Shown one piece after another: positions 1-64,000 of a stretch of DNA of 64,000 nucleotides (the first letter of the stretch is position 1; the number at the start of each line of letters is the position of its first letter). The translations under genes were made by a program, and so were the position numbers. The stretch is taken from positions 62,001 to 126,000 of IMG/VR virus record IMGVR_UViG_3300043399_000877; one strand, given 5' to 3'. The notes under the pieces were generated by a model. It ran no database searches. It had not been told where the DNA came from and was given only the letters and a program-made list of their open reading frames with translations.

Positions 1-2359
1 CTTCGATAGCATATGTTGCAGATTTGTCGGGATCTTCTTTTATTTTTTCTTCGCCTGCTGGTATCCTAACATCGAAATACTTTGCATATCTCATATAATT
101 GCGTGTATTTTTTGCTATAGCTGCTTCGCCCTTTTCAAATCTCTTACCCAGCACATGTATCGCATACCAGGTTGCCTCTTCTGAATCAGTTGCAAGTGCG
201 GCTTCGCCTTCGGGGAAACTGTGAGCATCATGATCGAACGTCTGCAAATAATATTTTGCAAGTCCAGCGTTGTCGGCAAAACGCATACGCATCTTTTTAA
301 AGTCATAACCGACATCAAAATACGCTGCACTCTCGGCGGCGTTCATTAGGTCACTTATTTTAGAATTTGGATCTTTTACCAGCTTATCTAGATTGTCTCG
401 AATTTCTTTCTTAACTGTTGGTGAAATACTTGCAAGTTTGGTAGCCCATTCTTTACTGCGCTTTATAAGTGCCATTTGCAATTTGGGTGATGCAAGTTCA
501 AGACTACCGTCTTCGTAGTCCCACACCCGCTGATTCTTGAGGTTCTTCTTAAACCAACGCTCGAATGCCACCCGGTCGTAAGACTTTCCGGGACCGATTT
601 GTTTTGGTAAAACTGGAGCATTTTCAGAGCGGTTGCGTTCGCTGTTGTATATTTTTTCAATTGGAACAATGTACTTCCCGGAAAAGAACACAGCCTGGTG
701 TGGTTCGTTGCTGTGTATAACACCGGCGCCCCGACTATCGGTTGCGTACTCGTACCCGAGTATTCGCATAATGCGATTCCATTCAACTGTTTTTTTAGGT
801 GCAGGCTTGCTGCGTCCTTTTTGCCATTCAGTGATCATGTTTTGTACTGGGTCTGCTGATTCTTTTATCTCAATTCCCATTGCTGCGGCTTTTGATATAA
901 ATTGTTCAACATCATCGGCTGAAACATTATCAGCTGGAAATGCTGCGTCAAGCTCAGCGTATGTTATAACTCCGGTTTGTTTGCCTTTTTTAAGTAACTC
1001 GTTCTTTTTGTCGACACCGGGTGCCGCCGGAGCGGCGGGGGTGTTGCCCAACGGTTCAAACTCAGTCTCCGGTGGTTCTGGTGCTGTTGGGGTGTTAGGT
1101 GCGTAATCCGGATTAGCTTTATAAAAGATCGCAAACGGTCGTTTTAACACGGTGCCATTTTCTTTATTTTTAAGAACAACACCATCCTTCTCGATACCGA
1201 TAACAGTAAAAAGTTTCTTGCCTTTTGGGCTGGTCGCGTTGGCATCATCACCGATTTTAAATTTTAATCCGGTTGTGTCTTTGACGTCGTTTCCGTAATC
1301 TTTGTTGGGATCATACAACTCAACATCTCCGTATGTTAAATCGAAGACCTCAGGGCCGTTATCCATGTCAATTTCTAAAGAACCCGATGATTTATATGCA
1401 TAAGAAACCGTTCCGGTTTTTTTATAATATTCATGACCGGGTTTTGTCACTATAACTTTATCACCATGGTGTATTAACTCCGTTTTTGGTAGGTTTTTTG
1501 GAGGCGCAGTCTTTTTCAGGTATTTGAGCGGTACCTCGATGTAATTGCTTTTAGGAGAACCAACCAAAGCCACTGATGCATGTGGCTGATCCATGTTATA
1601 GTCGTTGCCGTCAAAATGCATGCTCACAACCTTAGCCACAACTTTATCCGGTGCTTGGCTGTTGGACCAAGGTTTACTGTAATCCGTAAAAGCTGGGTTT
1701 ATTTCAACAAAATCACCCTTGCCAAAGTCGACCTTTATATCGCCCATTTTTTTCTTCTTGGCTAATTCCGCACCCATTACGCGAGTCACGTTCCACAACT
1801 TTGATATGTCAGGCCCGGCCTTGTCTTCTTCAAAACTAAATGCATTACTTAATGCTTCTTTTTCGATACGACTATATTCTTCTGGATCAAAGCCCTGTGA
1901 CGTCATATACTGACGCAATTTAGCCATATCGCGTTTGAACTGTTGTTCGGTATATCTTGCAATATCCAGTCCTGCATTGGCGTTACGCGGTGTAAACACC
2001 CATACGAACGGTAAGTCGCCCATGTATTCAACTGCGCTCGCATTACCGGTATTTTTAATTACTCTGAGAACATGCGATAGCGGATAGCTATAAACACCCA
2101 GGGGTGTATCGTATCCGCTGCGTGGGTTTACACCGATCTTTTCTATACCAGTGTAACTCACATAAAGGTCTTCCACCGGTGGATATGTTCTACCACGACT
2201 GTCAGATGATCCGGCCAACCGTTCGTATTTTAATAATTCTTCAGCAGTGTTTTCCTGATACTTTTTTAATTCATCATAATCTGCGGACCTCTGATCTAAT
2301 CTTGGTTGGCCCTTCTCACTGCGGCGGCGCTCTACAATTCGGATATCACGATATTTCAT
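1..2359 (-). CDS. Large late/virion-type protein, 3'-truncated by the window edge; ART-like scaffold with inserted KOW/SH3-like domains and a sigma70 region 1.1 domain, plus C-terminal helical repeats
   Basis: Not in the ORF track because it has no stop in the window. ATG at 2359 overlaps the upstream TGA. Manual translation: MKYRDIRIVERRRSEKG...YVSYTGIEKIGVNPRSGYDTPLGVYSYPL...WNRIMRILGYEY...IHSNEPHQAVFFS, paralogous to 2356..4968. Bases 860-1009 encode KKNELLKKGKQTGVITYAELDAAFPADNVSADDVEQFISKAAAMGIEIKE. Confidence 0.85.
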   Translation of the reverse strand, partial: MKYRDIRIVERRRSEKGQPRLDQRSADYDELKKYQENTAEELLKYERLAGSSDSRGRTYPPVEDLYVSYTGIEKIGVNPRSGYDTPLGVYSYPLSHVLRVIKNTGNASAVEYMGDLPFVWVFTPRNANAGLDIARYTEQQFKRDMAKLRQYMTSQGFDPEEYSRIEKEALSNAFSFEEDKAGPDISKLWNVTRVMGAELAKKKKMGDIKVDFGKGDFVEINPAFTDYSKPWSNSQAPDKVVAKVVSMHFDGNDYNMDQPHASVALVGSPKSNYIEVPLKYLKKTAPPKNLPKTELIHHGDKVIVTKPGHEYYKKTGTVSYAYKSSGSLEIDMDNGPEVFDLTYGDVELYDPNKDYGNDVKDTTGLKFKIGDDANATSPKGKKLFTVIGIEKDGVVLKNKENGTVLKRPFAIFYKANPDYAPNTPTAPEPPETEFEPLGNTPAAPAAPGVDKKNELLKKGKQTGVITYAELDAAFPADNVSADDVEQFISKAAAMGIEIKESADPVQNMITEWQKGRSKPAPKKTVEWNRIMRILGYEYATDSRGAGVIHSNEPHQAVFFSGKYIVPIEKIYNSERNRSENAPVLPKQIGPGKSYDRVAFERWFKKNLKNQRVWDYEDGSLELASPKLQMALIKRSKEWATKLASISPTVKKEIRDNLDKLVKDPNSKISDLMNAAESAAYFDVGYDFKKMRMRFADNAGLAKYYLQTFDHDAHSFPEGEAALATDSEEATWYAIHVLGKRFEKGEAAIAKNTRNYMRYAKYFDVRIPAGEEKIKEDPDKSATYAIE

Positions 2360-4968
2360 TGTTTGTATTTACCCACGTAATGTTTTAAATCTTGTACTTC
2401 AACTTCAGAATGATCACCATACACCCCATATGAAACTATTGCAACTCCGGGTTTCGGGAAAGACGTTATATAACCGGTAAACTTTTCAAGGCTGGTGCCA
2501 TCTCCCCACCAATCTGTGCTGAATTCAACAATATCCCCTAACGAGAAATTCGAAGGTTTTTTGTATGTAGATGAATTAAATTCAAAAACTTCACTAGCCT
2601 TTACTTTCAATGTTTTATTATTGATTAAAAATATATATTCGTAGCTCTCTTCGATGCCTACCAACATACCGGTATCACCGTTTTTGTTTACTTTGTATTT
2701 TTCACCCAACTTGAAACCATACCGATTTGGTTTTATTGGAGCGATAAATTCCGGTGCAGTCTCATCAAGTTCACCACCACGGTGCATGTCATGAATTTGA
2801 ATACGTTTGTTGTTCTCGGGAGTATTAGCTATCATTACAAGTTTCTGTAAACCGCTCATAACTTCTGCATACATGTCTCCGGGTTTAAACTTGCTCAGGT
2901 CATCATATAACGGAAACTTTTTCCTATATCTACGAATGGCCGAGGACTTCAACGCCATAACATCTTCGGCCTCCGGCCAAGGGCGTTGAAGAACGTTGAT
3001 TGCGTAATCTGCCGCATTGTCAGGACTTAGTTGAATTTGTGGTTCGCCCTTGGGGAATGCTTCATGCAAGACGTTGGCTGCATAATTATATGCGGTTTCC
3101 GGGTCTTTACTGATAGCCTCCTCGCCAGCCGGCCAAGGTTTACGCAAAATACGAGAAGCATACCTGTATGCTCGCCATGAATCATCGGCTATGGCAGATT
3201 CGGCGGCCGGCCACGGCCCCTTCTTTATCTGCTCTATGTATTCCATGATATGTTTGGGGTTTTTCAAAAACGCTTCGTCGGACACTTGTATGTCTTTAGG
3301 GTCACCGGTGTAAGCACTTTCCAAATCACGTATAGCTCGGTTAATGTCATATTCATCTTCGCCGCTGTTTACTAACTTGGCCAAACGATTTGCCTTGGCC
3401 TTTACCACAAGGTAACCGTATTTGCTGCTGGCGCCGTCGATTATGGACAACCAAAGGTCGTTGTCTACCACCAACTTATTAATAAGTTTTTCTGATTGTA
3501 TCTTAACAGTATCCGAATACAGTCCATGTATTTGGTCGTAGTTCTTGTAATGCACTTTTAACCAACGTTCAAATGTTATCGGGTCGTATTTTCCGCTGTT
3601 TATTTGATCAGTTGTATAAGGTGGTCTCACTCTGATATTTCTCGCAGTATTGCGAATCTTGCCGATAGGGGTAAAATAGGCACCGGATAGGAATACAGCC
3701 TGTGTTTCTTCACTGGGATGGATTAGTCCGCTGTCATTACGATCTACGATGAAATCATACCCGGCGACTCTCATCAAACGGTTCCATTCGATAATACTGG
3801 TCTTGGCTCTGGTATTTAAGTTGCTTTCTTCGCGTATTATGGATTCTTTTGGAAATGTAAAATATGGGTCTGGTTCCGGTTCAAATTCTAAATCATCAAT
3901 AACATCAAAATCTACAATATTATCATCAGAGGCGTCGGGTTCTTTTTTTGGTTCAGCGGCCGGTGATTTTAGCACTTTTAAGTATTCTGGTGGCAAGTCC
4001 TTTACTTTCGTCGCTTTTCCAAATATACTGATGCTGAGTTCGAAGGTTTGCCCGACTTTGTTTACAACCTCGCCTTCAAATCCTTCAAACGGTCCCTTGA
4101 CAACCTCAACAGTGTCACCAATTTTAGGCATAGCCTCTATATTAAAAGAGGGTTTCGATTTTTCGGCAGGAACATAATCTACCGGAACGCTTGTTTTTTT
4201 TAAATCGTTCAACGGAAGGCCCTGTAATGGGTAACTGTTAAAATTACCAGATCCCGAATATATTTTTACATCAGCAGTGGTTTCAGTTTTGGTTACCACC
4301 ATCCCCACAGTGTCGCTCCAACCGGTGTACTCGGGTAATTCAACAAAGTCACCCAGTTTTATATTGGAGGGGCCGGAGATTTTCGAAGCGTTTTTAAAAC
4401 TTCCAAAGTCTTTGCCTAACACTCGAGTTGCATTCCAGAACATAGACGCATATATGGTTGAGCCACTGGTTTGTTTGGCTGATGACCAAGCTTCTTGTAT
4501 TTTCTGATCGATAAACTCTTCAGTCAATCCCTGTTTTGATAAGAAAGATCTGATCTTTTCCATATCCTCAAGAAGCTGTTCTTCCGTATAGGTCGCAAGT
4601 TCCAATCCGCGTTCGGGATTCTTAGGTGTAAACAACCAAATATACGGTTGCTTGCCCATATACGGAACGTCACTCGGGTCATTAGATGCCTTCATACGCT
4701 TCAAAGCATATTCAAGAGGATAGCAATAAACACCGATAGGAGTATTATACCCGCTCACTGGATTGATGCCAATTTTGTCTAATCCAGTATAGCTTATATA
4801 CAGGTCGCGCATATCTATACCTGAGTCAAGGGCCATACGTTCCAAATCTTTTACAGCGTTTTCACGAAACTGATCTAAATCATCACTGCTGGCCCTGTCT
4901 TTGTGAACTCTGGGTACACCTTTTTCGCTTCTGCGACGTTCTACAATTAATAAATCACGATATCTCAT
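2356..4968 (-). CDS. Large late/virion-type paralog; ART-like scaffold with an inserted NusG-CTD-like KOW domain, helical repeats and C-terminal KOW/SH3-like domains
   Basis: 887-aa ORF; probable start MRYRDLLIVE at 4968, just downstream of TGATAAATAC. Contains IGDTVEVVKGPFEGFEGEV...SISIFGKATKV and WPxxExxIxxDxxxAYxYA repeats. Confidence 0.85.
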   Translation of the reverse strand: MRYRDLLIVERRRSEKGVPRVHKDRASSDDLDQFRENAVKDLERMALDSGIDMRDLYISYTGLDKIGINPVSGYNTPIGVYCYPLEYALKRMKASNDPSDVPYMGKQPYIWLFTPKNPERGLELATYTEEQLLEDMEKIRSFLSKQGLTEEFIDQKIQEAWSSAKQTSGSTIYASMFWNATRVLGKDFGSFKNASKISGPSNIKLGDFVELPEYTGWSDTVGMVVTKTETTADVKIYSGSGNFNSYPLQGLPLNDLKKTSVPVDYVPAEKSKPSFNIEAMPKIGDTVEVVKGPFEGFEGEVVNKVGQTFELSISIFGKATKVKDLPPEYLKVLKSPAAEPKKEPDASDDNIVDFDVIDDLEFEPEPDPYFTFPKESIIREESNLNTRAKTSIIEWNRLMRVAGYDFIVDRNDSGLIHPSEETQAVFLSGAYFTPIGKIRNTARNIRVRPPYTTDQINSGKYDPITFERWLKVHYKNYDQIHGLYSDTVKIQSEKLINKLVVDNDLWLSIIDGASSKYGYLVVKAKANRLAKLVNSGEDEYDINRAIRDLESAYTGDPKDIQVSDEAFLKNPKHIMEYIEQIKKGPWPAAESAIADDSWRAYRYASRILRKPWPAGEEAISKDPETAYNYAANVLHEAFPKGEPQIQLSPDNAADYAINVLQRPWPEAEDVMALKSSAIRRYRKKFPLYDDLSKFKPGDMYAEVMSGLQKLVMIANTPENNKRIQIHDMHRGGELDETAPEFIAPIKPNRYGFKLGEKYKVNKNGDTGMLVGIEESYEYIFLINNKTLKVKASEVFEFNSSTYKKPSNFSLGDIVEFSTDWWGDGTSLEKFTGYITSFPKPGVAIVSYGVYGDHSEVEVQDLKHYVGKYKQ

Positions 4969-4990
4969 TATAGTTCCCAAATTAGTTAGT

Positions 4991-5000
4991 GTATTTATCA
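4991..5000 (-). promoter_or_regulatory. Putative late promoter (TGATAAATAC)
   Basis: T4 late-like ATAAATA about 25 nt upstream of the ATG. The same motif precedes 5361..7697, the GIY-YIG gene, 51400..52170, the tRNA-Arg/endonuclease unit and the 63803 gene. Confidence 0.65.
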
Positions 5001-5065
5001 ACACAGGCTTGACAAGCACCTTTGTTGACGTTAGTATATGCTAGACCCCGCTGTTGGTATATCAT

Positions 5066-5371
5066 ATGCATAGAAGCTATATCGGAACATTTCGTTACGA
5101 CCCAAACAACTTATGGAAGAAGATGAGTTTGACCTCTCGCGAGGACGTCTTCAGTCGGCTATCTGATGTACAGCAGCGTTGGTTGGAAAACAATGCGCCA
5201 GACTGGAAGTTTTGGCATGACGAATTCCGACGACTGCATTACCATATCTACTCCGAAACTCCGATATCAGACAGTCGTTTGACTATGGCTGGAATGATAT
5301 TCTATCAGGAAATTCCCAGCCATCCGCCGTTGGGTGAAGAAGCATTGTGGGTTGATGTTTTTAAGAGTTAA
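5066..5371 (+). CDS. Hypothetical small early protein
   Basis: Own TTGACA-N17-TAGTAT promoter at 5009-5037; lies between two minus-strand genes. Confidence 0.6.
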   Translation: MHRSYIGTFRYDPNNLWKKMSLTSREDVFSRLSDVQQRWLENNAPDWKFWHDEFRRLHYHIYSETPISDSRLTMAGMIFYQEIPSHPPLGEEALWVDVFKS

Positions 5372-7697
5372 ATGGTTCAACAGTAAAAGCGTCATCGCCA
5401 TATTCGTCAACTGCATCCTGGTAATCCTGTTGCGTTAACGCTTGTCCGAAGTTCAATCCTGTCAGTCCCGGTTCATCAACAATATATTGGTATTGTTTTA
5501 GTACATTGTAAAACAATGGGTCCAAATTTTTAATCCTAGTCGCCCAACTGGGGTTTTTCTGTATGAGTTTTTGTTGAATATTAGTGGGTGCTACTATTGA
5601 TTTTCTGTCATACTTTGCCGGATTCGGATTTGTTTTGAGAATGTAATCTAGCAGATCTGCGGGCTTGAATTTTTCAGGATCGGCTTCCAGTTCGCGGCTG
5701 TAAGCATCGGCATTGCGTATTTTTTCAACTACAGTGAATGCGGCCTTGCTGAAGAATACCGCCTGAGTGGGTTCATTTTCGTGTATGGTTCCGCTATCGA
5801 AATCAACGGCGTAATCATATTTTAGCACATTTCTCATTAACCAGTTCCATGCAACTGGTGTTCTGGAATTTAACTCGAGGTGACGTGCAGCAAACATTCT
5901 GGTGACATTCCATATTTGGCTGGAGAAAGTTTCTTCATATGCTTGTCCGGCATATTGTTCTACTCTAAAATGAAAATCTTTCTCGTCCATGTAATCGCCG
6001 TTTACGAAGAATTTTTCCATCTTCCAAACGTCGAGTTCATAGTCATCTTTGGTATAATAGTTGGAGCCCAACCACATTGCCTTATCTGGATTGTTGGCTT
6101 TTAACACCCATATAAACGGACTCATGCCGGCAAACGGCACAGCCGCGGCGGTCTTGTAGTCATACATATTTTTGTATATTTCTTTGGTCAACGGGTATGT
6201 ATAAATCCCAATAGGAGTGTCAAACTGACTTCTGGGATTAATTCCTATTTTGTCAACTTTTGTATAACTTATGTAGTAGAATTCGTCTTGGTTTACATAC
6301 TTTTCCAGACTGTCCAGCGCATATGACCTAGGATTCTTGTCAGGATTTCTTCTCGCTTCCGGGACAGATTTGGTCGTGTTTTCAGACAATCCAAAATGTC
6401 GTTGATATTCCTTCCAGATATACGGACTCTGTTTTATAGCTGCTTCACCTGCAGGCCACGGTTGTTTCAAAATCTTTTGGGCATACATCATGGCGGGCCA
6501 ACTGTCTTTTGCTATTGCTGGTTCACCCTTTTTAAATCTTTGCTGATTTAGTGAATGAAATGCATATAGATAAGCACTCATGCCATCTTTTGCTATAATG
6601 TCTTCCAAGTGCGGCGCTGGGCCTTTGTAGAATCGGGATGCTAGATCCTGCGCTGCTCTTGCTTCCCTAACTTCGTTGGAGTACAAAGAAACTTTTGGTT
6701 GACTTTTTATAAATGCTGTGTCAAATTCGTCTCGTTTTTTCTCATCTGACATTAAAATAGTTTTTACATCTGAACCGAGATGCTCCCCGGCTTTACGGTA
6801 ATAATACACTAACTCTTTTCCGTCGAGTTTCCAGAGTAAGAAAACAAAGTTGGCTTCAAGTGCCATTTCTTGACGATCTGTGGGGCCTGGGTCGTTGTAA
6901 TAGCCGTCTTCGTCGTCACCGGTTGGATCGCGTTCGGCATAATCTACTACTTCACCCAAAACTTCAAGCATGTTGTTTTGATTTTTGTCAAACAGCTTGG
7001 CAGTTACCGGATTTTGCTCCATAAAATATCGTGCGTCTTCAACTCCCAGTGGCTGGTCTTGAGAGTCCATAAATTGTCCGCTATCAAAATGGAACTGATA
7101 TTTTTGTTTGCGCTTTTTGTCGTGCCAGATATAAAGTGGACCGTATTTTGTATAATAATTATACATGTTTTTCTTTTCATCGGAGGCCGCCGTACACCAT
7201 TTGGTTCCGCTACCCAATGCACAACTGGCTTCACGAGTCTTGGGAACGGTAAGAATTCCCAGCGGACCGTTGTAAAGCACTTCCGCATCTTTAACTCCGG
7301 CGGCATCTGTATCAGCTGCACCAAGATCGGTATTGCTCAATTTGGCTGCAACATCAGCCAACGATCGCCAATTGTATTGATTTATATCACTATTGATGTT
7401 AAGGCGCTTGTGTTGTCCTTTGGTTTTAACGAATGTTTCGAGATCTGCCCGTAGTTTGTAGATGTCTTCGTATTTGAGCCCGTTCTTTATATATTGACGA
7501 ATTATCCAGACCACATACTGCTTGTTGGCAGTTGGGTCAGCTTCTTCTGCCGCCTGTAGCACTGCCTCCACCGGATCAGCACCCCGACTTTTTAAATATG
7601 CATCGGTCTTTGCCCGGTCAGCAATCGCATTGCTGAAGTTTGCAAGTGTTTTTGATCTGTCATATTCTAGGATTGTTTTGATTTCTTTATATCTCAT
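5361..7697 (-). CDS. Large late/virion-type paralog: N-terminal SCxLGxGTxWC domain, helical repeats, and an uninterrupted ART-like scaffold
   Basis: 788-aa ORF; probable start MRYKEIKTILE at 7697, after TGATAAATA (7718-7726). Contains YISYTKVDKIGINPRSQFDTPIGIYTYPL...KYDYAVDFDSGTIHENEPTQAVFFS. Confidence 0.85.
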   Translation of the reverse strand: MRYKEIKTILEYDRSKTLANFSNAIADRAKTDAYLKSRGADPVEAVLQAAEEADPTANKQYVVWIIRQYIKNGLKYEDIYKLRADLETFVKTKGQHKRLNINSDINQYNWRSLADVAAKLSNTDLGAADTDAAGVKDAEVLYNGPLGILTVPKTREASCALGSGTKWCTAASDEKKNMYNYYTKYGPLYIWHDKKRKQKYQFHFDSGQFMDSQDQPLGVEDARYFMEQNPVTAKLFDKNQNNMLEVLGEVVDYAERDPTGDDEDGYYNDPGPTDRQEMALEANFVFLLWKLDGKELVYYYRKAGEHLGSDVKTILMSDEKKRDEFDTAFIKSQPKVSLYSNEVREARAAQDLASRFYKGPAPHLEDIIAKDGMSAYLYAFHSLNQQRFKKGEPAIAKDSWPAMMYAQKILKQPWPAGEAAIKQSPYIWKEYQRHFGLSENTTKSVPEARRNPDKNPRSYALDSLEKYVNQDEFYYISYTKVDKIGINPRSQFDTPIGIYTYPLTKEIYKNMYDYKTAAAVPFAGMSPFIWVLKANNPDKAMWLGSNYYTKDDYELDVWKMEKFFVNGDYMDEKDFHFRVEQYAGQAYEETFSSQIWNVTRMFAARHLELNSRTPVAWNWLMRNVLKYDYAVDFDSGTIHENEPTQAVFFSKAAFTVVEKIRNADAYSRELEADPEKFKPADLLDYILKTNPNPAKYDRKSIVAPTNIQQKLIQKNPSWATRIKNLDPLFYNVLKQYQYIVDEPGLTGLNFGQALTQQDYQDAVDEYGDDAFTVEPFNS

Positions 7698-7777
7698 ACT
7701 AACTAAGTCCTTTGGTATATTTATCAACAGACTGTTGACATGCTGGACAGCTGACTATATAGTATGCGGGAATAGGG

Positions 7778-10469
7778 GTGAACATGTCTAAGTTTCAATT
7801 TGACAATGTAACGAAAACAACCAACATGGGCAGTCTAGGATTCAGATATGCCTTAACCGGTTGGTGTCTTAGAGATGAATACTTGGAGAAGATAAACATT
7901 CTTCGCGAGGTATTCGGTGAACCCAATCGTCGTCATCAGTTCGGTGGCATACAAAGATACGGACTCTGGTTGAGGGGCGGAAACGACCAGTTGGCGCGGT
8001 GGTTTGTGGGTCCGCGTAAATGGACTTCGCCACCGGGTAAAAATCGAGACCTCTACACTTTTGCATTTCGTTCAGAACGAGACAGACTACTGGCGAGCAT
8101 GATGATATGAAACGTCCTCAAACTGAAATCAGACCCATGGTGCGTATCGGCGCCGTAGACGCTGGCACTCGGTTTGCGAGCTATGTTTATAACGGTCGCA
8201 CCGGTGAAGCCCGAAAGGAGATCATGGCATCACTTACTGAAGCACAACGGGCTTGGCTTAAAGTTCGTCCCTGGGAGGCCCGTGTGGTTTCAGGAAATGG
8301 TACCAATGCGGTAATTTATGCTCGTATGGGGAAATACGGAAACTTTGAACGTGAAGAACTGATAGCACGGATATTGTTTAATGGATAAACGAATCGGATC
8401 CGGTCCCAGGCCGGTAACCACAATCTGGGTCACGAATTACTCGCTAATGCCGTGTCTGGATGTCTTGAGTCATTATATGACACAGAGCGAGCATGAGTTT
8501 ATAAGAAAAAGACCGAACCGTGTGATTCAGTCTGAAAGAACTTTGGTGCGGATTGACGAAACGAGTGGTGTGCAACACCAATACTTTTTGTATGATATCT
8601 GGATGGACCTGACACAACACGAAATCACCCTGGTTGCCCTAAAGTTTGGGTGGCGGGTTCCGTCATGACAAAACTGCTATTAGCACAACCAATAGCAGTT
8701 GAACAAGTATCGCTCCAGCAGCAATTAGGTTGGCTCGATCATAATCATTCATCGGATATTTACTGATGACTCTCGAAGTTGTACCTTTATCCGAACGTTT
8801 AGCATTGTGTGCGAAATGATATACGAATACAAAAACTGCCAGTATATGAATGGTCGGGTAAATCGGAAACGAATTAGAGACTTCTATGACCCCGCTGTTG
8901 AGTTTACAAGTCACAGCTATCATCCGATCTGGGGTAAAGAGTCTAAACATTTCATAATAATTAACTTTGCCAGCGAGTATCATCAACAAATATTCGAGCT
9001 AGAGTTTGGCAGAGCTGATCTAACCGAACTTGACGCTATTCCGGATATGGAGGCAGTAGGTAACTATGGATAAAGACCCCGCTGTTAGTTGTAAATTCTC
9101 TCGTGAAACATTTCATATACGCGATGGACTAACTCTACCGCAAATGAACTATCTACGCAAATACATCAATCGCGGATTGGTGCATGTTGAATATTCGTTT
9201 GGCAGATCCAGAGGTAGAAACATTTACAGTGCTGACCGAGTATACATAGTAAGTGTAGACCCCGCTGTTGGGGAAGTTGTTTTAACTGCAATACGACTTT
9301 TGTTGAGTGAGAACCTATTATGAAAGACCCCGCTGCTGACTGGAGGGAGAGTGTAATCGTTCCAAAAAGGCGTCGTATTATGTTTAGGTTGAAGGCGCCA
9401 TTTAACCGATTTCAAACCGACTTCGTACATCAGCGTATGAAACGTCTTGATTATGATCAGCATCCCCTGGCATCTGGTGGTTATGTTCTGGCATTTTGGC
9501 GGCCGCTTTCAGATCAGGAATTAACCACTCTCATGCTTTTACTGGCTGATACGATAACAGACATACTATATCCGGAAAATGCGAATGAGCCCGAAAACCC
9601 TTAAAGTAGCATATCGTACCAATACAGTATTGCCGATGCTTCTTAGCGGGCCTGCCCTCCGTGACTGGGTCATAGATACTGCAAAACCGGAACAACTGAG
9701 ATTTTTGAATAGAACTGATTGGATCGTTATATACGATTATACTGATCGATCAGCATACTTGCTTATTGATGTATTTTCCGAAAAACAAGCCACACTGGCA
9801 AATATATATTTCGGTTAAAACGCAGATAGCTGTTGACTTCACTACTGTTAGAGCATACTGTTAAGGTGTCGCTGAGCAGGGGCAGAAGATGTATCATTAT
9901 GGAACCATTCATCCCTTGCCAAAAGGGATAACCGTAAACCAGAGATTTATCTGTGTTAAGGCCTATAAACGGCTATGGATACAGGATGTGATCTCCGGTT
10001 ATTTGATTTACACCTATCCGGATTTTTTGAGACCCACGGACCGGACTCTCATGACCGAATTGGCTCGGAGGGCGAGTCTTCGCGGTCATTTGGATATTGC
10101 TGACATAATGGTATTCGAAGCCAAAACTCCACGCGCCCCGGGGTATCGTAAAAGACCCCCCGAGCACGAACCAGATTGGGAGCCATTACCATGAGAGTGA
10201 TAAAACTGGATCATCGATATACTATGTCCAAATACGGATTTACTCACGCAATCGAATGGACCAATATAACGAAATTGCGGCCCAATTCCAAGCCCTATAA
10301 AGACTTTTTTCGAATATCAGATATATGTCGATCTCAATTCGGTGAGAGTTGGTATCGATATCTTGGGACTGACGGTCGCTGGAGTGCCCAACGTGAAAAC
10401 GGTCGATCATTTGCCCGCATATACTTCAAAAGCGAGCGGATGATAACAATGGTTCAACTCTTGCTCTAA
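7778..10469 (+). CDS. Run of nine small (80-110 aa) hypothetical genes, most apparently from one divergent paralog family (7778-8110, 8107-8388, 8381-8668, 8807-9073, 9066-9323, 9320-9604, 9585-9818, 9889-10194, 10191-10469)
   Basis: Overlapping start/stop junctions; promoters at 7735 and 9833. Most share a C-terminal F-x-S-E-x(2-3)-T-hydrophobic-helix motif. Confidence 0.7.
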
Positions 10470-10525
10470 TCCTGCTTGACACGGGCGGCCGTGTATAGTA
10501 GTCAGGGGGCAGGAGGACAGGCAGC

Positions 10526-11000
10526 ATGGGCTATCAGCTAACAGACGAGCAGACGCGACGTGTCGCCGAGGGTGTGTTCAAATCCCTTTATTGGGATGAG
10601 TTCACCGGTGATCGTGATCGTTCTCCCTATGAGCCCTATACGGTTGAGGAATGCCGTGCGGGGGCCGAAGAACGACTCGACTGGATTCATAGCCATTGCA
10701 AGGATGGGTTCGGCGAACTGGAATCGTTCGCCAACTTTTTCTATGCTGCTGCTGACTATGATCGGGTAACCGATATGTGCAATGAAATGCTGAAACAAAA
10801 CTGGAAATGGGGATAACATGACCGAGCTCGTTGTTGAAAAAGTATCGCAAGTCGATCTTGAACCCACCTGGGAAGAAATCGAGATCCATGCTCACGATGA
10901 GGCGGTTTGGCAATCTCTGGAGTTCGACAGTCATTCCGACTGGGTTAACTTTTGCTGCATGATCGAAAACAACATGCGCCGCGAACGCGGCCTGATTTAA
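10526..11000 (+). CDS. Two small acidic hypothetical proteins (10526-10816, 10818-11000)
   Basis: Promoter at 10476; AGGAGG SD. Confidence 0.7.
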
Positions 11001-11067
11001 CCGAAAGACTGTTTGACAATGCTGACGCCAGCACATATAACTGGTGGACAAGACGAGGAGCAACGTC

Positions 11068-11802
11068 ATGAAAGCTGAATTTCACGGCCGGCTAATCATC
11101 GCGGGCGGTAATGCAAAAACCATCAAAGGTGATGGGCAAGGCTATCTTACGGCCATCATGTATCTGCGCCCGTGGCGCAACACGATCGACGGTGAGAGCC
11201 GCAATGTCTGCGCCAACGCCGAACTGGCTCAGTGCCATGTGGGCTGTTTGAACACCGCCGGTCGCGGCAAACAGAATAATGTCCAGAACTGGCGCATGGG
11301 CAAGACCGAACGTTTCTGGAAGGACCGCGACGGGTTTATGGCTGACCTCATTAACGACCTTCGAGTGTTCCAGAACAAGTGTCGGAAACTGGGTCTGCAA
11401 CCGTGCGTGAGGCTGAACGGCACCAGCGATATTCGCTGGGAGCTCATCCGTTTCAACGGACTGACGGTGTTTGAGCATTATCCGGACATTCAGTTTTACG
11501 ACTACACCAAGATCGCGAACCGTAAGACTGACTCAATCCCCAACTACGATCTCACGTTCAGTTATAGCGGCGCGAGTTCGGCATACCTTCGACAGGTGGA
11601 GATTGCGCGGGCGCGTGGTATGAACATCGCTGTGGTGTTCCGCAATCGCAAACAGATCCCCACCGAGTTTCTGGGACTGCCGGTTGTGGACGGTGACCGT
11701 GACGACCTGCGGTTTCTGGATCCCAAACAATCGGTCGTGGCACTGTATGCCAAAGGTCGTGCCAAACAAGATCAAACTGGATTCGTGGTGGACGTCAAAT
11801 GA
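11068..11802 (+). CDS. Phage Gp88-like protein (Cys-rich, radical-SAM-like fold)
   Basis: Motifs VCANA..CHVGCLNTAGRG, VRLNGTSDIRWE, FYDYTK, DGDRDDLRFLD and LYAKGRAK; promoter and SD present. Confidence 0.7.
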   Translation: MKAEFHGRLIIAGGNAKTIKGDGQGYLTAIMYLRPWRNTIDGESRNVCANAELAQCHVGCLNTAGRGKQNNVQNWRMGKTERFWKDRDGFMADLINDLRVFQNKCRKLGLQPCVRLNGTSDIRWELIRFNGLTVFEHYPDIQFYDYTKIANRKTDSIPNYDLTFSYSGASSAYLRQVEIARARGMNIAVVFRNRKQIPTEFLGLPVVDGDRDDLRFLDPKQSVVALYAKGRAKQDQTGFVVDVK

Positions 11803-13362
11803 GCGTAGAACCCTGCTGTCAGGACGAGAAAAACTGGATTCACATTCGGAGTCCGCAATGTTTCGAAACTGCGGAACACTTCGAACGAGATGTTCAGGAA
11901 GATGATTATCACTTCTACTTTTATCTCGAAATCCACTATTGCCGCGAGTGCGGCCGTGTCCTGCGACCGATGCGAGCGGAACTGTTCGAAACCGAGTATG
12001 TTGAGGACATCATCAGCACCGCAGAAGAACGCATGGCTGAGATCGAAAATCATCTAGACTGGGTGGACACCCATGTTCAGTCCATGCCGATTCCCGAGGG
12101 AAACCAGAAGTTGACCTACAATCTTCACAATCGGATTAACGAATTAAGTGAAACAATTCGTGACGAGTTAACCGACTTAGGTATTTTACGGGCTTGACAC
12201 TGTCCTGCACTTCTGCTAGACCGTGCTGGTAACAACGGAGAAGACAGATGGCAGCTTATGTGATCTATCACCGCGACACCACTCGGCTGGCACGGCGCGC
12301 CAACGGTGACGAATATTTTGCATCCGAGGCGGCAGCCAAGCGGCACCGCACTCGCTACCTGAATGACCAGGACTACCTGATCAGTGAGGCAGTCAACTTT
12401 CACGACAACATCGAACAGGTTGTGGCCCGGGTCAACATCCGGACCGGACAGACCTACATGGAGCCGGTCAATACTCCGAACTATATGAGCCCGGCTTCGG
12501 AAGCATATTGGCAAATGTGAGGACCGATGGGATATTATACCGATTACACTGTTGAAGCCCGTGGCTTCAAAAAACAAGACGAAGCCGAATTTTTCGCCTT
12601 CAAACTGGTGCAGAAAGGCGTTGTCAACAGTTCCACGCGGTTTCATTATGGCCAACTGGGTTCAGATTTTTCGGCTCAGTTCGAAGTTCACGAAACCAAA
12701 TGGTATGACTACGCGGATGACCTCCGGACTGCCAGCCTCTGGTTCCCGCACATCACGATCGATGTCGAAGGGTCCGGAGAGGAGAACGGCGATCAATGGC
12801 GCCACCGTTTCAGAAACGGTGAACACGAGCGGGTCGAGGCGGTCATCAGCTTTCCGGACTTTAAGGTGATCCGGTGAGCGACTATCGTGTAAGAAAATTC
12901 CAATACGACGAACCGGACGGGTTTTGCCGTATGGTTTGGGTTCGCTGGGGCAGGACCCAGGAAGAGGCTGATCGTATTGTGCGAGAGGACACCGGAGCAG
13001 ACCCCGAGTGGACTGTCCAGGTTGATGAGTATCGTGGTCCATACTGGCAGCACCGAACCGGGCTTGATGAGTTCGATCTCAAAAAATTTAGTTCGGTAGT
13101 TTAACAAAAAAACCAAAATAGTTGTTGACGGCAAGAACGTTAGATGCTATAAACAACTGGTAAACAACGCAAAACAGGAAAGCAAATGCAAGGTTACAAG
13201 ATCGTTTTTGAAAACACGGCTGGCGCGGCTGTCGACGAGCTGGACTTCGGAAACATCCGCAAGGCCCGCGAAGTTTTTGAAGCCCTGGTGCTGAAAGACT
13301 TTGCTCGGGCGATCCTGATGCAGGAGGACGGCACCACGCTGGACTCCAAGGTGCGGGCATAA
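11799..13362 (+). CDS. Five small hypothetical proteins (11799-12197, 12248-12520, 12527-12877, 12874-13104, 13186-13362)
   Basis: SDs and promoters at 12194 and 13125. The last gene (58 aa, MQGYKIVFE...) was found by manual translation. Confidence 0.7.
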
Positions 13363-13374
13363 CGCCCGCCATTT

Positions 13375-13451
13375 GGGGGATTAGCTCAATTGGTTAGAGC
13401 GCCGGACTCATAATCCGTAGGTTGCTGGTTCAAGTCCTGCATCCCCTACCA
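13375..13451 (+). tRNA. tRNA with CAT anticodon, probably Ile2 (lysidine type) rather than Met
   Basis: Cloverleaf: GGGGGAT/ATCCCCT acceptor stem, CT-CAT-AA loop, TTCAAGT T-loop, encoded CCA. The T arm resembles that of bacterial Ile2. Confidence 0.9.
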
Positions 13452-13455
13452 AAAT

Positions 13456-13538
13456 GGCCCCGTGGTGGAATGGTAGACACTGAAGACTTAAAATCTTCTG
13501 CCAATGGCGTGCCGGTTCGAGTCCGGCCGGGGCTACCA
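13456..13538 (+). tRNA. tRNA-Leu(TAA)
   Basis: GGCCCCG/CGGGGCT acceptor stem, CT-TAA-AA loop, long variable arm, encoded CCA. Confidence 0.93.
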
Positions 13539-13623
13539 TGTCTTTGACGATCACATCAGTCTTCGACGGAGGATCTTCAAAATAAAGTAAATATTGAAGC
13601 CCGTGGTGTGATCTTCTAAGACA
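13539..13623 (+). ncRNA. Candidate structured small RNA within the tRNA cluster
   Basis: TGTCTT/AAGACA and GATCACATCA/TGGTGTGATC closing helices, with an internal CTTCAA/TTGAAG hairpin. Confidence 0.4.
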
Positions 13624-13626
13624 TTC

Positions 13627-13656
13627 GGTTCCTTAGCTCAGCTGGATAGAGCAACT
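13627..13656 (+). pseudogene. 5' remnant of a tRNA (Arg-like)
   Basis: GGTTCCTTAGCTCAGCTGGATAGAGCAACT gives the 5' acceptor strand and D arm, then breaks off into GATAAATAC. Confidence 0.75.
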
Positions 13657-13674
13657 AGATAAATACTTTAAGAC

Positions 13675-13749
13675 GCCTCCGTGGTGAAAGGGATATCACA
13701 CGGGTCTTCTAAACCCAGGTTAGAGGTTCGAATCCTCTCGGGGGCGCCA
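13675..13749 (+). tRNA. tRNA-Arg(TCT)
   Basis: GCCTCCG/CGGGGGC acceptor stem, CT-TCT-AA loop, AGAGG-TTCGAAT-CCTCT T arm, encoded CCA. Confidence 0.9.
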
Positions 13750-13763
13750 ATTAAAGTATTAGT

Positions 13764-14564
13764 ATGAAAAAAGAAATATGTATTAAATGTGGTGGTCAGT
13801 TTTCGTTAAAAGGTGGAAACTTTTCTAGACATGTGAAATCCTGCAATGGCGTTAAAAAGGCCACTGTTCCAAAAGGAACCTGCGTCCATTGTTTTGAGGT
13901 TTTTGATTTAATTGATAAGCCCAAAGGTTGGATGGCAAACCATACCAGATGGTGTTCAAAAAATCCAAAACGAGAAGCGTATGTCGAAGCATTGATTTCG
14001 GGCAGCGGTAAAAACAATGTTACTCTCATGAACGAAAGCCGTAAACGGTCTGGCATCGTGAATCAATATGCAAAAGCAAAACTTTTAGGAAAACCGATAC
14101 CAGAAAACCCCGGAAAGGGAAAACCCGGGGTTCTTGGAAGAAGACATTCTGATAAAACTCGCGCCATCATTAGCCAAAAAGCCTTAGCTTCGAAACACCG
14201 ACGGTTAAAAAAGAATACTATATGGTATAATGGAGTTCTTTTGGATTCATCTTGGGAAGTCGAACTAGCCAAGAGACTGGACTACCTGGGTATCCGATGG
14301 ACTAGGCCCGATCCAATCCGGTGGACAGACGGAGACGAGGTCGAACACAACTACTTTCCGGACTTTTATTTGCCGGATTATGATTTATATCTAGATCCTA
14401 AAAACCCGCAAGCGATGAAAAGCCAACAGGAAAAACTGAAATACCTGTTGACGCAACACAAGAACGTCGTTATATTGCGAACATTAGGCGAGTGCAGGAG
14501 TTTTAGCCTGCAGGGACCGCCACCGTCATATCCCCACTTGTGCGTGGAAGGGGGTATGGTTTAA
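13764..14564 (+). CDS. Putative free-standing homing endonuclease (Zn fingers, NUMOD3-like motif, PD-(D/E)xK domain)
   Basis: CxxC...HxxxC motifs, GRRHSDKTRAIIS, and LDSSWE...YFPDFYL...YLDPK; AT-rich relative to neighbours. Confidence 0.75.
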   Translation: MKKEICIKCGGQFSLKGGNFSRHVKSCNGVKKATVPKGTCVHCFEVFDLIDKPKGWMANHTRWCSKNPKREAYVEALISGSGKNNVTLMNESRKRSGIVNQYAKAKLLGKPIPENPGKGKPGVLGRRHSDKTRAIISQKALASKHRRLKKNTIWYNGVLLDSSWEVELAKRLDYLGIRWTRPDPIRWTDGDEVEHNYFPDFYLPDYDLYLDPKNPQAMKSQQEKLKYLLTQHKNVVILRTLGECRSFSLQGPPPSYPHLCVEGGMV

Positions 14565-14634
14565 CAGAAACGCTCTGTGACTCCGACCTTTGCCAGTTAT
14601 AGGATGTCGCATAAAGGTTGAAACTTGGCTTAAT

Positions 14635-14666
14635 AAGAAGGTGGTATGGCAACATACCACCTTCTT
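14635..14666. terminator. Perfect 14-bp hairpin with GCAA loop
   Basis: AAGAAGGTGGTATG-GCAA-CATACCACCTTCTT. Confidence 0.75.
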
Positions 14667-14727
14667 CCTTGACTCGCATGTCTACGTCTGCTAAGATGAC
14701 AGAACAGACACAACCCAAGAGGACAGA

Positions 14728-15339
14728 ATGTCTAAGAAAAAGATGACCGGGCTGCACACTGGGACCATCGAACGTTGGATGAAACAGTTTGCTGGTGATC
14801 TGGATCTCGAGCCTCATTTTGAGAAGTTTCGGACGCTGTCCGAAACTCGTGCGCGACACGCTCGTGAAATCCATGCACTGGATACCGAATACTCACAAGG
14901 TGATATGACCAAACGCGAATACCGTGAACGCAAGAATCCGTTGGACTCGGTTATGAAGGGCATCAAGCCTCGTATGCGAAAACAATTTGACGTCATGGTC
15001 TCGCATATCCTGCTCAAAGGCATCGATTGCCGTTGCTATATTTGCGGTGACCGACTACAGGGTGACGAACCGCACAACCGTGATCATGTGTTTCCCAAAG
15101 TGATGGGCTTCGGCATCGGCGGAAATATGATGCCGGCCCATTATGAATGCAACCAGAACAAAGACAGCCGCTTCCCGTATGAATATGAAGTGGAATTGGC
15201 GGTTGCAGCATATGAGCATGCCGGGATGCCGTTTCATCCGCGTATGGGGCGGCGGAGTATTGCTGAATACGATCAGCGATACTGGGACATCATTCGTCGG
15301 CAAACCAGCTTCGAATACATTCATAGGATTGTGGAATAA
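14728..15339 (+). CDS. HNH-domain protein
   Basis: CYICG...RDHVFPKVMG...NMMPAHYECNQNK. Confidence 0.75.
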   Translation: MSKKKMTGLHTGTIERWMKQFAGDLDLEPHFEKFRTLSETRARHAREIHALDTEYSQGDMTKREYRERKNPLDSVMKGIKPRMRKQFDVMVSHILLKGIDCRCYICGDRLQGDEPHNRDHVFPKVMGFGIGGNMMPAHYECNQNKDSRFPYEYEVELAVAAYEHAGMPFHPRMGRRSIAEYDQRYWDIIRRQTSFEYIHRIVE

Positions 15340-15497
15340 TGGAAATTCTCATCGGACTGATCGTTGTGCTGGTATTGGTCGGTATCTTCGGATACATGAT
15401 CAAGATGGTTATCAATTTTTTCTGGCTGTTGATCAGCAGCCCCATGGTGTGGTTGATTCTGATTATCATTGCCTTGCTGATGTCACATTTTGTCTAA
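15339..15497 (+). CDS. Small two-helix membrane protein (52 aa)
   Basis: Manual translation: MEILIGLIVVLVLVGIFGYMIKMVINFFWLLISSPMVWLILIIIALLMSHFV. Confidence 0.6.
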   Translation: MEILIGLIVVLVLVGIFGYMIKMVINFFWLLISSPMVWLILIIIALLMSHFV

Positions 15498-15569
15498 GGC
15501 AACCAAAGAAAGCCGTTGACATTGTCAGTGACAGAGCGTATAAGAACAGGACACAAGATAGGAGACAAC

Positions 15570-16634
15570 ATGACGAAGATCCGTTTCAACCACGGTGAGT
15601 TTACGCATCGCGGCCAACATCTGAACCTTGCCGGTGTTGTGGCTACGATGACCAAGCCTTTCACTGTGGGCGTCAATGGGGCCTATGTGACTGTTGACGG
15701 CAGTCAGCTTCCGGGCTATCCGGAGCGCAACATTCGCATTCGCGTAAACGGCCGCGAAGATTATGAAGTTATCGAGGGCGTCGAGCCCGTGCGTGTGGGC
15801 GCTGCACCGGCGGCTGTAATGGCGTTCACTGCCGCAGAGCCCGTCGAACCGCCGCGTGTTGAGACCGATGACGAGATCATCGATCGTATGCGTCGTCGTT
15901 TCGAAGAGCTTACTGAAATGACCAAAGCTATCAAGCGCGGCGATGTGCGCGGACTGATCGTGTCGGGGCCGCCCGGCGTGGGCAAGTCGCACGGCATTGA
16001 AGAAGTCCTTGAGCGTTATGACGTCGTCGCTGCCCTGGGGCATCAGCCGCCCGTCTACGAGGTCGTCAAGGGTGCGACGAGTGCGTTGGGCCTCTACTGT
16101 AAGCTCTACGAGTTCAGCGCCCCGGACAACGTCGTGGTGTTCGATGACTGCGACAGCGTCTTGTTTGACGAAGTCGGTCTCAACATTCTCAAGGCGGCGC
16201 TGGACAGCAAGCGGACTCGCCGACTCAGCTGGAATACCGACAGCAACAAACTCCGGACCGAAGGCATTCCCAACAGCTTCGAGTTCCAGGGCTCGGTGAT
16301 CTTTGTTACCAACATCAAGTTCGACTCGGTGCGTAGCAACCGGCTTCGTGATCACTTGATGGCGCTCGAGTCGCGCTGCCACTACATTGACCTGACTATC
16401 GATACCACTCGCGAGAAGATGCTGCGTATCCGGCAAGTGGTGGGCGACGGCATGCTCAGTGACTACCGACTGTCGCAGGACACCAAGGACGCGATTGTCG
16501 AGTTCGTGGACACCAACAAGGATCGGCTGCGCGAGGTTAGCTTGCGGACCGTTTGCAAGGCTGCGGACTTGGCGCAGGCGTTCCCGAACAATTGGCAGAG
16601 CATGGCTGAGACCACGCTTATGCGGCGGGGGTGA
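15570..16634 (+). CDS. AAA+ ATPase
   Basis: Walker A GPPGVGKS, Walker B VVVFDD, sensor TN, ALESR; SD and promoter at 15516. Confidence 0.85.
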   Translation: MTKIRFNHGEFTHRGQHLNLAGVVATMTKPFTVGVNGAYVTVDGSQLPGYPERNIRIRVNGREDYEVIEGVEPVRVGAAPAAVMAFTAAEPVEPPRVETDDEIIDRMRRRFEELTEMTKAIKRGDVRGLIVSGPPGVGKSHGIEEVLERYDVVAALGHQPPVYEVVKGATSALGLYCKLYEFSAPDNVVVFDDCDSVLFDEVGLNILKAALDSKRTRRLSWNTDSNKLRTEGIPNSFEFQGSVIFVTNIKFDSVRSNRLRDHLMALESRCHYIDLTIDTTREKMLRIRQVVGDGMLSDYRLSQDTKDAIVEFVDTNKDRLREVSLRTVCKAADLAQAFPNNWQSMAETTLMRRG

Positions 16635-16692
16635 AAAAGTGTTTGACATGCCTGCCTTCTTCAACTATACCACAGACAAATAGGAGGCAGGC

Positions 16693-17922
16693 ATGAAGAC
16701 ATACTTAGTAGGTGGGGCTGTCAGAGACATGCTGATGGGCATGGACCCCAAAGATCGTGACTATGTGGTGGTGGGCGCATCGGCTGCACAGATGATTGCC
16801 GATGGTTTTGAGCGCGTGGGCGCAGAGTTTCCGGTGTTCCTGCATCCCGGAACCGGCGAGGAATATGCGCTGGCAAGAACCGAGCGCAAGACCGGTTCCG
16901 GCTACACGGGCTTCTCGACGGAGTTCGGTCCAGACGTGACGCTGGAGCAAGACCTGGCGCGGCGTGACCTGACCATCAACAGCATTGCCTATGACGTGTC
17001 CGGTTACGGCGGATATATCGATCCGTTCGGTGGCGAAGATGACATCCGGAATCGTATGCTGCGGCATACTTCGGATGCCTTCGCAGAAGATCCGGTTCGT
17101 GTGCTGCGGCTGGCGCGTTTTCGTGCCAGACTGGGGCCGACCTGGGTCATTGCACCCGAGACAGTTGAACTGATCTCCAAGATGGCCAAGAGCGGTGTGC
17201 TGACAGAGCTGACTGCTGAACGCGTCTGGAAGGAAATGAGCCGAGCGCTGATGGAACCGTATGCGCGTCTGTTCTTCGATACGCTGATGGAGACCGATTC
17301 GCTGCATGTGATCTTTCCGGAAGTGTATCGACTGAAGACTGCTCTGGAAGCGCGTCGTTGGCATCCGGAAGGTGACGCTTACGAGCATACCATGCTGGTG
17401 CTGTCGCAGGCTGTGGAGTTTGGATTCGATCTCGAGACTCGTATGGCTGCACTGGTTCACGATTTCGGCAAGGCAGCAACTCCGCGAGATCGGTTGCCCC
17501 GACATCACGGGCACGAGGTCACAGGTGTTCCGATTGTTGAAAACTTCTGCAAGCGGCTGCGGGTGCCCAGCACCATGCAGACCAGACTGCCGCGAGTGAC
17601 CAGATACCATATGCACATGCATCGTCTGGATGAGCTGAAATCGTCTACCGTTGTTGACATGTTCGAACGGATGGACGCCTTCCGGGATCTTCCGGTAGTC
17701 ACTCTGCTGTGGCAACTGGCTATCTGCGACGAGCGTGGCAGACTGGGTTCGGAGAATGCCGAGTTCGGACAGCTGTCCCAGATCCTTTACATGCAAGACG
17801 CAGCCCGTTCTGTTCGGTTTGTGGACGTGTTCCCTAGCGGTGAACCGGATCACACAAAAATCCGATCCGGTATGCACCGAGTCCGTGTGGCGGCTGTCCA
17901 AAATCAACGAAACTCCAAATAA
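16693..17922 (+). CDS. cca: Multifunctional CCA-adding tRNA nucleotidyltransferase with HD domain
   Basis: YLVGGAVRD, DRDYVV, EYALARTERK, DLARRDLTIN, EDPVRVLR, HPEGD..EH, LVHDFGK. Confidence 0.95.
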   Translation: MKTYLVGGAVRDMLMGMDPKDRDYVVVGASAAQMIADGFERVGAEFPVFLHPGTGEEYALARTERKTGSGYTGFSTEFGPDVTLEQDLARRDLTINSIAYDVSGYGGYIDPFGGEDDIRNRMLRHTSDAFAEDPVRVLRLARFRARLGPTWVIAPETVELISKMAKSGVLTELTAERVWKEMSRALMEPYARLFFDTLMETDSLHVIFPEVYRLKTALEARRWHPEGDAYEHTMLVLSQAVEFGFDLETRMAALVHDFGKAATPRDRLPRHHGHEVTGVPIVENFCKRLRVPSTMQTRLPRVTRYHMHMHRLDELKSSTVVDMFERMDAFRDLPVVTLLWQLAICDERGRLGSENAEFGQLSQILYMQDAARSVRFVDVFPSGEPDHTKIRSGMHRVRVAAVQNQRNSK

Positions 17923-17934
17923 GAGAACACCGGA

Positions 17935-20411
17935 ATGAAATGGAATTCTCCAATCCGTTCTGACATAACGGTTAAAAGAAAATACGCATGGATTCCAACA
18001 CGGATGGATGATGGCACCTTCTTGTGGTTCGAATACTACTACGAGCGTTGGGTGTTTCATCTGCTCCCAATGGATCGTAGTTTTTGGGAAGTGGCCGGCA
18101 GAACTGTCGACCACCCTAATGATCCCGGAACTGGTAGCAAAACGTCATAACCTCCAGCGTCAAAAAACATCTTGACGCTGGCTGACAGACAGCGTATAAG
18201 AGCTGGAGAACAACGGGAGACAAGGCTATGAGCTACGACATGCGACACGGCGGCCCTTACGACAGGGGCTCTGCTGACAGTTACTATCGGCGCAGCCCGG
18301 AACCGCACTACTACCGTGGCGGCGCGGGCAGGTGGGAAATGGTGCCTGAAGCCCAAATGACGGCGGCTGAAATCGAAGCCTACCTGGCCGGTTACCGTGA
18401 AAACGACGACTTCAAGGACTGGGGTCGTGATGAAGACTAACACGGTGTTCCGTATAATCAACCGAGAGACTGGGGAAGTCGATGTTTGCACTTCGGCGGC
18501 AGAGGTGGTGGAGCGGATGCTGGGTCGGCGGTATAAACAGTATATCGTGATCAAAAGTGAAGAAGACGAACACAGAGAGCGAATTCGTGACGTGCTGGTT
18601 CCGATAACCAGTCCAGACGTTCGATATCTTGAACTGCAACTGAACATTCTGTAAAGGAGAAGACTATGGGTCTTGACATGTATCTGAACGCCAGCCGTTT
18701 CCTCTGGGACCTGGGTGATGATCCGGATGTGAAACTGGCCGTTGATATCGGCGCCATGTTTCCGGAACTCAAGGGCAAGCGGGCTCGTGAGGTCAGCACC
18801 GAACTGTTCTACTGGCGCAAGGCCAACGCAATCCACAAATGGTTCGTGGATACCGTCCAGGAAGGGCGAGACGACTGCGGCTACTATCCGGTCGAGCTCG
18901 AGCAGTTGGCCACCTTGCGGGACCTTTGCCGGCTCGTGCTGGGGAACCCGGACAGCGCCAGTCGTCTGTTGCCCACGCAGGGCGGGTTCTTTTTTGGCGG
19001 GACCGACTACGACGAATATTATTTCCAGGATCTGGAACGAACCGTCCAGTTCTTGGATGAATTCCTTCCTGAATATACCGATGATGCGAGCAGCCCTTGG
19101 CGGCGCTGGCAAATAGAATATCACTCCAGCTGGTGACAATCATCGGTGGCGGGCTTGACACTGGCTGTTGAGCCCGCTATAAGCAGATGAACAACAGGAG
19201 ACGCAGATGGGAACTCGAAGCCTAACTCGATTCATGGAGGACGGCAAACCGATTGTTTGCCTTTACGGCCAGTATGATGGGTATATTACCGGTCACGGGC
19301 GTGAGCTTGCCAACGTCCTGCGTGACGGTCGTATGGTGAACGGCCTTCGCGGTGGCACGGAAAAAGTGTTTAACGGTGCCGGCTGTCTCGCTGCCCAGGT
19401 GACGGCAGCATTCAAAGACGGTCCCGGCGGATATTACCTTCACTCACCGGATTCGGAAGACGAGGAATACACCTACGACCTTGAGGTCCGTATGACACCG
19501 GGCCGTTTTGGTCCCGAGCCCCAGCCGGAGATCCAGGTGTCGGTCCGTTCTTACGGTGACCTCTTGTTTACCGGACCGCACAGTGAGTTCGTTCAATGGG
19601 CATTTTTGGAGGAGAGCGATGATGAAGAAGACACTGAAGAAAATCGGTGATGCCGTGTGGTGGGTGTTGACACTGGCCTACTACTCTGCTATGATGCTGG
19701 TGTGACATGCATCATTTGGTAAACTTGCTTGCAGAGGCAGGCGTGACGCGACCCGAGCATGTTCGCTCAATCGCGCAAGTGATCCTGATGTCACAAATGG
19801 ACCGCAGTCTGGTTGAAGCTGCTGAAGAAATCAGCAACGCCGCAGACGGCGATATCATCAAAATCTGGCAACAGGTTTTTGGAGGAAACTGATGAGCGAT
19901 ATCGATCCTAACAACGTCTATTCCGATGTGGAAATCACCCTGCGGCTTCCGCGTGTGATCACTGCACTCGACTATCACGAGTTTGGAGAAATCCAACGAA
20001 TGATTGAGGAGAAGCTGGGCGTCACGGGTGTTTACGTCACCGAAGTAGGATTCATGGCACCGGAGTATGTGGGCCTAATCCACGTGAATACCGAAAGCCA
20101 CAATCAGCTGGTGATGGAACTGGAACGGTATTACCAGGAACAGGAATAACGGGATGCGGACCTACTACTTCAATCAGTGGGGGCACCATGTCCCCACTGA
20201 GGTAGGTCATTATCGTATGATTCCGGAATGGATCGACGTCGACAACCAGATGTGGAGCGAGCCCTACCATTTGTATGGTGACTTGGATACCGGGATACCC
20301 GTAAACAGTCCGCAGCACTTTATGCATCTGAGATCGATAAAACTATTGACAGAGCTCTGCAATCTTGCTAGGGCTCAAGAGCAACAAAAGGAAACAGCCA
20401 TATGCGTTTGA
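17935..20411 (+). CDS. Eight small hypothetical early proteins (17935-18150, 18228-18440, 18430-18654, 18666-19136, 19207-19650, 19707-19892, 19892-20149, 20154-20411)
   Basis: SDs and promoters at 18172, 19155 and 19667. 18666 (MGLDMYL..YWRKANAIHKWF) and 19207 (MGTRSLT..QYDGY..GHG) resemble widespread phage hypothetical families. Confidence 0.7.
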
Positions 20412-22534
20412 ATACTGCGCCCGAAAATCCCGTCACGATGGGAGGCGTTACTCATGTCAAAGAGTTTGGCATTCGTAACAGCGCCAAAGCCTTCTCGATC
20501 CTGTCGAGCGGCCTCTATGCCAACAAAATCCGAGCAATCATTCGTGAACTCGGCTGCAACGCCCGTGACAGTCATGTGGATGCCGGCCGTGCCGATCTAC
20601 CGTTTGATGTTCACTTGCCTACCAGCTTGGGCCCTTACTTTGCCATCCGCGATTACGGGACCGGTCTCACGCACGACCAGGTGTGCAAAATCTACACCAC
20701 CTATTTCGAGAGCACCAAGACCGAAAGTGACGACTTTATCGGCGCGCTGGGCTTGGGCAGCAAAAGCCCGTTCAGTTACACCGACAACTTCACCGTGACC
20801 GCCATCCGTGACGGCATCAAGGGCATCTATTCGGCATTCATCAACGACACTGGTGTGCCCAGCGTGGCGCTGATGCTGCAAGAGCCCACGGATGAACCCA
20901 CTGGCGTTGAAGTTCGTTTCGCGGTTGAAAACCGGTATGATTTCCGCGAGTTCATTAACGAAGCGAGCGAAGTGTTCGTTCACTTCGCTGTCCAGCCGAA
21001 CTTCACCGGCGCAGAATGCAATGTGGCGGTCCACAGTTACGAAAACCGTGACATTATCCCGGGGGTCCATTCCCGCCTGCACGGTCGCAGCAATGTGGCG
21101 GTGATGGGCACTATCGAATATCCGATCGATTTGCCCAACTACTCGGGCCCGCTGAACGATTTGCAGCATATCGATCGCATGGGTCTCGAAATCCACTTTG
21201 CAATCGGCGAGATCGACTTTCAGGCAAGCCGTGAGGGTTTGCAATACACCAAAGAAACGGTGTCGGCTATCACTGCAAAATATCAGCAGGTGGCTGCGGT
21301 GCTGGATCGGTTACTGGCCGAACACCTTGCCCAGTTTACCAACGTATGGGAACAGCGCCGGGCGATTATCGAACGTAGCCGCAGCACGGTGTGGAGCAGC
21401 TCGATTAACCGCTGGCTGAAAACCAACTCGAATCCGCTGATTGACCGTAGCCATTATGGCAGCATCTACAGCCGAGACATTGAAATCACACCGCAGAAAT
21501 TGCGCGACGATTACAATATGGAAGTCCGCGGTTTCGTTTACGACACCTATCCGCGGCGTGCTCGCGATCACAATCCGGTCAACTACGACGGCAACATTGT
21601 GTTCCGTCCTGACTATCAGATGATGCTGGTGCCCAATCGCAAAAACGAAAAGATCCAGCAACGGTTGAAAAACCATATGAAGGAATCCGGCGGCGACGAG
21701 CGCAAGAACATCTTCTTGTTCACTCCCGCAGATCCGGAGAAGGAGATGGGTTTTGAACGGTTCCTGACCACGGTGCTGTTGGACCCGCCGGCTGACACGG
21801 TTGTCGAAGGTTCGGCTATTCCCAAGGTTGTGCGCCAGGCTCGCGCCAAGTCCGAACCCATCAACATCATGCAGCTTCGCATGGATCAGAATCGCCGGCA
21901 CCAGAGCTACACTTCGGCGATCAGCTGGCAACCGCTGGTGGTTCCGGACATTACCCAGCTGGATCAGAATCAAAAGTTCTACTACCTGAACCTCAAAGGG
22001 TTCGAGGCGTCCATGCAGAGCGGTGACTTGGTCGCTGCAAAGGAAGTCTACCACTATATGCTGAATACCGAATTGGCTGTGCTGAGTGGTGCGCGAGTGT
22101 TTGGCGTTCGCAAAGGCGACATCGAGGCTGTCCGGGCACAGGCGAACTGGATTCCGTTGGAGGACTTGATCAGCGAGACCATCAACGGACTCAGCACCGG
22201 TAAGTTCGTTACTGGCATCATAAAAAGCCTTGACAGCAATGCCCGGAGCGTATATACTCGGGACATTGCAGCCAAGATCGACATCAACAGCCCGTTCCGT
22301 AAGGCTGTTGAGAGTATGGACGTGAGTGAAAACTTCAATGTCTATTACTTGCAGAAACTGGCAAGCATGTTTAACCTCAAACTGGATCTGGAAAAGATGC
22401 AGGCTGATGCGACAAAAGTGATTCGGGAGGTAAACGAGCGTTATCCCCTTATTCGACACCTACGGTATGGCTTCGACGAGGCCGCTGTGGCGGAATACAT
22501 CAACATCGTCGACAACTCGAAGCAAGACATCTAA
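20402..22534 (+). CDS. rIIA: rIIA-like protein
   Basis: N-terminal GHKL ATPase (IRELGCNARDSH, IRDYGTGL, STKTES..IGALGLGSKSPFSY, ASREGLQY); immediately upstream of rIIB. Confidence 0.88.
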   Translation: MRLNTAPENPVTMGGVTHVKEFGIRNSAKAFSILSSGLYANKIRAIIRELGCNARDSHVDAGRADLPFDVHLPTSLGPYFAIRDYGTGLTHDQVCKIYTTYFESTKTESDDFIGALGLGSKSPFSYTDNFTVTAIRDGIKGIYSAFINDTGVPSVALMLQEPTDEPTGVEVRFAVENRYDFREFINEASEVFVHFAVQPNFTGAECNVAVHSYENRDIIPGVHSRLHGRSNVAVMGTIEYPIDLPNYSGPLNDLQHIDRMGLEIHFAIGEIDFQASREGLQYTKETVSAITAKYQQVAAVLDRLLAEHLAQFTNVWEQRRAIIERSRSTVWSSSINRWLKTNSNPLIDRSHYGSIYSRDIEITPQKLRDDYNMEVRGFVYDTYPRRARDHNPVNYDGNIVFRPDYQMMLVPNRKNEKIQQRLKNHMKESGGDERKNIFLFTPADPEKEMGFERFLTTVLLDPPADTVVEGSAIPKVVRQARAKSEPINIMQLRMDQNRRHQSYTSAISWQPLVVPDITQLDQNQKFYYLNLKGFEASMQSGDLVAAKEVYHYMLNTELAVLSGARVFGVRKGDIEAVRAQANWIPLEDLISETINGLSTGKFVTGIIKSLDSNARSVYTRDIAAKIDINSPFRKAVESMDVSENFNVYYLQKLASMFNLKLDLEKMQADATKVIREVNERYPLIRHLRYGFDEAAVAEYINIVDNSKQDI

Positions 22535-22546
22535 AAGGAGTTACCA

Positions 22547-23401
22547 ATGTCTTACCCATATCTGATCCAAGGATCAAACATCGTTGTCGTGATTGACAAC
22601 AAGAGCCACACGGTCACCAAGAGCCATATGGCTTACGAAAAGATCAAAGAAGCCATCCGCGTTGGTGACTGGGAAACCGTCCGCGGTATCGTCGATCCGG
22701 TCAAGACGGTGCTCAACTACGGTGCCGGTCATGTCAGCGTCCAGGGCGAGAAGGTGTTCTGGAAGGGCCAGCTGATGAACAACGGTCTCACCCGCCGTAT
22801 GCTGCAAATGTATGAAGAAGGCTTTCCGATCGAACCGCTGGTTCGCTTCATGGAAAACCTCATGCAGAACCCCAGCTTCCGTGCGGTGAACGAACTGTAT
22901 GGCTTCCTGGAAAAGAACAACCTTCCGATCACGCCGGATGGTCACTTCCTGGCTTACAAGAAGGTGCGTGACGACTATCTGGACGTCCATTCCGGAACCA
23001 CGCCCAACCGGTTGGCTGACACCTGGACTGTGGAAGAACTGGCGTCGATGCCGATCACTGCCGGTGCAAAGAACGAGGTTCAGATCTCGGTTGTGGACGG
23101 TGTGACGGTGGTGGAAATGCCGCGCAACGCGGTCAACGATGACCAGAACAACACCTGTTCCGAAGGCTTGCACTTCTGCTCGGAATACTACCTGAGCCAC
23201 TTCGGCGGTGCCCGGACTGTGATCCTCAAGATCAACCCGGCTGATGTCGTGAGCATCCCGACCGATTACAACAACAGCAAGGGCCGGACCTGCCGTTATG
23301 CTGTGGTAGGAGAGCTTGGCGTCAGCGCGGGGGATGCGTTTACCCAAGCGGTGCAAGCAGGCGCCAACACGGCTGCTGACACGCTCGCAGACAACGTCTA
23401 A
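22547..23401 (+). CDS. rIIB: rIIB-like protein
   Basis: FMENLMQNPS..ELYGFL..ITPDGHFLAYKKV..MPRNAV..CSEGLHF..PADVVSIPTDYNNSKGRTCRY. Confidence 0.9.
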   Translation: MSYPYLIQGSNIVVVIDNKSHTVTKSHMAYEKIKEAIRVGDWETVRGIVDPVKTVLNYGAGHVSVQGEKVFWKGQLMNNGLTRRMLQMYEEGFPIEPLVRFMENLMQNPSFRAVNELYGFLEKNNLPITPDGHFLAYKKVRDDYLDVHSGTTPNRLADTWTVEELASMPITAGAKNEVQISVVDGVTVVEMPRNAVNDDQNNTCSEGLHFCSEYYLSHFGGARTVILKINPADVVSIPTDYNNSKGRTCRYAVVGELGVSAGDAFTQAVQAGANTAADTLADNV

Positions 23402-23464
23402 GAGCACTTGACAAGGCTAGGTGCCCCTGCTATATGTGGGGGCACCAGCATGAGAGGACACGAG

Positions 23465-25572
23465 ATGCCAAAGATTGTTCACGAAGGCCTACTGGACGCA
23501 ACTTACGAAGACAGTGGTGCGGCTGTGATTGCCGAAATTGTTGACGACATCACTGGGCCGGAGTTTTTCCGATTCCAGAGCTGGGACACATCCAAACGGC
23601 ACGTTGGCATCAACCAGTTCATCGGACGCACGGTCCGAATCACCATCGAAACCCTTAACTAAGAGGACCACACAATGGAATTCAAATGGCTTATGATCTG
23701 CGTCGCAGTCAGCATCGTTGGCATTTCAGCCGGTGCGAGTGTTTCGGAATGGTCGCGACATCAGAGTGACGCCGAATGTCGTATCAATTACGCCAACACT
23801 GATCGCACCGCAGACGAAATCGAACAGATTTGCGGTTAACCGTATCCGTGATTGACACGGCTCTGGCAGTCTGTTAGTCATAGCATACAGAAACAGCAGG
23901 AGGCTACGATGGCCACGATTACTGTTCGACCCGGAAGTATCAATCCGGATGTCACGTTCGAGCGCACCTTCTATGGCGAGTCGGATGAGCGCCAGGTCCG
24001 GGAGATTGTCGAAACCTGGACTCGCATAACCGGACTGAACTTTGCTGCCATGCCCCGAGAGTGGAAAGTTATCGATGTTACTGGTGAAGAATACCTTTGG
24101 GTCAGCATTGTCCATCCGCTGGACAACCGGTCTGATGTGACCATGTTTTGGCTCCGTGAAACCAAGGAGAAATGAGATGAAAAATATCCTGGATCTGATG
24201 TCGACGGTCACCGAAGAAGTCGAAACTGCACATGAACTCCGGGTGCGTGTCAACGCTAACGGAACCTGGACTGCACGAGTCGTCGATTCGGCCAGCGGGC
24301 TGACGCTGCTGGACCGCGAGGGTGATCGTTATTTGGTTGCCAGCTCGGCGCTGGATGCTGGCGACGTTATCCGAGAACTCAACCAACTCTGTGCTTGACT
24401 GCACTGGCGGCAGATGCTAGACAGTATGGGCAACAAGGGAGGACACGATGGCACGGATGTTTAATGTATACGGTGTTCGTGACGGTGTCGAAACCTTTGT
24501 GGAAACTGTCAGCAATGCCGCCGAAGGCAAGGCCGCGCACCAGCGTATGAAACTGGCCGGTGTTTACGAATACATCCGGTGCCGCGACGTGCTGGGCGGG
24601 TTGCGCTTCGAGTATAATCTGGAAACTGGCCGCAAGACGGCATGAGAGGATACTGACCATGGAAGATGAAGGCCGAGTGATCGAAATCGTCGTTGCGCTT
24701 CGTGTTCGCGAAGATGCCGACGTGGCTGAGATTGTCAGCGAAATGGATTACAGCTTCGCCCACGCTGACATCATCGACACCGAAATCCGCGATATTATCA
24801 CTGAAATCTGAGGAGAGAAACATGACCAACCCCATCCAGCGTTACATCGATACCCCCAAACCCGGGCACCTTCCGCCGCAACCGAACCGTGATCTTGCTG
24901 TGACGCGCTTGGTTATGCGACTGCTCGGTCTGCGGTAATCGTCGTGCCGCGGCACATCATCCACGTGAACCGGCAGCATATTGCCATGAATGCGAAAGAC
25001 GGGGCTAACCGTCCCGTCTACACGATCAAAACCGGTTCACAGGTTCGCTATGCTCGCGAAGTGGAAATTGCAGGTCCTAGCCGTATGATATACGACGGGC
25101 GGCAATTGAGCTGCGGGGCGCGGGCTTGGATCGAAACCGACAGCGACATTCATCTCGTCGACGAGATGACATTTCAGGAAGCGAGGACGGTCGATGACCG
25201 ATGACGAAGTCCGAAACCTACCGTTAGGTGTCTACCGTTTGCACTGGAACAGTGGCGGCAGTTCGGTTGCCTCAGTGGGACAACTGCACGACGGAACCCG
25301 ATGGATTGCCCCGGCTAACTGGACAAGCCGGGAACCCCAAACCATGGGAACCATCGATTGGTGGGAACACATCAATCGCGTGGAACTGATCACAACTCAA
25401 TAAGGAAAATCCGATGAAAACTTTTGATGTCTACCTCAACGACGAACGAATCGATCGTGTGTTTTTCCGCTCTGATGACGTGGAGGAAGTCCGCGACTCG
25501 CTGATTCGGTGGGACAACTATGACCCCGCAATTGTGGTGAAACTGTTCGAACGAGACGCACAACCTGCTTGA
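23465..25572 (+). CDS. Cluster of about 10 small hypothetical genes (e.g. 23465-23662, 23909-24175, 24177-24398, 24448-24645, 24659-24811, 24944-25204, 25194-25403)
   Basis: SDs; promoters at 23408, 23852 and 24395; codon bias consistent with the plus strand. Confidence 0.65.
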
Positions 25573-25628
25573 CACGGGCGGCGGCGCCTGCTAGAAACTG
25601 ACTGTAACAGAAACAAAGGACGACGCAA

Positions 25629-26219
25629 ATGCCGAATTGGTGCTCCAACTCCCTCTATGTCACCGGCCCGACCCAGGTGATCAAAGACATGGCCGCTGCC
25701 GCCGAGAAGGGCGAGCTGCTGCAATTCGTATGTCCGGTTCCGCAGGAACTGACTGACACGGTGTCCGGCAGTTTCGGCGACACCGAAAAGCAGGCGGCGC
25801 TGGAAGCGAAACAATCCGCCAATGTGGAAAAATATGGCTACGCCACCTGGTATGACTTCTGCGTCAACGAGTGGGGCACCAAGTGGGACATCGGTGGCGA
25901 AGACTGTCATATGGAAGTCACTGATGTGGGTGACGGTTCCGGCAACAGCACCCTGAAGATCAGCTTCGACAGCGCCTGGGCCCCGCCGATTGCGGCCTAC
26001 GAGAAGATGGAGGGCCTGGGTCTTGAGGTTCGCGCCTTCTACTACGAACCCGGCATGGCGTTCTGCGGTCAGTTCTTCGAAGGCGAAGACGCTTACTGGA
26101 ACATCACCGGCAACAGTGACTGGGTTTCGGAAAACATCCCAGACGAAATCGACACTGAAATGAACATCAGCGAGTCGATGGCTGAATGGGAAACGGACGA
26201 AGAAACCGACGAAGCCTAA
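25629..26219 (+). CDS. DUF1281/YubB-like ferredoxin-fold protein
   Basis: MPNWCSN, WYDFCVNEWGTKWD, FDSAWAPP, YYEPGMAFCG. Confidence 0.75.
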   Translation: MPNWCSNSLYVTGPTQVIKDMAAAAEKGELLQFVCPVPQELTDTVSGSFGDTEKQAALEAKQSANVEKYGYATWYDFCVNEWGTKWDIGGEDCHMEVTDVGDGSGNSTLKISFDSAWAPPIAAYEKMEGLGLEVRAFYYEPGMAFCGQFFEGEDAYWNITGNSDWVSENIPDEIDTEMNISESMAEWETDEETDEA

Positions 26220-26430
26220 GGAATCTGCTTGACTCCTGGGTTGGCTGAGCATATATTGCACTGGTAACCCAGGAGGACAAGATGAAGATGCAGATCAAAC
26301 AATCGGACCTGAATCATCGCAATCCCGTCGCCCGTGCGATGGCCCGGGATGCAGCTCAATTCCGCTCTCGCGTCGTGCGGGATCGCACCAAATACTCCCG
26401 CAAGGCCAAACATAAAAAAGGAGAGTGGTG

Positions 26431-26948
26431 ATGAAGCAATACATCGACGTCGAAACTGGGATCGGTAAGTTCACTGTTGAACTCGTGATGGATGACGACA
26501 TGAACTTCCCCTATTCTATCTGGGATGACCAAGGCGCTGTGGTGGCTGACGGAACCATCAGTGTCGCTTTCGATAGCCTGCGCGATGTCGCAGAGGCGGC
26601 GGTAGGTCGCTATATCCGTGAACTGGATCTTGTGGACTGAAGGAGAACAAGATGGAAACCATGACTCGTGTTACGAGTGAGACTGACCTCGAAGGCATCC
26701 TGAAGGTGGCCCGGGAGTGGCTCGGAGATCGAGTGCAGAAAAATCTGCGCATCTTTGTCAAATCCGGCGACATCCGCCTGGAGATGCCGGATGCCGATCT
26801 CACGCAGGATACCTGGGACGGCACTCTGCTGATCCACTTCAATCGTGACTTTTCGGCAGCCGACCTCGTCAACTACATCGTAGGTGGCGTTCAGGTTGAC
26901 GAAATGAGTTTCATTGAACCGCGCACCCTGCGGCTTTGGTGGGACTAA
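26431..26948 (+). CDS. Two small hypothetical proteins (26431-26640, 26652-26948)
   Basis: AGGAG SDs. Confidence 0.65.
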
Positions 26949-27171
26949 CCGACAAAGCCGTTGACACGGCCAGGAAGACTTGCTAGACAAGGCAAGTAAA
27001 CAGAAACGCTAACGGTTCAACAGAGGATACGATGCCCCGACCTCGAGACTCGCCCTAGCCGGGCATGCCAGAGACGCCCTGGAATAATTAGATAAAATTT
27101 TAGATTGATGGAGGTCCTGGGTATGACCGCCGCTTAAAAACTGCCCAACCCTCGCAACAAGGAGCCAAATA

Positions 27172-27222
27172 TGGGAACCAGGTCAATGATCGGTGTCCGC
27201 AACACGGACGGAACCATCACCA
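27172..27222 (+). pseudogene. Truncated 5' copy of gene 27977..28432
   Basis: AAGGAG SD followed by MGTRSMIGVRNTDGTIT, versus MGTRGMIGIKNADGTID in the intact copy. Confidence 0.8.
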
Positions 27223-27888
27223 TTTGACTTTACCGCGACCCTGAATAAAATCCGGTCCCGGTTGATTAACGCTCCGTATGCACTGAACTCCGTTGTTCCA
27301 CCATTTTAGTTTGGAAACACCTTCCGAGTTCTTTTTTCGCCAGTCAGCATCTTGATTGATGCCTTTGTTTATACCTACAATTTCCCCAGTATTCCATCTT
27401 GGATCATTTGGTGATACTTTTATTTTTTCACCTGTTGATACTAGCTTTGCTGGTATTGAAGTAAATTCCGGATTGCGATTTTGTTTGCGTCCCTTTTGTG
27501 ATGGTGGAGATATTCCTAAAAGCAAATTTCGATCTCTTACTTTTTGTTTTGCTTCTTCATTCCATCCCCTATTTCCGTCACCACCGTCTGTTTGGTTTGT
27601 TAGGACGCCGGTCCCCAAATCCCGTCTACCATAAGTCGATATAAGTTCTATCTCAAGGCCAGTGGCTTGTTCACGAGTAAGGTTGTTGTGAACTATCTCG
27701 ATTAAAGGATCTTTTCCTTCTTCTAATAGTTTTCGAATTGCGTTGAGTTTGTGTTGGCCCGACTCGGGAATTGGATTTAGTTTTGCCTCTTTTAAGTGAG
27801 CAAATCGACGACGACCTTTACCCATTCCTACATAAAAGGGTTCTAGCGTGTCAGGGTTTCGATATAGGTATGTATAATAATTGTTCAT
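27217..27888 (-). mobile_element. GIY-YIG family homing endonuclease gene
   Basis: YYTYLYRNP..PFYVGMGKGRRRFAH..EIELISTYGR..LTNQTDGGDG and C-terminal KWWNNG motif. AT-rich, opposite strand to neighbours, with a GATAAATAC promoter just upstream. Confidence 0.85.
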
Positions 27889-27976
27889 ATTGTATTTATC
27901 GAACAATTATTTTTCGGATGGCTACTTGACAATAGGCGCTGGTTGCGCTATACACTAGGAAACAAAGGAGACACAC

Positions 27977-28432
27977 ATGGGAACGCGCGGAATGATTGGC
28001 ATCAAGAATGCCGATGGAACCATCGATGCGATTTATTGTCATTGGGACTCGTATCCGGAACACAATGGTCGTATCCTGAGCGAACACTACCAGGACGAAT
28101 CCAAAGTTCGTGAACTAATCGGTCTCGGCGACATCAGCTCGCTGCGTGAAGAGATCGGTGAACAGCATCCCTTCGACACCTACCACCTGAAAAAAGAAGA
28201 TATGGATCCCAGATGGGATCGCTGGACCGTAGCATACGGTCGTGACCGAGGCGAGACCGGCATTGAAGCCAAGAACTACCACAACGAAACCTTCTTTGTG
28301 GGCGGGGCTAAATCGTGCGGTGCCGAATACGCATACCTTTTCGATAATGGCGAGTGGGGCGTGGTTGGAATCGGAATCCCGCGCCGGCCCACGTTCAGCA
28401 AACTCGAAGCGGTTCTTCAAGACAGTGATTGA
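27977..28432 (+). CDS. Conserved phage hypothetical protein (MGTR...YCHWDSYP family)
   Basis: Promoter at 27926 and SD; distant paralog of 19207..19650. Confidence 0.8.
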   Translation: MGTRGMIGIKNADGTIDAIYCHWDSYPEHNGRILSEHYQDESKVRELIGLGDISSLREEIGEQHPFDTYHLKKEDMDPRWDRWTVAYGRDRGETGIEAKNYHNETFFVGGAKSCGAEYAYLFDNGEWGVVGIGIPRRPTFSKLEAVLQDSD

Positions 28433-28481
28433 CACGCCAGCCAGCCCGTGCTAGACGGGCTGACGAAACGGAGGGCAGCGA

Positions 28482-28844
28482 ATGTTCAAAAAAGCGATTG
28501 CACTGTCTCTGGCTGTGATGCTGGCAGCATGTGAAGTTCCGGAATCCCCGCGAGTGTGGGACGACTATCTGGATCCGTATATGAGTGCCCGTGGATACAC
28601 CATTGACGTGGATGGAAAAACCATTCTCAAGAATGGGTTTCCGGTGTGGGTGGACGAGCCGTGTTTCGGACGCGGGTGCCGTGGCAGTTATCCGATTGTC
28701 ACTCGTGAACTAGCCGAGGCGGTGCGTTTGGACCTTTTGGCTGCAATCGATGCTGCTCAAGACGAGTATGTTGCTGATATTTCCGAGGTTATCGGTCTCG
28801 AGCCGGTCGTGGATGAACCGGAAAAAACCGAGCAACTGCCTTGA
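28482..28844 (+). CDS. Putative lipoprotein
   Basis: Signal peptide with lipobox LAAC. Confidence 0.65.
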   Translation: MFKKAIALSLAVMLAACEVPESPRVWDDYLDPYMSARGYTIDVDGKTILKNGFPVWVDEPCFGRGCRGSYPIVTRELAEAVRLDLLAAIDAAQDEYVADISEVIGLEPVVDEPEKTEQLP

Positions 28845-28895
28845 CAGCCGTTCGCGTTGATGCTATAACCTACTGACAGACACAGGAGGAACGTC

Positions 28896-30838
28896 ATGGC
28901 ACGTGAGACTCGCAAGATTACCAACCGGATTTATGACGCTGTCGACGAAGGCACGCTCAGCTGGGAACAAGTGGCCAAAGGCGCTCTCAGCTACATGAGC
29001 GAATATGACATTGCCGAAATGGCGCATAACGAAGAATTCTTCCTTTACGAAGATGAACTCGAGGATGAAGATGATGAAGACGATTCCGATGACGATGATG
29101 ACGATCATCGTGGCACCCGTGGTGAAGTAAACGATATGGACGCCACTCGGCCGGGTTATTTCGCAATGTTCAGCACCGACGGCAACCGTCGTGTCCAGCA
29201 GATCCTTGACGACACGATCCGGATTGCGCCGGGCTTGACCGATGATGAAATTTGGCAATATTCCTACAGCCGACTGGAACTGCTGAGCCGTGAAGACGGT
29301 TTCGGAGAAGCAACTGACACCGAAGTGCGCGAGAACCTTTGGGGTGCGCTGATTGATGGCAGGCACTTCCAAAGCTGGAAATCGGTCAATTACTGGTTCT
29401 ATGTGGACTGGATCCTTGAACTTTCGAACAAAGACATCAAACGTGACCGTTTTCAGGAAACGGTCGATCTCAGGACGGTCAAGACTGATTTGGCGGTTGA
29501 CAGCGGCCGCTGAGTCAGCTATAAAAACAGGACAAGGCAACAGAGGAAGACACAATGGAAAAGTTTCCGCACGTTGAAGATCGGCAGATCCGTGACCTGC
29601 TGGAGTTTGGCTGGAACGGTGACGAAGACGAGATTTGTCAGGCGCTGACCAAAACTCGTCGCGCGTTCAACGAAGACGAACAGAACGAAATGATTCCCGG
29701 TCCGGTTATTGCCGCTCGCGAGTCAGCAATCGACGATGCCGAGGGCTGGTGGAACGAAGAAGGCGACGGGTTCCGCGCCGCCGAGTCGCTGCGCGATTAC
29801 TGGAAGGTGTGATATGCAGATGATCGAAATCAGCCGTGCAACCGAACAAGCGATCGTCAGCACCTGGGACAGTATCGCCTCGGACGCCTACGACCTCTGC
29901 GAAGGCGACAACAGCATCGCGATGGAAATGGTGTTGGACGCAAACCGAATGACGTTTGCCGGTTTTGAAGCCAGCGACCGGGAAATCCGGGCCCTGTGTC
30001 TGGAACACGGGTTCGGGTTGGTTTGTGATGTGCTGAGTCGAAGGATCCAGCTTCTTTAGGTTGACAGGGCCCCAGGGCCCTGCTATAACGCTCGCAAGAC
30101 AACCGGGAGACAGTGATGAACTCGACCATGGCGGCACTGGACTATCTGCTCTACTACGACGAAGATCAAGACATTGACGAATCGGGGATGACCGAGTTCA
30201 GTCCGGTTGAGGCTGCTCATGTGCGCGAGCTCGTAGAGCGCGGTCTCCTGAAATCCGGAGAAGTGTTCAGCCACAAGGGCTGGCACCACGTTCTGTATAA
30301 CGAAGACAGCCAGTGGTGGGGGTGCATGTGGGATGGTCCCACCGGTGATGAGCGCCGCTACGATTCCAGATACAATGAATGGGAACAGTGAGGTCCGGCA
30401 GATGCGACTTTCCGAGTTTATCGACCGACTGGAGTGGCTCAAAGCCGCACACGGTGATGTGGAGATCGGAGTGCTGGAGGGCATAACCATCTACGGCATC
30501 ATTCTGCAGACCCAACAACTGGGCAACGACGACACCACAGTGACCCACGTCAGTATCCTGAGTGATGACGATGTGGTGATTTACTGACAGGAACGAACTA
30601 ACTGTTGACAGAAGAGTCTGCCGACAGTATAAACACGACACGCAAGCGAGAGAAGAACACGATGTATTCCATCCTACGATACACCCAAACCACTGTTGAA
30701 ATCATCGAAGGGTTCGATGACAAGCAAGTGGCACTCGATTGGGCCAAGGCCAACTGTGGACTTGACCCGCGCTGGTCGTTGATCGAAACACCGAACGGTG
30801 TTCCGACAATCACCGTCCGTCCTGCCCCCAAGAACTGA
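28896..30838 (+). CDS. Six acidic small hypothetical proteins (28896-29513, 29555-29812, 29814-30059, 30113-30391, 30402-30587, 30662-30838)
   Basis: Individual promoters at 28841, 29497, 30061 and 30605; SDs. Confidence 0.7.
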
Positions 30839-30848
30839 AAGAGAGAAA

Positions 30849-31925
30849 ATGACCTTCTATATCAAGAACAACTCCAGCTACCGTGTTTCCGACAATCCGG
30901 GCGCCGAGGTTTACGATCATCTTCCGGTCGGAACCTACATCATCGACCAGGATCAGTTCGGTAACTTTTACCTGAATCTGATCGACGACTTCGTCCAGCC
31001 CGGCAAGATTTACGGCAACACCCTGCGTCATGCCGATCGAATCCTGCGGACGTTCATGGATCGCCCCAACAGCACCGGTGTGATGCTGGCTGGTGAGAAA
31101 GGTTCCGGCAAGAGCTTGCTGGCCAAGACGCTCAGCACCAACGCTCGCGAGCAGGGCGTGAGCACCATCGTGATCAACCGTCCCTGGTCGGGCGACAACT
31201 TCAACAAGCTGATGCAGGATATCCAGCAACCGGTCATCGTGCTGTTCGACGAGTTCGAGAAGGTCTACGGCGACGGCGACCAGGAAGCGATCCTTACCCT
31301 GTTCGACGGCATGTTCCCCACCAAGAAACTGTTCGTTCTGACCACCAACGACAAGTGGCGTATCGACCGTCACATGCGGAACCGTCCGGGTCGGATCTAC
31401 TACATGCTGGAATTCAAAGGCCTGGAACCGGACTTTATCCTGGAATACTGCCAAGAAAATCTGCGGAACAAGGACCACATCGACGGCGTGCTGAAGATCA
31501 GCACCCTGTTCAGCGAGTTCAACTTCGACATGCTCAAGGCCATGGTGGAAGAAATGAACCGCTACAACGAGACCGCGCAGGAAGTGATGGCCATGCTGAA
31601 CACCAAGCCGGAATACTCGGAATCGGTGGAATACGAATTGCAGATGACTGTTGACGGTGTTCCGGTTGAAGACGATGACCTGGGCGATCGTCGCTGGCGC
31701 GGTAATCCGATGGTGCAGCAGATCAACACCAGCTTCTATAAGGTCACTGGCAAGGATGACGATGGCGATGACAACGGTGACTGGGAGCCGGTGAACATGA
31801 CGCCCAAACACCTGAAGTCGGTGGACGGCAAGAGCGGTCGCTTTGTGTTCCAGAACGGCCGGGCTTGCATTGTGCTGACGCGCAAGCAACCGGAAGTCTA
31901 CAACTACAGCCAGATGGACTTCTAA
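30849..31925 (+). CDS. AAA+ ATPase
   Basis: GEKGSGKS, VLFDEFEK, LTTN, RNRPGR. Confidence 0.88.
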   Translation: MTFYIKNNSSYRVSDNPGAEVYDHLPVGTYIIDQDQFGNFYLNLIDDFVQPGKIYGNTLRHADRILRTFMDRPNSTGVMLAGEKGSGKSLLAKTLSTNAREQGVSTIVINRPWSGDNFNKLMQDIQQPVIVLFDEFEKVYGDGDQEAILTLFDGMFPTKKLFVLTTNDKWRIDRHMRNRPGRIYYMLEFKGLEPDFILEYCQENLRNKDHIDGVLKISTLFSEFNFDMLKAMVEEMNRYNETAQEVMAMLNTKPEYSESVEYELQMTVDGVPVEDDDLGDRRWRGNPMVQQINTSFYKVTGKDDDGDDNGDWEPVNMTPKHLKSVDGKSGRFVFQNGRACIVLTRKQPEVYNYSQMDF

Positions 31926-32003
31926 GAGTCCGACTCGGCTGTTGACAACCCGCCCGTGCCCGTGTTAAGTCACTGGCACGGGCTTTTAACGGGAGTAAAC
32001 ATC

Positions 32004-33169
32004 GTGGAAATCCAACCTATTCAGCTAACCCTGGGCCAGGCCCGTCTCTTTGCCCGGGCACCGGAGCCGCTGGACTACTGGCTGCCGGAACCGCTGGAAT
32101 CGGAACTGCGACAGTCGGGTGTGGAGGCTAGCCGCGTGGAATGGCCGGCCGGTCGTCTCAGTGAAACCGTTCTGTTCGAATACAACTTCAGCAGCGACGA
32201 AACCGCCACGGCCCGCATTTACAGCCTGGACGGCCGGGAATTTCTCCTAGCCGAAAAATATGGCGATCGCTCGGACTGGATCACCCGATTCCTGGATCCG
32301 GACACCTTCCGCGAGTTCGTTCAGGAAAGCGCACGTTTGGCCCTGGAGCAGAGTCTGGCCGACGTCGGCACGGAACCGGATACCGAAACGATCCCGCTGG
32401 GCGGCTATCAGCAGAACTTCAACGGTTATGTGGCTTTTAGCCGAACTCCGGAAGGTTCGGCTGTCCACCTGCTCAGCCCCAAATGGGGCAACTATCAGTG
32501 GATGTTCCGGGACCATCCGGCTCGTTATGAGGGTGAACCGGTGGAGTTCGTCCGCTGGGTGGATGATCGACCCAGCTGGCGGATCCGTGCTGACGAAGCT
32601 GACGTGGTGCTACGCTGGCAGGACGGCACGGAGCGCGCCGTAGCGGGCTGGAGAACTGCCTTCCTGCTGAGCCCCAGCCCCGGCACACACTCGCAGAACC
32701 CCAGCTGACCTGCTCGCAGACTGCCGGCAGTGAGACCGAAACACCTGTTGACACTGACGCTGCCGGCTGCTATATACAACGCAACAAGGAGAACACGAAT
32801 GCAAGAAGAGATTGTTTTGGTGCCGGCTGACGACCACAGCTATCGCGAGGCGACGGTTCGTATGCAATCGGTGGTGTGGAACGCGCAGACCCGCACCTAT
32901 TCGGAATACGCTGGCGATGACTATTTGGAACCGGGCGAAACCGTGGTCCAGCGAATGGTAGCAGACTGAGGGGATCGGACATGACTCGCAAGCAACTTTT
33001 GATTCAGGTTCTGGAGCAACTGGAAACCAGCATTCAGCTGATGGACGAACACCCGGAGCGCCCGGACGATTCGGACACCCTCTACGAACTGGTGGACATA
33101 GCCCGCGAACACGCAGAGTCTGAACTGAACCAGATCCTGTTCAGCGAACTCAGTTCGGTGCTGCGATGA
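32004..33169 (+). CDS. Three hypothetical proteins (32004-32708, 32799-32969, 32981-33169)
   Basis: Promoters at 31942 and 32748; SDs. Confidence 0.65.
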
Positions 33170-33558
33170 CAGCGCCCACGGATCGAGTGCTGCACCTCGC
33201 AGACGAACTGATCAGAATCAGCGTGACCGACTGGACCGTGGAGGAAGCCGAACGGTTCCTGGAAGCACTGAACCCCAGCATCCGGCGACACCTGCTGCTG
33301 AGAAAACTACGCGGAGTCGGCACCACCCTGGTGCTGGATCGCACGGCACCGGAGCGCAACAAGATCTCGGCCATCAAGGAGATTCGTGCGGCCACCGGCC
33401 TGGGATTGCGGGAAGCCAAGGATCTGGTGGAACTGGCCGAAGCCGCACTGAGCGGAGTGGACATTCAGAGCGAACTGCCGGAGCGTCGTCGCCTCAGTCA
33501 GGAACGATTGAGCGATCTCGGCGAACGCCTGCGCGGCACCGGTTGGAGGCTGGAATGA
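33166..33558 (+). CDS. Protein with ribosomal bL12 (L7/L12) C-terminal domain
   Basis: NKISAIKEIRAATGLGLREAKDLVE matches the bL12 CTD signature. Confidence 0.85.
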   Translation: MTAPTDRVLHLADELIRISVTDWTVEEAERFLEALNPSIRRHLLLRKLRGVGTTLVLDRTAPERNKISAIKEIRAATGLGLREAKDLVELAEAALSGVDIQSELPERRRLSQERLSDLGERLRGTGWRLE

Positions 33559-36500
33559 GCGAACTGGGCCAGTGGCAACCGATCAGCCGGGTGCGGGCTC
33601 GGGGCCGGGCCCAGTATGAACTACTGTTCATCGACAGACGGAATCAGATCTGCACCATGACCGTCACCGGCCGGGAACTCACCGAACTCAGCCCGGAGAT
33701 CGAACCGGTAGCTGCGCGACTGACCGAACCGGCACCGGCCGCGGTCCAGTGGCTGGGCACCGTGCTGTGGGATTATGTGCGGGGCCGGGTGGTGCGACAA
33801 GCCCGGCCGGCGGATCCGGTGGTGTGGGCTGACATCGGCTGCACCCCGGCGGGAGAACCCCGCATACGATACCGACCCCGAACCGGAGAACAAAAGTGAA
33901 GCACCCGCAGATCGCTATACCCATCACCGTCCAGGTGTCATCCAGCATATACCGGGAAGTGGCCGAAAGCATCCTGGAAGACCAACCCCTGGACCACGAA
34001 CTGTTGAACACCGACTGGGACACCATGTGTGACCGTCTGGCAGCCGGGGCAGAATTCCAGCGAACGGTTCAGGAACACATCCGGGATCGACTGAACACGG
34101 ACTGGCGCCCGGAGGTCTGGGATTTCATAGACGTGGGCGAGTTGGAACAGATCGCACTCAGTGACCGCATGACCGAAACCGCCTGGCTGACCGAAGCCAT
34201 CGCGTTGAGCGAACAGCACTGGGAGGCGGTGGAACACCAGCGCCGGCTCTTGCAGGAAGCCGAGGCCGAGGAACGAATCACCAGCCAGCGAGCGATAAAT
34301 CAGCATCTGGTGGAACAATTGCGCGCCCAAGGCTATGTGGTCTACGAGAAACCCCGGAGGCGAAAGAAACGATGAAGCGATTAAAAAAAATTGCCGAGAT
34401 TGAACCGCGCACGGCACCACCGGTATACCGAAGACGGCCGGGACAGAGTCCGCAACTGGTTCGGTGGTTGACTGAAACCGAACTGTCCGCCGCCCAACAA
34501 CGCATAGCAGAACGATATCGGGATCATCTGGTAGCACGTTTGCACCCGCGCTGGGCACTGGTGGAACTATACATAGACCCCGCTGTTGTTCCGGAATCGG
34601 AATGGACCATCATTAACATACTGTTCAAACAATGATCTACACTCCACCCATCCGAATCTATCGGAGAAATGATCCGATCTCCGAACCGCAACTCCAGCAA
34701 TTGCGGACCATTCTGGGCCGTCAGAGCCGGGCGGCGGGAGTGATTAGCCAAGAACAATACGGCAACGACTTACAGTATTGGGTGGTGATATTCAATTGGC
34801 ATCTCGTAGAGGAGTCACGTCAATTGATGGTTGAACAGATAATAGACCCCGCTGCTGGCCGACCTCAACGGCCGGTGGATCTCCAAAGTTGGATTCGTTC
34901 ATATATAAAATTTTGTGATAAGATTGGTGGGTCTACAACTGACGACGATTTTAGATCGATGATGGAGTCCGAGCGTCAACGCTGGAGCACGATTCTCAGT
35001 CGAGTAAAGAAATTTGAAAAAATAACGTCAGAGTCCATACTTTAAAGGAAAGCGGTCGGAATGCTATACACAACCAGTGAAAATCACCAATACAGACCGG
35101 GCGCGGGTCCGGTTCCCAAAAAATGGATAGAAACAGATCAGAGCCCGGAGGACGCCATACTGGACTATCTAGAACGTCGAGTAAGAGTCTGGGATGCAGA
35201 TCGTGCCGGTGACCGGACTGTGGACTTCCGGTTCGAGGACGGATCGGACTGGCGTCTACACTATGACTGGAGTGTAAATGATACCGGCTGGTATACTGAT
35301 GAGTCGGGTGAACAACCGTGGATAGTGGACGAATACCGTATAGAACGGATCAGTCCAGAACAGAGCCAGATCCGGGATCGAACACCCGGACGTGACTGGA
35401 TGTAACCGACGGTGACTGACCGGCGGGGAACCACTGACGGAGTATCGGAAAACCCCGGAAAGATCCGAAAACCATTGAAGGAGTATTTGACTATGCCTGT
35501 GGTTCGTCCGGTCTTCATTTCTGGCAGAAACCCACAGCGTCCGCTGGTGCGTAGGCTGTCCACCGGTCTGACCGGCAGATCCGGTGTGGCGTCCGTCACA
35601 CACCCGAGATGAATTTCGTATTTCAGCCTATTTATACTTGACATCCTGTGATGTTGGACAGCCTGTCTAGCAGCCCTAGAAAACTTTGTCTAACGGTGAA
35701 AAACCACTAGACATGCCGGCCTGGGTCGTGTATACGTGACGACATGACGTAACACACGGCAGAGGAGATACACCGTGGAACATGAAAAGGAAATTCGTGA
35801 GGCCATCCAGGCCATCGGCCGTGCGTGTGACCGTGCCGTGGAGAGCTTCGACCGTATGACTGCCGAAGGCGGCATGGCCGTGGCGCTGGAAGCGGCCGAA
35901 GATGTGTCGGCCATCGGCGTTCGGTATCAGCGCCTGCACGAGATCCTTCAGGCTCAGGCTGCTCGCTCGATCGAACGCATCCTGAACGAGCTGGGGATCC
36001 GGGACCAGCAGTCGGACCGGGAACTGGAGGCCGATGGGAATGTGGTGACCTTCCCGGGTCGGCTCAACTAAGACCCCGCTGCTGGGTATCTGACCGTATC
36101 GATCTCTAACCCCGCTGCTGGTGTTTTTGCTATTGACACTGGCGCGGGGGCCTGCTATAACAGTCGGGTAATGCAAGGGAGCAACTGACATGGACTATGA
36201 GACTGCGCGACGTGTATTCGGTTCGCTGGCTGGCGGAACGTTCGTGGGTATCGATACGCTCACCGATGTTAAGCTCACCGGTGGCCGGTCGAACCCGCAA
36301 CAGGGTCGCGTCCGTAAACGGATGACCGGTGCCCAGGTGATGGTGTTCAGCAACCTTCAGACCAATGCCTATGAGGCGATGGTGCGCCGCCGTCTGGCCG
36401 AAGAAGGACGTGATCCGGATTCGTTTGAATTGGGGCCCAGGGCCTGGGGCACTCGCGTCGCCGGCACGCCGTTCGTGGAGCACCGTGGCCAGTATTATCT

Positions 36501-36699
36501 GGAAACCATTTTCCTCCGAGCGGGATCGGTCCAGTATGAACTGGATGGTGAACCGATTGATCCCGAAGACATTCAGGGACTGCCCGAACGTCGCGAATCG
36601 GAGGCGGGTCAGGCCGGACTGGAACGTCGGGTGGTGATCCGGACTTTTGCGCTGGACTCGATCATCGGATTGCGAGCGCACGGGGTGCAATGGCCCTGA
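33555..36699 (+). CDS. Seven hypothetical proteins (33555-33899, 33896-34375, 34372-34635, 34632-35045, 35061-35405, 35775-36071, 36190-36699)
   Basis: Overlapping junctions, SDs and promoters. Confidence 0.65.
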
Positions 36700-36787
36700 A
36701 CCGGTTCTGGGTTCGGGACTGATTGAACTGACACTATAACTGGGGCTGGCAGGGTTGTCAAGCCCCAGTTAATCCATTTTCTGATAT

Positions 36788-36846
36788 AGGTCTTTTCACT
36801 CAGACCTCCGTGCCCTCCCCTCCCGGCGCTCCTAAGCCGGTCGTCC
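36788..36846 (-). ncRNA. Candidate small RNA, copy 1
   Basis: Minus-strand TTGACA(36880-36875)-N17-TAGACA promoter; two hairpins joined by GAGGGGAGGGCACGG; covaries with copy 2. Confidence 0.65.
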
Positions 36847-37066
36847 AGTCCTGTCTAGCATATGCTGTCGGGCGTGTCAATAGGAAAAAAGTCGGTTTTC
36901 TATAAAAAACCTCTTGCAATGCTGGCCGGCCTCCGCTATAAGGGTGGAGTGTTGAGGATGATGCGACAGACGGTGCTGCAAAATAAAACGCCGTAAACGC
37001 AAAAAAACACTTGACACTGTCCAAACCCCGCGTTATACATAACGCACCGCAACAAGGAGCAAGGCA

Positions 37067-37603
37067 ATGAGCGTTAACAATAACTTTTCGGTCGTCGGCG
37101 TGTCGCGTCAGTTCGGCAAACTGAAGATCCGTATGGCGAACGACCGTGCGTGGCGTGAGTTCATGCTGACCAAAGAGGGTCACGTGGATATCCAGCTGCT
37201 GGACCTCGGCACTGTGATGCCCAAGGAACGGGCGATCGAGCTGGCGATGGCTGCAACTGCCATCCAGGAGGACGGCTCGCTGGCGCCGGTGTTTGGCGAA
37301 GAAGCGCAGGAGGTGTTCCGCGCTTACTTGATCAGCAAGGGCATCATCGAGCGCCCGAAGCGCAAGCGCGGCCGCCCGGCGAAGGCTGCTGACGAGCCCG
37401 TGACGAGCGAGGCTGAGGCGCCCCAGCAGGAGCCCGTGGCTGAGCTGCCCGAGCAGGAGACGCCCGCTGAAGAGCCCGCAGCGCCGGCGCTGACCGTGGA
37501 CGACATGCCCAAACGCGACGAGAAAGGCCGGCTGCTGAGCCGTGCGGCGCGTGAGGCGCTGCTGGCGGAGCGGCTGGGGGTGACGGAGGGGGAGGTGGCG
37601 TAA
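37067..37603 (+). CDS. AT-hook DNA-binding protein with acidic/Pro-rich tail, paralog A
   Basis: PKRKRGRPAK; aligns with 37992..38426. Confidence 0.8.
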   Translation: MSVNNNFSVVGVSRQFGKLKIRMANDRAWREFMLTKEGHVDIQLLDLGTVMPKERAIELAMAATAIQEDGSLAPVFGEEAQEVFRAYLISKGIIERPKRKRGRPAKAADEPVTSEAEAPQQEPVAELPEQETPAEEPAAPALTVDDMPKRDEKGRLLSRAAREALLAERLGVTEGEVA

Positions 37604-37629
37604 GCCCCAACCCACCGACATAACACAAC

Positions 37630-37670
37630 AGGACAGCGGTGTCAAGCGCCGCTGTCCTTTTTCTTTCTGT
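37630..37670 (+). terminator. Rho-independent terminator
   Basis: AGGACAGCGG...CCGCTGTCCT followed by TTTTCTTT. Confidence 0.8.
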
Positions 37671-37678
37671 TCTTCAGT

Positions 37679-37737
37679 AGATCTTTTCAGGCAGACCTCC
37701 GTGCCCTCCCCTCCGGGTGCTAGTAAACCCGTCGTCC
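37679..37737 (-). ncRNA. Candidate small RNA, copy 2
   Basis: Minus-strand TTGACA(37771-37766)-N17-TAGACA promoter; same architecture as copy 1, with compensatory changes. Confidence 0.65.
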
Positions 37738-37991
37738 AGTTCTGTCTAGCAGATCGTCAGGGCCATGTCAATAACAAAAAGTTCGGTTTTTCTATAAAAA
37801 AGCTGTTGACTTGCTGGCCAGGGTTCAGTATAAGGACGGCATGGAAGCAACGAAACACGGACGACGCTGCAAAGCAACGCTGCACAAAATAAATGCGCTG
37901 GCAATGCAAACTGTCCTAAATTAGTTGTTGACATATTGAACCCCAGGTGCTATACAGACAGCACTGCAACACACAGAGAGAGGACTACAAG

Positions 37992-38426
37992 ATGACCAAG
38001 ATTTACAACGCCGCCGGTGTTTCCCGTGTCCGTGCTGACCAGCCGTTCAAGCTGCGTATGGCCACCGACATCGAATGGCGCCGGTTCGACCTGGCCCGCG
38101 GGCAGCACGTGGATGTGACGCTGGTCACGCTGCCCGAGTCGATGGACAAGATCCAGGCTGTCCAGTTCCTGCAGACGGCGCCGGAGTTTGTGGACAACGC
38201 CGAAGCGCAGGCCGTGTTCACTGCCTACTTGATGAGCAAGGGCGTGATCGAAAAGCCCAAGAAGAAGCGCGGCCGCCCGGCCAAGGCGAAGGTGGAGGAG
38301 GCTGCTGGCACCGAGGCGCCGGCTGCTGACGGGCTCGGCGACGAGCTGGTTGACGCTGCTGCCGAGACGCCGGCCGTGCAGGCGGTGGTGGAAGAGAACA
38401 CCGCCGAGTTCGAGCCCGAGCACTGA
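37992..38426 (+). CDS. AT-hook DNA-binding protein with acidic tail, paralog B
   Basis: PKKKRGRPAK; shares GVSR..K.RMA.D..WR.F.L...HVD...EAQ.VF.AYL.SKG.IE with paralog A. Confidence 0.8.
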   Translation: MTKIYNAAGVSRVRADQPFKLRMATDIEWRRFDLARGQHVDVTLVTLPESMDKIQAVQFLQTAPEFVDNAEAQAVFTAYLMSKGVIEKPKKKRGRPAKAKVEEAAGTEAPAADGLGDELVDAAAETPAVQAVVEENTAEFEPEH

Positions 38427-38551
38427 TGCAGGCAGGGGCGGCATTATAGTGCCGCCCCACCCACTTGTCAATAGCAAGAAAAAACTTTTTTGTTATTGAC
38501 AGTTGGGAACGGTTGCAGTATACAGATGGAACTGTAACACAGGAGCACACG

Positions 38552-41500
38552 ATGGCACAGGACGACGAAGTTAAGACGATCCACAACCGCCCGGCCGGCA
38601 ACTATAACGCTCGCTGGGATGCAATCGCCCGCAGCCGCGAGGCGCTGGATCAGCACGCCGACTTCTTCAGCGACCCCGAGCACCAGCGCCGCGTCGACGC
38701 CGTTCGCGCTGTCCTCGACGACTTCTTGCCGATCCGCAAGGAGCTCTACGTGAATCGGCGCGGGCTCAACACGAAGAAGCCGCGCACGGTGATCAAAGTG
38801 GAGTCGCCGCAGTTCCCCAACCACCTGCCGCGCAGCGAGCGTGAGGCTCGCTATCACAAGCCCCTGCGAGACCTGGGCGTTGAGATCAAGCTCAGCGTCA
38901 ACACCAACAGTTATTTGTATTCGATCGCATAAAAGTGCTTGACACTGGTGCCGGCGGCTGCTATGTTGCCGGCATACAGACAGAGGAGACAACGATGGCG
39001 ATGAAACAAAACAAGTTCACGACCCGCAAGTTCGACGGTGATAGCCAGGGATCCTGGGCTGTGTTCCGCAAGGCGGATGTGAAGGGCATCCGCGGCGTGG
39101 TGTTCTATGGGCAGGCCCGTCCGATTGTATGTGGGCTGACGAAGCGCGAGGCAGATTACTATCGCTCGCGCTGTGATGAAGGGCATTACCTCTAAAATAA
39201 GTGTTGACACGGGCCACGGCCCGTGTTACTACACTGACACAACGGCAAAACAAGGAGCAAATTACATGGACGAGCGTCAGAAGGCAGCGATGGAGTTCCT
39301 GGCCGAGGAACTCAGCCGCGAGCTGGAGTTCCAACAGTCAGACGAGTATCTGGGCGACGACATCGTGCCGTTGCTTCGCGAGATGCAGGAGCGCATCGAA
39401 CGCAACGACATTCCCACGCTGGCAGAGCTCGAGGCGTGGAGCCTGCGGGTGTATGATGTGACACGCGGCGACGCGATGTATGGCGACACTGACATGGCGG
39501 ACGGGCTCGTGGAGGGGCTGGCGGCGGCGCTGGAGTTGACTGAAGAAACTGCTTGACACTGACGCCCAGTCCTGCTATTGATGTGGGACTGGGCAACACA
39601 GGAGGCTGGCATGCGCTACTATCGAGTGAGAGCAGAGCACGTTCGGCAGCTGGCAATCGGGCTGGCTGCTGAGCAGATGGAGGAGATCCCGGGCGTGATC
39701 CTCATGGCGGCCGGGGCGGATGAGGTGTTCGATCGTCAGGCAATCTGGGTGCTGGCAAGCGAGCTGGCGCTGGGCAATCAGCTTCAGGACATCGTGTGGC
39801 GCTATAACGGCGGCAACTGGTGCGAGGTGGCTGAGATCGACGAGGAGACTGCTGAAGGCTTTTGTTGAAAAAAGTGGTTGACACTGGCTCTGGCTGATGC
39901 TATAACTGGAGCATGGAAACAACGGAGGCGACGATGACGCTGACAAGGGAACAGGTTGTGGCGCTGGTGACCCGGACCGATGCGGTGGCGATGCATGCCA
40001 TCGGCCGTGCGCTGGTGCACTTGTTGAACCGTCAGACGCGCGAGGAGAGCCGCGATAATGTGACGCGCAACCTCAACGACGTGGGCTTCACGCCCGCCGA
40101 TGCGCGCATGGGTTGCATCCACGCCAAATGCTACATCAAGCGCGGCGAGCTCGAGGAATGGCAGGTTCGCTACTGGCAGCGGCCCAACGCCAAAGGCGTA
40201 CCGCGTATCGCCAAGTATTGGCGACAGCTGGCCGAGGAAGCGGCGCGGAAAGCGGTTGCAAGGGCGGCCGCTTGATGCTATACTGGTCGGGCAACACGAG
40301 GAGACACCGATGGAACTAGATATCGCCGAGATCGTCGCCGCCCTGCAAGCTCACCTCCAGACGGCCACTGTGGTCAACGGCTGGCGCTATCCGGTCGAGC
40401 AGGTCATCTGCGCGGACGGCGCCCGCTTCAGCGTCCAGGCCAGCCGGTATACCTACTGCCAGCCGCGCAACGATGTCGGGCCCTGGACGCACGTCGAGGT
40501 GATGACCATCACCGATGGGGTCACGCCCAGCTGCTGGACTCACGACGCCGGGGACAATCTGGCCGGCTATGTGCCGATCGAAGCCGTTGCGAAAGAAATT
40601 TGGCTTCGTGGAAAAAAGCTCTTGACTGGCACTGACATTCCTGCTATCACGTGTGAGTAGGCAACAAGGAGCAACGACGATGAAAGTGACGCGCAAAAAT
40701 CCGTTCACCGGCCAGATGCTGACCCGTGAGATCCCCGTGACCGAGGAGCAACTGATGGCCTGGCAGGATGGGGAGCTGATCCAGAATGCCATGCCCAACA
40801 TCAGCGCGGAAGACCGCGAGTTCATCAAGAGCGGCATCACGGCCGAGCAATGGGAAGAAATGTTCGGCTGACGGCAAAATAACGGTTGACTCCCGGAAGG
40901 GAGTCAGCTATACCACTGACATGGAAAACAGGAGAGCAAGATGTTCGGATACAAGAAAGTCGGAACGGTCAAGACCTTCGAAGCCACGGTGCGGGCCGGG
41001 ATGGCGCTCACCAAAGTGACTGTCAATGCCGACAGCACCTATGCGGCGCGCAAGCAATTGGAGGGCATCTACGGTGCCAACAACGTCAAGAGTGTTCGCC
41101 AACTCTGAAGAAAGTGGTTGACTCCCGGAAGGGAGTCAGCTATACCACTGACATGGAAGCAAGGAGCAACGAGATGGACACTGGTTGGAGACTGGCCACC
41201 AAGGAAGAGATCCGGGAGATGCAGGATCTCCCTGGCGCGCCGCATGTGACTTTCGGCTGCACCTGCTGCGGCATGGTGAACTGGACTGCCAAGAACCTCG
41301 CGCTGAACAGCGACGGTCGCTACACCGGAGCTCGCAACATCTTCGTGAGCGACTGGACTCGCGGCGAGTGTGAGTGCCCCAGCACCCACCTGCGGGCCGT
41401 GGTGCGGGAAAAAGAATCCGTCCTGGCCTAAGAAAGTGGTTGACTCCCGGAAGGGAGTCAGCTATAACACTGACATGGAAGCAAGGAGCAACGAGATGAC

Positions 41501-43306
41501 CGACACTGTGAACCCGGAACTGAAGCCCGTCACCGAGATCCGTGACGAGATGCTGGCCGCGGCGCGTGATGCCGCCAACCGCAAGTTCGCCGAGATCGGC
41601 GGCGACCGCTACGCCTGCGGCTTTGCGTGGGTGACTGTTTACCCCAAACACAAGGGCAACACGCGGGCGGGCCGCGCCGAGCGCGAGACGCTGCGGGCGA
41701 TGGGCTTTGAGCTGGACTACACCGGCAAGGCGTTCCAGCTCTGGAACCCCAGCAACCACTCCTGTCAGAACGTGGACACCAAGGAGGCCGGCGCACAGGC
41801 TGCGGCTTCGGTGCTGCGCCGCTACGGGATCGAGGCCTGGGCGGGGTCGCGACTGGACTGAAAATAACTGTTGACACGGGCTCCATGCAGTGCTATAAGT
41901 GCTGCATGGAAACAACGGAGGCACGGATGCGCGCTTACGATCCCCGAGACGGTTACTTTACCTACAACCCCCAGACCCGGACCTTCAGCGCCGATGCCAG
42001 CGACCTCGCCTGGCCCGCGGGTTCGGCCTGCTATGAGTTCCAGCTCAAGAGCGAGCTCACCGGCACGTTCGTCAACATGGAGCGCATCGATCCCACGCGG
42101 AATGCCGAGGGCGAGATCCTGTGGTTCAACTACCGCAGCCGGTGCATCACCAGCGAAGATCCCACAGTGGATCTCCATCAGACCTATTATGCGAGGGTGT
42201 TCAACGACTGAAGAAAGTGGTTGACATCCAGGTCGGCATCCGCTAGGGTGCCGACATACAACGAGGAGCAGACGGATGGACGAGTTCATGACAGAGTTGG
42301 TGCCGGTTGCTGAGTGGGAATGGTGGTTGTGGCGCGTGACCTATAGGAGCGAATTCGGCGACAGTCAATCGTTTTTTGTGGTCAGCACCGAAGATCATCT
42401 GGACCTCGAAGTCGAGGACCGTTGGCCCAGCGATTGGTTCACCGAATACACATACGAGAAGATGTCGCGCTGTGGCGCTCCCCGGCAGCTCTGGTGTGCT
42501 GCTCGCAAGTGCCGGTATCCGGAATACGCCTGGGACGCTGGTGCCCGCGAGGCCGCTCGTCTCGGCTTCCAGATCACCGACCCGCAGCCGGAGATTTATG
42601 CCGAACTGGCATAAAAAACTGTTGACAGCTGGCAGACGGTCAGCTATACACATGACATGGAAGCAAAGAGGAGCAACAAGATGCGACCAGTGATTATGAA
42701 AGCCGGCACCTACTACATCGGTGACCTGTGCTATGTGCTGCACGACAGCTGGGATGAAGTTTGCAGCCTGATTATTCAGGGGCAGGCGGTGCTGGAGGGC
42801 CACTTCACCCTCAAAGACGGCCGCGAGTTCGCCATGTTCAACACCGCCTACGGCGATGGCACCTACACCGACAACCTGGGCGGGCGCTATCCGGTGGACG
42901 CCGGCAACATCGGCTGCATCTTGCTGGAGTCGGTGGACCGCTCGGATCAGGACGACGTCACGTTGGGCGTGACGCACACCTTCGATGCGGACTTTGTCTG
43001 CGACACCGACGGGCGCACCATCGAGTTCGGCAGTATCCGGATCCCAACCGCAGACGACGAGGACGACTGGGAAGATGACGACCTTTACGACGACTGGGAA
43101 GAAGATTTGTTCGACGAGCCCTGATTCTGCTTGACACTGTTGCCGGCAACTGTTATGTTGCCGGCACACAGGGAGGACGTGATGGACGAACAAGACGACT
43201 ACTTTTCCGAGACTACCGAAGGTCGCTGGACTGCCGGTTGGTGGATCGTGCCCAGTGTGATCCTGGGGGTAGTGATGCTGGTCGGACTCGGCTGGTGGAT
43301 AGCGTA
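38552..43306 (+). CDS. Fourteen monocistronic small hypothetical genes (38552-38932, 38995-39195, 39266-39556, 39611-39868, 39934-40275, 40309-40660, 40680-40871, 40941-41108, 41174-41431, 41496-41861, 41927-42211, 42276-42614, 42681-43124, ~43181-43306)
   Basis: Each is preceded by its own -35/-10 promoter and SD. Confidence 0.75.
40884..41498 (+). repeat. Three near-identical promoter/RBS cassettes (40884-40926, 41108-41176, 41430-41498)
   Basis: GGTTGACTCCCGGAAGGGAGTCAGCTATA(C/A)CACTGACATGGAA; copies 2 and 3 match at 68 of 69 nt. Confidence 0.95.
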
Positions 43307-43395
43307 AGCGACTTTCCGCTTACTCACCCAACTAACTGTTGACATACAGGCTGAGGCTGCTATAAGTAACATACAACGACAAAAGGAGAAAACCA

Positions 43396-44016
43396 ATGAA
43401 GATGCGAACCATCCTCGGCGGTGTTGCTTCCTCAGCCGTGATTGGTGCTATGGCAGTGATTTACATAACGGCGGGCGAAGAGGCATACGCCGCCATAGAC
43501 CCAACAGAACTGATGATCCCGAGCCCGACTTATGATAGCGAGCGAATGATCGCCCTAGAGCCCGAGCTCACCAGTTCTGTTGCAACAATCCGACCGAGGC
43601 CGCGACCCGTAGGACTGGAGCGTCTGCCAGAATCGGCGAACAACCAGGACGAACAATACTGCCTAGCGCAGAACATCTATTTCGAAGCACGAGGCGAGGG
43701 CAGAATTGGCCAGGAGGCCGTTGCATGGGTCACGCTCAATCGCGTAATGGACCCGCGCTGGCCGGACACGATCTGCCGGGTCGTGTGGCAGGATAACCAG
43801 TTTAGCTGGACACACGACGGGCGGGGCGACACGCCGCGCGCCGGTGACATGTGGGATCAGGCCCGGGCGATTGCTGCACGAGTGACCGCCGAATACAATC
43901 CGGATCTCGATCCCACCGAAGGCAGTGTAATGTTTCACGCTGACTATGTCAACCCCGAATGGGAAGACAACTTCGTTCGGGTAGTGCAGATTGATGCTCA
44001 CATTTTTTACAGATAG
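43396..44016 (+). CDS. SleB/Hydrolase_2 family cell wall hydrolase with N-terminal membrane anchor
   Basis: CLAQNIYFEARGE..VAWVTLNRV..WPDTICRVVWQ..QFSW..FHADYVNPEW..HIFY. Confidence 0.9.
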   Translation: MKMRTILGGVASSAVIGAMAVIYITAGEEAYAAIDPTELMIPSPTYDSERMIALEPELTSSVATIRPRPRPVGLERLPESANNQDEQYCLAQNIYFEARGEGRIGQEAVAWVTLNRVMDPRWPDTICRVVWQDNQFSWTHDGRGDTPRAGDMWDQARAIAARVTAEYNPDLDPTEGSVMFHADYVNPEWEDNFVRVVQIDAHIFYR

Positions 44017-44072
44017 TGATTGACACACACCTCCCGTCTTGTTATACGATACTGGCAAGACGGGAGATACAC

Positions 44073-45089
44073 AATGCGGCGCGAAACGATCCAGAATTTG
44101 TTGATTGCTGCCATCGAAGACGACGACGTCGAGACGGCCGAAGAGTGGCAGGCCATGCTGGACCTGATGGACGCGAACGGTTGGCTGGTGATAGAAGTTT
44201 GAAATAACTGTTGACACGGGCAGGACTGTCTGCTATAACACTGGCAACAAGGAGCAAACGATATGAAATACGCGATGATTTTGGCCACCCTGCTGCTGTC
44301 GGCTTGCGCGGACACTCCGCGACTCACCAGCCCGGCGGAGGCGCTGGCTGACCGTGCAGCACACGATGCCTACCTGGCCGGCAAGTATGATCCCGAACTC
44401 GTGGCTGACTGCGCCTACTATGATCTGGAGGAATGCTGATGAACATCGCACAAATGGTCCGTGACTTCAGCATCGCCATTCTGGCCATGCTGGTGGTGAT
44501 GTTGCTGCTGTGGGCCCGCTGGTACCCGGCGGAATACGGCCGCTGGCTGCAACAGATCGACACTGCCCGGTTCGAGATGCTGGACTGCGACTGCACCGAA
44601 CCGCTGGAGTAAGACCCCGCTGTTGGGTGTGGCACGGACCGACTGTTGGTGCCCCGCCCGCAAAGATCACGACGGCAGGCTGCGACAACGAAATAGAGCT
44701 TGACGCTGTGACACGGGACTGCTATAACACTGGCAACAGACACGGACACCACCGGACACTGACGGTGGACCGGAGCGGGCCGACACGGAGGACAGGACGT
44801 GAACCAGACAACTGAACAGAAAGATACGGCAGAGGCCGAGGCGGCGCAATACCGCTGGTTGACGGTGAGCGGAATACTCCGCACCGGCGGCGACTGGGTC
44901 ACTATCTTCGAGCAGCGGACTGACCGCCCGCTGACCCCGGAGGAAGTGACGGCTGCCCGAGGTGAACTGCGGCCGCTGCTGGAATCCGTCAGCGAAAGTT
45001 TTCGAGACGATCGGCAGGCGACGCTGACCTTCGACAGTGTTCGAGTTCATGTGCAGAGCTGGGCTGCGATCCGTATCGAATTGAGATAA
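44073..45089 (+). CDS. Small hypothetical genes including a small lipoprotein (LLLSAC) and 44799-45089
   Basis: Promoters at 44020, 44211 and 44700; SDs. Confidence 0.6.
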
Positions 45090-45473
45090 CATACCGGGAA
45101 CCGATCCCGATACAGAACCTCCGTCACTGCGGGTTTGCTCCCCCCGGGCGACGGAGTGTCGGTGCTGGTGGTGTGTTGCGTTGATTGTGTTGGGTGCGTT
45201 TGCTCCCGCGCCCCGCGCTGTCCGCCGCCACCAGCACCCATTTTTTTCAGTGCCAGCCGCGCCGTCTCCAGTCGCCACCGCCGCCGTCTCCAGTCGCGCC
45301 ATCAAACGCCACCAGTCATTCAACGCCATAGCACACAACATGCACACCAATACGGCAGTTTGTCAAGTAACGATTTGTTACAAAGCACGTTTCAAACTGT
45401 AACATTTTGTTACTTGACGTGCGCTGCACAGACTGCTATAAACAGCTTGTAAGCAACGCAGAGGAGCAACTGC

Positions 45474-45677
45474 ATGTATAACAGTTTTTACGTTGTTGTG
45501 CGTAACGCTGCAAACAAGCGCAGCGTTGTAGGGCAGGACTGTGGAACGCTTGAGTATGCAACGCTGATGGCGGTAGCAGAGCGCAAGCGCACGGGGCGTG
45601 AGGTGTGGGTGCGCGAATACGAGCAAGAGGGCGTGTTTGGCAAGCGCAAGCTGCTGAGGGAACATGCAGTAGCATAA
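45474..45677 (+). CDS. Small proline-free protein in the TC/CC-free island
   Basis: Promoter at 45414; GAGGAG SD. Confidence 0.75.
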   Translation: MYNSFYVVVRNAANKRSVVGQDCGTLEYATLMAVAERKRTGREVWVREYEQEGVFGKRKLLREHAVA

Positions 45678-45772
45678 CACAGAAAAAACGGCAATGCAAG
45701 CGCATTTTGTGCTTGCATTGTGCTGCGCATAGTGCTATAAACAGTTTGTAAGCAACGCAGAGGAGCAACGCA

Positions 45773-46060
45773 ATGCAATACGCTACTGTTTACAAACACA
45801 AAAACAACGCAATTTACAACGTAAACGCTGTTGTAAAATACAAATACGACGAGAGCGACGTGCTGCGTGTGCTTGTGCGCAAAGAGCGTGTGTATGTTGT
45901 GTGCTGCGGGGAGCTGGGGGAAATTACAAGCAAGTGTGCAAACTTGCTGCGCGTGTTTGCAAAAGTGCTTGCTGCACTTGGGCTGCACAACTGCAAACAG
46001 TTGCATACGGGCAACTACGGGACAAAAGACGGGGGAACGTTTGTAGTTTTTGCACGTTAA
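45773..46060 (+). CDS. Small proline-free protein in the TC/CC-free island
   Basis: TTGCAT-N17-TATAAA promoter; GAGGAG SD. Confidence 0.75.
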   Translation: MQYATVYKHKNNAIYNVNAVVKYKYDESDVLRVLVRKERVYVVCCGELGEITSKCANLLRVFAKVLAALGLHNCKQLHTGNYGTKDGGTFVVFAR

Positions 46061-46148
46061 AAAAAATGCAGTGCAAGTGCATTTTGTGCTTGCACTGCGT
46101 CGCATAAACTGCTATACACGACTTGTAAGCAAATAGAGGAGCAACTAA

Positions 46149-46352
46149 ATGCTTAACATGCGTAAACGTATTGCTGCTGCACATGCGCGCTATGCGCAAA
46201 AACAAGAGCAAAGCGCACAATTGCGCGCTGCAATTGCAACAGGGGGCAGCTATGCGCTGTGGCGTGCTGCAATTGCAGAGGAGGACGCTGCAAAGCAACG
46301 GCTGCAACGGCTGTATGCTGAGGCAGGCTATGCTGACGCGGTTGTAGACTAA
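46149..46352 (+). CDS. Small proline-free helical protein in the TC/CC-free island
   Basis: TTGCAC-N17-TATACA promoter; GAGGAG SD. Confidence 0.75.
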   Translation: MLNMRKRIAAAHARYAQKQEQSAQLRAAIATGGSYALWRAAIAEEDAAKQRLQRLYAEAGYADAVVD

Positions 46353-46457
46353 CACAAAAACAAATGCAGTGCAAGCGCATTTTGTGCTTGCACTGTGTTG
46401 TGCAGTGTGCTATAAGTAAGTGACCGGGGGCAGACCCCGCTGCCCAGGAGAGACCGG

Positions 46458-46838
46458 ATGACCAGAATTCGCCGCACCAGCCACACCAACGGTGGCACAC
46501 GACACACAACCACCCTCACCAGCACGGGCAGGCTGACGCAGAGCACCAGCCAGCGCACCGGCACCGGGCGCATCACACACACTGTGGACAACGAAGGTCG
46601 CAGCTATACAACCCGCACAACCCGTTTCGCTGACGGCAGTTGGGAACGGGAACGCCTGGGTGCGAAGACCCCGGTGCAGAACGGGCGCAGAAACACCCGG
46701 GGTCTCCAGGGTGTGTCCCGGGACTGGACTGCGCCGGAGCGGACGGGTGGGCCCAGCGACACAGCCTTGCAGGTGCTGGGTTGGATTGGCATCGTATTTG
46801 TGGTGCTGTGGGTGCTGGGACTGCTGCTGGGTGCTTAG
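46458..46838 (+). CDS. Thr/Arg-rich protein with a C-terminal transmembrane helix
   Basis: Promoter at 46388; AGGAG SD; hydrophobic C-terminus. Confidence 0.65.
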   Translation: MTRIRRTSHTNGGTRHTTTLTSTGRLTQSTSQRTGTGRITHTVDNEGRSYTTRTTRFADGSWERERLGAKTPVQNGRRNTRGLQGVSRDWTAPERTGGPSDTALQVLGWIGIVFVVLWVLGLLLGA

Positions 46839-46905
46839 GGAAAGACCCCGGTGCTGCCCACCAGTGAGAGAAGAACAGGACAGAACAGACACGGCAGATA
46901 GGCGG

Positions 46906-46932
46906 AGGGGGCGCACTGACAGTGCGCCCCCT
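46906..46932. terminator. GC-rich hairpin between convergent genes
   Basis: AGGGGGCGCACTG-A-CAGTGCGCCCCCT. Confidence 0.7.
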
Positions 46933-46939
46933 GGTGTTG

Positions 46940-47248
46940 TTACGCGGGTTGTTGCACGTCCCCGGGCCAATCCTCCGTATACAGCACACCGCCGATCGTC
47001 ACCGTGGCAGTGTCCTCGAACAGCACCTCGTACAAGTCCTCGTCCGCGCCCTCGCCGTAAATTTCCCTGTGCCGCTCCGCCACAAGCGCCCGCAGCTCGG
47101 GGTTGCTGAGCAGTATGTCGAGGAACGCTGTGTGTGCGTACCACTGCATCTCGCTCACCGTGCCGTCCTCCACGGGCCGGGCGAGTTGCTGCCACAGCTC
47201 GTTGCGCCGGATGAAGTTCAGCAAGTCTCTGTATGTAACAATCTGCAT
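46940..47248 (-). CDS. Acidic hypothetical protein
   Basis: GGGAG SD; downstream of 47264..47512. Confidence 0.7.
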   Translation of the reverse strand: MQIVTYRDLLNFIRRNELWQQLARPVEDGTVSEMQWYAHTAFLDILLSNPELRALVAERHREIYGEGADEDLYEVLFEDTATVTIGGVLYTEDWPGDVQQPA

Positions 47249-47263
47249 GTCTGCTCCCGTGTG

Positions 47264-47512
47264 TTAGCGATTTGCTTGCAGTGCTGCCTGCAGGTGCTCT
47301 TGCATGGTTGCACTGTCCTCGTCGTTCAGTGCTGCCATGTATAGCCTGTCATAGCCGCGACGCTCGTACTCCGCCGCGTTGTCGGTCAGCAAGCTGTCTG
47401 CGTCCAGCGCCTGCAACAAGTTTTCAGCCAGCGCCGCCGCCAGCTGGTGCGCTTGCAATAGCGCCTGCGCAGCGCGCACGATTGCACTGTGGTGGTCATT
47501 TGTGGTCTGCAT
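47264..47512 (-). CDS. Small proline-free helical protein
   Basis: AGGAG SD; two tandem minus-strand promoters (-35 near 47599 and 47699). Confidence 0.75.
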   Translation of the reverse strand: MQTTNDHHSAIVRAAQALLQAHQLAAALAENLLQALDADSLLTDNAAEYERRGYDRLYMAALNDEDSATMQEHLQAALQANR

Positions 47513-48136
47513 GTTTGCTCCTGCAGTTGTTACGTTACACGCACAACACGCACTAGCTACTTACACAACACTTATAGCACACAGCACTAGCTAATGCAAG
47601 TAACAAATTGTTACAGTGTGTTACAACTGCTACTAGCTACTGCGTTACTGCTTACTTGCTACAGTTACGTTTATAGCACAGCGCGCACACGGGCGTCAAG
47701 CAAAAAATGCGCGACTTTATTGCGTTGTTGTGTGTGCTGGCGCAATTTTATTACTGTTGCATGCGTGCAACGTGCGTGCGTTTTTTTATTTTTTTGCTTG
47801 ACAGGCTGGGGTGGCGTGTATATAATAACAAATTTTTTTCTGCGACGCGTTGCGACGAGCCAAATCCTTTTTCGCAAATCTTTTTCTTCTTCTTTCTTCT
47901 TCTTTTTTAAAACCGTTAAAACCCCCAAGTACCCTGGGGGAAACCCGTACCCTGAATCCCTAAGTACTTGTATAAAAAAAATTGCGCGAGCTGATCAGCG
48001 CAGCGCAGGAGCCCCCGGGGGCTCCGAAACCACCGGGCCAGATCTGTAAGTACTTGCTAAAAAATTTTCGCCGTCAGAATTTTTTATCCTGCAGAAGCCC
48101 GTTGACAAACCCCCGCCCATAGTGTATACAGCTGGC

Positions 48137-48919
48137 ATGAGTAGGTTACAAACACATCACAGTTGGAACATTCGTGTACGGGCGTCAGCGCCCATCGGCA
48201 CCGGCTGGGCAGTTTTCCGGATGCTCAACAGTCTACGAGACCGTGGATTCACCTGGGAACATCAACCGTTGAACTCCAGCACTCGTGTCATAGTACGACA
48301 CCGTGCCGGCAGTGCCGGCACCTTGCTGCGTCTCAGTGTTCCCGACAGCATCGCACAGTACATCACCATAGAGGACTCACCCACATGCACACTTGGCTAG
48401 TAAGAATCACCGGTGCACCGGTCAGCCGCAGTCAGGGTTGGCAGGTGCGAGCCAGTTTCCGTCAGGCTGGATTTACCATCCGTGAACATTTCGATGATCG
48501 TTTGGGCATGAGTCCGGCACGATGGTTCTGGGCCGATCACAGTAACGAAAGTGCCATCACACTCTGGTTGCTCCAGAGATTACCAGTGTTGGAGGGCACG
48601 GTGCTGGACCCACGTCAAACGGTTAGCCTGGAGGAGATCGAACTTGGATAAACTGTATCGATCGATTTCGGTATCCCCCCAGGAACGTCTGGCACTGCGT
48701 GAACTGTTCAGTCGTTTGGGTCTGGATCCTATATTCACCACGGCCAGTGGCCGTACTGTGGTGCTGGCTAGCGAACGTCAGTTTACGTACATCAGCCTCG
48801 GGCTCAGTACTGTACGGGTTCACGATCTCGATGCTTATGAACAGTCTCGGCTAGACTATTATCTGGCACGGGCTGCGCGTCGTGAGTCCTGGCGGGCTTT
48901 GTATAATGTACAGCTATAA
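48137..48919 (+). CDS. Three small hypothetical proteins of the same divergent family as 7778-10469
   Basis: Promoter at 48102; motifs SAGTLLRLS, NESAITLWLL and SERQFTYISL. Confidence 0.6.
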
Positions 48920-48974
48920 TTTCTAAAAATCTTTTCTACCGCACCGCTTCGCGGCTTCGGGGCCCGTTGCCCCG

Positions 48975-50384
48975 TCAGCCGGTTCCGAGATTGTTTAGGA
49001 ACTGTCGCAGTCTGCTGCCGTCTACTTCAGCTGCGGGGGCCGCCTGCGGTTTTGCACTGTTGGTGGGACCGCTGTTGTTGCCGGTGCGTCGTAGGTTGTT
49101 CATAACCTGGCTGGGAGTCTGATCGGACTCGGCTTCGCTTCCCTGTTCGGCATCGGTGATCCTCAGTGTGTCCACGTCAAATTCCAGATCGATCTTGCTG
49201 CCCACACCCGAACTCGAACGTGTTTTCATCAGCTGTATCTGATATCTGCCGCGTTCTCGCATCGCACGACTGGTAAAGATACCGATCACGTTGTCGGCTG
49301 TCTGGATCTTACTCAAACCACCCGAGATATGACTGTGGTCAAACTCGATCTCTTCCACCGCTGATCGGTTCAGCTGGCTGGCTGTAACAGTAATAGTATT
49401 GAGTTCCATTGCAAGGTCTCTCAATTCTTCACTCACATACTTGTCTTTGACGAACAGGTTCTCGGCGCTGACCTTCACACGCATGGGCATCATAAGATCC
49501 AGATAATCTATCAGCAGTACGTCGATTTTTCTGCCTGTCTTGATCTCGTATTCTTTTACATAGCTGCGTAGGTCATTCGCGTTCTTGCCCGATGGCATGT
49601 ATTTGACCTGGAAGCTACCCGAGTTGCGTCCGATCATTCGAACCTTGAGTTCTACGTCGTCGATGTTCTTAAAAATGTCACGCGTCGTAATTCCGGTAAC
49701 CATACTGTCAATACGCATACTCACTAGGTTTTCACTAAGTTCGAATGTCAGGTACAGTACGTTCAAACCCATCAGCGCCCAGTTGACTCCGAGGTTTGCT
49801 AGGAACAGGCTCTTGCCGGCACCGCTACCGCCGGCAAATATGTTGAGTTCGCCGCGGTTAAATCCGCCAAACAGTCGACTGTCCAGTGCCTGCCAGCCGG
49901 TGCTTACCTGCCCGTTGCGGCTCTTGATGGCTTCTAGACGCTCACGAGGGTTGGCAAAGTAGTCGGTGCCCAGGTCCTTTTGTAGGCCTATCTGCACAGC
50001 ACGTTTAACCAGATCTTCAACCGGACCGTATTCACCCTTCTCCAACAGGTCAGCACTTTTCAAGATTGCTGCTTCCAGTGCTTTGTGTCTCGCAAAGGTC
50101 TCAAACTCGTCCATCAGCCAATCGTAGTGCGCATCCACCATGTCTCCGGGATGCCGTAGATCCACGTGAGCGGCTGCGTTGACCATTTCAAACGTGGGCA
50201 TTGTGTTATACTGATTTACATACTTGAGAATGAATTCGGCTGCGGGCTGTAGGCGGCGCTCAAAGCTGTGAGGGTCGAACACACTCTGACAGCGCACAAA
50301 TGTCTGTGCATCAGTCAGCATAATCTCCAGATAGACCTTCTGGATATCATATCCGTAATCGACGTTTTGTTTTGCCTTGCTCAT
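48975..50384 (-). CDS. DnaB-like replicative helicase (T4 gp41-like)
   Basis: GGSGAGKS, LIDYLDLM, TASQLNRS, QLMKTRSS. Confidence 0.92.
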   Translation of the reverse strand: MSKAKQNVDYGYDIQKVYLEIMLTDAQTFVRCQSVFDPHSFERRLQPAAEFILKYVNQYNTMPTFEMVNAAAHVDLRHPGDMVDAHYDWLMDEFETFARHKALEAAILKSADLLEKGEYGPVEDLVKRAVQIGLQKDLGTDYFANPRERLEAIKSRNGQVSTGWQALDSRLFGGFNRGELNIFAGGSGAGKSLFLANLGVNWALMGLNVLYLTFELSENLVSMRIDSMVTGITTRDIFKNIDDVELKVRMIGRNSGSFQVKYMPSGKNANDLRSYVKEYEIKTGRKIDVLLIDYLDLMMPMRVKVSAENLFVKDKYVSEELRDLAMELNTITVTASQLNRSAVEEIEFDHSHISGGLSKIQTADNVIGIFTSRAMRERGRYQIQLMKTRSSSGVGSKIDLEFDVDTLRITDAEQGSEAESDQTPSQVMNNLRRTGNNSGPTNSAKPQAAPAAEVDGSRLRQFLNNLGTG

Positions 50385-51364
50385 CTTTCGTACCACCGTT
50401 TCATTCTTAATCTTATTTTTAATGCCGAACTCTCGGCAGCCTGTAATATTGAATACAGTGTATATAGTCGGCCGTATCTTTTAACAGCATCTCCTGGATC
50501 TTTTATGTCCGGGTCCCAATCCGGCATGCTAACCATCCAGCCCTGGTCTATTGCTGGTTCGATTAGTTTCTGTCCCGCGGGATCACGGTCCGGTACCACT
50601 ATCACAGTTTTTCTATACTGATTTATCAACAATGCCTGCTGCTCACTAAACTCACTACCTAAAAATGCACTGGCGCCGATCGGCAGTGCGTCTATGGGTC
50701 CTTCGGTAAGGATCATGTATTCTCTGTCATCCGATTGGCGATCCAAATTAAAAACATAGCCGGGCTGCTGTTCTGAAAGATACTTTGGTGTACCCGTGTC
50801 CGTGTGTCGTGAAGTCCAACCCACGGTTTGTCCGCGATACTTGAAAGGTATTATCAGTCGATCGCGATATGCAACGCTGTTGTTCCAGTAAAAATCTCCA
50901 TCTTCAAAATACAGAGAACGAGCTTGCATGTAGCGCAGGACACGCTCAAGGTGTTGATTTACCGGACCGGAGTAGGTGTTTAAATGCACCGTATTTTCCG
51001 GAAGTGGCATACTAACAAAGTTTGGAAGTTCTATCGATCGTTGTTTTACTACAACGCCTTCGTTTAACTTCATAACATTCAATGCTAGCTGAGTTATTTC
51101 AGAATCCGGAACCGACAACCATCCCAACAACTTTTTAAACTTGGGCGCGAGCTGACGGCCCGGTTGCCAGCTTGCCTTAAACCCACAATTAAAGCAATGA
51201 TAGGTTACAATATCGCCGTTTTCTAAGACGCCACCGCGCTGGCGCTTGTCGGGATTCTGTCCGTTATGCTGGCAACAGACAGCGTTGAAGCTAACCCACC
51301 CGCTGGGCGTAGTTTTCCTCTTAACGGGCAAATGTTTTATCAACAGCTCAGATACTATGCTCAT
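50381..51364 (-). CDS. DNA primase (Zn ribbon + TOPRIM)
   Basis: CC..YHCFNCG, RLIIPF, LTEGPIDA, VPDRDPAG, KDPGD. Confidence 0.9.
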   Translation of the reverse strand: MSIVSELLIKHLPVKRKTTPSGWVSFNAVCCQHNGQNPDKRQRGGVLENGDIVTYHCFNCGFKASWQPGRQLAPKFKKLLGWLSVPDSEITQLALNVMKLNEGVVVKQRSIELPNFVSMPLPENTVHLNTYSGPVNQHLERVLRYMQARSLYFEDGDFYWNNSVAYRDRLIIPFKYRGQTVGWTSRHTDTGTPKYLSEQQPGYVFNLDRQSDDREYMILTEGPIDALPIGASAFLGSEFSEQQALLINQYRKTVIVVPDRDPAGQKLIEPAIDQGWMVSMPDWDPDIKDPGDAVKRYGRLYTLYSILQAAESSALKIRLRMKRWYER

Positions 51365-51399
51365 AGTTTAATATAGCATAATTCTATGAAAAAGTCAAA

Positions 51400-52170
51400 T
51401 TAGTTTCGTATTACAACTCGTCTTATCAAATTTTCAGGATCAGTACTTGTTCTGATTCTTAAGTTTTGATAAACGCCGTTGAAGTTTACACACACCGGCG
51501 CAGTGTCCGATGGTGATACTGCGACTGTTGCCACAGTAAACCAGTTGAGACCTATAGAACTTTCTAAGGTTGCTTCTATAACCACATCGCCGGAGTATCC
51601 GTTGTTGTACACCACCGCAGTATAACTTCCGCCGGGATTGGTGTTTAATGCTGATGTGGCATTCACAGTAGCATACCAGTTTTGATTTATTTTGTAAAAG
51701 TTATCAAACACTAGATTTTCTTTAGTGTCCGGGTAACTCTGACCGTCTACATAAATAATTCCAGAGCTAGTAAAATCAGTATTTGTATATGTAATATTTC
51801 TTTTTCCAGTATTGTCTAAGATATATACATTATACTTTAAATATTGTTGTGGAATATCAAGGAGATCAGTATCTGTAATAGTAACTGTAAAATTGCCCAA
51901 GGTAGCACGGGTGGAGCCGTCGTCAATAACTTCACAGGGTTTTTCAATAATACGCCGTTGCTGATCATCAAATGCAACAAAATACGGAGTTCCGGTTATT
52001 GGAACAGCCTTTTGATCAGCGTTAAGCAATCTAAAATATATCAAATTGTCAATTCCACGAGTTATGCGAATATTTCTTTGAAACACGGGTCTATACTCCA
52101 CTCCGAGACCGGCATGGTTGGAAATAATGTCAACTTGATTTTTTACTAAATATCTAGGTGTTAATTGCAT
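51400..52170 (-). CDS. Hypothetical beta-rich late protein
   Basis: 256-aa ORF with TATAAATA just upstream. Confidence 0.7.
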   Translation of the reverse strand: MQLTPRYLVKNQVDIISNHAGLGVEYRPVFQRNIRITRGIDNLIYFRLLNADQKAVPITGTPYFVAFDDQQRRIIEKPCEVIDDGSTRATLGNFTVTITDTDLLDIPQQYLKYNVYILDNTGKRNITYTNTDFTSSGIIYVDGQSYPDTKENLVFDNFYKINQNWYATVNATSALNTNPGGSYTAVVYNNGYSGDVVIEATLESSIGLNWFTVATVAVSPSDTAPVCVNFNGVYQNLRIRTSTDPENLIRRVVIRN

Positions 52171-52200
52171 GCCATACTCTTTTAAGTATTTATATAGAAA

Positions 52201-52572
52201 ATGTTATTGAAGGATATAGAAGAAAACTTTCCATTTATAAGCGTAGTAGCTTACGGTGGTAACGAATATGTTGGTATAATAAGTAACCAGGATCAGTATG
52301 TTACCTGTATGTATGTCTACGAGATTTTGAAATCACAAGAACACAAACAGTTATTATTAAGTTTAGGAAATATATGGTGGTGGGAATCAAATAGAATGAT
52401 TCCCATTAATATTTTTTTAAGGAAAGAAATAGAACCACTAAAGTATGCGTTAATGAGTATGAACAGTAAAGATGTGCGCATATGTATAGGGCCAACTGTA
52501 AACTTAAACAATCTTGCGCTCAAGCGAATCAAAAAAAAAAGTGTACAGTTGGTAATAAAAAAGAATGACTAA
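52201..52572 (+). CDS. Hypothetical protein
   Basis: 123-aa ORF filling the gap; WWWESNRMIPINIFL motif. Confidence 0.7.
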   Translation: MLLKDIEENFPFISVVAYGGNEYVGIISNQDQYVTCMYVYEILKSQEHKQLLLSLGNIWWWESNRMIPINIFLRKEIEPLKYALMSMNSKDVRICIGPTVNLNNLALKRIKKKSVQLVIKKND

Positions 52573-53126
52573 CCAGCGTACGATTCACAAATAAGATTCA
52601 TATGAACTATAACAGCGTGTGCATAAGATATGGCATGCGACTTTTTAAAATAATAATCGTCACCCACAGGTTTAACCCATATCTCTCTCATAACAGTGTC
52701 CCAGTCTTTCCCAATTAGGTGACGTTTTGCCGGACGTATCATAGCCAAAACTGCTGCAAGTTGCTCTACACTTTTGGGACGCATCTGCTTTAATATATCG
52801 CTGTGTCCATTTATGTGAAAAACCTGATCCACAAATTCAGCATGTTCCAATAACTCCCATATCGGTTCACGTTCCACTAATTCTTGCAAATGCTGATTAT
52901 CTTTTACATCGCGGTATATGCTTACGTTGAGGCAGTCCACTTTAAAATAACCCAGTTGCTCAGCATCTTTGTAATTTATATTAGACAGATTGGTTATGGG
53001 ATTATACGGAATTTCTGAAAAGTAAACCCCGGTCAAGTGGGGTTTACCGTTTTCCAATGCGGCTGTGCGATGTTTAAGTAAGTTTAATAATCTTGATCTG
53101 TCCGGAAAGTCAATATCAATGTCCAT
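52569..53126 (-). CDS. Miniature DNA polymerase III alpha (DnaE)-like protein
   Basis: DIDIDF, HLTGVY, YFKVDCLN, LAMIRP and FKKSHAISYA motifs in DnaE order within only 185 aa. Confidence 0.8.
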   Translation of the reverse strand: MDIDIDFPDRSRLLNLLKHRTAALENGKPHLTGVYFSEIPYNPITNLSNINYKDAEQLGYFKVDCLNVSIYRDVKDNQHLQELVEREPIWELLEHAEFVDQVFHINGHSDILKQMRPKSVEQLAAVLAMIRPAKRHLIGKDWDTVMREIWVKPVGDDYYFKKSHAISYAHAVIVHMNLICESYAG

Positions 53127-53878
53127 TATAGACCTGCCTGTTTTACTACCTGTTTTACCAGTTCCATGTCCGCTGGGTGTTTTTTAAACTTTATACTCCA
53201 CTTTTGCGGATCCATTACCTTGTACACCATAGTCAATTGCTCGTCACTCAATTGCTGTAACATGTTTTTTCCGGTCTCGCAGTTTAGTATAAGCCATGGA
53301 CTTATTTTCCCATCGCGAATATGCCATACTGCTCGATTATGATTTACATATCTAAAATAATGATTCCAAACACTGCCGTTCTCCTCCGCCCACTCAGTCA
53401 TGGTTGTAATAGAACGTTCTAATGCTGTCTCTAAATCTTCTTTAAAAATAAGTTCAAGAACATATCGCTCATAAAGATCATCATTACTCCACTTGTCAAT
53501 CTTTTCACCACTCCTTACAATCCAGTCAATGTACTTGTCAGGATACAGTGGCCTAACATTGCTCATAAAACTTCCGAATTTAACAAATGCATTGTAAAAT
53601 TGGCTTTTGCAAAATTCGTCATACGTCTTGATTCCGCGATAGTTTGCACTGAGTTGATAAAATCTCACAAAAGTTTGATAGCCAAATTGTACACGCTTTT
53701 CATTCTTTTGCAAGTGTCTGCGCTTTTGTTCACATATGTGAACTTGCAACGTGTTTTCTTTTGCAAAACTTTTGCTGCAATATTCACAAGTAAACGGCAA
53801 TTTTTTTACCTTAGCTGAGGACTGGGTTGTGGATTTCTTCGAGTTGTTTAAGTTCTTCTTTTGTAAGTATTCCAGCAA
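53126..53878 (-). CDS. Hypothetical protein with N-terminal Zn finger (start uncertain)
   Basis: FTCEYCSKSFAKENTLQVHIC. Confidence 0.7.
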   Translation of the reverse strand: MLEYLQKKNLNNSKKSTTQSSAKVKKLPFTCEYCSKSFAKENTLQVHICEQKRRHLQKNEKRVQFGYQTFVRFYQLSANYRGIKTYDEFCKSQFYNAFVKFGSFMSNVRPLYPDKYIDWIVRSGEKIDKWSNDDLYERYVLELIFKEDLETALERSITTMTEWAEENGSVWNHYFRYVNHNRAVWHIRDGKISPWLILNCETGKNMLQQLSDEQLTMVYKVMDPQKWSIKFKKHPADMELVKQVVKQAGL

Positions 53879-54281
53879 GTAACTCTACCTCATCTCGTTT
53901 CATATTTGGATAAATGCCTTCCAAAAACTTGACAGTCTTACTGGCTGCCCGTTTGGTACCAATCCACTCGTGCCGTTCTTTTTTGCCAGTGTTGCCGCAC
54001 ATACACAACAATAGCCATTGTAACTTGGGATGCTTTGACCCCAAAACTGCCCAATTCTTATTGTAGTATTCGTTAGTTTTAATTACCGCAAGCGCAACGT
54101 CATCAACTGAATATTTTGAGTATTTGCTATCCGCCAAAGCACTCATGTATCTATTTAAATTCCACATGTCGGCTTTGATTTCTTTTTGGCCTTCTTCTCC
54201 AGCCACGTCCCACAAATCTCGCATGCCCAGGTCCAGAGCTGGGATCATCTCTTTGAATAAGTCTATATGTTTATTTGCCAT
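53811..54281 (-). CDS. Clamp-loader small subunit-like protein (T4 gp62-like)
   Basis: LNRYMS..NEYYN..HPKLQWLLL..HEWI..FLEGIYP..LTKEELKQL pattern; replication context. Confidence 0.5.
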   Translation of the reverse strand: MANKHIDLFKEMIPALDLGMRDLWDVAGEEGQKEIKADMWNLNRYMSALADSKYSKYSVDDVALAVIKTNEYYNKNWAVLGSKHPKLQWLLLCMCGNTGKKERHEWIGTKRAASKTVKFLEGIYPNMKRDEVELLAGILTKEELKQLEEIHNPVLS

Positions 54282-54918
54282 TTTTACTCTTTGTTTGAAT
54301 GTTAACCGTGGAGTCACTTATGTATATATTATTAGTTATATTGGTTATTTTGTCACGAGTCTTACGACCCGGTGTCAAATGATCGCCATGTGTCACCGAC
54401 TTGACCGCGTGGCAATGCTTACATAAAGTCTGTAAATTGTTTGGGTCGTTATGGGTATAATCACCATCTATGTGATCTACCTCTAAAAACTGTTTTGGTT
54501 TCCAACCAGCTGCCCCCAATCCAACAGCATCAATCATTTCTTGAGTTGGTAATACAGTATTACACTTAAATCCAAGCCGTCCATCAATATTTTCACAATA
54601 ATCTTTACGATATTTAAGATACGGGTGTATACTGTTTTTGTACTCAATAACTGAATCAAATCCATGTCGCAGAGCAGTAAGATGTCCTGCAGACTTAACT
54701 CCATGTTTCTTGGCAGTATTTTCGTTATGATGATAATTACAGCAAAAGTTGTCAAAAGCATCCGGATACATTTCTTTAATCCAATTTGATCGACGGTATC
54801 TTGGGTACCTTGGGTGATCTTTTGCTAGGATGTTTGCTGCGAGATTTGTGCATCCGGGGACGCTACATTGTGGCCGCGTTTTTTCAATAAAATCAAAACT
54901 CATTACTTTCATAATCAA
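54271..54918 (-). CDS. HNH endonuclease
   Basis: LEVDHIDGDYTHNDPNNLQTLCKHCHAVKS. Confidence 0.85.
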   Translation of the reverse strand: MIMKVMSFDFIEKTRPQCSVPGCTNLAANILAKDHPRYPRYRRSNWIKEMYPDAFDNFCCNYHHNENTAKKHGVKSAGHLTALRHGFDSVIEYKNSIHPYLKYRKDYCENIDGRLGFKCNTVLPTQEMIDAVGLGAAGWKPKQFLEVDHIDGDYTHNDPNNLQTLCKHCHAVKSVTHGDHLTPGRKTRDKITNITNNIYISDSTVNIQTKSKNGK

Positions 54919-55445
54919 CTCTTTCCACTCATTTTTTCATCATTTCCAGATGGTTTACACATGCTTATCATTTCAGCTTCTATTTCGGGTGCCCATGACT
55001 TTGGACTAGGCTTATACATCATATACCAGTGTTCTCTATTAGGATCTTTGTTATACATTTTTCTAGCTATTACACTGTCAATTTGACTTGTTATCTTTGA
55101 TGGATTTTCTGAATCTGTGTAATATGAACAAGGATTTCCTTCATTTAAAAAAATAGATTTATGGTTTGCTCTTCTTTCAGATATGGTTCCTTGACCAATA
55201 TAAAACAATTCGGATGTTTTAAGATCGTCGTTAGAATAAAAAATAAAATAGGTTCCAGTCTTTCCAGTTATTCCTGGGTATTGATTTTTTTCATCTAATA
55301 AAAACTTCCTTAACGGACTCCAATCGAATTGAATCAGATTTGCCACCTCATCATCAATACTCTCGAGTTTTCTTTTATATTCTTGCTTTTTACGTTCGCC
55401 AACAGTTATTATTGCATGTTGCATAACTTCGTGGTAAGTTGCCAT
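54915..55445 (-). CDS. GIY-YIG-like protein
   Basis: GTYFIF...FYIGQG..RRANH...IEAEMI...N. Confidence 0.6.
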   Translation of the reverse strand: MATYHEVMQHAIITVGERKKQEYKRKLESIDDEVANLIQFDWSPLRKFLLDEKNQYPGITGKTGTYFIFYSNDDLKTSELFYIGQGTISERRANHKSIFLNEGNPCSYYTDSENPSKITSQIDSVIARKMYNKDPNREHWYMMYKPSPKSWAPEIEAEMISMCKPSGNDEKMSGKS

Positions 55446-55455
55446 TTAAACCCTC

Positions 55456-55962
55456 TTACAGTAGTTTACCAAAGTCTATTGTCTCCAACTGTCTGCTTAT
55501 ATCTTTAACAAAGAAAGCACACTGTGGGTTGTCGCCGTCTCGTATTGGAACACTCAGTAACTGTCCCGATTTCATTTTAGGAAAATACCATTTTACGTCG
55601 TTATAAAAATTAACTATTTCTATACGCTCAAAACCAGCAGTATAGCTGGTTAAAGGATTAAACAAGAACGCTTCAAATCCCCGATCATTCACGCTAGTTA
55701 ATGGTATTACTTCTAAGTCGCTGCCGGCTTCTTTACATCCGACGGCTATGCACCAATCTAATGGCATGGTTACTTCTCTCCCGCCTATATTCATGACAAT
55801 AGCAGGGCTATTAAAGCTCTCCAAAAATATCAGCGGTATAAAGAAAAAGTCCGGATTCTGTGGATCCGTGTTATCTAAAACTGAAAATCTAATAACATCT
55901 TCCATCTGATCCGGAATGTTGTTTAGTATAAAAGAACGATTGTCAAGTGTTAATATCCTCAT
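55456..55962 (-). CDS. Hypothetical protein
   Basis: 168-aa ORF translationally coupled to the helicase. Confidence 0.75.
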   Translation of the reverse strand: MRILTLDNRSFILNNIPDQMEDVIRFSVLDNTDPQNPDFFFIPLIFLESFNSPAIVMNIGGREVTMPLDWCIAVGCKEAGSDLEVIPLTSVNDRGFEAFLFNPLTSYTAGFERIEIVNFYNDVKWYFPKMKSGQLLSVPIRDGDNPQCAFFVKDISRQLETIDFGKLL

Positions 55963-57425
55963 TTTTTATTTTTCCAATCAACCTTTTCGATAGAAAAAGG
56001 ATAACTTGCGTCTGAATAAAACTTTTTCCTTTGTGTTAAATGTCGTTTTGCATATTTGCATGTACTAGTTATATCCCATATTTGAACAAAATCTTTATCA
56101 TTTGCTTTACGAATACCACGGCCAATACTTTGTATAACTCTAACAAAACTTTTTCCCGGTTCAAGCAAAACAACATTAAAGATTCTAGGTATGTTAATAC
56201 CCACTGCTGCAACACCGTATGTTGCAACGATTACTTTGTTTGTCGCCTCATTAATATCATTGTAGGCTTCTTTTCTGTCTTTTTCCTTCACTGCCCCGCG
56301 TACAAATGTTGAATCAGGTATTAGGCTGTTTAACAACTCTCCTGACGGAATTCTGTCTACAAGTACTAATGTATTTCCAGTAACTCTAACACGATTTACA
56401 AGAGTTGCAAGAAATTTTAACCGTTCCTCGTTTGTAACAAGATACTTTAATTCTTCTTGATAGTTTGTAAAGACTGGCTCATCATTTAGCTGTACTATGT
56501 TAACGTGACACTGACTAAGGATGCCTTTGTCCTGTAGTTCTTTTGCAGTCACTTGTCCAACCACAGGACCAAGGCTTGCTAATATTCCTTGAAACTCGTG
56601 GTCAGCTTTGGGGATAGTTCCGGTTAATCCCCAGCGGATAGGTGCATTGTTGAGATTTTTTGTGAGTATACTACGTAATACATCGGCTTTGGCCTGATGT
56701 ACTTCGTCAACTATAACTGTCTTTACGCCCTCTAAAAATTCTGCAAGTGTTAGAACGCTGTCTCCTGCTGCGCCTTTTTTGTCTAAGATATTAAGGCTTT
56801 GCCAAGTACAGATGGTATGAGTTTTGCCGAGCTCTTTTCGATCGCCGTAGTAAACACCAACATCTAATCCGCAGTTGCGATAATCATCTTCGGTTTGTGT
56901 TATAAGACTCTTATTTGGTACAATCACTAATGTCCTACCAAAATCTTCACATATTTTGCTGAGTGTAGCTGTTGTGATGGTTTTTCCAGCCCCAGTGCTC
57001 ACCTCCTGCAAGCTCTGCGGATTCTCTAAGAATCGATTGATTACCTCAACTTGGTCATCACGTAGCCGTATAGGTTGACCTTCAAAGCGATGACCTTTGG
57101 GCCAAGTTTTGTCGCCCCAAAAATCTTCAGCAATGGGCGCAAACTTTATCTCAAAAGGAATCCTACGATCATCTATCTCATCTACAGTGACGTCGTTGTC
57201 TTCTAATATCTGTAGTATCTTATCTAGGTGATTTAGATATCCGGACCCACCAATTCCAAAAAATGCTTGAGTGCCATCCCACCGCCCAAGTTTGTATTGT
57301 GGCATGTGGCGAGCATACGGAAGTTCAAACTTGAGAGCATTTACTATTTTTCTTCTAGTATCTACCGGAAGTCCTTCAAATTTTATATTAACTTCGTCTA
57401 AAATTACTAGCTTACATAATGACAT
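55959..57425 (-). CDS. uvsW: SF2 DNA helicase (UvsW-like)
   Basis: STGAGKT, VDEVH, GLTGT, VGINIP, QSIGRGIR. Confidence 0.85.
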   Translation of the reverse strand: MSLCKLVILDEVNIKFEGLPVDTRRKIVNALKFELPYARHMPQYKLGRWDGTQAFFGIGGSGYLNHLDKILQILEDNDVTVDEIDDRRIPFEIKFAPIAEDFWGDKTWPKGHRFEGQPIRLRDDQVEVINRFLENPQSLQEVSTGAGKTITTATLSKICEDFGRTLVIVPNKSLITQTEDDYRNCGLDVGVYYGDRKELGKTHTICTWQSLNILDKKGAAGDSVLTLAEFLEGVKTVIVDEVHQAKADVLRSILTKNLNNAPIRWGLTGTIPKADHEFQGILASLGPVVGQVTAKELQDKGILSQCHVNIVQLNDEPVFTNYQEELKYLVTNEERLKFLATLVNRVRVTGNTLVLVDRIPSGELLNSLIPDSTFVRGAVKEKDRKEAYNDINEATNKVIVATYGVAAVGINIPRIFNVVLLEPGKSFVRVIQSIGRGIRKANDKDFVQIWDITSTCKYAKRHLTQRKKFYSDASYPFSIEKVDWKNKK

Positions 57426-58689
57426 TCACTGAATCTTTCTTGTACAATTTACTTATACTCGATATATAAGTGTCCTGATACAATACTAGATCGCAGTTGT
57501 TTTTAATAAACTCTTTAACCATAGTGTTTGAATTATCAGAAGTCAAACTTATACTCGTAATAGGTTTCCAGTTCCCAGTAACCAACAGTTTGGGAAGTCT
57601 GGATTTTTTAATATATACTACTTTTGTTTTTTCGTCAACCCAGTTGTTTAAGCTGTGCTCTTTGACATAATCGTTGACAGTATACGAATTAGGCACAGTG
57701 TCTACCCTAAATAGAACACTCTGTTCTAAAGAAGGATAATATTTTGCAAACTCAGTGTGTATTTTTCTGAGCTCGTCAAGAGAGTCCTCGTCACTCTTTG
57801 TATCATTTATAAGAACTAATATCGGGTTGCGCTGTAGCTCAACCAATGAAGATACTATTTTTTCTATAGAAACTGACGGATCTACCAATACTTCAGGATC
57901 GGTTCTTAGCGCCACTTTCTCAACTAGAGTATGTCCGGGTATTTCATAATCGAAGTATTCTAACCCGTATCTTATAGATCGATCACGATACAGTAGCCGG
58001 GTTTTGTAATTCACTTCACCCAACTCGCTCAACAGTTGTTGTTGGGCCGGCATGGGAATATTTTTTATTTGATCTTTAAATATACCCGGAACGTGCATCT
58101 CGGGATTCTTTTTTATTTCCTGTATGCGCTCGTATGCATCGATGAGATCCGGGTCTATATCAAATTCTTTTTTCCCAAAAACATCAATTATACGTTCTAC
58201 TATATTTTCAGTAAATCTTATAAAATGTTCGTGACTTCCTTTTTCGTGATAGTAATTTCCTTCACGAGAATTGTTTGACACGATCTCAGTTATTTTTGAT
58301 ATAGTTTTTTTGTTAAATGGAAATCTGATTTTAATCCATGTTTTGTGCATATACATGGATGCTATTCGACTTTCAATTTTAAATTCCGACCTATCAACGA
58401 TAGAAATATATCGACTTCTATCAATAGATCGCAATGGCAAAGAAATGTTCTCTAATATTTGATCAAGATCAAATATTCCATTTTTAACAAATGTATCTCG
58501 GTATTTGTCGATTTTATCTTTGGCAAGATAATACTGCTTATCAGTAAGCGGTACGCGACGTTTTAGCTGACGTGACATACTCAACAATATTTGATCATCC
58601 GGCAACTTAATTGCAAAATCAATTCCGGAATATGTTTTATCTGAGATACTGTGAATACAGTCCTCTATTGAAGTAATCTTGTGTTGCAT
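57412..58689 (-). CDS. Hypothetical protein
   Basis: 425-aa ORF coupled to the helicase. Confidence 0.75.
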   Translation of the reverse strand: MQHKITSIEDCIHSISDKTYSGIDFAIKLPDDQILLSMSRQLKRRVPLTDKQYYLAKDKIDKYRDTFVKNGIFDLDQILENISLPLRSIDRSRYISIVDRSEFKIESRIASMYMHKTWIKIRFPFNKKTISKITEIVSNNSREGNYYHEKGSHEHFIRFTENIVERIIDVFGKKEFDIDPDLIDAYERIQEIKKNPEMHVPGIFKDQIKNIPMPAQQQLLSELGEVNYKTRLLYRDRSIRYGLEYFDYEIPGHTLVEKVALRTDPEVLVDPSVSIEKIVSSLVELQRNPILVLINDTKSDEDSLDELRKIHTEFAKYYPSLEQSVLFRVDTVPNSYTVNDYVKEHSLNNWVDEKTKVVYIKKSRLPKLLVTGNWKPITSISLTSDNSNTMVKEFIKNNCDLVLYQDTYISSISKLYKKDSVNVIM

Positions 58690-58706
58690 ATGTCTACACT
58701 AACATG

Positions 58707-59537
58707 TTATATATAATTTGTCAATATTTTTAAAGGCATACCCATTTTTATCTCAGGTATAGTATATTCACTGGATAAAAATTGCTTAAACCATTCAGTC
58801 CTGTCCGGGGTTTCGGGATTTAGTATATTTTCAAAATCTTTATTACCAACAGGAGATGCAAAACTATCAGGTCCACAAAAAACCGGAACACCAGCGATTG
58901 CAGCATGTGGTCCCGCAGACCCGCTCCAGCTTATTACGCTGGCACATTTTTTAAAACTTATGTCAAAATCGTCGTATGTTTTTGGAATTTTTAAAGGAAT
59001 AGAATATTCTACATTTTTTAAATTTGCCTGTTTAATTACGCACCTTGGATGTTGCCGAACTATAATTTTTTTATCTGTGTGTTTTCTTATGATATCAACG
59101 CAATCGTTAATCCATACGTCTTGTTTTGGCATACCTTTCCAAAAATTGCTTTTGTCGTGTTGTCCGCAAATTAATATATGATCTCCCGAAGATTTCCATT
59201 TAGAAAGCTTTAATCCATAGGAATCAGTCTTTCTTATTTCATATATCAAATTATCTGGTTTTAAACCGTTTAGACCAATTTTCCATGTAACACCTCGCTT
59301 TACTGCGCCAACTTCTAAAATAATAACGTTTTTGTTTTGATTTCTAAAATGTTCCCAAACGCGAAGGTTATCATACATTCTTCCGTGCCAAATGTTGCTC
59401 CAAATAACTGCAACATCGGCATCATAGCTGTCGTCAACTACTTGATACCCAGCATTTGTTAAACTGTATTCAAAAGCTCTAAAAACTGGAAGGCTGTTTA
59501 ACGCCCCATATTTTTTAAATAAACTTACTTTTTCCAA
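58707..59537 (-). CDS. Capsule-biosynthesis-like / GT-B-like protein
   Basis: ILICGQ..D, VRQHP, SWSGSAGPHAAIAGVPVF; paralogous to 60322..61239. Confidence 0.6.
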   Translation of the reverse strand: MEKVSLFKKYGALNSLPVFRAFEYSLTNAGYQVVDDSYDADVAVIWSNIWHGRMYDNLRVWEHFRNQNKNVIILEVGAVKRGVTWKIGLNGLKPDNLIYEIRKTDSYGLKLSKWKSSGDHILICGQHDKSNFWKGMPKQDVWINDCVDIIRKHTDKKIIVRQHPRCVIKQANLKNVEYSIPLKIPKTYDDFDISFKKCASVISWSGSAGPHAAIAGVPVFCGPDSFASPVGNKDFENILNPETPDRTEWFKQFLSSEYTIPEIKMGMPLKILTNYI

Positions 59538-60325
59538 TAACTTTCGGTTCTTTCAACTACTAAGTCGGTCGGCTTACTCATTCCCAAGGTTTTTCTTTCA
59601 CCTTTTAAATGGTCTAAATATGCTCCCCATTCAGTATTAATAAGCGGGTGTCCTTCTCCATTTATTATTCCGGCACTCCAGCTTAGAGTTGCAGGATTTA
59701 TTTGTTTTCTAACTTCCTCAAAAACAAAGCTATCATGCCATTCATCCATCTTAAATATTCCGTTTTCAGCATCATCATACACACGCTTAAATGCTTTTAA
59801 GAACTTTTGAGTACCTTTGTTTTTTAGTGCCATGCTATAAAGTCCGCATTCTGGCCACTTATTGCCCCTTCCCAGATATCCTATATCTACAGTATCAGGA
59901 ATCAATCGCTCGATATCATCTATTGTGATCGGGCTGTGACAAAAGGTATCACCATCCATCCATATTAAAACGTCAGCGTCTGAATTTTTTGCGCAGTCAA
60001 AAATGCTGTACACTTTATGAGAAAATCTAACAGCGTCCCATTTAAATTTTTTGTGGTGGTCCCGGGGGCGCCGTTCTGGCCACGGACATATTCCGTTTGC
60101 TTTGGGGACATCTTTCCATTTATTTTTAAATCTTGTTAAATCTTTTACATCGCCTATGTTTCGTATAACAACATTTTCACTGTGTGAGATTGGCGTGCAG
60201 TCTTCTGCGTACACAAACAACGTCACACTTTTGGGCCAATTTTGAGAAAAACTATCAATCATTCTTTGACCATAGGTTGACAGTCCTGCTTGATTAAACG
60301 TTGTTACAACTGCAAATTTTCTCAT
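59525..60325 (-). CDS. Glycosyltransferase-like (GT-A) protein
   Basis: DAVRFSHKV, WMDGD (DxD), ECG, WHDSFVF, DHLKG. Confidence 0.7.
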   Translation of the reverse strand: MRKFAVVTTFNQAGLSTYGQRMIDSFSQNWPKSVTLFVYAEDCTPISHSENVVIRNIGDVKDLTRFKNKWKDVPKANGICPWPERRPRDHHKKFKWDAVRFSHKVYSIFDCAKNSDADVLIWMDGDTFCHSPITIDDIERLIPDTVDIGYLGRGNKWPECGLYSMALKNKGTQKFLKAFKRVYDDAENGIFKMDEWHDSFVFEEVRKQINPATLSWSAGIINGEGHPLINTEWGAYLDHLKGERKTLGMSKPTDLVVERTESYWKK

Positions 60326-61239
60326 ATATATTTCCTTATTATTCTCCAAGCTTCACCATCAGATAAATCTTTAAAATTGTAATGCGACATGGCAAGCCGC
60401 TCAACCCATTCTTGACGATCTGGCATATGCGGGTCTGCTATCATACTTAGATCTCTATTTCCAACTGCAAATGCTTGACTGTTTTCTGGAATTGGGTCGG
60501 TTATAAACACCGGGACCCCCAATAATGCACTCACTGCACCCGGGCTGCTGTTATATGTGACAGTCGCCCAGGCATCGCGAAGATCGTCAACAATATTTGC
60601 ATTTTTACTTATGTAAACCTTTTTGTGTATTTTTTTATCAATTACAAGATAATTTTTTGCAGCTCTATCTCCCGGATGCGGGCGAACTATAATGGGAAGT
60701 TTACTTACTGCTCGGATTTGTTGAATTGTAGAATTCAACCAATCCATTACATTCTTACCCTTCATGCTCCATCCGCCGTTTCTTTGAAGGCATACCAATA
60801 TATGTGTACCTTCGGTTCTCCATGGATATATGTCAAAGTTTAATGTACGTTTTATGTCACGCCAGCGTGATGGTTCTACTTCGGCTGTAAAATAATTTCC
60901 TGTTGTAGGGAAAATACCATTTAAACTGTATCTTAAATAGTTGAATTTTACTTCAGGATCTGCAAATTGAAATATGTTGCTATCTATGACTAAAATTTGA
61001 TTTCCAGTTTCAAATTGTTTCTCTATTACAGTTTTTCTAAATTTAAGATGCGTAGAGTGATTGTGCTCGTGCGCCCACCCTTGTATTACCGCAAGCCGAC
61101 TTTCTTTCCATTCAGGTTTGAATACTTCTTCGCTTGTTTCAGTAAAAACACCATTGTGAAAACGGTGTAACACTTCAGTTTTTTGTAAATTTTTATTTGT
61201 TGCTGGAATGCCAGCAAAGTACACACGAACGTCACTCAT
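60322..61239 (-). CDS. Capsule-biosynthesis-like / GT-B-like protein
   Basis: ILVCLQ, IVRPHP, VTYNSSPGAVSALLGVPVF. Confidence 0.6.
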   Translation of the reverse strand: MSDVRVYFAGIPATNKNLQKTEVLHRFHNGVFTETSEEVFKPEWKESRLAVIQGWAHEHNHSTHLKFRKTVIEKQFETGNQILVIDSNIFQFADPEVKFNYLRYSLNGIFPTTGNYFTAEVEPSRWRDIKRTLNFDIYPWRTEGTHILVCLQRNGGWSMKGKNVMDWLNSTIQQIRAVSKLPIIVRPHPGDRAAKNYLVIDKKIHKKVYISKNANIVDDLRDAWATVTYNSSPGAVSALLGVPVFITDPIPENSQAFAVGNRDLSMIADPHMPDRQEWVERLAMSHYNFKDLSDGEAWRIIRKYI

Positions 61240-62956
61240 TTTCGTTTAATATTCTCCAAGCAGTACCATTTAACATTTCGGATGGACTAAACTGTGCGTA
61301 ACTTAAATGTGCAGCGAAGGCAATCATTTCATCCTTTGTGGGAATGTTTAGATTTTCAATTTCACTTATATTTTTGTTACACAGCATTTGTGCTGCATTT
61401 GGACCGAGGGCGATTGCCGGTTTACCAAAAAGCAGTGCTTCGGTTGCCGCTATGCTGTTAAATGTAACAACACAGTGAACATCGCTGGCTAATGCTTTAA
61501 ATATAGAACTATTGGTAACACGTTCATTCCTTGTTGGTTTTAATCTTACTTCAATAGGACGATCAGTGTATTTTTTTATTTCCTCAATAACGTTTGCAGT
61601 CCAAGTTTCTGGATCAGGTTGGTCCCATAACATCATAACCTTTTCAGAAGGGGGACAAATAAGAATTTTTCTTCCCGGCGTAAAGTTCTTAAAAGAATAT
61701 TTTAGCATAGCCAACCTATCGGTTGGGCGCTGTACTATTGGTCCGAGGTTTTGTAACGCATTTTTGGTAATTCTATGCCATAATTTTATTTTTTTATTTC
61801 CAAAATATCCGGTATCTATTGCATAGAATTCTCTACCAGTTTCCCAGCAATGCTTTATTGCCCGACGACTTCCACCGCCGAGACCGCGAATTACAAGAGT
61901 TTTATCTGAAAACTCTTCTTCTTCCCAGGAAGAAATTATACCGTTGCCACCAGCAACAAATTTTTCAAGAATAGGATCATAAGACAGATTCTTCTTATCA
62001 AGATCAACTTCGCTGGTGTCAATAGCTGCCACTTTGTTAAAAGTAATATTATCAAATTCTTTTAGTATAGAATCTTTTGTGACCCCATAGTATCTTCCCG
62101 TGGGGTCTACAAAATGTTTTGTGAGATTTTTAATTAACTTTTTTTTTTGATCCGACATTGGGATGTCGTCTACGTTAACGGATTTAATCTTTTCCAAATA
62201 AAGATCAGCATTTAGCCTTTCTACTTCTTTTTGCAAATATTGATATGCAACTTTGTACCAGTCAGTATTATATTCACAGTCTTGATATTCTTTAAACCAG
62301 GGACCGCCTTCGGTGTAATGTATTACTTTTGGCTTTCCGTTATCTGGTTCCTTATACCAATTAACCAGCCAATTCCATTCATGACTTACTGCACCAATCT
62401 CTGCATCTGTTAGCCATGTAAACCGATGAAAAAATGCTCCGGTTTTTTCCGGATCATTAACAAGAGCTTTTGTTAGGACTCGATTACTCGGATGCTCGCA
62501 ATTTATAAGCATCATACTAGACCAGTTTTTTCTAGGGTACTGCGTTTGTTTTTGCCCATCCATTTTTATACCTTCTGCGGGTGTATAATCGTGTTGAGCA
62601 CACATGATAGCATACTTGTCGTCTTTTAAATCAAACAACTTTGCAACATCTTCTACAAAAAGAAAGTCGCAATCTATAAACAAAGCCCAGCCCTTATATT
62701 CCACTAATTCAGGTATAAGATATCGTGTATACGTAAATTCTGTAGCCGCAAGTTTATCAATATCTCGCCAATACAGGCCCGCCTGCCTTAACTCATGCTG
62801 TTTTATTGGAATTATTTCAACTGGTACTGAAGCATGATCCAAGATGCTTTGTTTAGCAACTTGGTATGCAATGTCTTCTCTACTATCCCAACCAATAAAT
62901 ATTTTTAATGGCTTAGTCTCTTCGTTCAATGTCTTCCTCCACGCACTGTTCACCAT
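61232..62956 (-). CDS. Two-domain glycosyltransferase (GT-A N-terminal domain + capsule-biosynthesis-like C-terminal domain)
   Basis: IFIGWDSRE, TEFTYTRY, FIDCDFL, PRKNWSS, HYTEGGPWF; C-terminal VTFNSIAATEALLFGKP. Confidence 0.8.
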   Translation of the reverse strand: MVNSAWRKTLNEETKPLKIFIGWDSREDIAYQVAKQSILDHASVPVEIIPIKQHELRQAGLYWRDIDKLAATEFTYTRYLIPELVEYKGWALFIDCDFLFVEDVAKLFDLKDDKYAIMCAQHDYTPAEGIKMDGQKQTQYPRKNWSSMMLINCEHPSNRVLTKALVNDPEKTGAFFHRFTWLTDAEIGAVSHEWNWLVNWYKEPDNGKPKVIHYTEGGPWFKEYQDCEYNTDWYKVAYQYLQKEVERLNADLYLEKIKSVNVDDIPMSDQKKKLIKNLTKHFVDPTGRYYGVTKDSILKEFDNITFNKVAAIDTSEVDLDKKNLSYDPILEKFVAGGNGIISSWEEEEFSDKTLVIRGLGGGSRRAIKHCWETGREFYAIDTGYFGNKKIKLWHRITKNALQNLGPIVQRPTDRLAMLKYSFKNFTPGRKILICPPSEKVMMLWDQPDPETWTANVIEEIKKYTDRPIEVRLKPTRNERVTNSSIFKALASDVHCVVTFNSIAATEALLFGKPAIALGPNAAQMLCNKNISEIENLNIPTKDEMIAFAAHLSYAQFSPSEMLNGTAWRILNENE

Positions 62957-63677
62957 ACTGTACTTCTAAAATATGACACGGAACATCTAGCGGGTTCGAT
63001 GTATGATGCCAGGTTCCTACTGGTATTACAAAAGTATCAGTTTCTGATAAGGTTACTGTATTTTTTACCCCATCCCATTCTGTATTTATAGAACATGAAC
63101 CTTTTAAAACAAACCAATGTTCACTTCTCTTAAAATGCCGTTGATCGCTAAGACTTTTTCCTGGCGTAATGACCAGCTCTTTAACTTTCATTCCGGGTTT
63201 TTCATCTAAAACTCGATACCAGCCCCACTGGCGCACAGTTTTTGGATTTTTCCAATCTTCAAGTATCCAGCTTGACGAGTTCTTTTTATCATCTCCGCCC
63301 ACACCCCATGCAAATTCCACCCAGGGAGAGTGCTTATATATAAATTCTGGACAGTTATCTGGTATACGATCACCACCGTTTGCAAATACCACGCGAGTAT
63401 CTGGGAACTTTTGCAAGCACTTGTATATTGCAAAATTCGCACTTCCGTCGTCGTCGTTAAAGTCGATAACTTCGTCAACAACTCCCAACTCTGCAATTAT
63501 AGCTGCTCTTTCATGCCATGGCATGAAAGGACGACCCTTCTTTCTAGTTAACCAAGCGTCGCTGTTAACACCAACAACGAGGTAATTTCCCAAAGCTTTT
63601 GCAGCTTTGAAGTATGCAATGTGTCCACTGTGAAGTGGATCAAATCCACCGGTAACAAGAACTACGTTTTTGGCCAT
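62913..63677 (-). CDS. Cytidylyltransferase-family nucleotidyltransferase fused to a mannose-6-P-isomerase-type cupin
   Basis: TGGFDPLHSGH, GVNSD, FANGGDR; RQWGWY..LSDQRH..RSEHW..EVQYG..EEDIER. Confidence 0.88.
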   Translation of the reverse strand: MAKNVVLVTGGFDPLHSGHIAYFKAAKALGNYLVVGVNSDAWLTRKKGRPFMPWHERAAIIAELGVVDEVIDFNDDDGSANFAIYKCLQKFPDTRVVFANGGDRIPDNCPEFIYKHSPWVEFAWGVGGDDKKNSSSWILEDWKNPKTVRQWGWYRVLDEKPGMKVKELVITPGKSLSDQRHFKRSEHWFVLKGSCSINTEWDGVKNTVTLSETDTFVIPVGTWHHTSNPLDVPCHILEVQYGEQCVEEDIERRD

Positions 63678-63802
63678 TTAAATTTTTCCTTTATAGGTTT
63701 AATGTAATTATTTAGATCTGTTTTGTAGATTTAAAAAAGCGGCTGTTCCTAATTATACAACATTTTTTGCTCCTATGCAATCTTTATTTGATAAATATTT
63801 TT

Positions 63803-64000
63803 ATGAAAAGAATAGCCGTAATTTGCGCATACCCTAAACACAACCCCGGAATGTATAGTGTGGATCTGGGTTTGGGTAGCATCGTTAATACTTTAGAAAA
63901 AGTTAAAGTTACAAGATTTAACATACAAGATAATTATTCTATAAAATCTGATTTATACAAATTAAAATACAATTTGTTATATGATGCGGCTCAATTAGAA
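63803..64000 (+). CDS. Partial CDS, possibly a polysaccharide-modifying enzyme
   Basis: MKRIAVICAYPKHNPGMYSVDLG..., open to the window end; GATAAATA at 63790-63797. Confidence 0.55.
   Translation, partial: MKRIAVICAYPKHNPGMYSVDLGLGSIVNTLEKVKVTRFNIQDNYSIKSDLYKLKYNLLYDAAQLE

What the first reader, a model, noticed from the sequence alone, without database searches (positions are those of the whole stretch)
36788..37771. Duplicated ~60-nt small RNA with compensatory base changes and an invariant SD-like G-rich linker
Seen: two copies, each behind a minus-strand TTGACA-N17-TAGACA promoter. Hairpin 1 is CCGGC/GCCGG in copy 1 and CGGGT/ACCCG in copy 2 (two compensatory pairs, different loops). The linker GAGGGGAGGGCACGG is identical. 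Hairpin 2 is AGGTCT/AGACCT versus AGGTCT/AGATCT (G-U tolerated). Established: CCUCC is the 16S anti-SD, and CCUCCUCCC is the loop motif of alphaproteobacterial cuckoo/CcsR sRNAs. Inference: an undescribed phage sRNA acting as a sponge for CCUCC-type host sRNAs or as a ribosome anti-SD decoy.
Basis: partly seen in the sequence, partly recalled or inferred. Interest (0 to 1): 0.8.

Follow-up and report, generated by a model that had tools for sequence, protein, structure and literature searches.

The report
Multi-copy small RNA of jumbo phages
The two repeats are copies of a previously undescribed, strongly conserved small-RNA gene that uncultured freshwater and wastewater jumbo phages carry several times between their early genes; its partner and function are unknown, and the proposed "ribosome/anti-SD decoy" role is not supported by the family-wide conservation.

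Summary
Both copies have TTGACA-N17-TGC-TAGACA, a 5-bp hairpin with two compensatory pairs, an identical 15-nt linker and a second hairpin. The window belongs to a 382-kb IMG/VR jumbo-phage contig distantly related to PA5oct, Atu_ph07 and Phosso. I found about 37 distinct further copies in roughly 20 related metagenome contigs, 2 to 5 or more per contig. All are antisense to the early genes. All have a promoter spacer of exactly 17 nt and exactly 11 nt from the -10 to hairpin 1. Hairpin 1 co-varies: 94% of cells are paired against 78% in shuffles (0 of 500 reach it). Its G·U pairs fit the minus strand only. A 21-25-nt block (GUANGGGAGGGCACGGAGGUCUGAC) is nearly invariant, while flanking proteins are only 47-73% identical. 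The RNA probably ends at the terminator shared with the upstream gene, giving about 115 nt, not 60. There is no Rfam match and no copy in 185,000 genomes or in deposited phages. Transcription could not be shown. GGA motifs are not enriched, so it is not a Csr/Rsm-type sponge either. Best reading: sibling trans-acting sRNAs whose invariant, mostly unpaired core recognises an unidentified host partner.

The parts
36875..36880 (-). copy 1: -35 hexamer TTGACA
   Evidence: TTGAC is conserved in all 32 copies, always with a 17-nt spacer
36852..36860 (-). copy 1: extended -10, TGC-TAGACA; predicted TSS near 36845
36823..36840 (-). copy 1: hairpin 1 (CCGGC, 8-nt loop, GCCGG); starts exactly 11 nt after the -10
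36802..36822 (-). copy 1: invariant purine-rich core (linker plus 5' arm of hairpin 2)
   Evidence: mean P(unpaired) of the linker is 0.68
36788..36807 (-). copy 1: hairpin 2 (AGGTCT, 8-nt loop, AGACCT)
36737..36771 (-). copy 1: hairpin of the bidirectional terminator shared with the + strand 169-aa gene; probable 3' end of the RNA near 36731
37766..37771 (-). copy 2: -35 hexamer TTGACA
37743..37751 (-). copy 2: extended -10, TGC-TAGACA; predicted TSS near 37736
37714..37731 (-). copy 2: hairpin 1 (CGGGT, 8-nt loop, ACCCG)
37693..37713 (-). copy 2: invariant purine-rich core
37679..37698 (-). copy 2: hairpin 2 (AGGTCT, 8-nt loop, AGATCT, one G.U)
37631..37657 (-). copy 2: hairpin of the bidirectional terminator shared with the + strand AT-hook gene 37067-37603; probable 3' end of the RNA near 37622
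36914..36942 (+). divergent + strand promoter (TTGCAA-N17-TATAAG) of AT-hook gene 1; it shares the A/T-rich spacer with the copy 1 promoter
   Evidence: (repeat D3)
37806..37834 (+). divergent + strand promoter (TTGACT-N17-TATAAG) of AT-hook gene 2
37067..37603 (+). AT-hook protein paralog 1 (178 aa). It is context only, being part of the ~891-nt tandem duplication that carries the two RNA copies
37947..38426 (+). AT-hook protein paralog 2 (ORF listed from GTG 37947; the ATG preceded by a ribosome-binding site lies about 45 nt further in)

Best explanation
The two repeats are sibling copies of a small non-coding RNA gene of about 115 nt that is specific to one clade of uncultured jumbo phages. 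Inferred: each copy is its own transcription unit. The host sigma-70 RNA polymerase starts at TTGAC-N17-(TG)n-TA(G/T)A.., about 4-5 nt before a 5' hairpin. It transcribes antisense to the surrounding early genes and stops at the hairpin that also terminates the upstream + strand gene. Shown by comparison: the promoter geometry, hairpin 1 as a minus-strand RNA structure, and a 21-25-nt nearly invariant purine-rich segment that is predicted to be mostly unpaired. Inferred: the RNA acts in trans, and the invariant segment is its recognition element for a conserved partner that is not encoded in the sampled phage DNA. The partner is most likely a host RNA bound by base-pairing, or else a host or phage RNA-binding protein. 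Having 2 to 5 or more gene copies per genome would raise the dose early in infection. The confidence given is for the trans-acting mechanism; that this is a real RNA gene family I rate at about 0.8.
For: Family and context: nhmmer found 44 hits in all 15 syntenic loci, always antisense to the genes. The metagenome scan added more copies. A covariance model recovers the same set, with a clean gap and only 2 copies in the window. Promoter: 32 of 32 copies have TTGAC, a spacer of exactly 17 nt with variable sequence, a TA.... hexamer, and exactly 11 nt to hairpin 1; this holds for all 37 distinct copies. RNA structure and strand: hairpin 1 is paired in 94.3% of cells against 78.4% in shuffles (0 of 500), has 30 double-sided changes against 7.3 expected (0 of 500), and falls to 23-48% pairing when the partner is slid. 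It shows 81 Watson-Crick pairs, 5 G.U and 0 A.C. The neighbouring terminator stems show the opposite bias, with 33 plus-strand-type G.U against 9. Non-coding: hairpin 1 ranges from 11 to 19 nt in total, so no reading frame is preserved, and small ORFs after the SD-like motif differ in start codon, frame and length. Constraint: 19 of the 21 positions of GAGGGCACGGAGGUCUGAC are identical in at least 35 of 37 copies, while the flanking proteins are 47-73% identical. Accessibility: P(unpaired) of the linker is 0.55-0.68 against 0.46 for the whole RNA. No phage-encoded target: 9-mer complements occur at chance level, and the best duplex in the window is no better than for shuffled cores. Precedent: the closest cultured relative, PA5oct, relies on host RNAP and makes abundant ncRNAs of unknown function.
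Against: No transcript has been seen. The only RNA-labelled runs are assembled contigs without strand information, and the tool flags them as possibly DNA. The -10 lacks the canonical final T. The terminator is tuned to the + strand and has only a modest U-tract on the minus strand, so the 3' end is uncertain. Hairpin 2 is heterogeneous (stems of 2-10 bp, no strand bias). No partner has been identified and the host is unknown. An invariant core cannot show covariation, so RNA-level and DNA-level constraint on the core itself cannot be told apart.
Confidence: 0.48

Rival explanations
1. One reading: the RNA is a decoy carrying Shine-Dalgarno-like GGAGG elements. It would soak up host sRNAs with CCUCC-type loops (cuckoo/CcsR), or the 3' end of 16S rRNA.
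For: The core contains GGGAGGG and GGAGGU, both SD-like. Cuckoo RNAs display CCUCCUCCC in their loops and are multi-copy in alphaproteobacteria (PMC4615179). Relatives of this phage infect Agrobacterium and Sinorhizobium as well as Pseudomonas. Phage-encoded anti-sRNAs that mimic an mRNA target are known, for example AgvB (PMC4104026).
Against: The additional GGAGG of the window is not conserved. Duplex energies of the family core with CCUCCUCCC (-12.8 kcal/mol) or a 16S tail (-11.5) are matched by 13-27% of shuffled cores and are weaker than a standard SD (-16.7). Such pairing does not explain the invariant GCAC and GUCUGAC. Titrating ribosomes with an sRNA is stoichiometrically demanding.
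Confidence: 0.12
2. A protein sponge of the Csr/Rsm type: the core offers a high-affinity GGA site for a CsrA/RsmA-family translational repressor and titrates it.
For: The invariant GCACGGAGGU fits the CANGGANG-U part of the RsmE/RsmA consensus (A/U)CANGGANG(U/A). It can fold as GGGC[ACGGAG]GUCU, the only consensus pairs RNAalifold returned on the naive alignment. A second GGA lies 9 nt upstream. Rsm sRNAs can be multi-copy.
Against: GGA motifs are not enriched (3.30 per RNA against 3.10 in shuffles; 1.2 outside the core), whereas repeated GGA motifs in loops are described as essential for Rsm sponges (PMC4353343). Once a GGAGG is given, the consensus match adds only two extra bases. Two copies have lost the second GGA. 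The mini-hairpin competes with hairpin 2. No Rfam Csr/Rsm model matches. The 21-25 nt of invariance is far more than CsrA sites normally show.
Confidence: 0.12
3. A cis-acting nascent-RNA or promoter-proximal element. The structured leader would modify or pause RNA polymerase (as HK022 put RNA does), or act as an attenuator with the terminator, to control antisense transcription into the upstream early gene. Alternatively the convergent unit simply insulates neighbouring early genes.
For: The spacing between promoter and hairpin 1 is rigid. Two hairpins lie directly behind a promoter and before a terminator. Everything downstream is antisense to early genes. Further minus-strand promoter-like sites are embedded in the terminators.
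Against: The terminators are tuned to the + strand. No conserved antiterminator pairing was seen in the folds. Simple insulation would not need an invariant 25-mer or a covarying hairpin.
Confidence: 0.12
4. A DNA-level site. The invariant 25-mer would be a binding site for a phage or host DNA-binding protein (operator, roadblock, iteron-like), or a G-rich R-loop-forming origin primer region.
For: An invariant sequence gives no covariation, so the strand and molecule under selection are not determined for the core itself. In L017/L018 the 9-mer GGGCACGGA recurs in an inverted repeat that brackets the -10 of three + strand promoters, which looks like an operator.
Against: The adjacent hairpin 1 is clearly selected as a minus-strand RNA structure. 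The copies are about 900 nt apart, all in one orientation and each locked to a promoter, unlike iterons. The half-site spacing differs from that of the L017 palindrome.
Confidence: 0.07

Closest known systems
Phage-encoded anti-sRNAs AgvB and AsxR of EHEC Stx prophages (PMC4104026)
   Same: These are short RNAs encoded by phage DNA, with their own promoter and terminator, and they occur in several copies.
   Different: Those are prophage genes of a known host with a known partner (GcvB, FnrS). Here the phage is a large lytic-type jumbo phage, there is no sequence similarity, the partner is unknown, and pairing with the proposed partner class is no better than chance.
Cuckoo / CcsR sibling sRNAs of alphaproteobacteria (PMC4615179)
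   Same: Both are multi-copy sibling RNAs in which only a short motif is conserved while the hairpin stems vary through compensatory changes. The motif relates to the SD/anti-SD pair.
   Different: Cuckoo RNAs show the pyrimidine motif CCUCCUCCC in every hairpin loop. This family carries a purine-rich motif once, between hairpins, and it is phage-encoded. It is not a member.
Csr/Rsm protein-sponge sRNAs (CsrB, RsmX/Y/Z; PMC4353343, PMC6849547)
   Same: Both are small and multi-copy in some species. The core matches the CANGGANG binding consensus and could present GGA in a hexaloop.
   Different: The defining repeated GGA motifs in loops are absent. No Rfam model matches. Sequence invariance extends far beyond a GGA site.
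HK022 put RNA (from memory; not checked in a paper here)
   Same: It also has two stem-loops transcribed just downstream of an early promoter and is present in two copies per phage.
   Different: put acts in cis on the polymerase to read through terminators into downstream genes. Here nothing but antisense sequence lies downstream, and the hairpins are separated by a 15-nt invariant linker.
ncRNA001-004 of the related jumbo phage PA5oct (PMC7318152)
   Same: These are non-coding transcripts of a related, host-RNAP-dependent jumbo phage. Two are very abundant from early infection, and their function is unknown.
   Different: They are 236-619 nt, on the coding strand and single-copy. The covariance model and a motif search find nothing like this element in PA5oct 1-30 kb.

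Membership tests
Generic bacterial/phage small-RNA gene (own promoter, structure, terminator) | Promoter conserved in position and geometry | tested here: met
   TTGAC-N17-TA.... in all 37 distinct copies, with a variable spacer sequence and 11 nt to hairpin 1
Generic bacterial/phage small-RNA gene (own promoter, structure, terminator) | Secondary structure supported by covariation on the proposed strand | tested here: met
   Hairpin 1. Hairpin 2 is only partly supported.
Generic bacterial/phage small-RNA gene (own promoter, structure, terminator) | Intrinsic terminator downstream | tested here: inconclusive
   A stable hairpin is always present, but it is tuned to the + strand and has a weak minus-strand U-tract.
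Generic bacterial/phage small-RNA gene (own promoter, structure, terminator) | A discrete transcript is observed | tested here: inconclusive
   The RNA-labelled runs are contigs, possibly DNA, without strand information.
Any Rfam 15 family | Covariance-model match | tested here: not met
   Only tRNAs reach the gathering score. With E up to 10, only weak hits on the terminator appear.
Csr/Rsm protein-sponge sRNAs | Repeated GGA motifs, several in hairpin loops | tested here: not met
   3.30 GGA per RNA against 3.10 in shuffles, and 1.2 outside the core
Csr/Rsm protein-sponge sRNAs | A site matching (A/U)CANGGANG(U/A) | tested here: met
   GCACGGAGGU is present in 35 of 37 copies. This is weak evidence, because GGAGG already satisfies most of the motif.
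Csr/Rsm protein-sponge sRNAs | Binds CsrA/RsmA of the host | not testable with these tools
   The host is unknown, and a binding assay would be needed.
Cuckoo / CcsR sRNAs | 2-4 adjacent hairpins, each with CCUCCUCCC in the loop | tested here: not met
   No such loop exists; the conserved motif is purine-rich and lies between the hairpins.
Anti-sRNA / target-mimic sponge (AgvB type) | Specific complementarity to the seed of a host sRNA | tested here: inconclusive
   Against the one proposed seed (CCUCCUCCC), pairing is no better than for shuffles. Other host sRNAs cannot be tested without knowing the host.
put-type cis-acting antiterminator RNA | Makes the transcribing polymerase read through downstream terminators | not testable with these tools
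   Only the anatomy could be compared.

The most novel reading that the evidence does not exclude
Jumbo phages of this clade flood the cell early in infection with a multi-copy RNA that mimics a ribosome-binding site. This RNA would titrate a host global post-transcriptional regulator (a CsrA-like protein, an anti-SD-type sRNA family, or the 30S subunit itself). That would be an RNA-based takeover of host translation control by a lytic phage.
Probability: 0.2. Interest if true: 0.85.

Novelty: new variant of a known kind. Interest (0 to 1): 0.62.

Why it matters
Almost all characterised phage sRNAs come from prophages of model bacteria, and a 2025 review of phage-derived sRNAs does not mention jumbo phages at all. 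This element is an RNA family defined purely by comparison. It has better evolutionary support than many accepted sRNAs, it occurs in several copies per genome in widespread freshwater and wastewater jumbo phages, and its recognition sequence is more conserved than the neighbouring proteins. If it is a trans-acting regulator or decoy, it would point to a conserved host vulnerability that these phages exploit early in infection. It would also provide a ready covariance model for annotating large-phage genomes. The contrast between the minus-strand-biased hairpin 1 and the plus-strand-biased terminators also shows how strand of action can be assigned from G.U/A.C asymmetry alone.

Tried and rejected
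1. Rfam, at gathering score and at E up to 10: nothing apart from tRNAs and weak terminator hits.
2. DNA and protein searches of the locus against deposited phages: no match.
3. Exact-core scan of 185,579 species genomes: 11 hits, all chance matches inside coding sequence without promoter or hairpin context.
4. RNA evidence: the two RNA-labelled metagenome runs are contigs, flagged as possibly DNA, with no strand information.
5. RNAalifold on plain MAFFT alignments failed because loop-length variation misaligned the stems. This was solved by anchoring the sequences at the -10 and at the core.
6. Small-peptide reading: GTG in copy 1, CTG in copy 2, ATG, TTG or none in relatives; frames and lengths differ. 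Rejected.
7. Phage-encoded pairing target: 9-mer complements occur at chance level, and duplex energies equal those of shuffled cores.
8. Csr/Rsm sponge: no GGA enrichment.
9. Alternative pairing CCGU/ACGG around the G-rich stretch: not kept in the window's lineage or in L008 (read).
10. The third TGCTAGACA promoter, at 26961-26989: no element follows it.
11. The distant megaphage locus L003 and PA5oct 1-30 kb: no copy.
12. The AT-hook neighbour as an RNA-binding partner: the N-terminal domain models confidently but has no known fold match and is not Sm-like. RNA copies also sit next to unrelated genes in L017.

Full report
**What is in the window.** The window is part of IMGVR_UViG_3300043399_000877, a 382-kb viral contig from a freshwater metagenome. 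It encodes rIIA, a tRNA nucleotidyltransferase, three tRNAs and DnaB- and UvsW-like helicases. Its closest deposited relatives, at 51-56% identity on the two helicases, are the PA5oct-like Pseudomonas jumbo phages, Agrobacterium phage Atu_ph07 and Sinorhizobium phage Phosso. The finding lies in a 50-61% GC block of small + strand genes, flanked by 37-43% GC sequence.

- The two copies belong to an ~891-nt tandem duplication. It also duplicated a gene for a protein with an AT-hook (37067-37603 and 37947-38426).
- The non-coding block is 81% identical over 113 nt, while the two proteins are only 38% identical.
- The genes are on the + strand, so each copy sits in an intergenic region with a fixed layout. 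Reading along the minus strand, the order is:
  - the + strand promoter of the downstream gene;
  - a shared A/T-rich spacer;
  - the divergent minus-strand promoter;
  - an 11-nt leader, then hairpin 1;
  - the 15-nt linker, then hairpin 2;
  - an A-rich stretch;
  - the hairpin that terminates the upstream + strand gene.
- The A-rich stretch is simply the complement of that terminator's U-tract.
- Hairpin 2 has no U-tract after it, so the predicted RNA runs to the shared terminator and is about 115 nt.

**Relatives.** The AT-hook protein has 59 homologues of 95-44% identity in metagenomes. I fetched 15 syntenic loci.

- A profile of the two window copies found the element in every locus, always antisense to the genes, in 2-5 copies per locus and sometimes in tandem.
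- One scan of the metagenome collection with the invariant 19-mer added more contigs and a fourth copy type.
- This gives 37 distinct copies with full context. A covariance model (R1) recovers the same set at 44.7 bits or more for full copies. It finds two copies in the window, none in a distant megaphage locus and none in PA5oct 1-30 kb.
- The motif is absent from 185,579 species-representative genomes; 11 chance matches lie inside genes. It is also absent from deposited phages and from Rfam.

**Evidence that it is a minus-strand RNA gene.**

1. Promoter geometry is rigid. All copies have TTGAC, a spacer of exactly 17 nt with unconserved sequence, a TA.... hexamer usually preceded by TG, and exactly 11 nt to the first paired base of hairpin 1.
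2. Hairpin 1 always ends 5 nt before the core and uses at least ten different arm sequences.
   - On an alignment anchored at both ends (A3), 94.3% of cells pair against 78.4% in shuffles (0 of 500).
   - There are 30 cells with changes on both sides against 7.3 expected (0 of 500).
   - Sliding the partner drops pairing to 23-48%.
3. Strand. Hairpin 1 has G.U but no A.C pairs (81 Watson-Crick, 5 G.U, 0 A.C). The terminator stems a few dozen nucleotides away show the reverse (33 A.C on the minus strand, which are G.U on the plus strand, against 9). The terminators therefore serve the + strand mRNAs first, and hairpin 1 serves a minus-strand RNA.
4. It is not coding. Hairpin 1 varies from 11 to 19 nt, and possible start codons, frames and lengths after the SD-like motif differ between copies.
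5. Hairpin 2 is weaker evidence. Its 5' arm lies in the invariant core and its 3' arm changes register. Stems range from 2 to 10 bp with no strand bias.

**The invariant core.** GUANGGGAGGGCACGGAGGUCUGAC is nearly invariant; 19 of the last 21 positions are identical in at least 35 of 37 copies. The flanking proteins, by contrast, are 47-73% identical. In the folds of the two window copies the linker is more accessible than the rest of the RNA.

**Transcription.** It could not be shown. The only RNA-labelled runs holding the region are assembled contigs that cross whole genes and promoters. The tool flags them as possibly DNA, and they carry no strand information.

**Testing the mechanisms.**

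However, the additional GGAGG is lineage-specific, and pairing of the family core with CCUCCUCCC or a 16S tail is matched by 13-27% of shuffled cores. Such pairing also leaves GCAC and GUCUGAC unexplained.
- *Csr/Rsm sponge.* The core matches CANGGANG and could form a GGA hexaloop hairpin. But GGA motifs are not enriched, so the family's defining feature is missing.
- *Pairing with phage RNAs.* No complement beyond chance was found in the window or the loci.
- *Cis-acting or DNA-level roles.* These remain possible but explain less.

I therefore favour sibling trans-acting sRNAs whose core recognises a conserved host partner, most likely by base-pairing. The existence of the gene family I rate at about 0.8. 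The trans-acting mechanism I rate at about 0.45-0.5.

**Comparison and novelty.** The family works most like sibling sRNA families and phage anti-sRNAs (AgvB), but it is a member of none of the families tested. PA5oct, the nearest studied phage, depends on host RNAP and makes abundant unexplained ncRNAs, but these are unrelated. This is a new RNA family of a known general kind, in an unusual setting: lytic-type jumbo phages, several promoter-locked copies interleaved antisense between early genes.

Noticed in passing
window 36733-36761 (-) and 37618-37646 (-); same positions in relatives: The loops of the terminators behind copy types a and b hold a conserved TTGACA, with a TA.... hexamer exactly 17 nt later on the minus strand (TATAGT, TATGTC, TACGCT, TAGTAT and others). 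The stems around them vary. These look like further promoters that would make RNA antisense to the 3' ends of the early genes.
   Followed up: partly
L017 2113-2150, 2313-2352, 2589-2628 (and L018): Three + strand promoters carry an inverted repeat TCCGTGCCC / GGGCACGGA that brackets the -10. The second arm is identical to 9 nt of the RNA core and would be the 5' end of the mRNAs; the first arm is a 10-nt complement of the core. This is seen only in this lineage. It may be an operator, a shared protein-binding motif or a lineage-specific target.
   Followed up: partly
window 26961-27170 (+): A third TTGACA-N17-TGCTAGACA promoter on the + strand is followed by about 180 nt of non-coding sequence and a short truncated ORF. 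A lower-GC stretch with a 229-aa minus-strand ORF (27217-27906) comes next and looks inserted.
   Followed up: no
window 1-64000: There is a strong GC mosaic within one phage contig: about 43% (1-10 kb), 50-61% (10-50 kb, small + strand early-type genes) and about 37% (50-64 kb, minus-strand replication genes).
   Followed up: no
window 37067-37603 and 37947-38426 (+): The paralogous early proteins have a confidently modelled N-terminal alpha/beta domain (pLDDT about 95, residues 6-95) with no match to any solved structure. This is followed by a KRKRGRPAK AT-hook and an acidic tail. They may bind the A/T-rich spacers between the divergent promoters.
   Followed up: partly
L009 1505-1799, L010 735-1029, L016 3515-3809: Two complete RNA units stand in tandem in one intergenic region. 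The first ends at a minimal AAAAGGCCUUUUU hairpin directly before the next unit's -35.
   Followed up: partly
L012 339-743, L016 115-522: Relatives encode a ribosomal protein L7/L12-like gene (PF00542) about 3 kb upstream of the RNA copies. Together with the tRNAs and the CCA-adding enzyme in the window, this shows investment in translation.
   Followed up: no
window 13375-13749 (+): [quoted passage not shown] The same three anticodons appear in the tRNA set listed for PA5oct (PMC7318152).
   Followed up: no
window 2356-5019 (-): An 887-aa protein has a weak local match (E 2.8e-07, residues 293-348) to a PHROG annotated as a transcription antiterminator. This could matter for the cis-acting rival explanation.
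   Followed up: no
window 37575-37600 (+): The last codons of AT-hook gene 1 read ACGGAGGGGGAGG, which nearly repeats the window's G-rich linker on the opposite strand. A minus-strand transcript through it would complement the RNA core with one bulge. The equivalent position before copy 1 lacks it, so it is probably coincidence.
   Followed up: partly

Follow-up and report, generated by a model that had tools for sequence, protein, structure and literature searches.

Putative early genes with almost no TC or CC on the coding strand in an uncultured freshwater jumbo phage and its relatives

Organization of the locus

The DNA analyzed here, which we refer to as the window, is a stretch of 64,000 nucleotides (positions 62,001 to 126,000 of IMG/VR record IMGVR_UViG_3300043399_000877) from an uncultured phage with a 382-kb genome. 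Within it, a cluster from 45193 to 47839 contains two converging transcription units of small genes, several of which are written with almost no TC or CC (together, YC, where Y = T or C) on the coding strand. An earlier note, made from the sequence alone, had placed this feature at 45394-47800; with our revised limits, two genes inside the cluster (46458-46838 and 46940-47248) are not purged. The features are collected in Table 1.

Table 1. Features of the cluster (window coordinates; YC, TC or CC; GR, GA or GG; SD, Shine-Dalgarno).
Position	Strand	Feature	Composition and remarks
45193..45354	-	Left flank; either a leftward YC-free transcript or a Rho-loading (rut-like) tract for plus-strand read-through	Minus strand YC-free (1 against 13 expected); plus strand a C-rich tract with almost no GA/GG (C 71, G 33, 37 YC, 1 GR)
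45367..45413	.	Two copies of the palindrome GTAAC-N5-GTTAC (45367-45381 and 45399-45413) between back-to-back -35 boxes; operator-like	Only 3 copies in 64 kb (0.03 expected)
45414..45440	+	Promoter P1 (TTGACG-N14-TGCTATA)	Followed by a conserved 5'UTR and the SD sequence GAGGAG
45474..45677	+	Island gene 1 (67 aa, P0001)	0 YC, no Pro, no known family
45692..45739	+	Intergenic hairpin (45692-45720), overlapping promoter P2 (TTGCAT-N14-TGCTATA, 45713-45739)	With the A-run before it, the hairpin forms a terminator for the antisense direction
45773..46060	+	Island gene 2 (95 aa, P0002)	0 YC; most conserved island gene, with homologues P0005-P0007
46067..46116	+	Hairpin 2 (46067-46099) and promoter P3 (TTGCAC, 46090-46116)	Holds the island's only TC, at 46100
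46149..46352	+	Island gene 3 (67 aa, P0003)	0 YC
46365..46414	+	Hairpin 3 (46365-46395) and promoter P4 (TTGCAC, 46388-46414)	Both strands clean, although P4's own transcript is not
46458..46838	+	Gene 4 (126 aa, hydrophobic C-terminus), last gene of the plus unit	Not purged (39 YC)
46906..46932	.	GC-rich hairpin between the converging units, likely a terminator for both directions	12-bp stem
46940..47248	-	Last gene of the minus unit (102 aa)	Not purged (22 sense YC against 36 expected; contains Pro)
47264..47512	-	Gene P0004 (82 aa, helical, acidic)	Partly purged (10 sense YC against 31 expected); no Pro
47513..47700	-	Untranslated leader with two minus-strand promoters (47573-47599 TTGCAT; 47672-47699 TTGACG) and a third GTAAC-N5-GTTAC palindrome (47600-47614)	0 sense YC against 11 expected; 47520-47691 has no TC, CC, GA or GG
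47758..47795	+	Intrinsic terminator (hairpin followed by a T-run)	At the right edge of the clean zone
47798..47826	+	Perfect sigma-70 consensus promoter (TTGACA-17-TATAAT)	A contig from an RNA library ends in adapter sequence at about 47807
47855..47935	+	Untranslated CU-rich, G-poor tract downstream of that promoter	G 5, C 24, 18 YC in 81 nt; compositional opposite of the island; conserved

The island promoters belong to a class of about 20 sites of the form TTGNNN-N14-TGCTATA in the window, with a -35 box and an extended -10 at 17-bp spacing followed by a short leader, a ribosome-binding site and a start codon, as in the sigma-70-type early promoters of T4-like phages; their strength is inferred from sequence. 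The extended -10 is TGC in 17 of 18 cases and never TGA or TGG. Four -35 boxes in the cluster read TTGCA(T/C), whereas 14 other promoters of the same class read TTGACA/G. None of the six cluster proteins matched a known family in Pfam, PHROGs or PADLOC.

Extent of the purge

The compositional observation in the earlier note held, and proved stronger than reported. In 45394-46423 (1030 nt) there is 1 TC (46 expected) and no CC (42 expected), or 1 YC against about 89 expected, while GA is 39 against 85, GG 50 against 85, and GC 135 against 60. The four longest YC-free gaps in the 64 kb (708, 324, 176 and 143 nt) all lie at 45392-46424 or 47520-47839, and the next longest anywhere is 112 nt; the eight longest stretches free of TC, CC, GA and GG together (171 to 60 nt) also lie in the cluster. 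We also confirmed the absence of all four dinucleotides from 47522-47691, the absence of proline from the four proteins, the TTGCA(T/C) boxes, and the lack of GA/GG in the first 55-75 nt of each CDS, which we could generalize to 14 island genes. The note's proposed flip of the bias with gene orientation is only partial, as the sense-strand counts for the minus unit (Table 1) rise from the leader to the last gene.

The rule is not explained by chance or codon usage. Shuffling codon order gave 22.4 YC at codon junctions (minimum 11 in 2000 shuffles), against 0 observed, and every NTC and NCC trinucleotide is missing, including ACC (0 against 12 expected) and CCC (0 against 8.6). Relatives 76-88% identical in DNA, differing by 51-106 substitutions over 442 nt, carry 0-7 YC, against 11.5-22.7 expected from random substitution (P <= 2e-4), implying that the purge is kept by selection.

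The trait is not confined to this phage. Counts are 0-1 YC per 0.9-1.0 kb in the window and in one other sequence with such an island (L084), and 3-4 per 1.3-1.6 kb in two more (L082 and L083), and more distant jumbo-phage lineages (L004, L005 and L007) have their own YC-free early genes. The samples were from freshwater, estuary, wastewater and seawater. In seven islands from four or more lineages, only TC and CC are missing from the coding strand; CT and TT are at or above expectation, and GA/GG are normal in L004 and L005. In L004 the coding strand is YC-free but rich in GA/GG right up to the promoter. The shared rule is thus the absence of 5'-YC-3' from the coding strand, and a second tier, in which both strands are clean from about -80 to +80 around each start site, exists only in some lineages. 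In the second tier, GA/GG are lost from the coding strand from -105 to +55 around the start codon, with the ribosome-binding site as the one tolerated GA/GG cluster. One gene in L007 (17987-18285) shows the reverse pattern, with a coding strand free of GA/GG and rich in YC.

A possible escape from Rho

We interpret the cluster as a set of immediate-early gene cassettes, each comprising a hairpin, a strong sigma-70 promoter, a short leader with a GAGGAG ribosome-binding site, and a small gene of unknown family, in which the coding strand, and therefore the RNA, has been purged by selection of UC and CC. This looks like escape from a host factor that reads exactly those two dinucleotides, and we tentatively favor the transcription terminator Rho, which the earlier note did not consider. 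Rho's primary binding site has six clefts, each taking one YC dinucleotide (PMC5314796), and E. coli Rho recognizes up to six CC or UC dinucleotides (PMC13323073). In this view, an RNA with none would offer Rho no handle, whether or not ribosomes are following the polymerase, so that the first phage transcripts and their long untranslated leaders could be completed in the first moments of infection, the period when Rho limits early transcription in T4-type phages. Our analysis directly establishes the purge, its strand rule, its maintenance by selection, its dependence on position in the transcription unit and the promoter architecture, but that Rho is the reader of YC, that it fails to load on these RNAs, and that these genes are immediate-early are inferences.

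Several features agree with this model in addition to the match in specificity. The rule follows the transcribed strand and includes untranslated leaders and intergenic spacers, and the island RNA has more G than C (C 209, G 296, C/G = 0.7), the opposite of a rut site. In both converging units the promoter-proximal parts are purged and the last gene before the terminator is not, in a gradient resembling polarity; because the unpurged terminal gene of the minus unit is homologous to purged island genes of L082 and L086 (another sequence with such an island), position in the unit, not protein family, decides. The island also sits beside its compositional opposites, the C-rich tract at 45193-45354 and the CU tract at 47855-47935, the latter having the second-highest YC-minus-G score on the plus strand of the window and being expanded by tandem repeats to about 106 G-free nt in L082, which suggests that Rho signals are being used on purpose here. 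The range of lineages and habitats fits a universal host factor better than a strain-specific defence. In T4, adding Rho restricts in vitro transcription to immediate-early RNA, and certain rho alleles block growth (PMC2988021). Finally, contigs from an RNA library (run X17) cover 45161-47807 but not the flanks, whereas a DNA run (X3) whose listed variants largely match those of X17 does cover those flanks.

Other features fit Rho poorly. Rho needs several spaced YC within about 80 nt, so a handful per kb should be harmless, yet counts are 0-4 per 0.9-1.6 kb and the proteins go without proline and UCN serine, implying strong selection on every site, more like avoidance of a cutting or targeting motif. 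Rho provides no reason for the loss of GA/GG around the start codon, for the change of -35 boxes from TTGACA to TTGCAN, for depletion in the untranscribed stretch between the back-to-back promoters, or for a 465-nt non-coding stretch clean on both strands in L083. The second tier may have a separate cause, such as keeping the ribosome-binding site unique, antisense transcripts that end at the antisense-facing hairpin terminators, or DNA-level targeting. In addition, the strong ribosome-binding sites of the island genes should already afford protection through translation, and fourteen other early units with the same promoter class show no purge beyond +50. A structure prediction for a Rho-P0002 complex gave no answer, and the case for Rho rests on sequence alone.

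If the Rho reading is right, this would be the first case of a virus escaping transcription termination through the spelling of its transcripts alone, a natural and extreme test of the rule that Rho needs YC, and a design rule for Rho-proof genes and leaders; if a rival is right, the islands point to an unknown defence or weapon with dinucleotide specificity. In either case, scanning for strand-specific YC-free stretches is a simple, alignment-free way to find the first-acting, probably host-takeover or anti-defence, genes in uncultured jumbo phages, and the occurrence of one protein family in purged and unpurged versions gives ready-made constructs for experiments.

Alternative explanations

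The features that Rho leaves unexplained are better accommodated by a cassette without PAMs (the short motifs CRISPR complexes need beside a target), although we consider this explanation unlikely overall. In this view the island would hold anti-CRISPR-like counter-defence genes that must be expressed even while an RNA-guided DNA-binding complex (Cascade, Cas12m-type or Cas9-type) is patrolling, with PAMs removed wherever a bound complex would stop RNA polymerase: on both strands around the promoter and on one strand inside genes. 5'-YC is the PAM class of several type I subtypes: I-F uses CC, I-C uses TTC, and I-A/I-B use YCN. The two-tier geometry is what CRISPR interference studies report, since Cascade on either strand of a promoter gave about 200-fold repression while inside the transcribed region only one strand works, apart from the vicinity of the polymerase footprint (PMC4288209), and a strand bias inside the ORF was also reported in PMC4288158, although the two papers disagree on which strand blocks. 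Cas12m defends against phages by binding DNA as a roadblock and uses T- and C-rich PAMs (PMC11013384). The clean zone of about +/-80 nt is roughly a polymerase footprint plus one protospacer on each side, and if each PAM is a separate hazard, the near-zero counts, the TTGCAN boxes and the depletion between the back-to-back promoters would be explained. However, L004 and L007 lack a both-strand clean promoter zone; purging 0.4% of a 382-kb genome does not stop cleavage elsewhere, requiring extra assumptions about a race between binding and anti-CRISPR expression; the loss of all NTC, not only TTC, requires a two-letter PAM or several systems; and PAMs differ between hosts, yet the same dinucleotides are purged in diverged lineages. 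Somewhat less likely still is escape from an unknown enzyme, encoded by the host (defence) or the phage (host shut-off), that acts at every 5'-YC-3' on an exposed single strand: an endoribonuclease or RNA-modifying enzyme acting on mRNA, or a cytosine deaminase, nuclease or ADP-ribosyltransferase acting on the non-template strand of heavily transcribed genes. The near-absolute purge and its cost to the proteins fit a hazard at each site, the strand rule fits RNA or the exposed non-template strand, and underwound DNA around very active promoters could expose both strands, which would account for the two-tier pattern. Enzymes with dinucleotide-scale specificity on single strands exist: DarT2 uses TNTC on ssDNA (PMC11543638). 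CmdT acts at GA in RNA, APOBEC-type deaminases at TC/CC, and T4 endonuclease IV 5' of dC in ssDNA. Nevertheless, no known bacterial or phage enzyme has YC specificity of this kind, and a literature search for anti-phage ssDNA cytosine deaminases found none. There is no deamination footprint, as CT (55 against 46) and TT (60 against 50) are only about 1.2 times expectation and T, at 22%, is not enriched. Gene 4 lies behind the same promoters and is not purged, an isolated CCC codon has been kept in two lineages, and a strain-specific defence is an unlikely cause of the same purge in several lineages and habitats. A broader version of these ideas, less likely than the Rho reading but still possible, is that aquatic bacteria, or these phages themselves, have an undescribed activity (a nuclease, deaminase, ADP-ribosyltransferase or RNA-guided binder) that strikes every 5'-YC-3' on an exposed single strand or on target DNA, the island then being counter-defence genes written in a reduced alphabet of 14 dinucleotides so as to be immune to it. 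Such cassettes would then mark both new anti-defence genes and the specificity of the defence they disarm.

The interpretation in the earlier note was only partly supported. Its general description, genes written to avoid something that reads a dinucleotide, is a fair one, since these are small genes behind strong sigma-70-type promoters of the phage's early class and the purge acts on nucleotides, follows the strand and is maintained by selection; its alternative, escape from a sequence-specific host defence, also remains possible. Its specific proposal, that virion DNA carries a modified base such as a 7-deazaguanine at GA/GG (or at TC/CC) and that the island is kept free of the motif on the template strand, and on both strands at promoters, so that unaided host RNA polymerase can transcribe it first, found no support, and we regard it as improbable. 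One cause would cover the template-strand rule, the clean promoters, the TTGCAN boxes and the TGC preference of the extended -10, and phage DpdA enzymes with GA or GA/GGC motifs are real (PMC7544227; PMC10484667). The window encodes a GT8 glycosyltransferase and a sugar-nucleotide enzyme next to the replication genes, and L082 has a carbamoyltransferase beside the helicase, which could belong to a DNA hypermodification pathway. However, a Pfam scan of about 40 ORFs of the window, which leaves out the other ~318 kb of the genome, found no DpdA/TGT, QueC/D/E, FolE, methyltransferase, TET or hydroxymethylase. The purge is broader than the GA/GGC of phage CAjan, the precedent cited in the note, because every GG on the template strand is avoided, not only GGC. 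CAjan itself, whose GA sites are almost all modified, has no motif-free gene islands: its longest GR-free run is 98 nt, YC-free 112 nt, and GA|GGC-free 134 nt. Host polymerase evidently copes there, and known hypermodified phages are transcribed by host polymerase. Furthermore, fourteen other early promoters in the window keep the consensus TTGACA and GG/CC-rich spacers, L004 has GA/GG throughout its promoter and leader, and the genes at 46458-46838 and 46940-47248 lie behind the clean promoters but are not purged. Least likely is translation tuning alone, in which UC and CC would be removed so that nothing in the mRNA can pair with the GAGGAG ribosome-binding site, and GA and GG near the start so that the site is unique. 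Every three-base complement of GAGGAG does contain UC or CC, and the site is unpaired in predicted folds, but an isolated dinucleotide can neither sequester nor mimic a ribosome-binding site, so the purge is far more than this needs. The purge also covers whole transcripts, long non-coding stretches and untranscribed promoter DNA, folding energies are ordinary (z = -0.8 and -1.45), and other early genes with equally strong sites are not purged.

Comparison with known systems

The phenomenon appears to be undescribed, although related effects are known. Rho avoidance already explains the purine bias of coding strands in bacteria with runaway transcription (PMC13323073, 2026), a cis-encoded effect that likewise follows the strand; there, however, it is a genome-wide statistical bias of a few per cent, whereas here two dinucleotides are almost totally removed from 0.4-1.6 kb cassettes in a phage, at the cost of proline and UCN serine codons, with a second both-strand tier at promoters. 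Early phage transcription from host sigma-70 promoters also runs into Rho in the limitation of T4 delayed-early transcription and in the lambda N and Q and P4 Psu systems (PMC2988021, PMC12360218), but those countermeasures are proteins or RNA elements acting on polymerase or on Rho, whereas the one proposed here would be the sequence of the transcript itself. The dPreQ0 modifications at GA/GGC in CAjan and at GA in phage iggy share a dinucleotide-scale motif containing G followed by a purine, and differ in the respects given above.

Anti-CRISPR loci with Aca repressors are similar in having small genes of unknown family behind very strong early promoters with inverted-repeat operator-like sites, here at the outer promoters, but we detected no Aca-type HTH gene and no known anti-CRISPR family in the cluster, and any anti-defence activity is hypothetical. 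Selective removal of a short word to escape a host reader is also seen for restriction sites, CRISPR PAMs, and CpG in RNA viruses that escape ZAP (PMC10191365), but here it is limited to a few genes and depends on strand and on position in the unit. Restriction-site avoidance, which would deplete palindromic sites equally on both strands, does not fit, as the purge is strand-asymmetric and palindromic sites are not avoided: TGCA is 30 against 3.8 expected and GCGC 18 against 3.5.

Strand-specific loss of TC and CC

The window, part of the 381,886-bp IMG/VR contig IMGVR_UViG_3300043399_000877, comes from an uncultured jumbo phage, and neither the window nor the island DNA has a near match among the cultured phages searched. 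A 13-kb locus of that contig is identical, base for base, to positions 40252-53243 of the window, which is therefore assigned to it. Its DnaB-type helicase is 51-53% identical to those of Pseudomonas phage PA5oct and Agrobacterium phage Atu_ph07, the best matches, but PA5oct has a different gene order around its helicase and no island within 20 kb on either side. Near-identical or related DNA is present in freshwater, estuary, wastewater and seawater runs. From 13 to 47 kb the plus strand carries small genes behind about 17 promoters of one class, TTGACA-N14-TGCTATAA.

The observation made in the earlier note, that a group of genes here is almost free of TC and CC on the coding strand, holds. 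Positions 45394-46423 contain 1 TC and 0 CC, against 46 and 42 expected, and the four longest gaps free of YC (Y = T or C) in the 64 kb, of 708, 324, 176 and 143 nt, all lie at 45392-46424 or 47520-47839, whereas the next longest is 112 nt. Positions 47520-47691 lack TC, CC, GA and GG altogether. The smaller claims of the note also check out: the four proteins (P0001 to P0004) contain no proline, four -35 boxes read TTGCA(T/C), and the first 55-75 nt of each coding sequence are free of GA/GG. Its suggestion that the bias flips with gene orientation is only partly borne out.

The purge acts on nucleotides and is selected. Serine is coded only by AGY, no codon ends in TC or CC, and there are no T|C or C|C codon junctions, where shuffling codon order gives 22.4 (minimum 11 in 2000 shuffles). 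All eight NTC and NCC trinucleotides are missing (88 expected, 1 seen), and leaders and intergenic spacers obey the rule too, which together with the junction counts rules out codon usage or amino-acid composition alone. Restriction-site avoidance can also be rejected, because the purge is strand-asymmetric and palindromes are enriched rather than avoided: TGCA occurs 30 times against 3.8 expected and GCGC 18 times against 3.5. GC is the commonest dinucleotide in 45394-46423 (135 against 60), and these enrichments may be a side-effect of the reduced alphabet. Mutational C-to-T erosion is rejected as well, since CT and TT are only about 1.2 times expectation and there is no deamination footprint. 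Unusual mRNA structure was not seen in predicted folds, and a search for known RNA families in 44500-49000 gave only sub-threshold matches.

Organization of the cluster

Table. Coordinates of features in the window and in related contigs (L-numbers)
Feature	Sequence	Position	Strand
Start of the plus unit, promoter P1	window	45414	+
Likely hairpin terminator ending both units	window	46906-46932	
Last gene of the minus unit	window	46940-47248	-
Start region of the minus unit	window	47573-47699, or perhaps near 47807	-
GTAAC-N5-GTTAC palindromes	window	45367-45381, 45399-45413, 47600-47614	
GTAAC-N5-GTTAC palindromes	L082	9459-9505, 12413-12529	
C-rich tract	window	45193-45354	+
C-rich tract	L082	11749-11924	+
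Terminator	window	47758-47795	+
Consensus promoter and CU-rich tract	window	47798-47935 (tract 47855-47935)	
Consensus promoter and CU-rich tract	L082	12712-12880	
Consensus promoter and CU-rich tract	L083	6182-6310	
YC-free island	L004	20845-21431	
YC-free island	L005	18732-19160	
YC-free island	L007	16801-17120	
Gene with the reverse pattern	L007	17987-18285	-
Stretch clean on both strands	L083	5590-6057	
Stretch clean on both strands	L084	2199-2747	
Called gene of 111 aa	L084	2260-2595	
DnaB-type helicase gene	window	48975-50396	-
GT8 glycosyltransferase and cytidylyltransferase/mannose-6-phosphate-isomerase-like protein; carbamoyltransferase in L082	window; L082	61232-63677; 16623-18116	
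tRNA genes (Met, Leu, Arg), CCA-adding enzyme, homing-endonuclease-like genes	window	13375-13749, 16693-17922, 14728-15339, 27217-27906, 54271-54918	

The plus unit runs from P1 through gene 1, a hairpin plus P2, gene 2, a hairpin plus P3, gene 3, a hairpin plus P4 and gene 4 to a hairpin terminator. Each intergenic module consists of an A-run, a hairpin of about 16 bp whose 3' arm holds the -35 box, an extended -10, a conserved leader and GAGGAG. Read on the minus strand, hairpin plus U-run is a canonical terminator, so the modules block antisense transcription; antisense promoters at the downstream edge of the clean zones were sought by eye, and none was convincing. The converging minus unit has a leader of at least 150 nt clean on both strands, followed by the gene for P0004 and a last gene, and ends at the same terminator. 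Purging is total in genes 1-3 and in the leader, partial in the P0004 gene (10 YC against 31 expected), and absent from the last gene of each unit.

The palindrome occurs only three times in the 64 kb, against 0.03 expected. All three copies sit beside -35 boxes at the outer edges of the cluster, and L082, the contig of a relative, has four at equivalent places. It looks like the operator of a dedicated regulator that brackets the whole cassette array.

The island is flanked by compositional extremes of the opposite kind. The C-rich tracts have almost no GA/GG (C/G about 2, 23-28 YC per 100 nt) and are built from repeats such as GCCGTCTCCAGTC; one sits just upstream of the island in the window and, in L082, one sits just before the terminator. 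They may be Rho-dependent terminators acting as insulators. On the other side, a perfect consensus promoter (TTGACA-17-TATAAT) drives an untranslated, conserved, CU-rich and nearly G-free tract, which varies in length through tandem repeats: in L082 the unit TTCATTCTTCTTCT is repeated about five times and the tract is expanded to 106 nt without a single G. It could be a very strong Rho-loading site, a Rho decoy, an anti-SD-like RNA or a triplex-forming DNA element. Conserved structured sequence follows up to about 48100 in the window, with no Rfam match.

Relatives

P0002, the product of island gene 2, has three homologues at 82-95% identity. Their contigs (L082-L086) share the gene order, and all have YC-free islands of up to 883 nt as well as stretches clean on both strands of 280-465 nt. 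Across the P0002 locus the DNA is 76-88% identical, yet it holds 0-7 YC where random substitution gives 11.5-22.7. Gene order differs between strains, which suggests that cassettes are shuffled through the shared promoter module. Because stretches clean on both strands cannot contain TGA on either strand, long spurious ORFs appear there, and gene callers will mis-annotate these regions: a 111-aa gene was called in L084, although no SD sequence is possible in such a stretch.

More distant phages, with helicases 72-73% identical (contigs L004, L005 and L007), have their own islands encoding unrelated small proteins, although most other helicase loci show no island within 10 kb. In all seven islands only TC and CC are missing from the coding strand, and in L004 that strand is rich in GA/GG right up to the promoter. 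L007 also contains a reverse case, a gene for a 94-aa basic protein whose coding strand has no GA or GG (no Gly, Asp or Glu) and is rich in YC; this is borderline significant (p about 1e-6) and may simply reflect amino-acid composition.

The unpurged last gene of the minus unit (22 YC, contains Pro) provides a natural experiment, as it is homologous to purged island genes of L082 (E = 2e-9) and L086 (E = 3e-14). Position in the transcription unit decides the spelling, not the protein family.

No function could be assigned to the island proteins by homology: searches of PHROGs, Pfam, PADLOC and the ESM Atlas gave no hit, and tblastn of P0001 (the product of island gene 1) or the L005 island protein against cultured phages found no homologue. 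The AlphaFold2 model of P0002 was too weak (pLDDT 60) to search with.

A clean zone on both strands around the promoters

Averaged over 14 island genes, coding-strand GA/GG is close to zero from -105 to +55 relative to the start codon, except in the ribosome-binding site, a span that corresponds to about -80 to +80 around the start of transcription. Part of this follows automatically, because the two arms of a hairpin stem are reverse complements and a stem inside a YC-free strand must therefore also be free of GA/GG. The rest is not automatic, including TTGCAN in place of TTGACA and the N-terminal 20 codons without Gly, Asp or Glu. This second tier is present in the window's subclade and in L005, and absent in L004 and L007.

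Expression

In an RNA-seq library from wastewater (run X17), contigs of a close relative cover 45161-47807 at word depths of 70-115, whereas nothing maps to 44000-45160 or 47841-49000. A DNA run (X3), whose listed variant letters largely match those of X17, does cover those flanks. This points to abundant RNA from the whole converging cluster, although the evidence is at the level of contigs, is not strand-specific, and extends to the unpurged genes as well. One X17 contig ends in adapter sequence at about 47807, which fits a transcript end there: either a leftward start from the symmetric TATATA -10 of the consensus promoter, or the 3' end of a plus-strand RNA at the neighboring terminator.

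Candidate readers of YC

The earlier note proposed that virion DNA is modified at G-purine (or pyrimidine-C) sites and that these genes are kept modification-free so that unaided host RNA polymerase can transcribe them first. The precedent it drew on is right, in that phage CAjan is modified at GA/GGC, and phage iggy is modified at GA, but we found no support for the mechanism inferred in the note. No modification genes are present among about 40 ORFs of the 64 kb examined of the 382-kb contig, the purge is broader than the CAjan motif, CAjan itself has no motif-free islands, fourteen sister promoters keep TTGACA, and L004 contradicts the both-strand rule. A GT8 glycosyltransferase and a sugar-nucleotide enzyme (the cytidylyltransferase/mannose-6-phosphate-isomerase-like protein) next to the replication genes and, beside the L082 helicase, a carbamoyltransferase leave hypermodification possible but unshown; they are candidates for glycosylation or carbamoylation of DNA or of virion proteins.

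The one well-established reader of exactly UC and CC on a nascent strand is the primary binding site of Rho (PMC5314796; PMC12360218). Avoidance of Rho already explains purine-rich coding strands in bacteria (PMC13323073), and Rho limits T4 early transcription (PMC2988021). Here Rho would account for the exact pair of dinucleotides, the strand rule, the inclusion of untranslated leaders, the polarity-like gradient and the wide distribution, and it also fits the neighboring C-rich and CU-rich tracts. It does not account for the both-strand tier, for the purge in the untranscribed DNA between the back-to-back promoters, or for counts that are near zero rather than merely low. A tethered-Rho pathway, in which each emerging YC is a separate chance of capture, would soften this last objection, but that is our inference. 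A structure prediction for a Rho-P0002 complex gave no answer and is not evidence either way.

The best rival for the features that Rho leaves unexplained is loss of PAMs. Cascade represses from either strand at a promoter but from only one strand inside a gene, binding-only Cas12m defends against phages and uses T/C-rich PAMs, and the cluster resembles an anti-CRISPR locus in form; however, this rival needs more assumptions and fails for L004 and L007. An unknown YC-specific enzyme acting on RNA or single-stranded DNA cannot be excluded, although the DarT motifs (TNTC for DarT2, no consensus for DarT1) do not explain the loss of CC. The analysis shows that the purge is real, conserved and selected, and as far as our literature searches show it is undescribed, whereas its purpose is inferred: our preferred but tentative reading is evasion of a reader of 5'-YC on the coding strand, most likely Rho. 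The two-tier geometry remains the main unexplained fact.

Other features of the window

The early-gene region (13000-47000) is 55-66% G+C, while the replication module of the same phage to its right (51000-64000) is 31-42%, an unusually large compositional split within one genome. The window also carries three tRNA genes, a CCA-adding enzyme with an HD domain and three homing-endonuclease-like genes (two HNH, one GIY-YIG), of which the GIY-YIG gene is AT-rich and lies on the opposite strand within the GC-rich early region.
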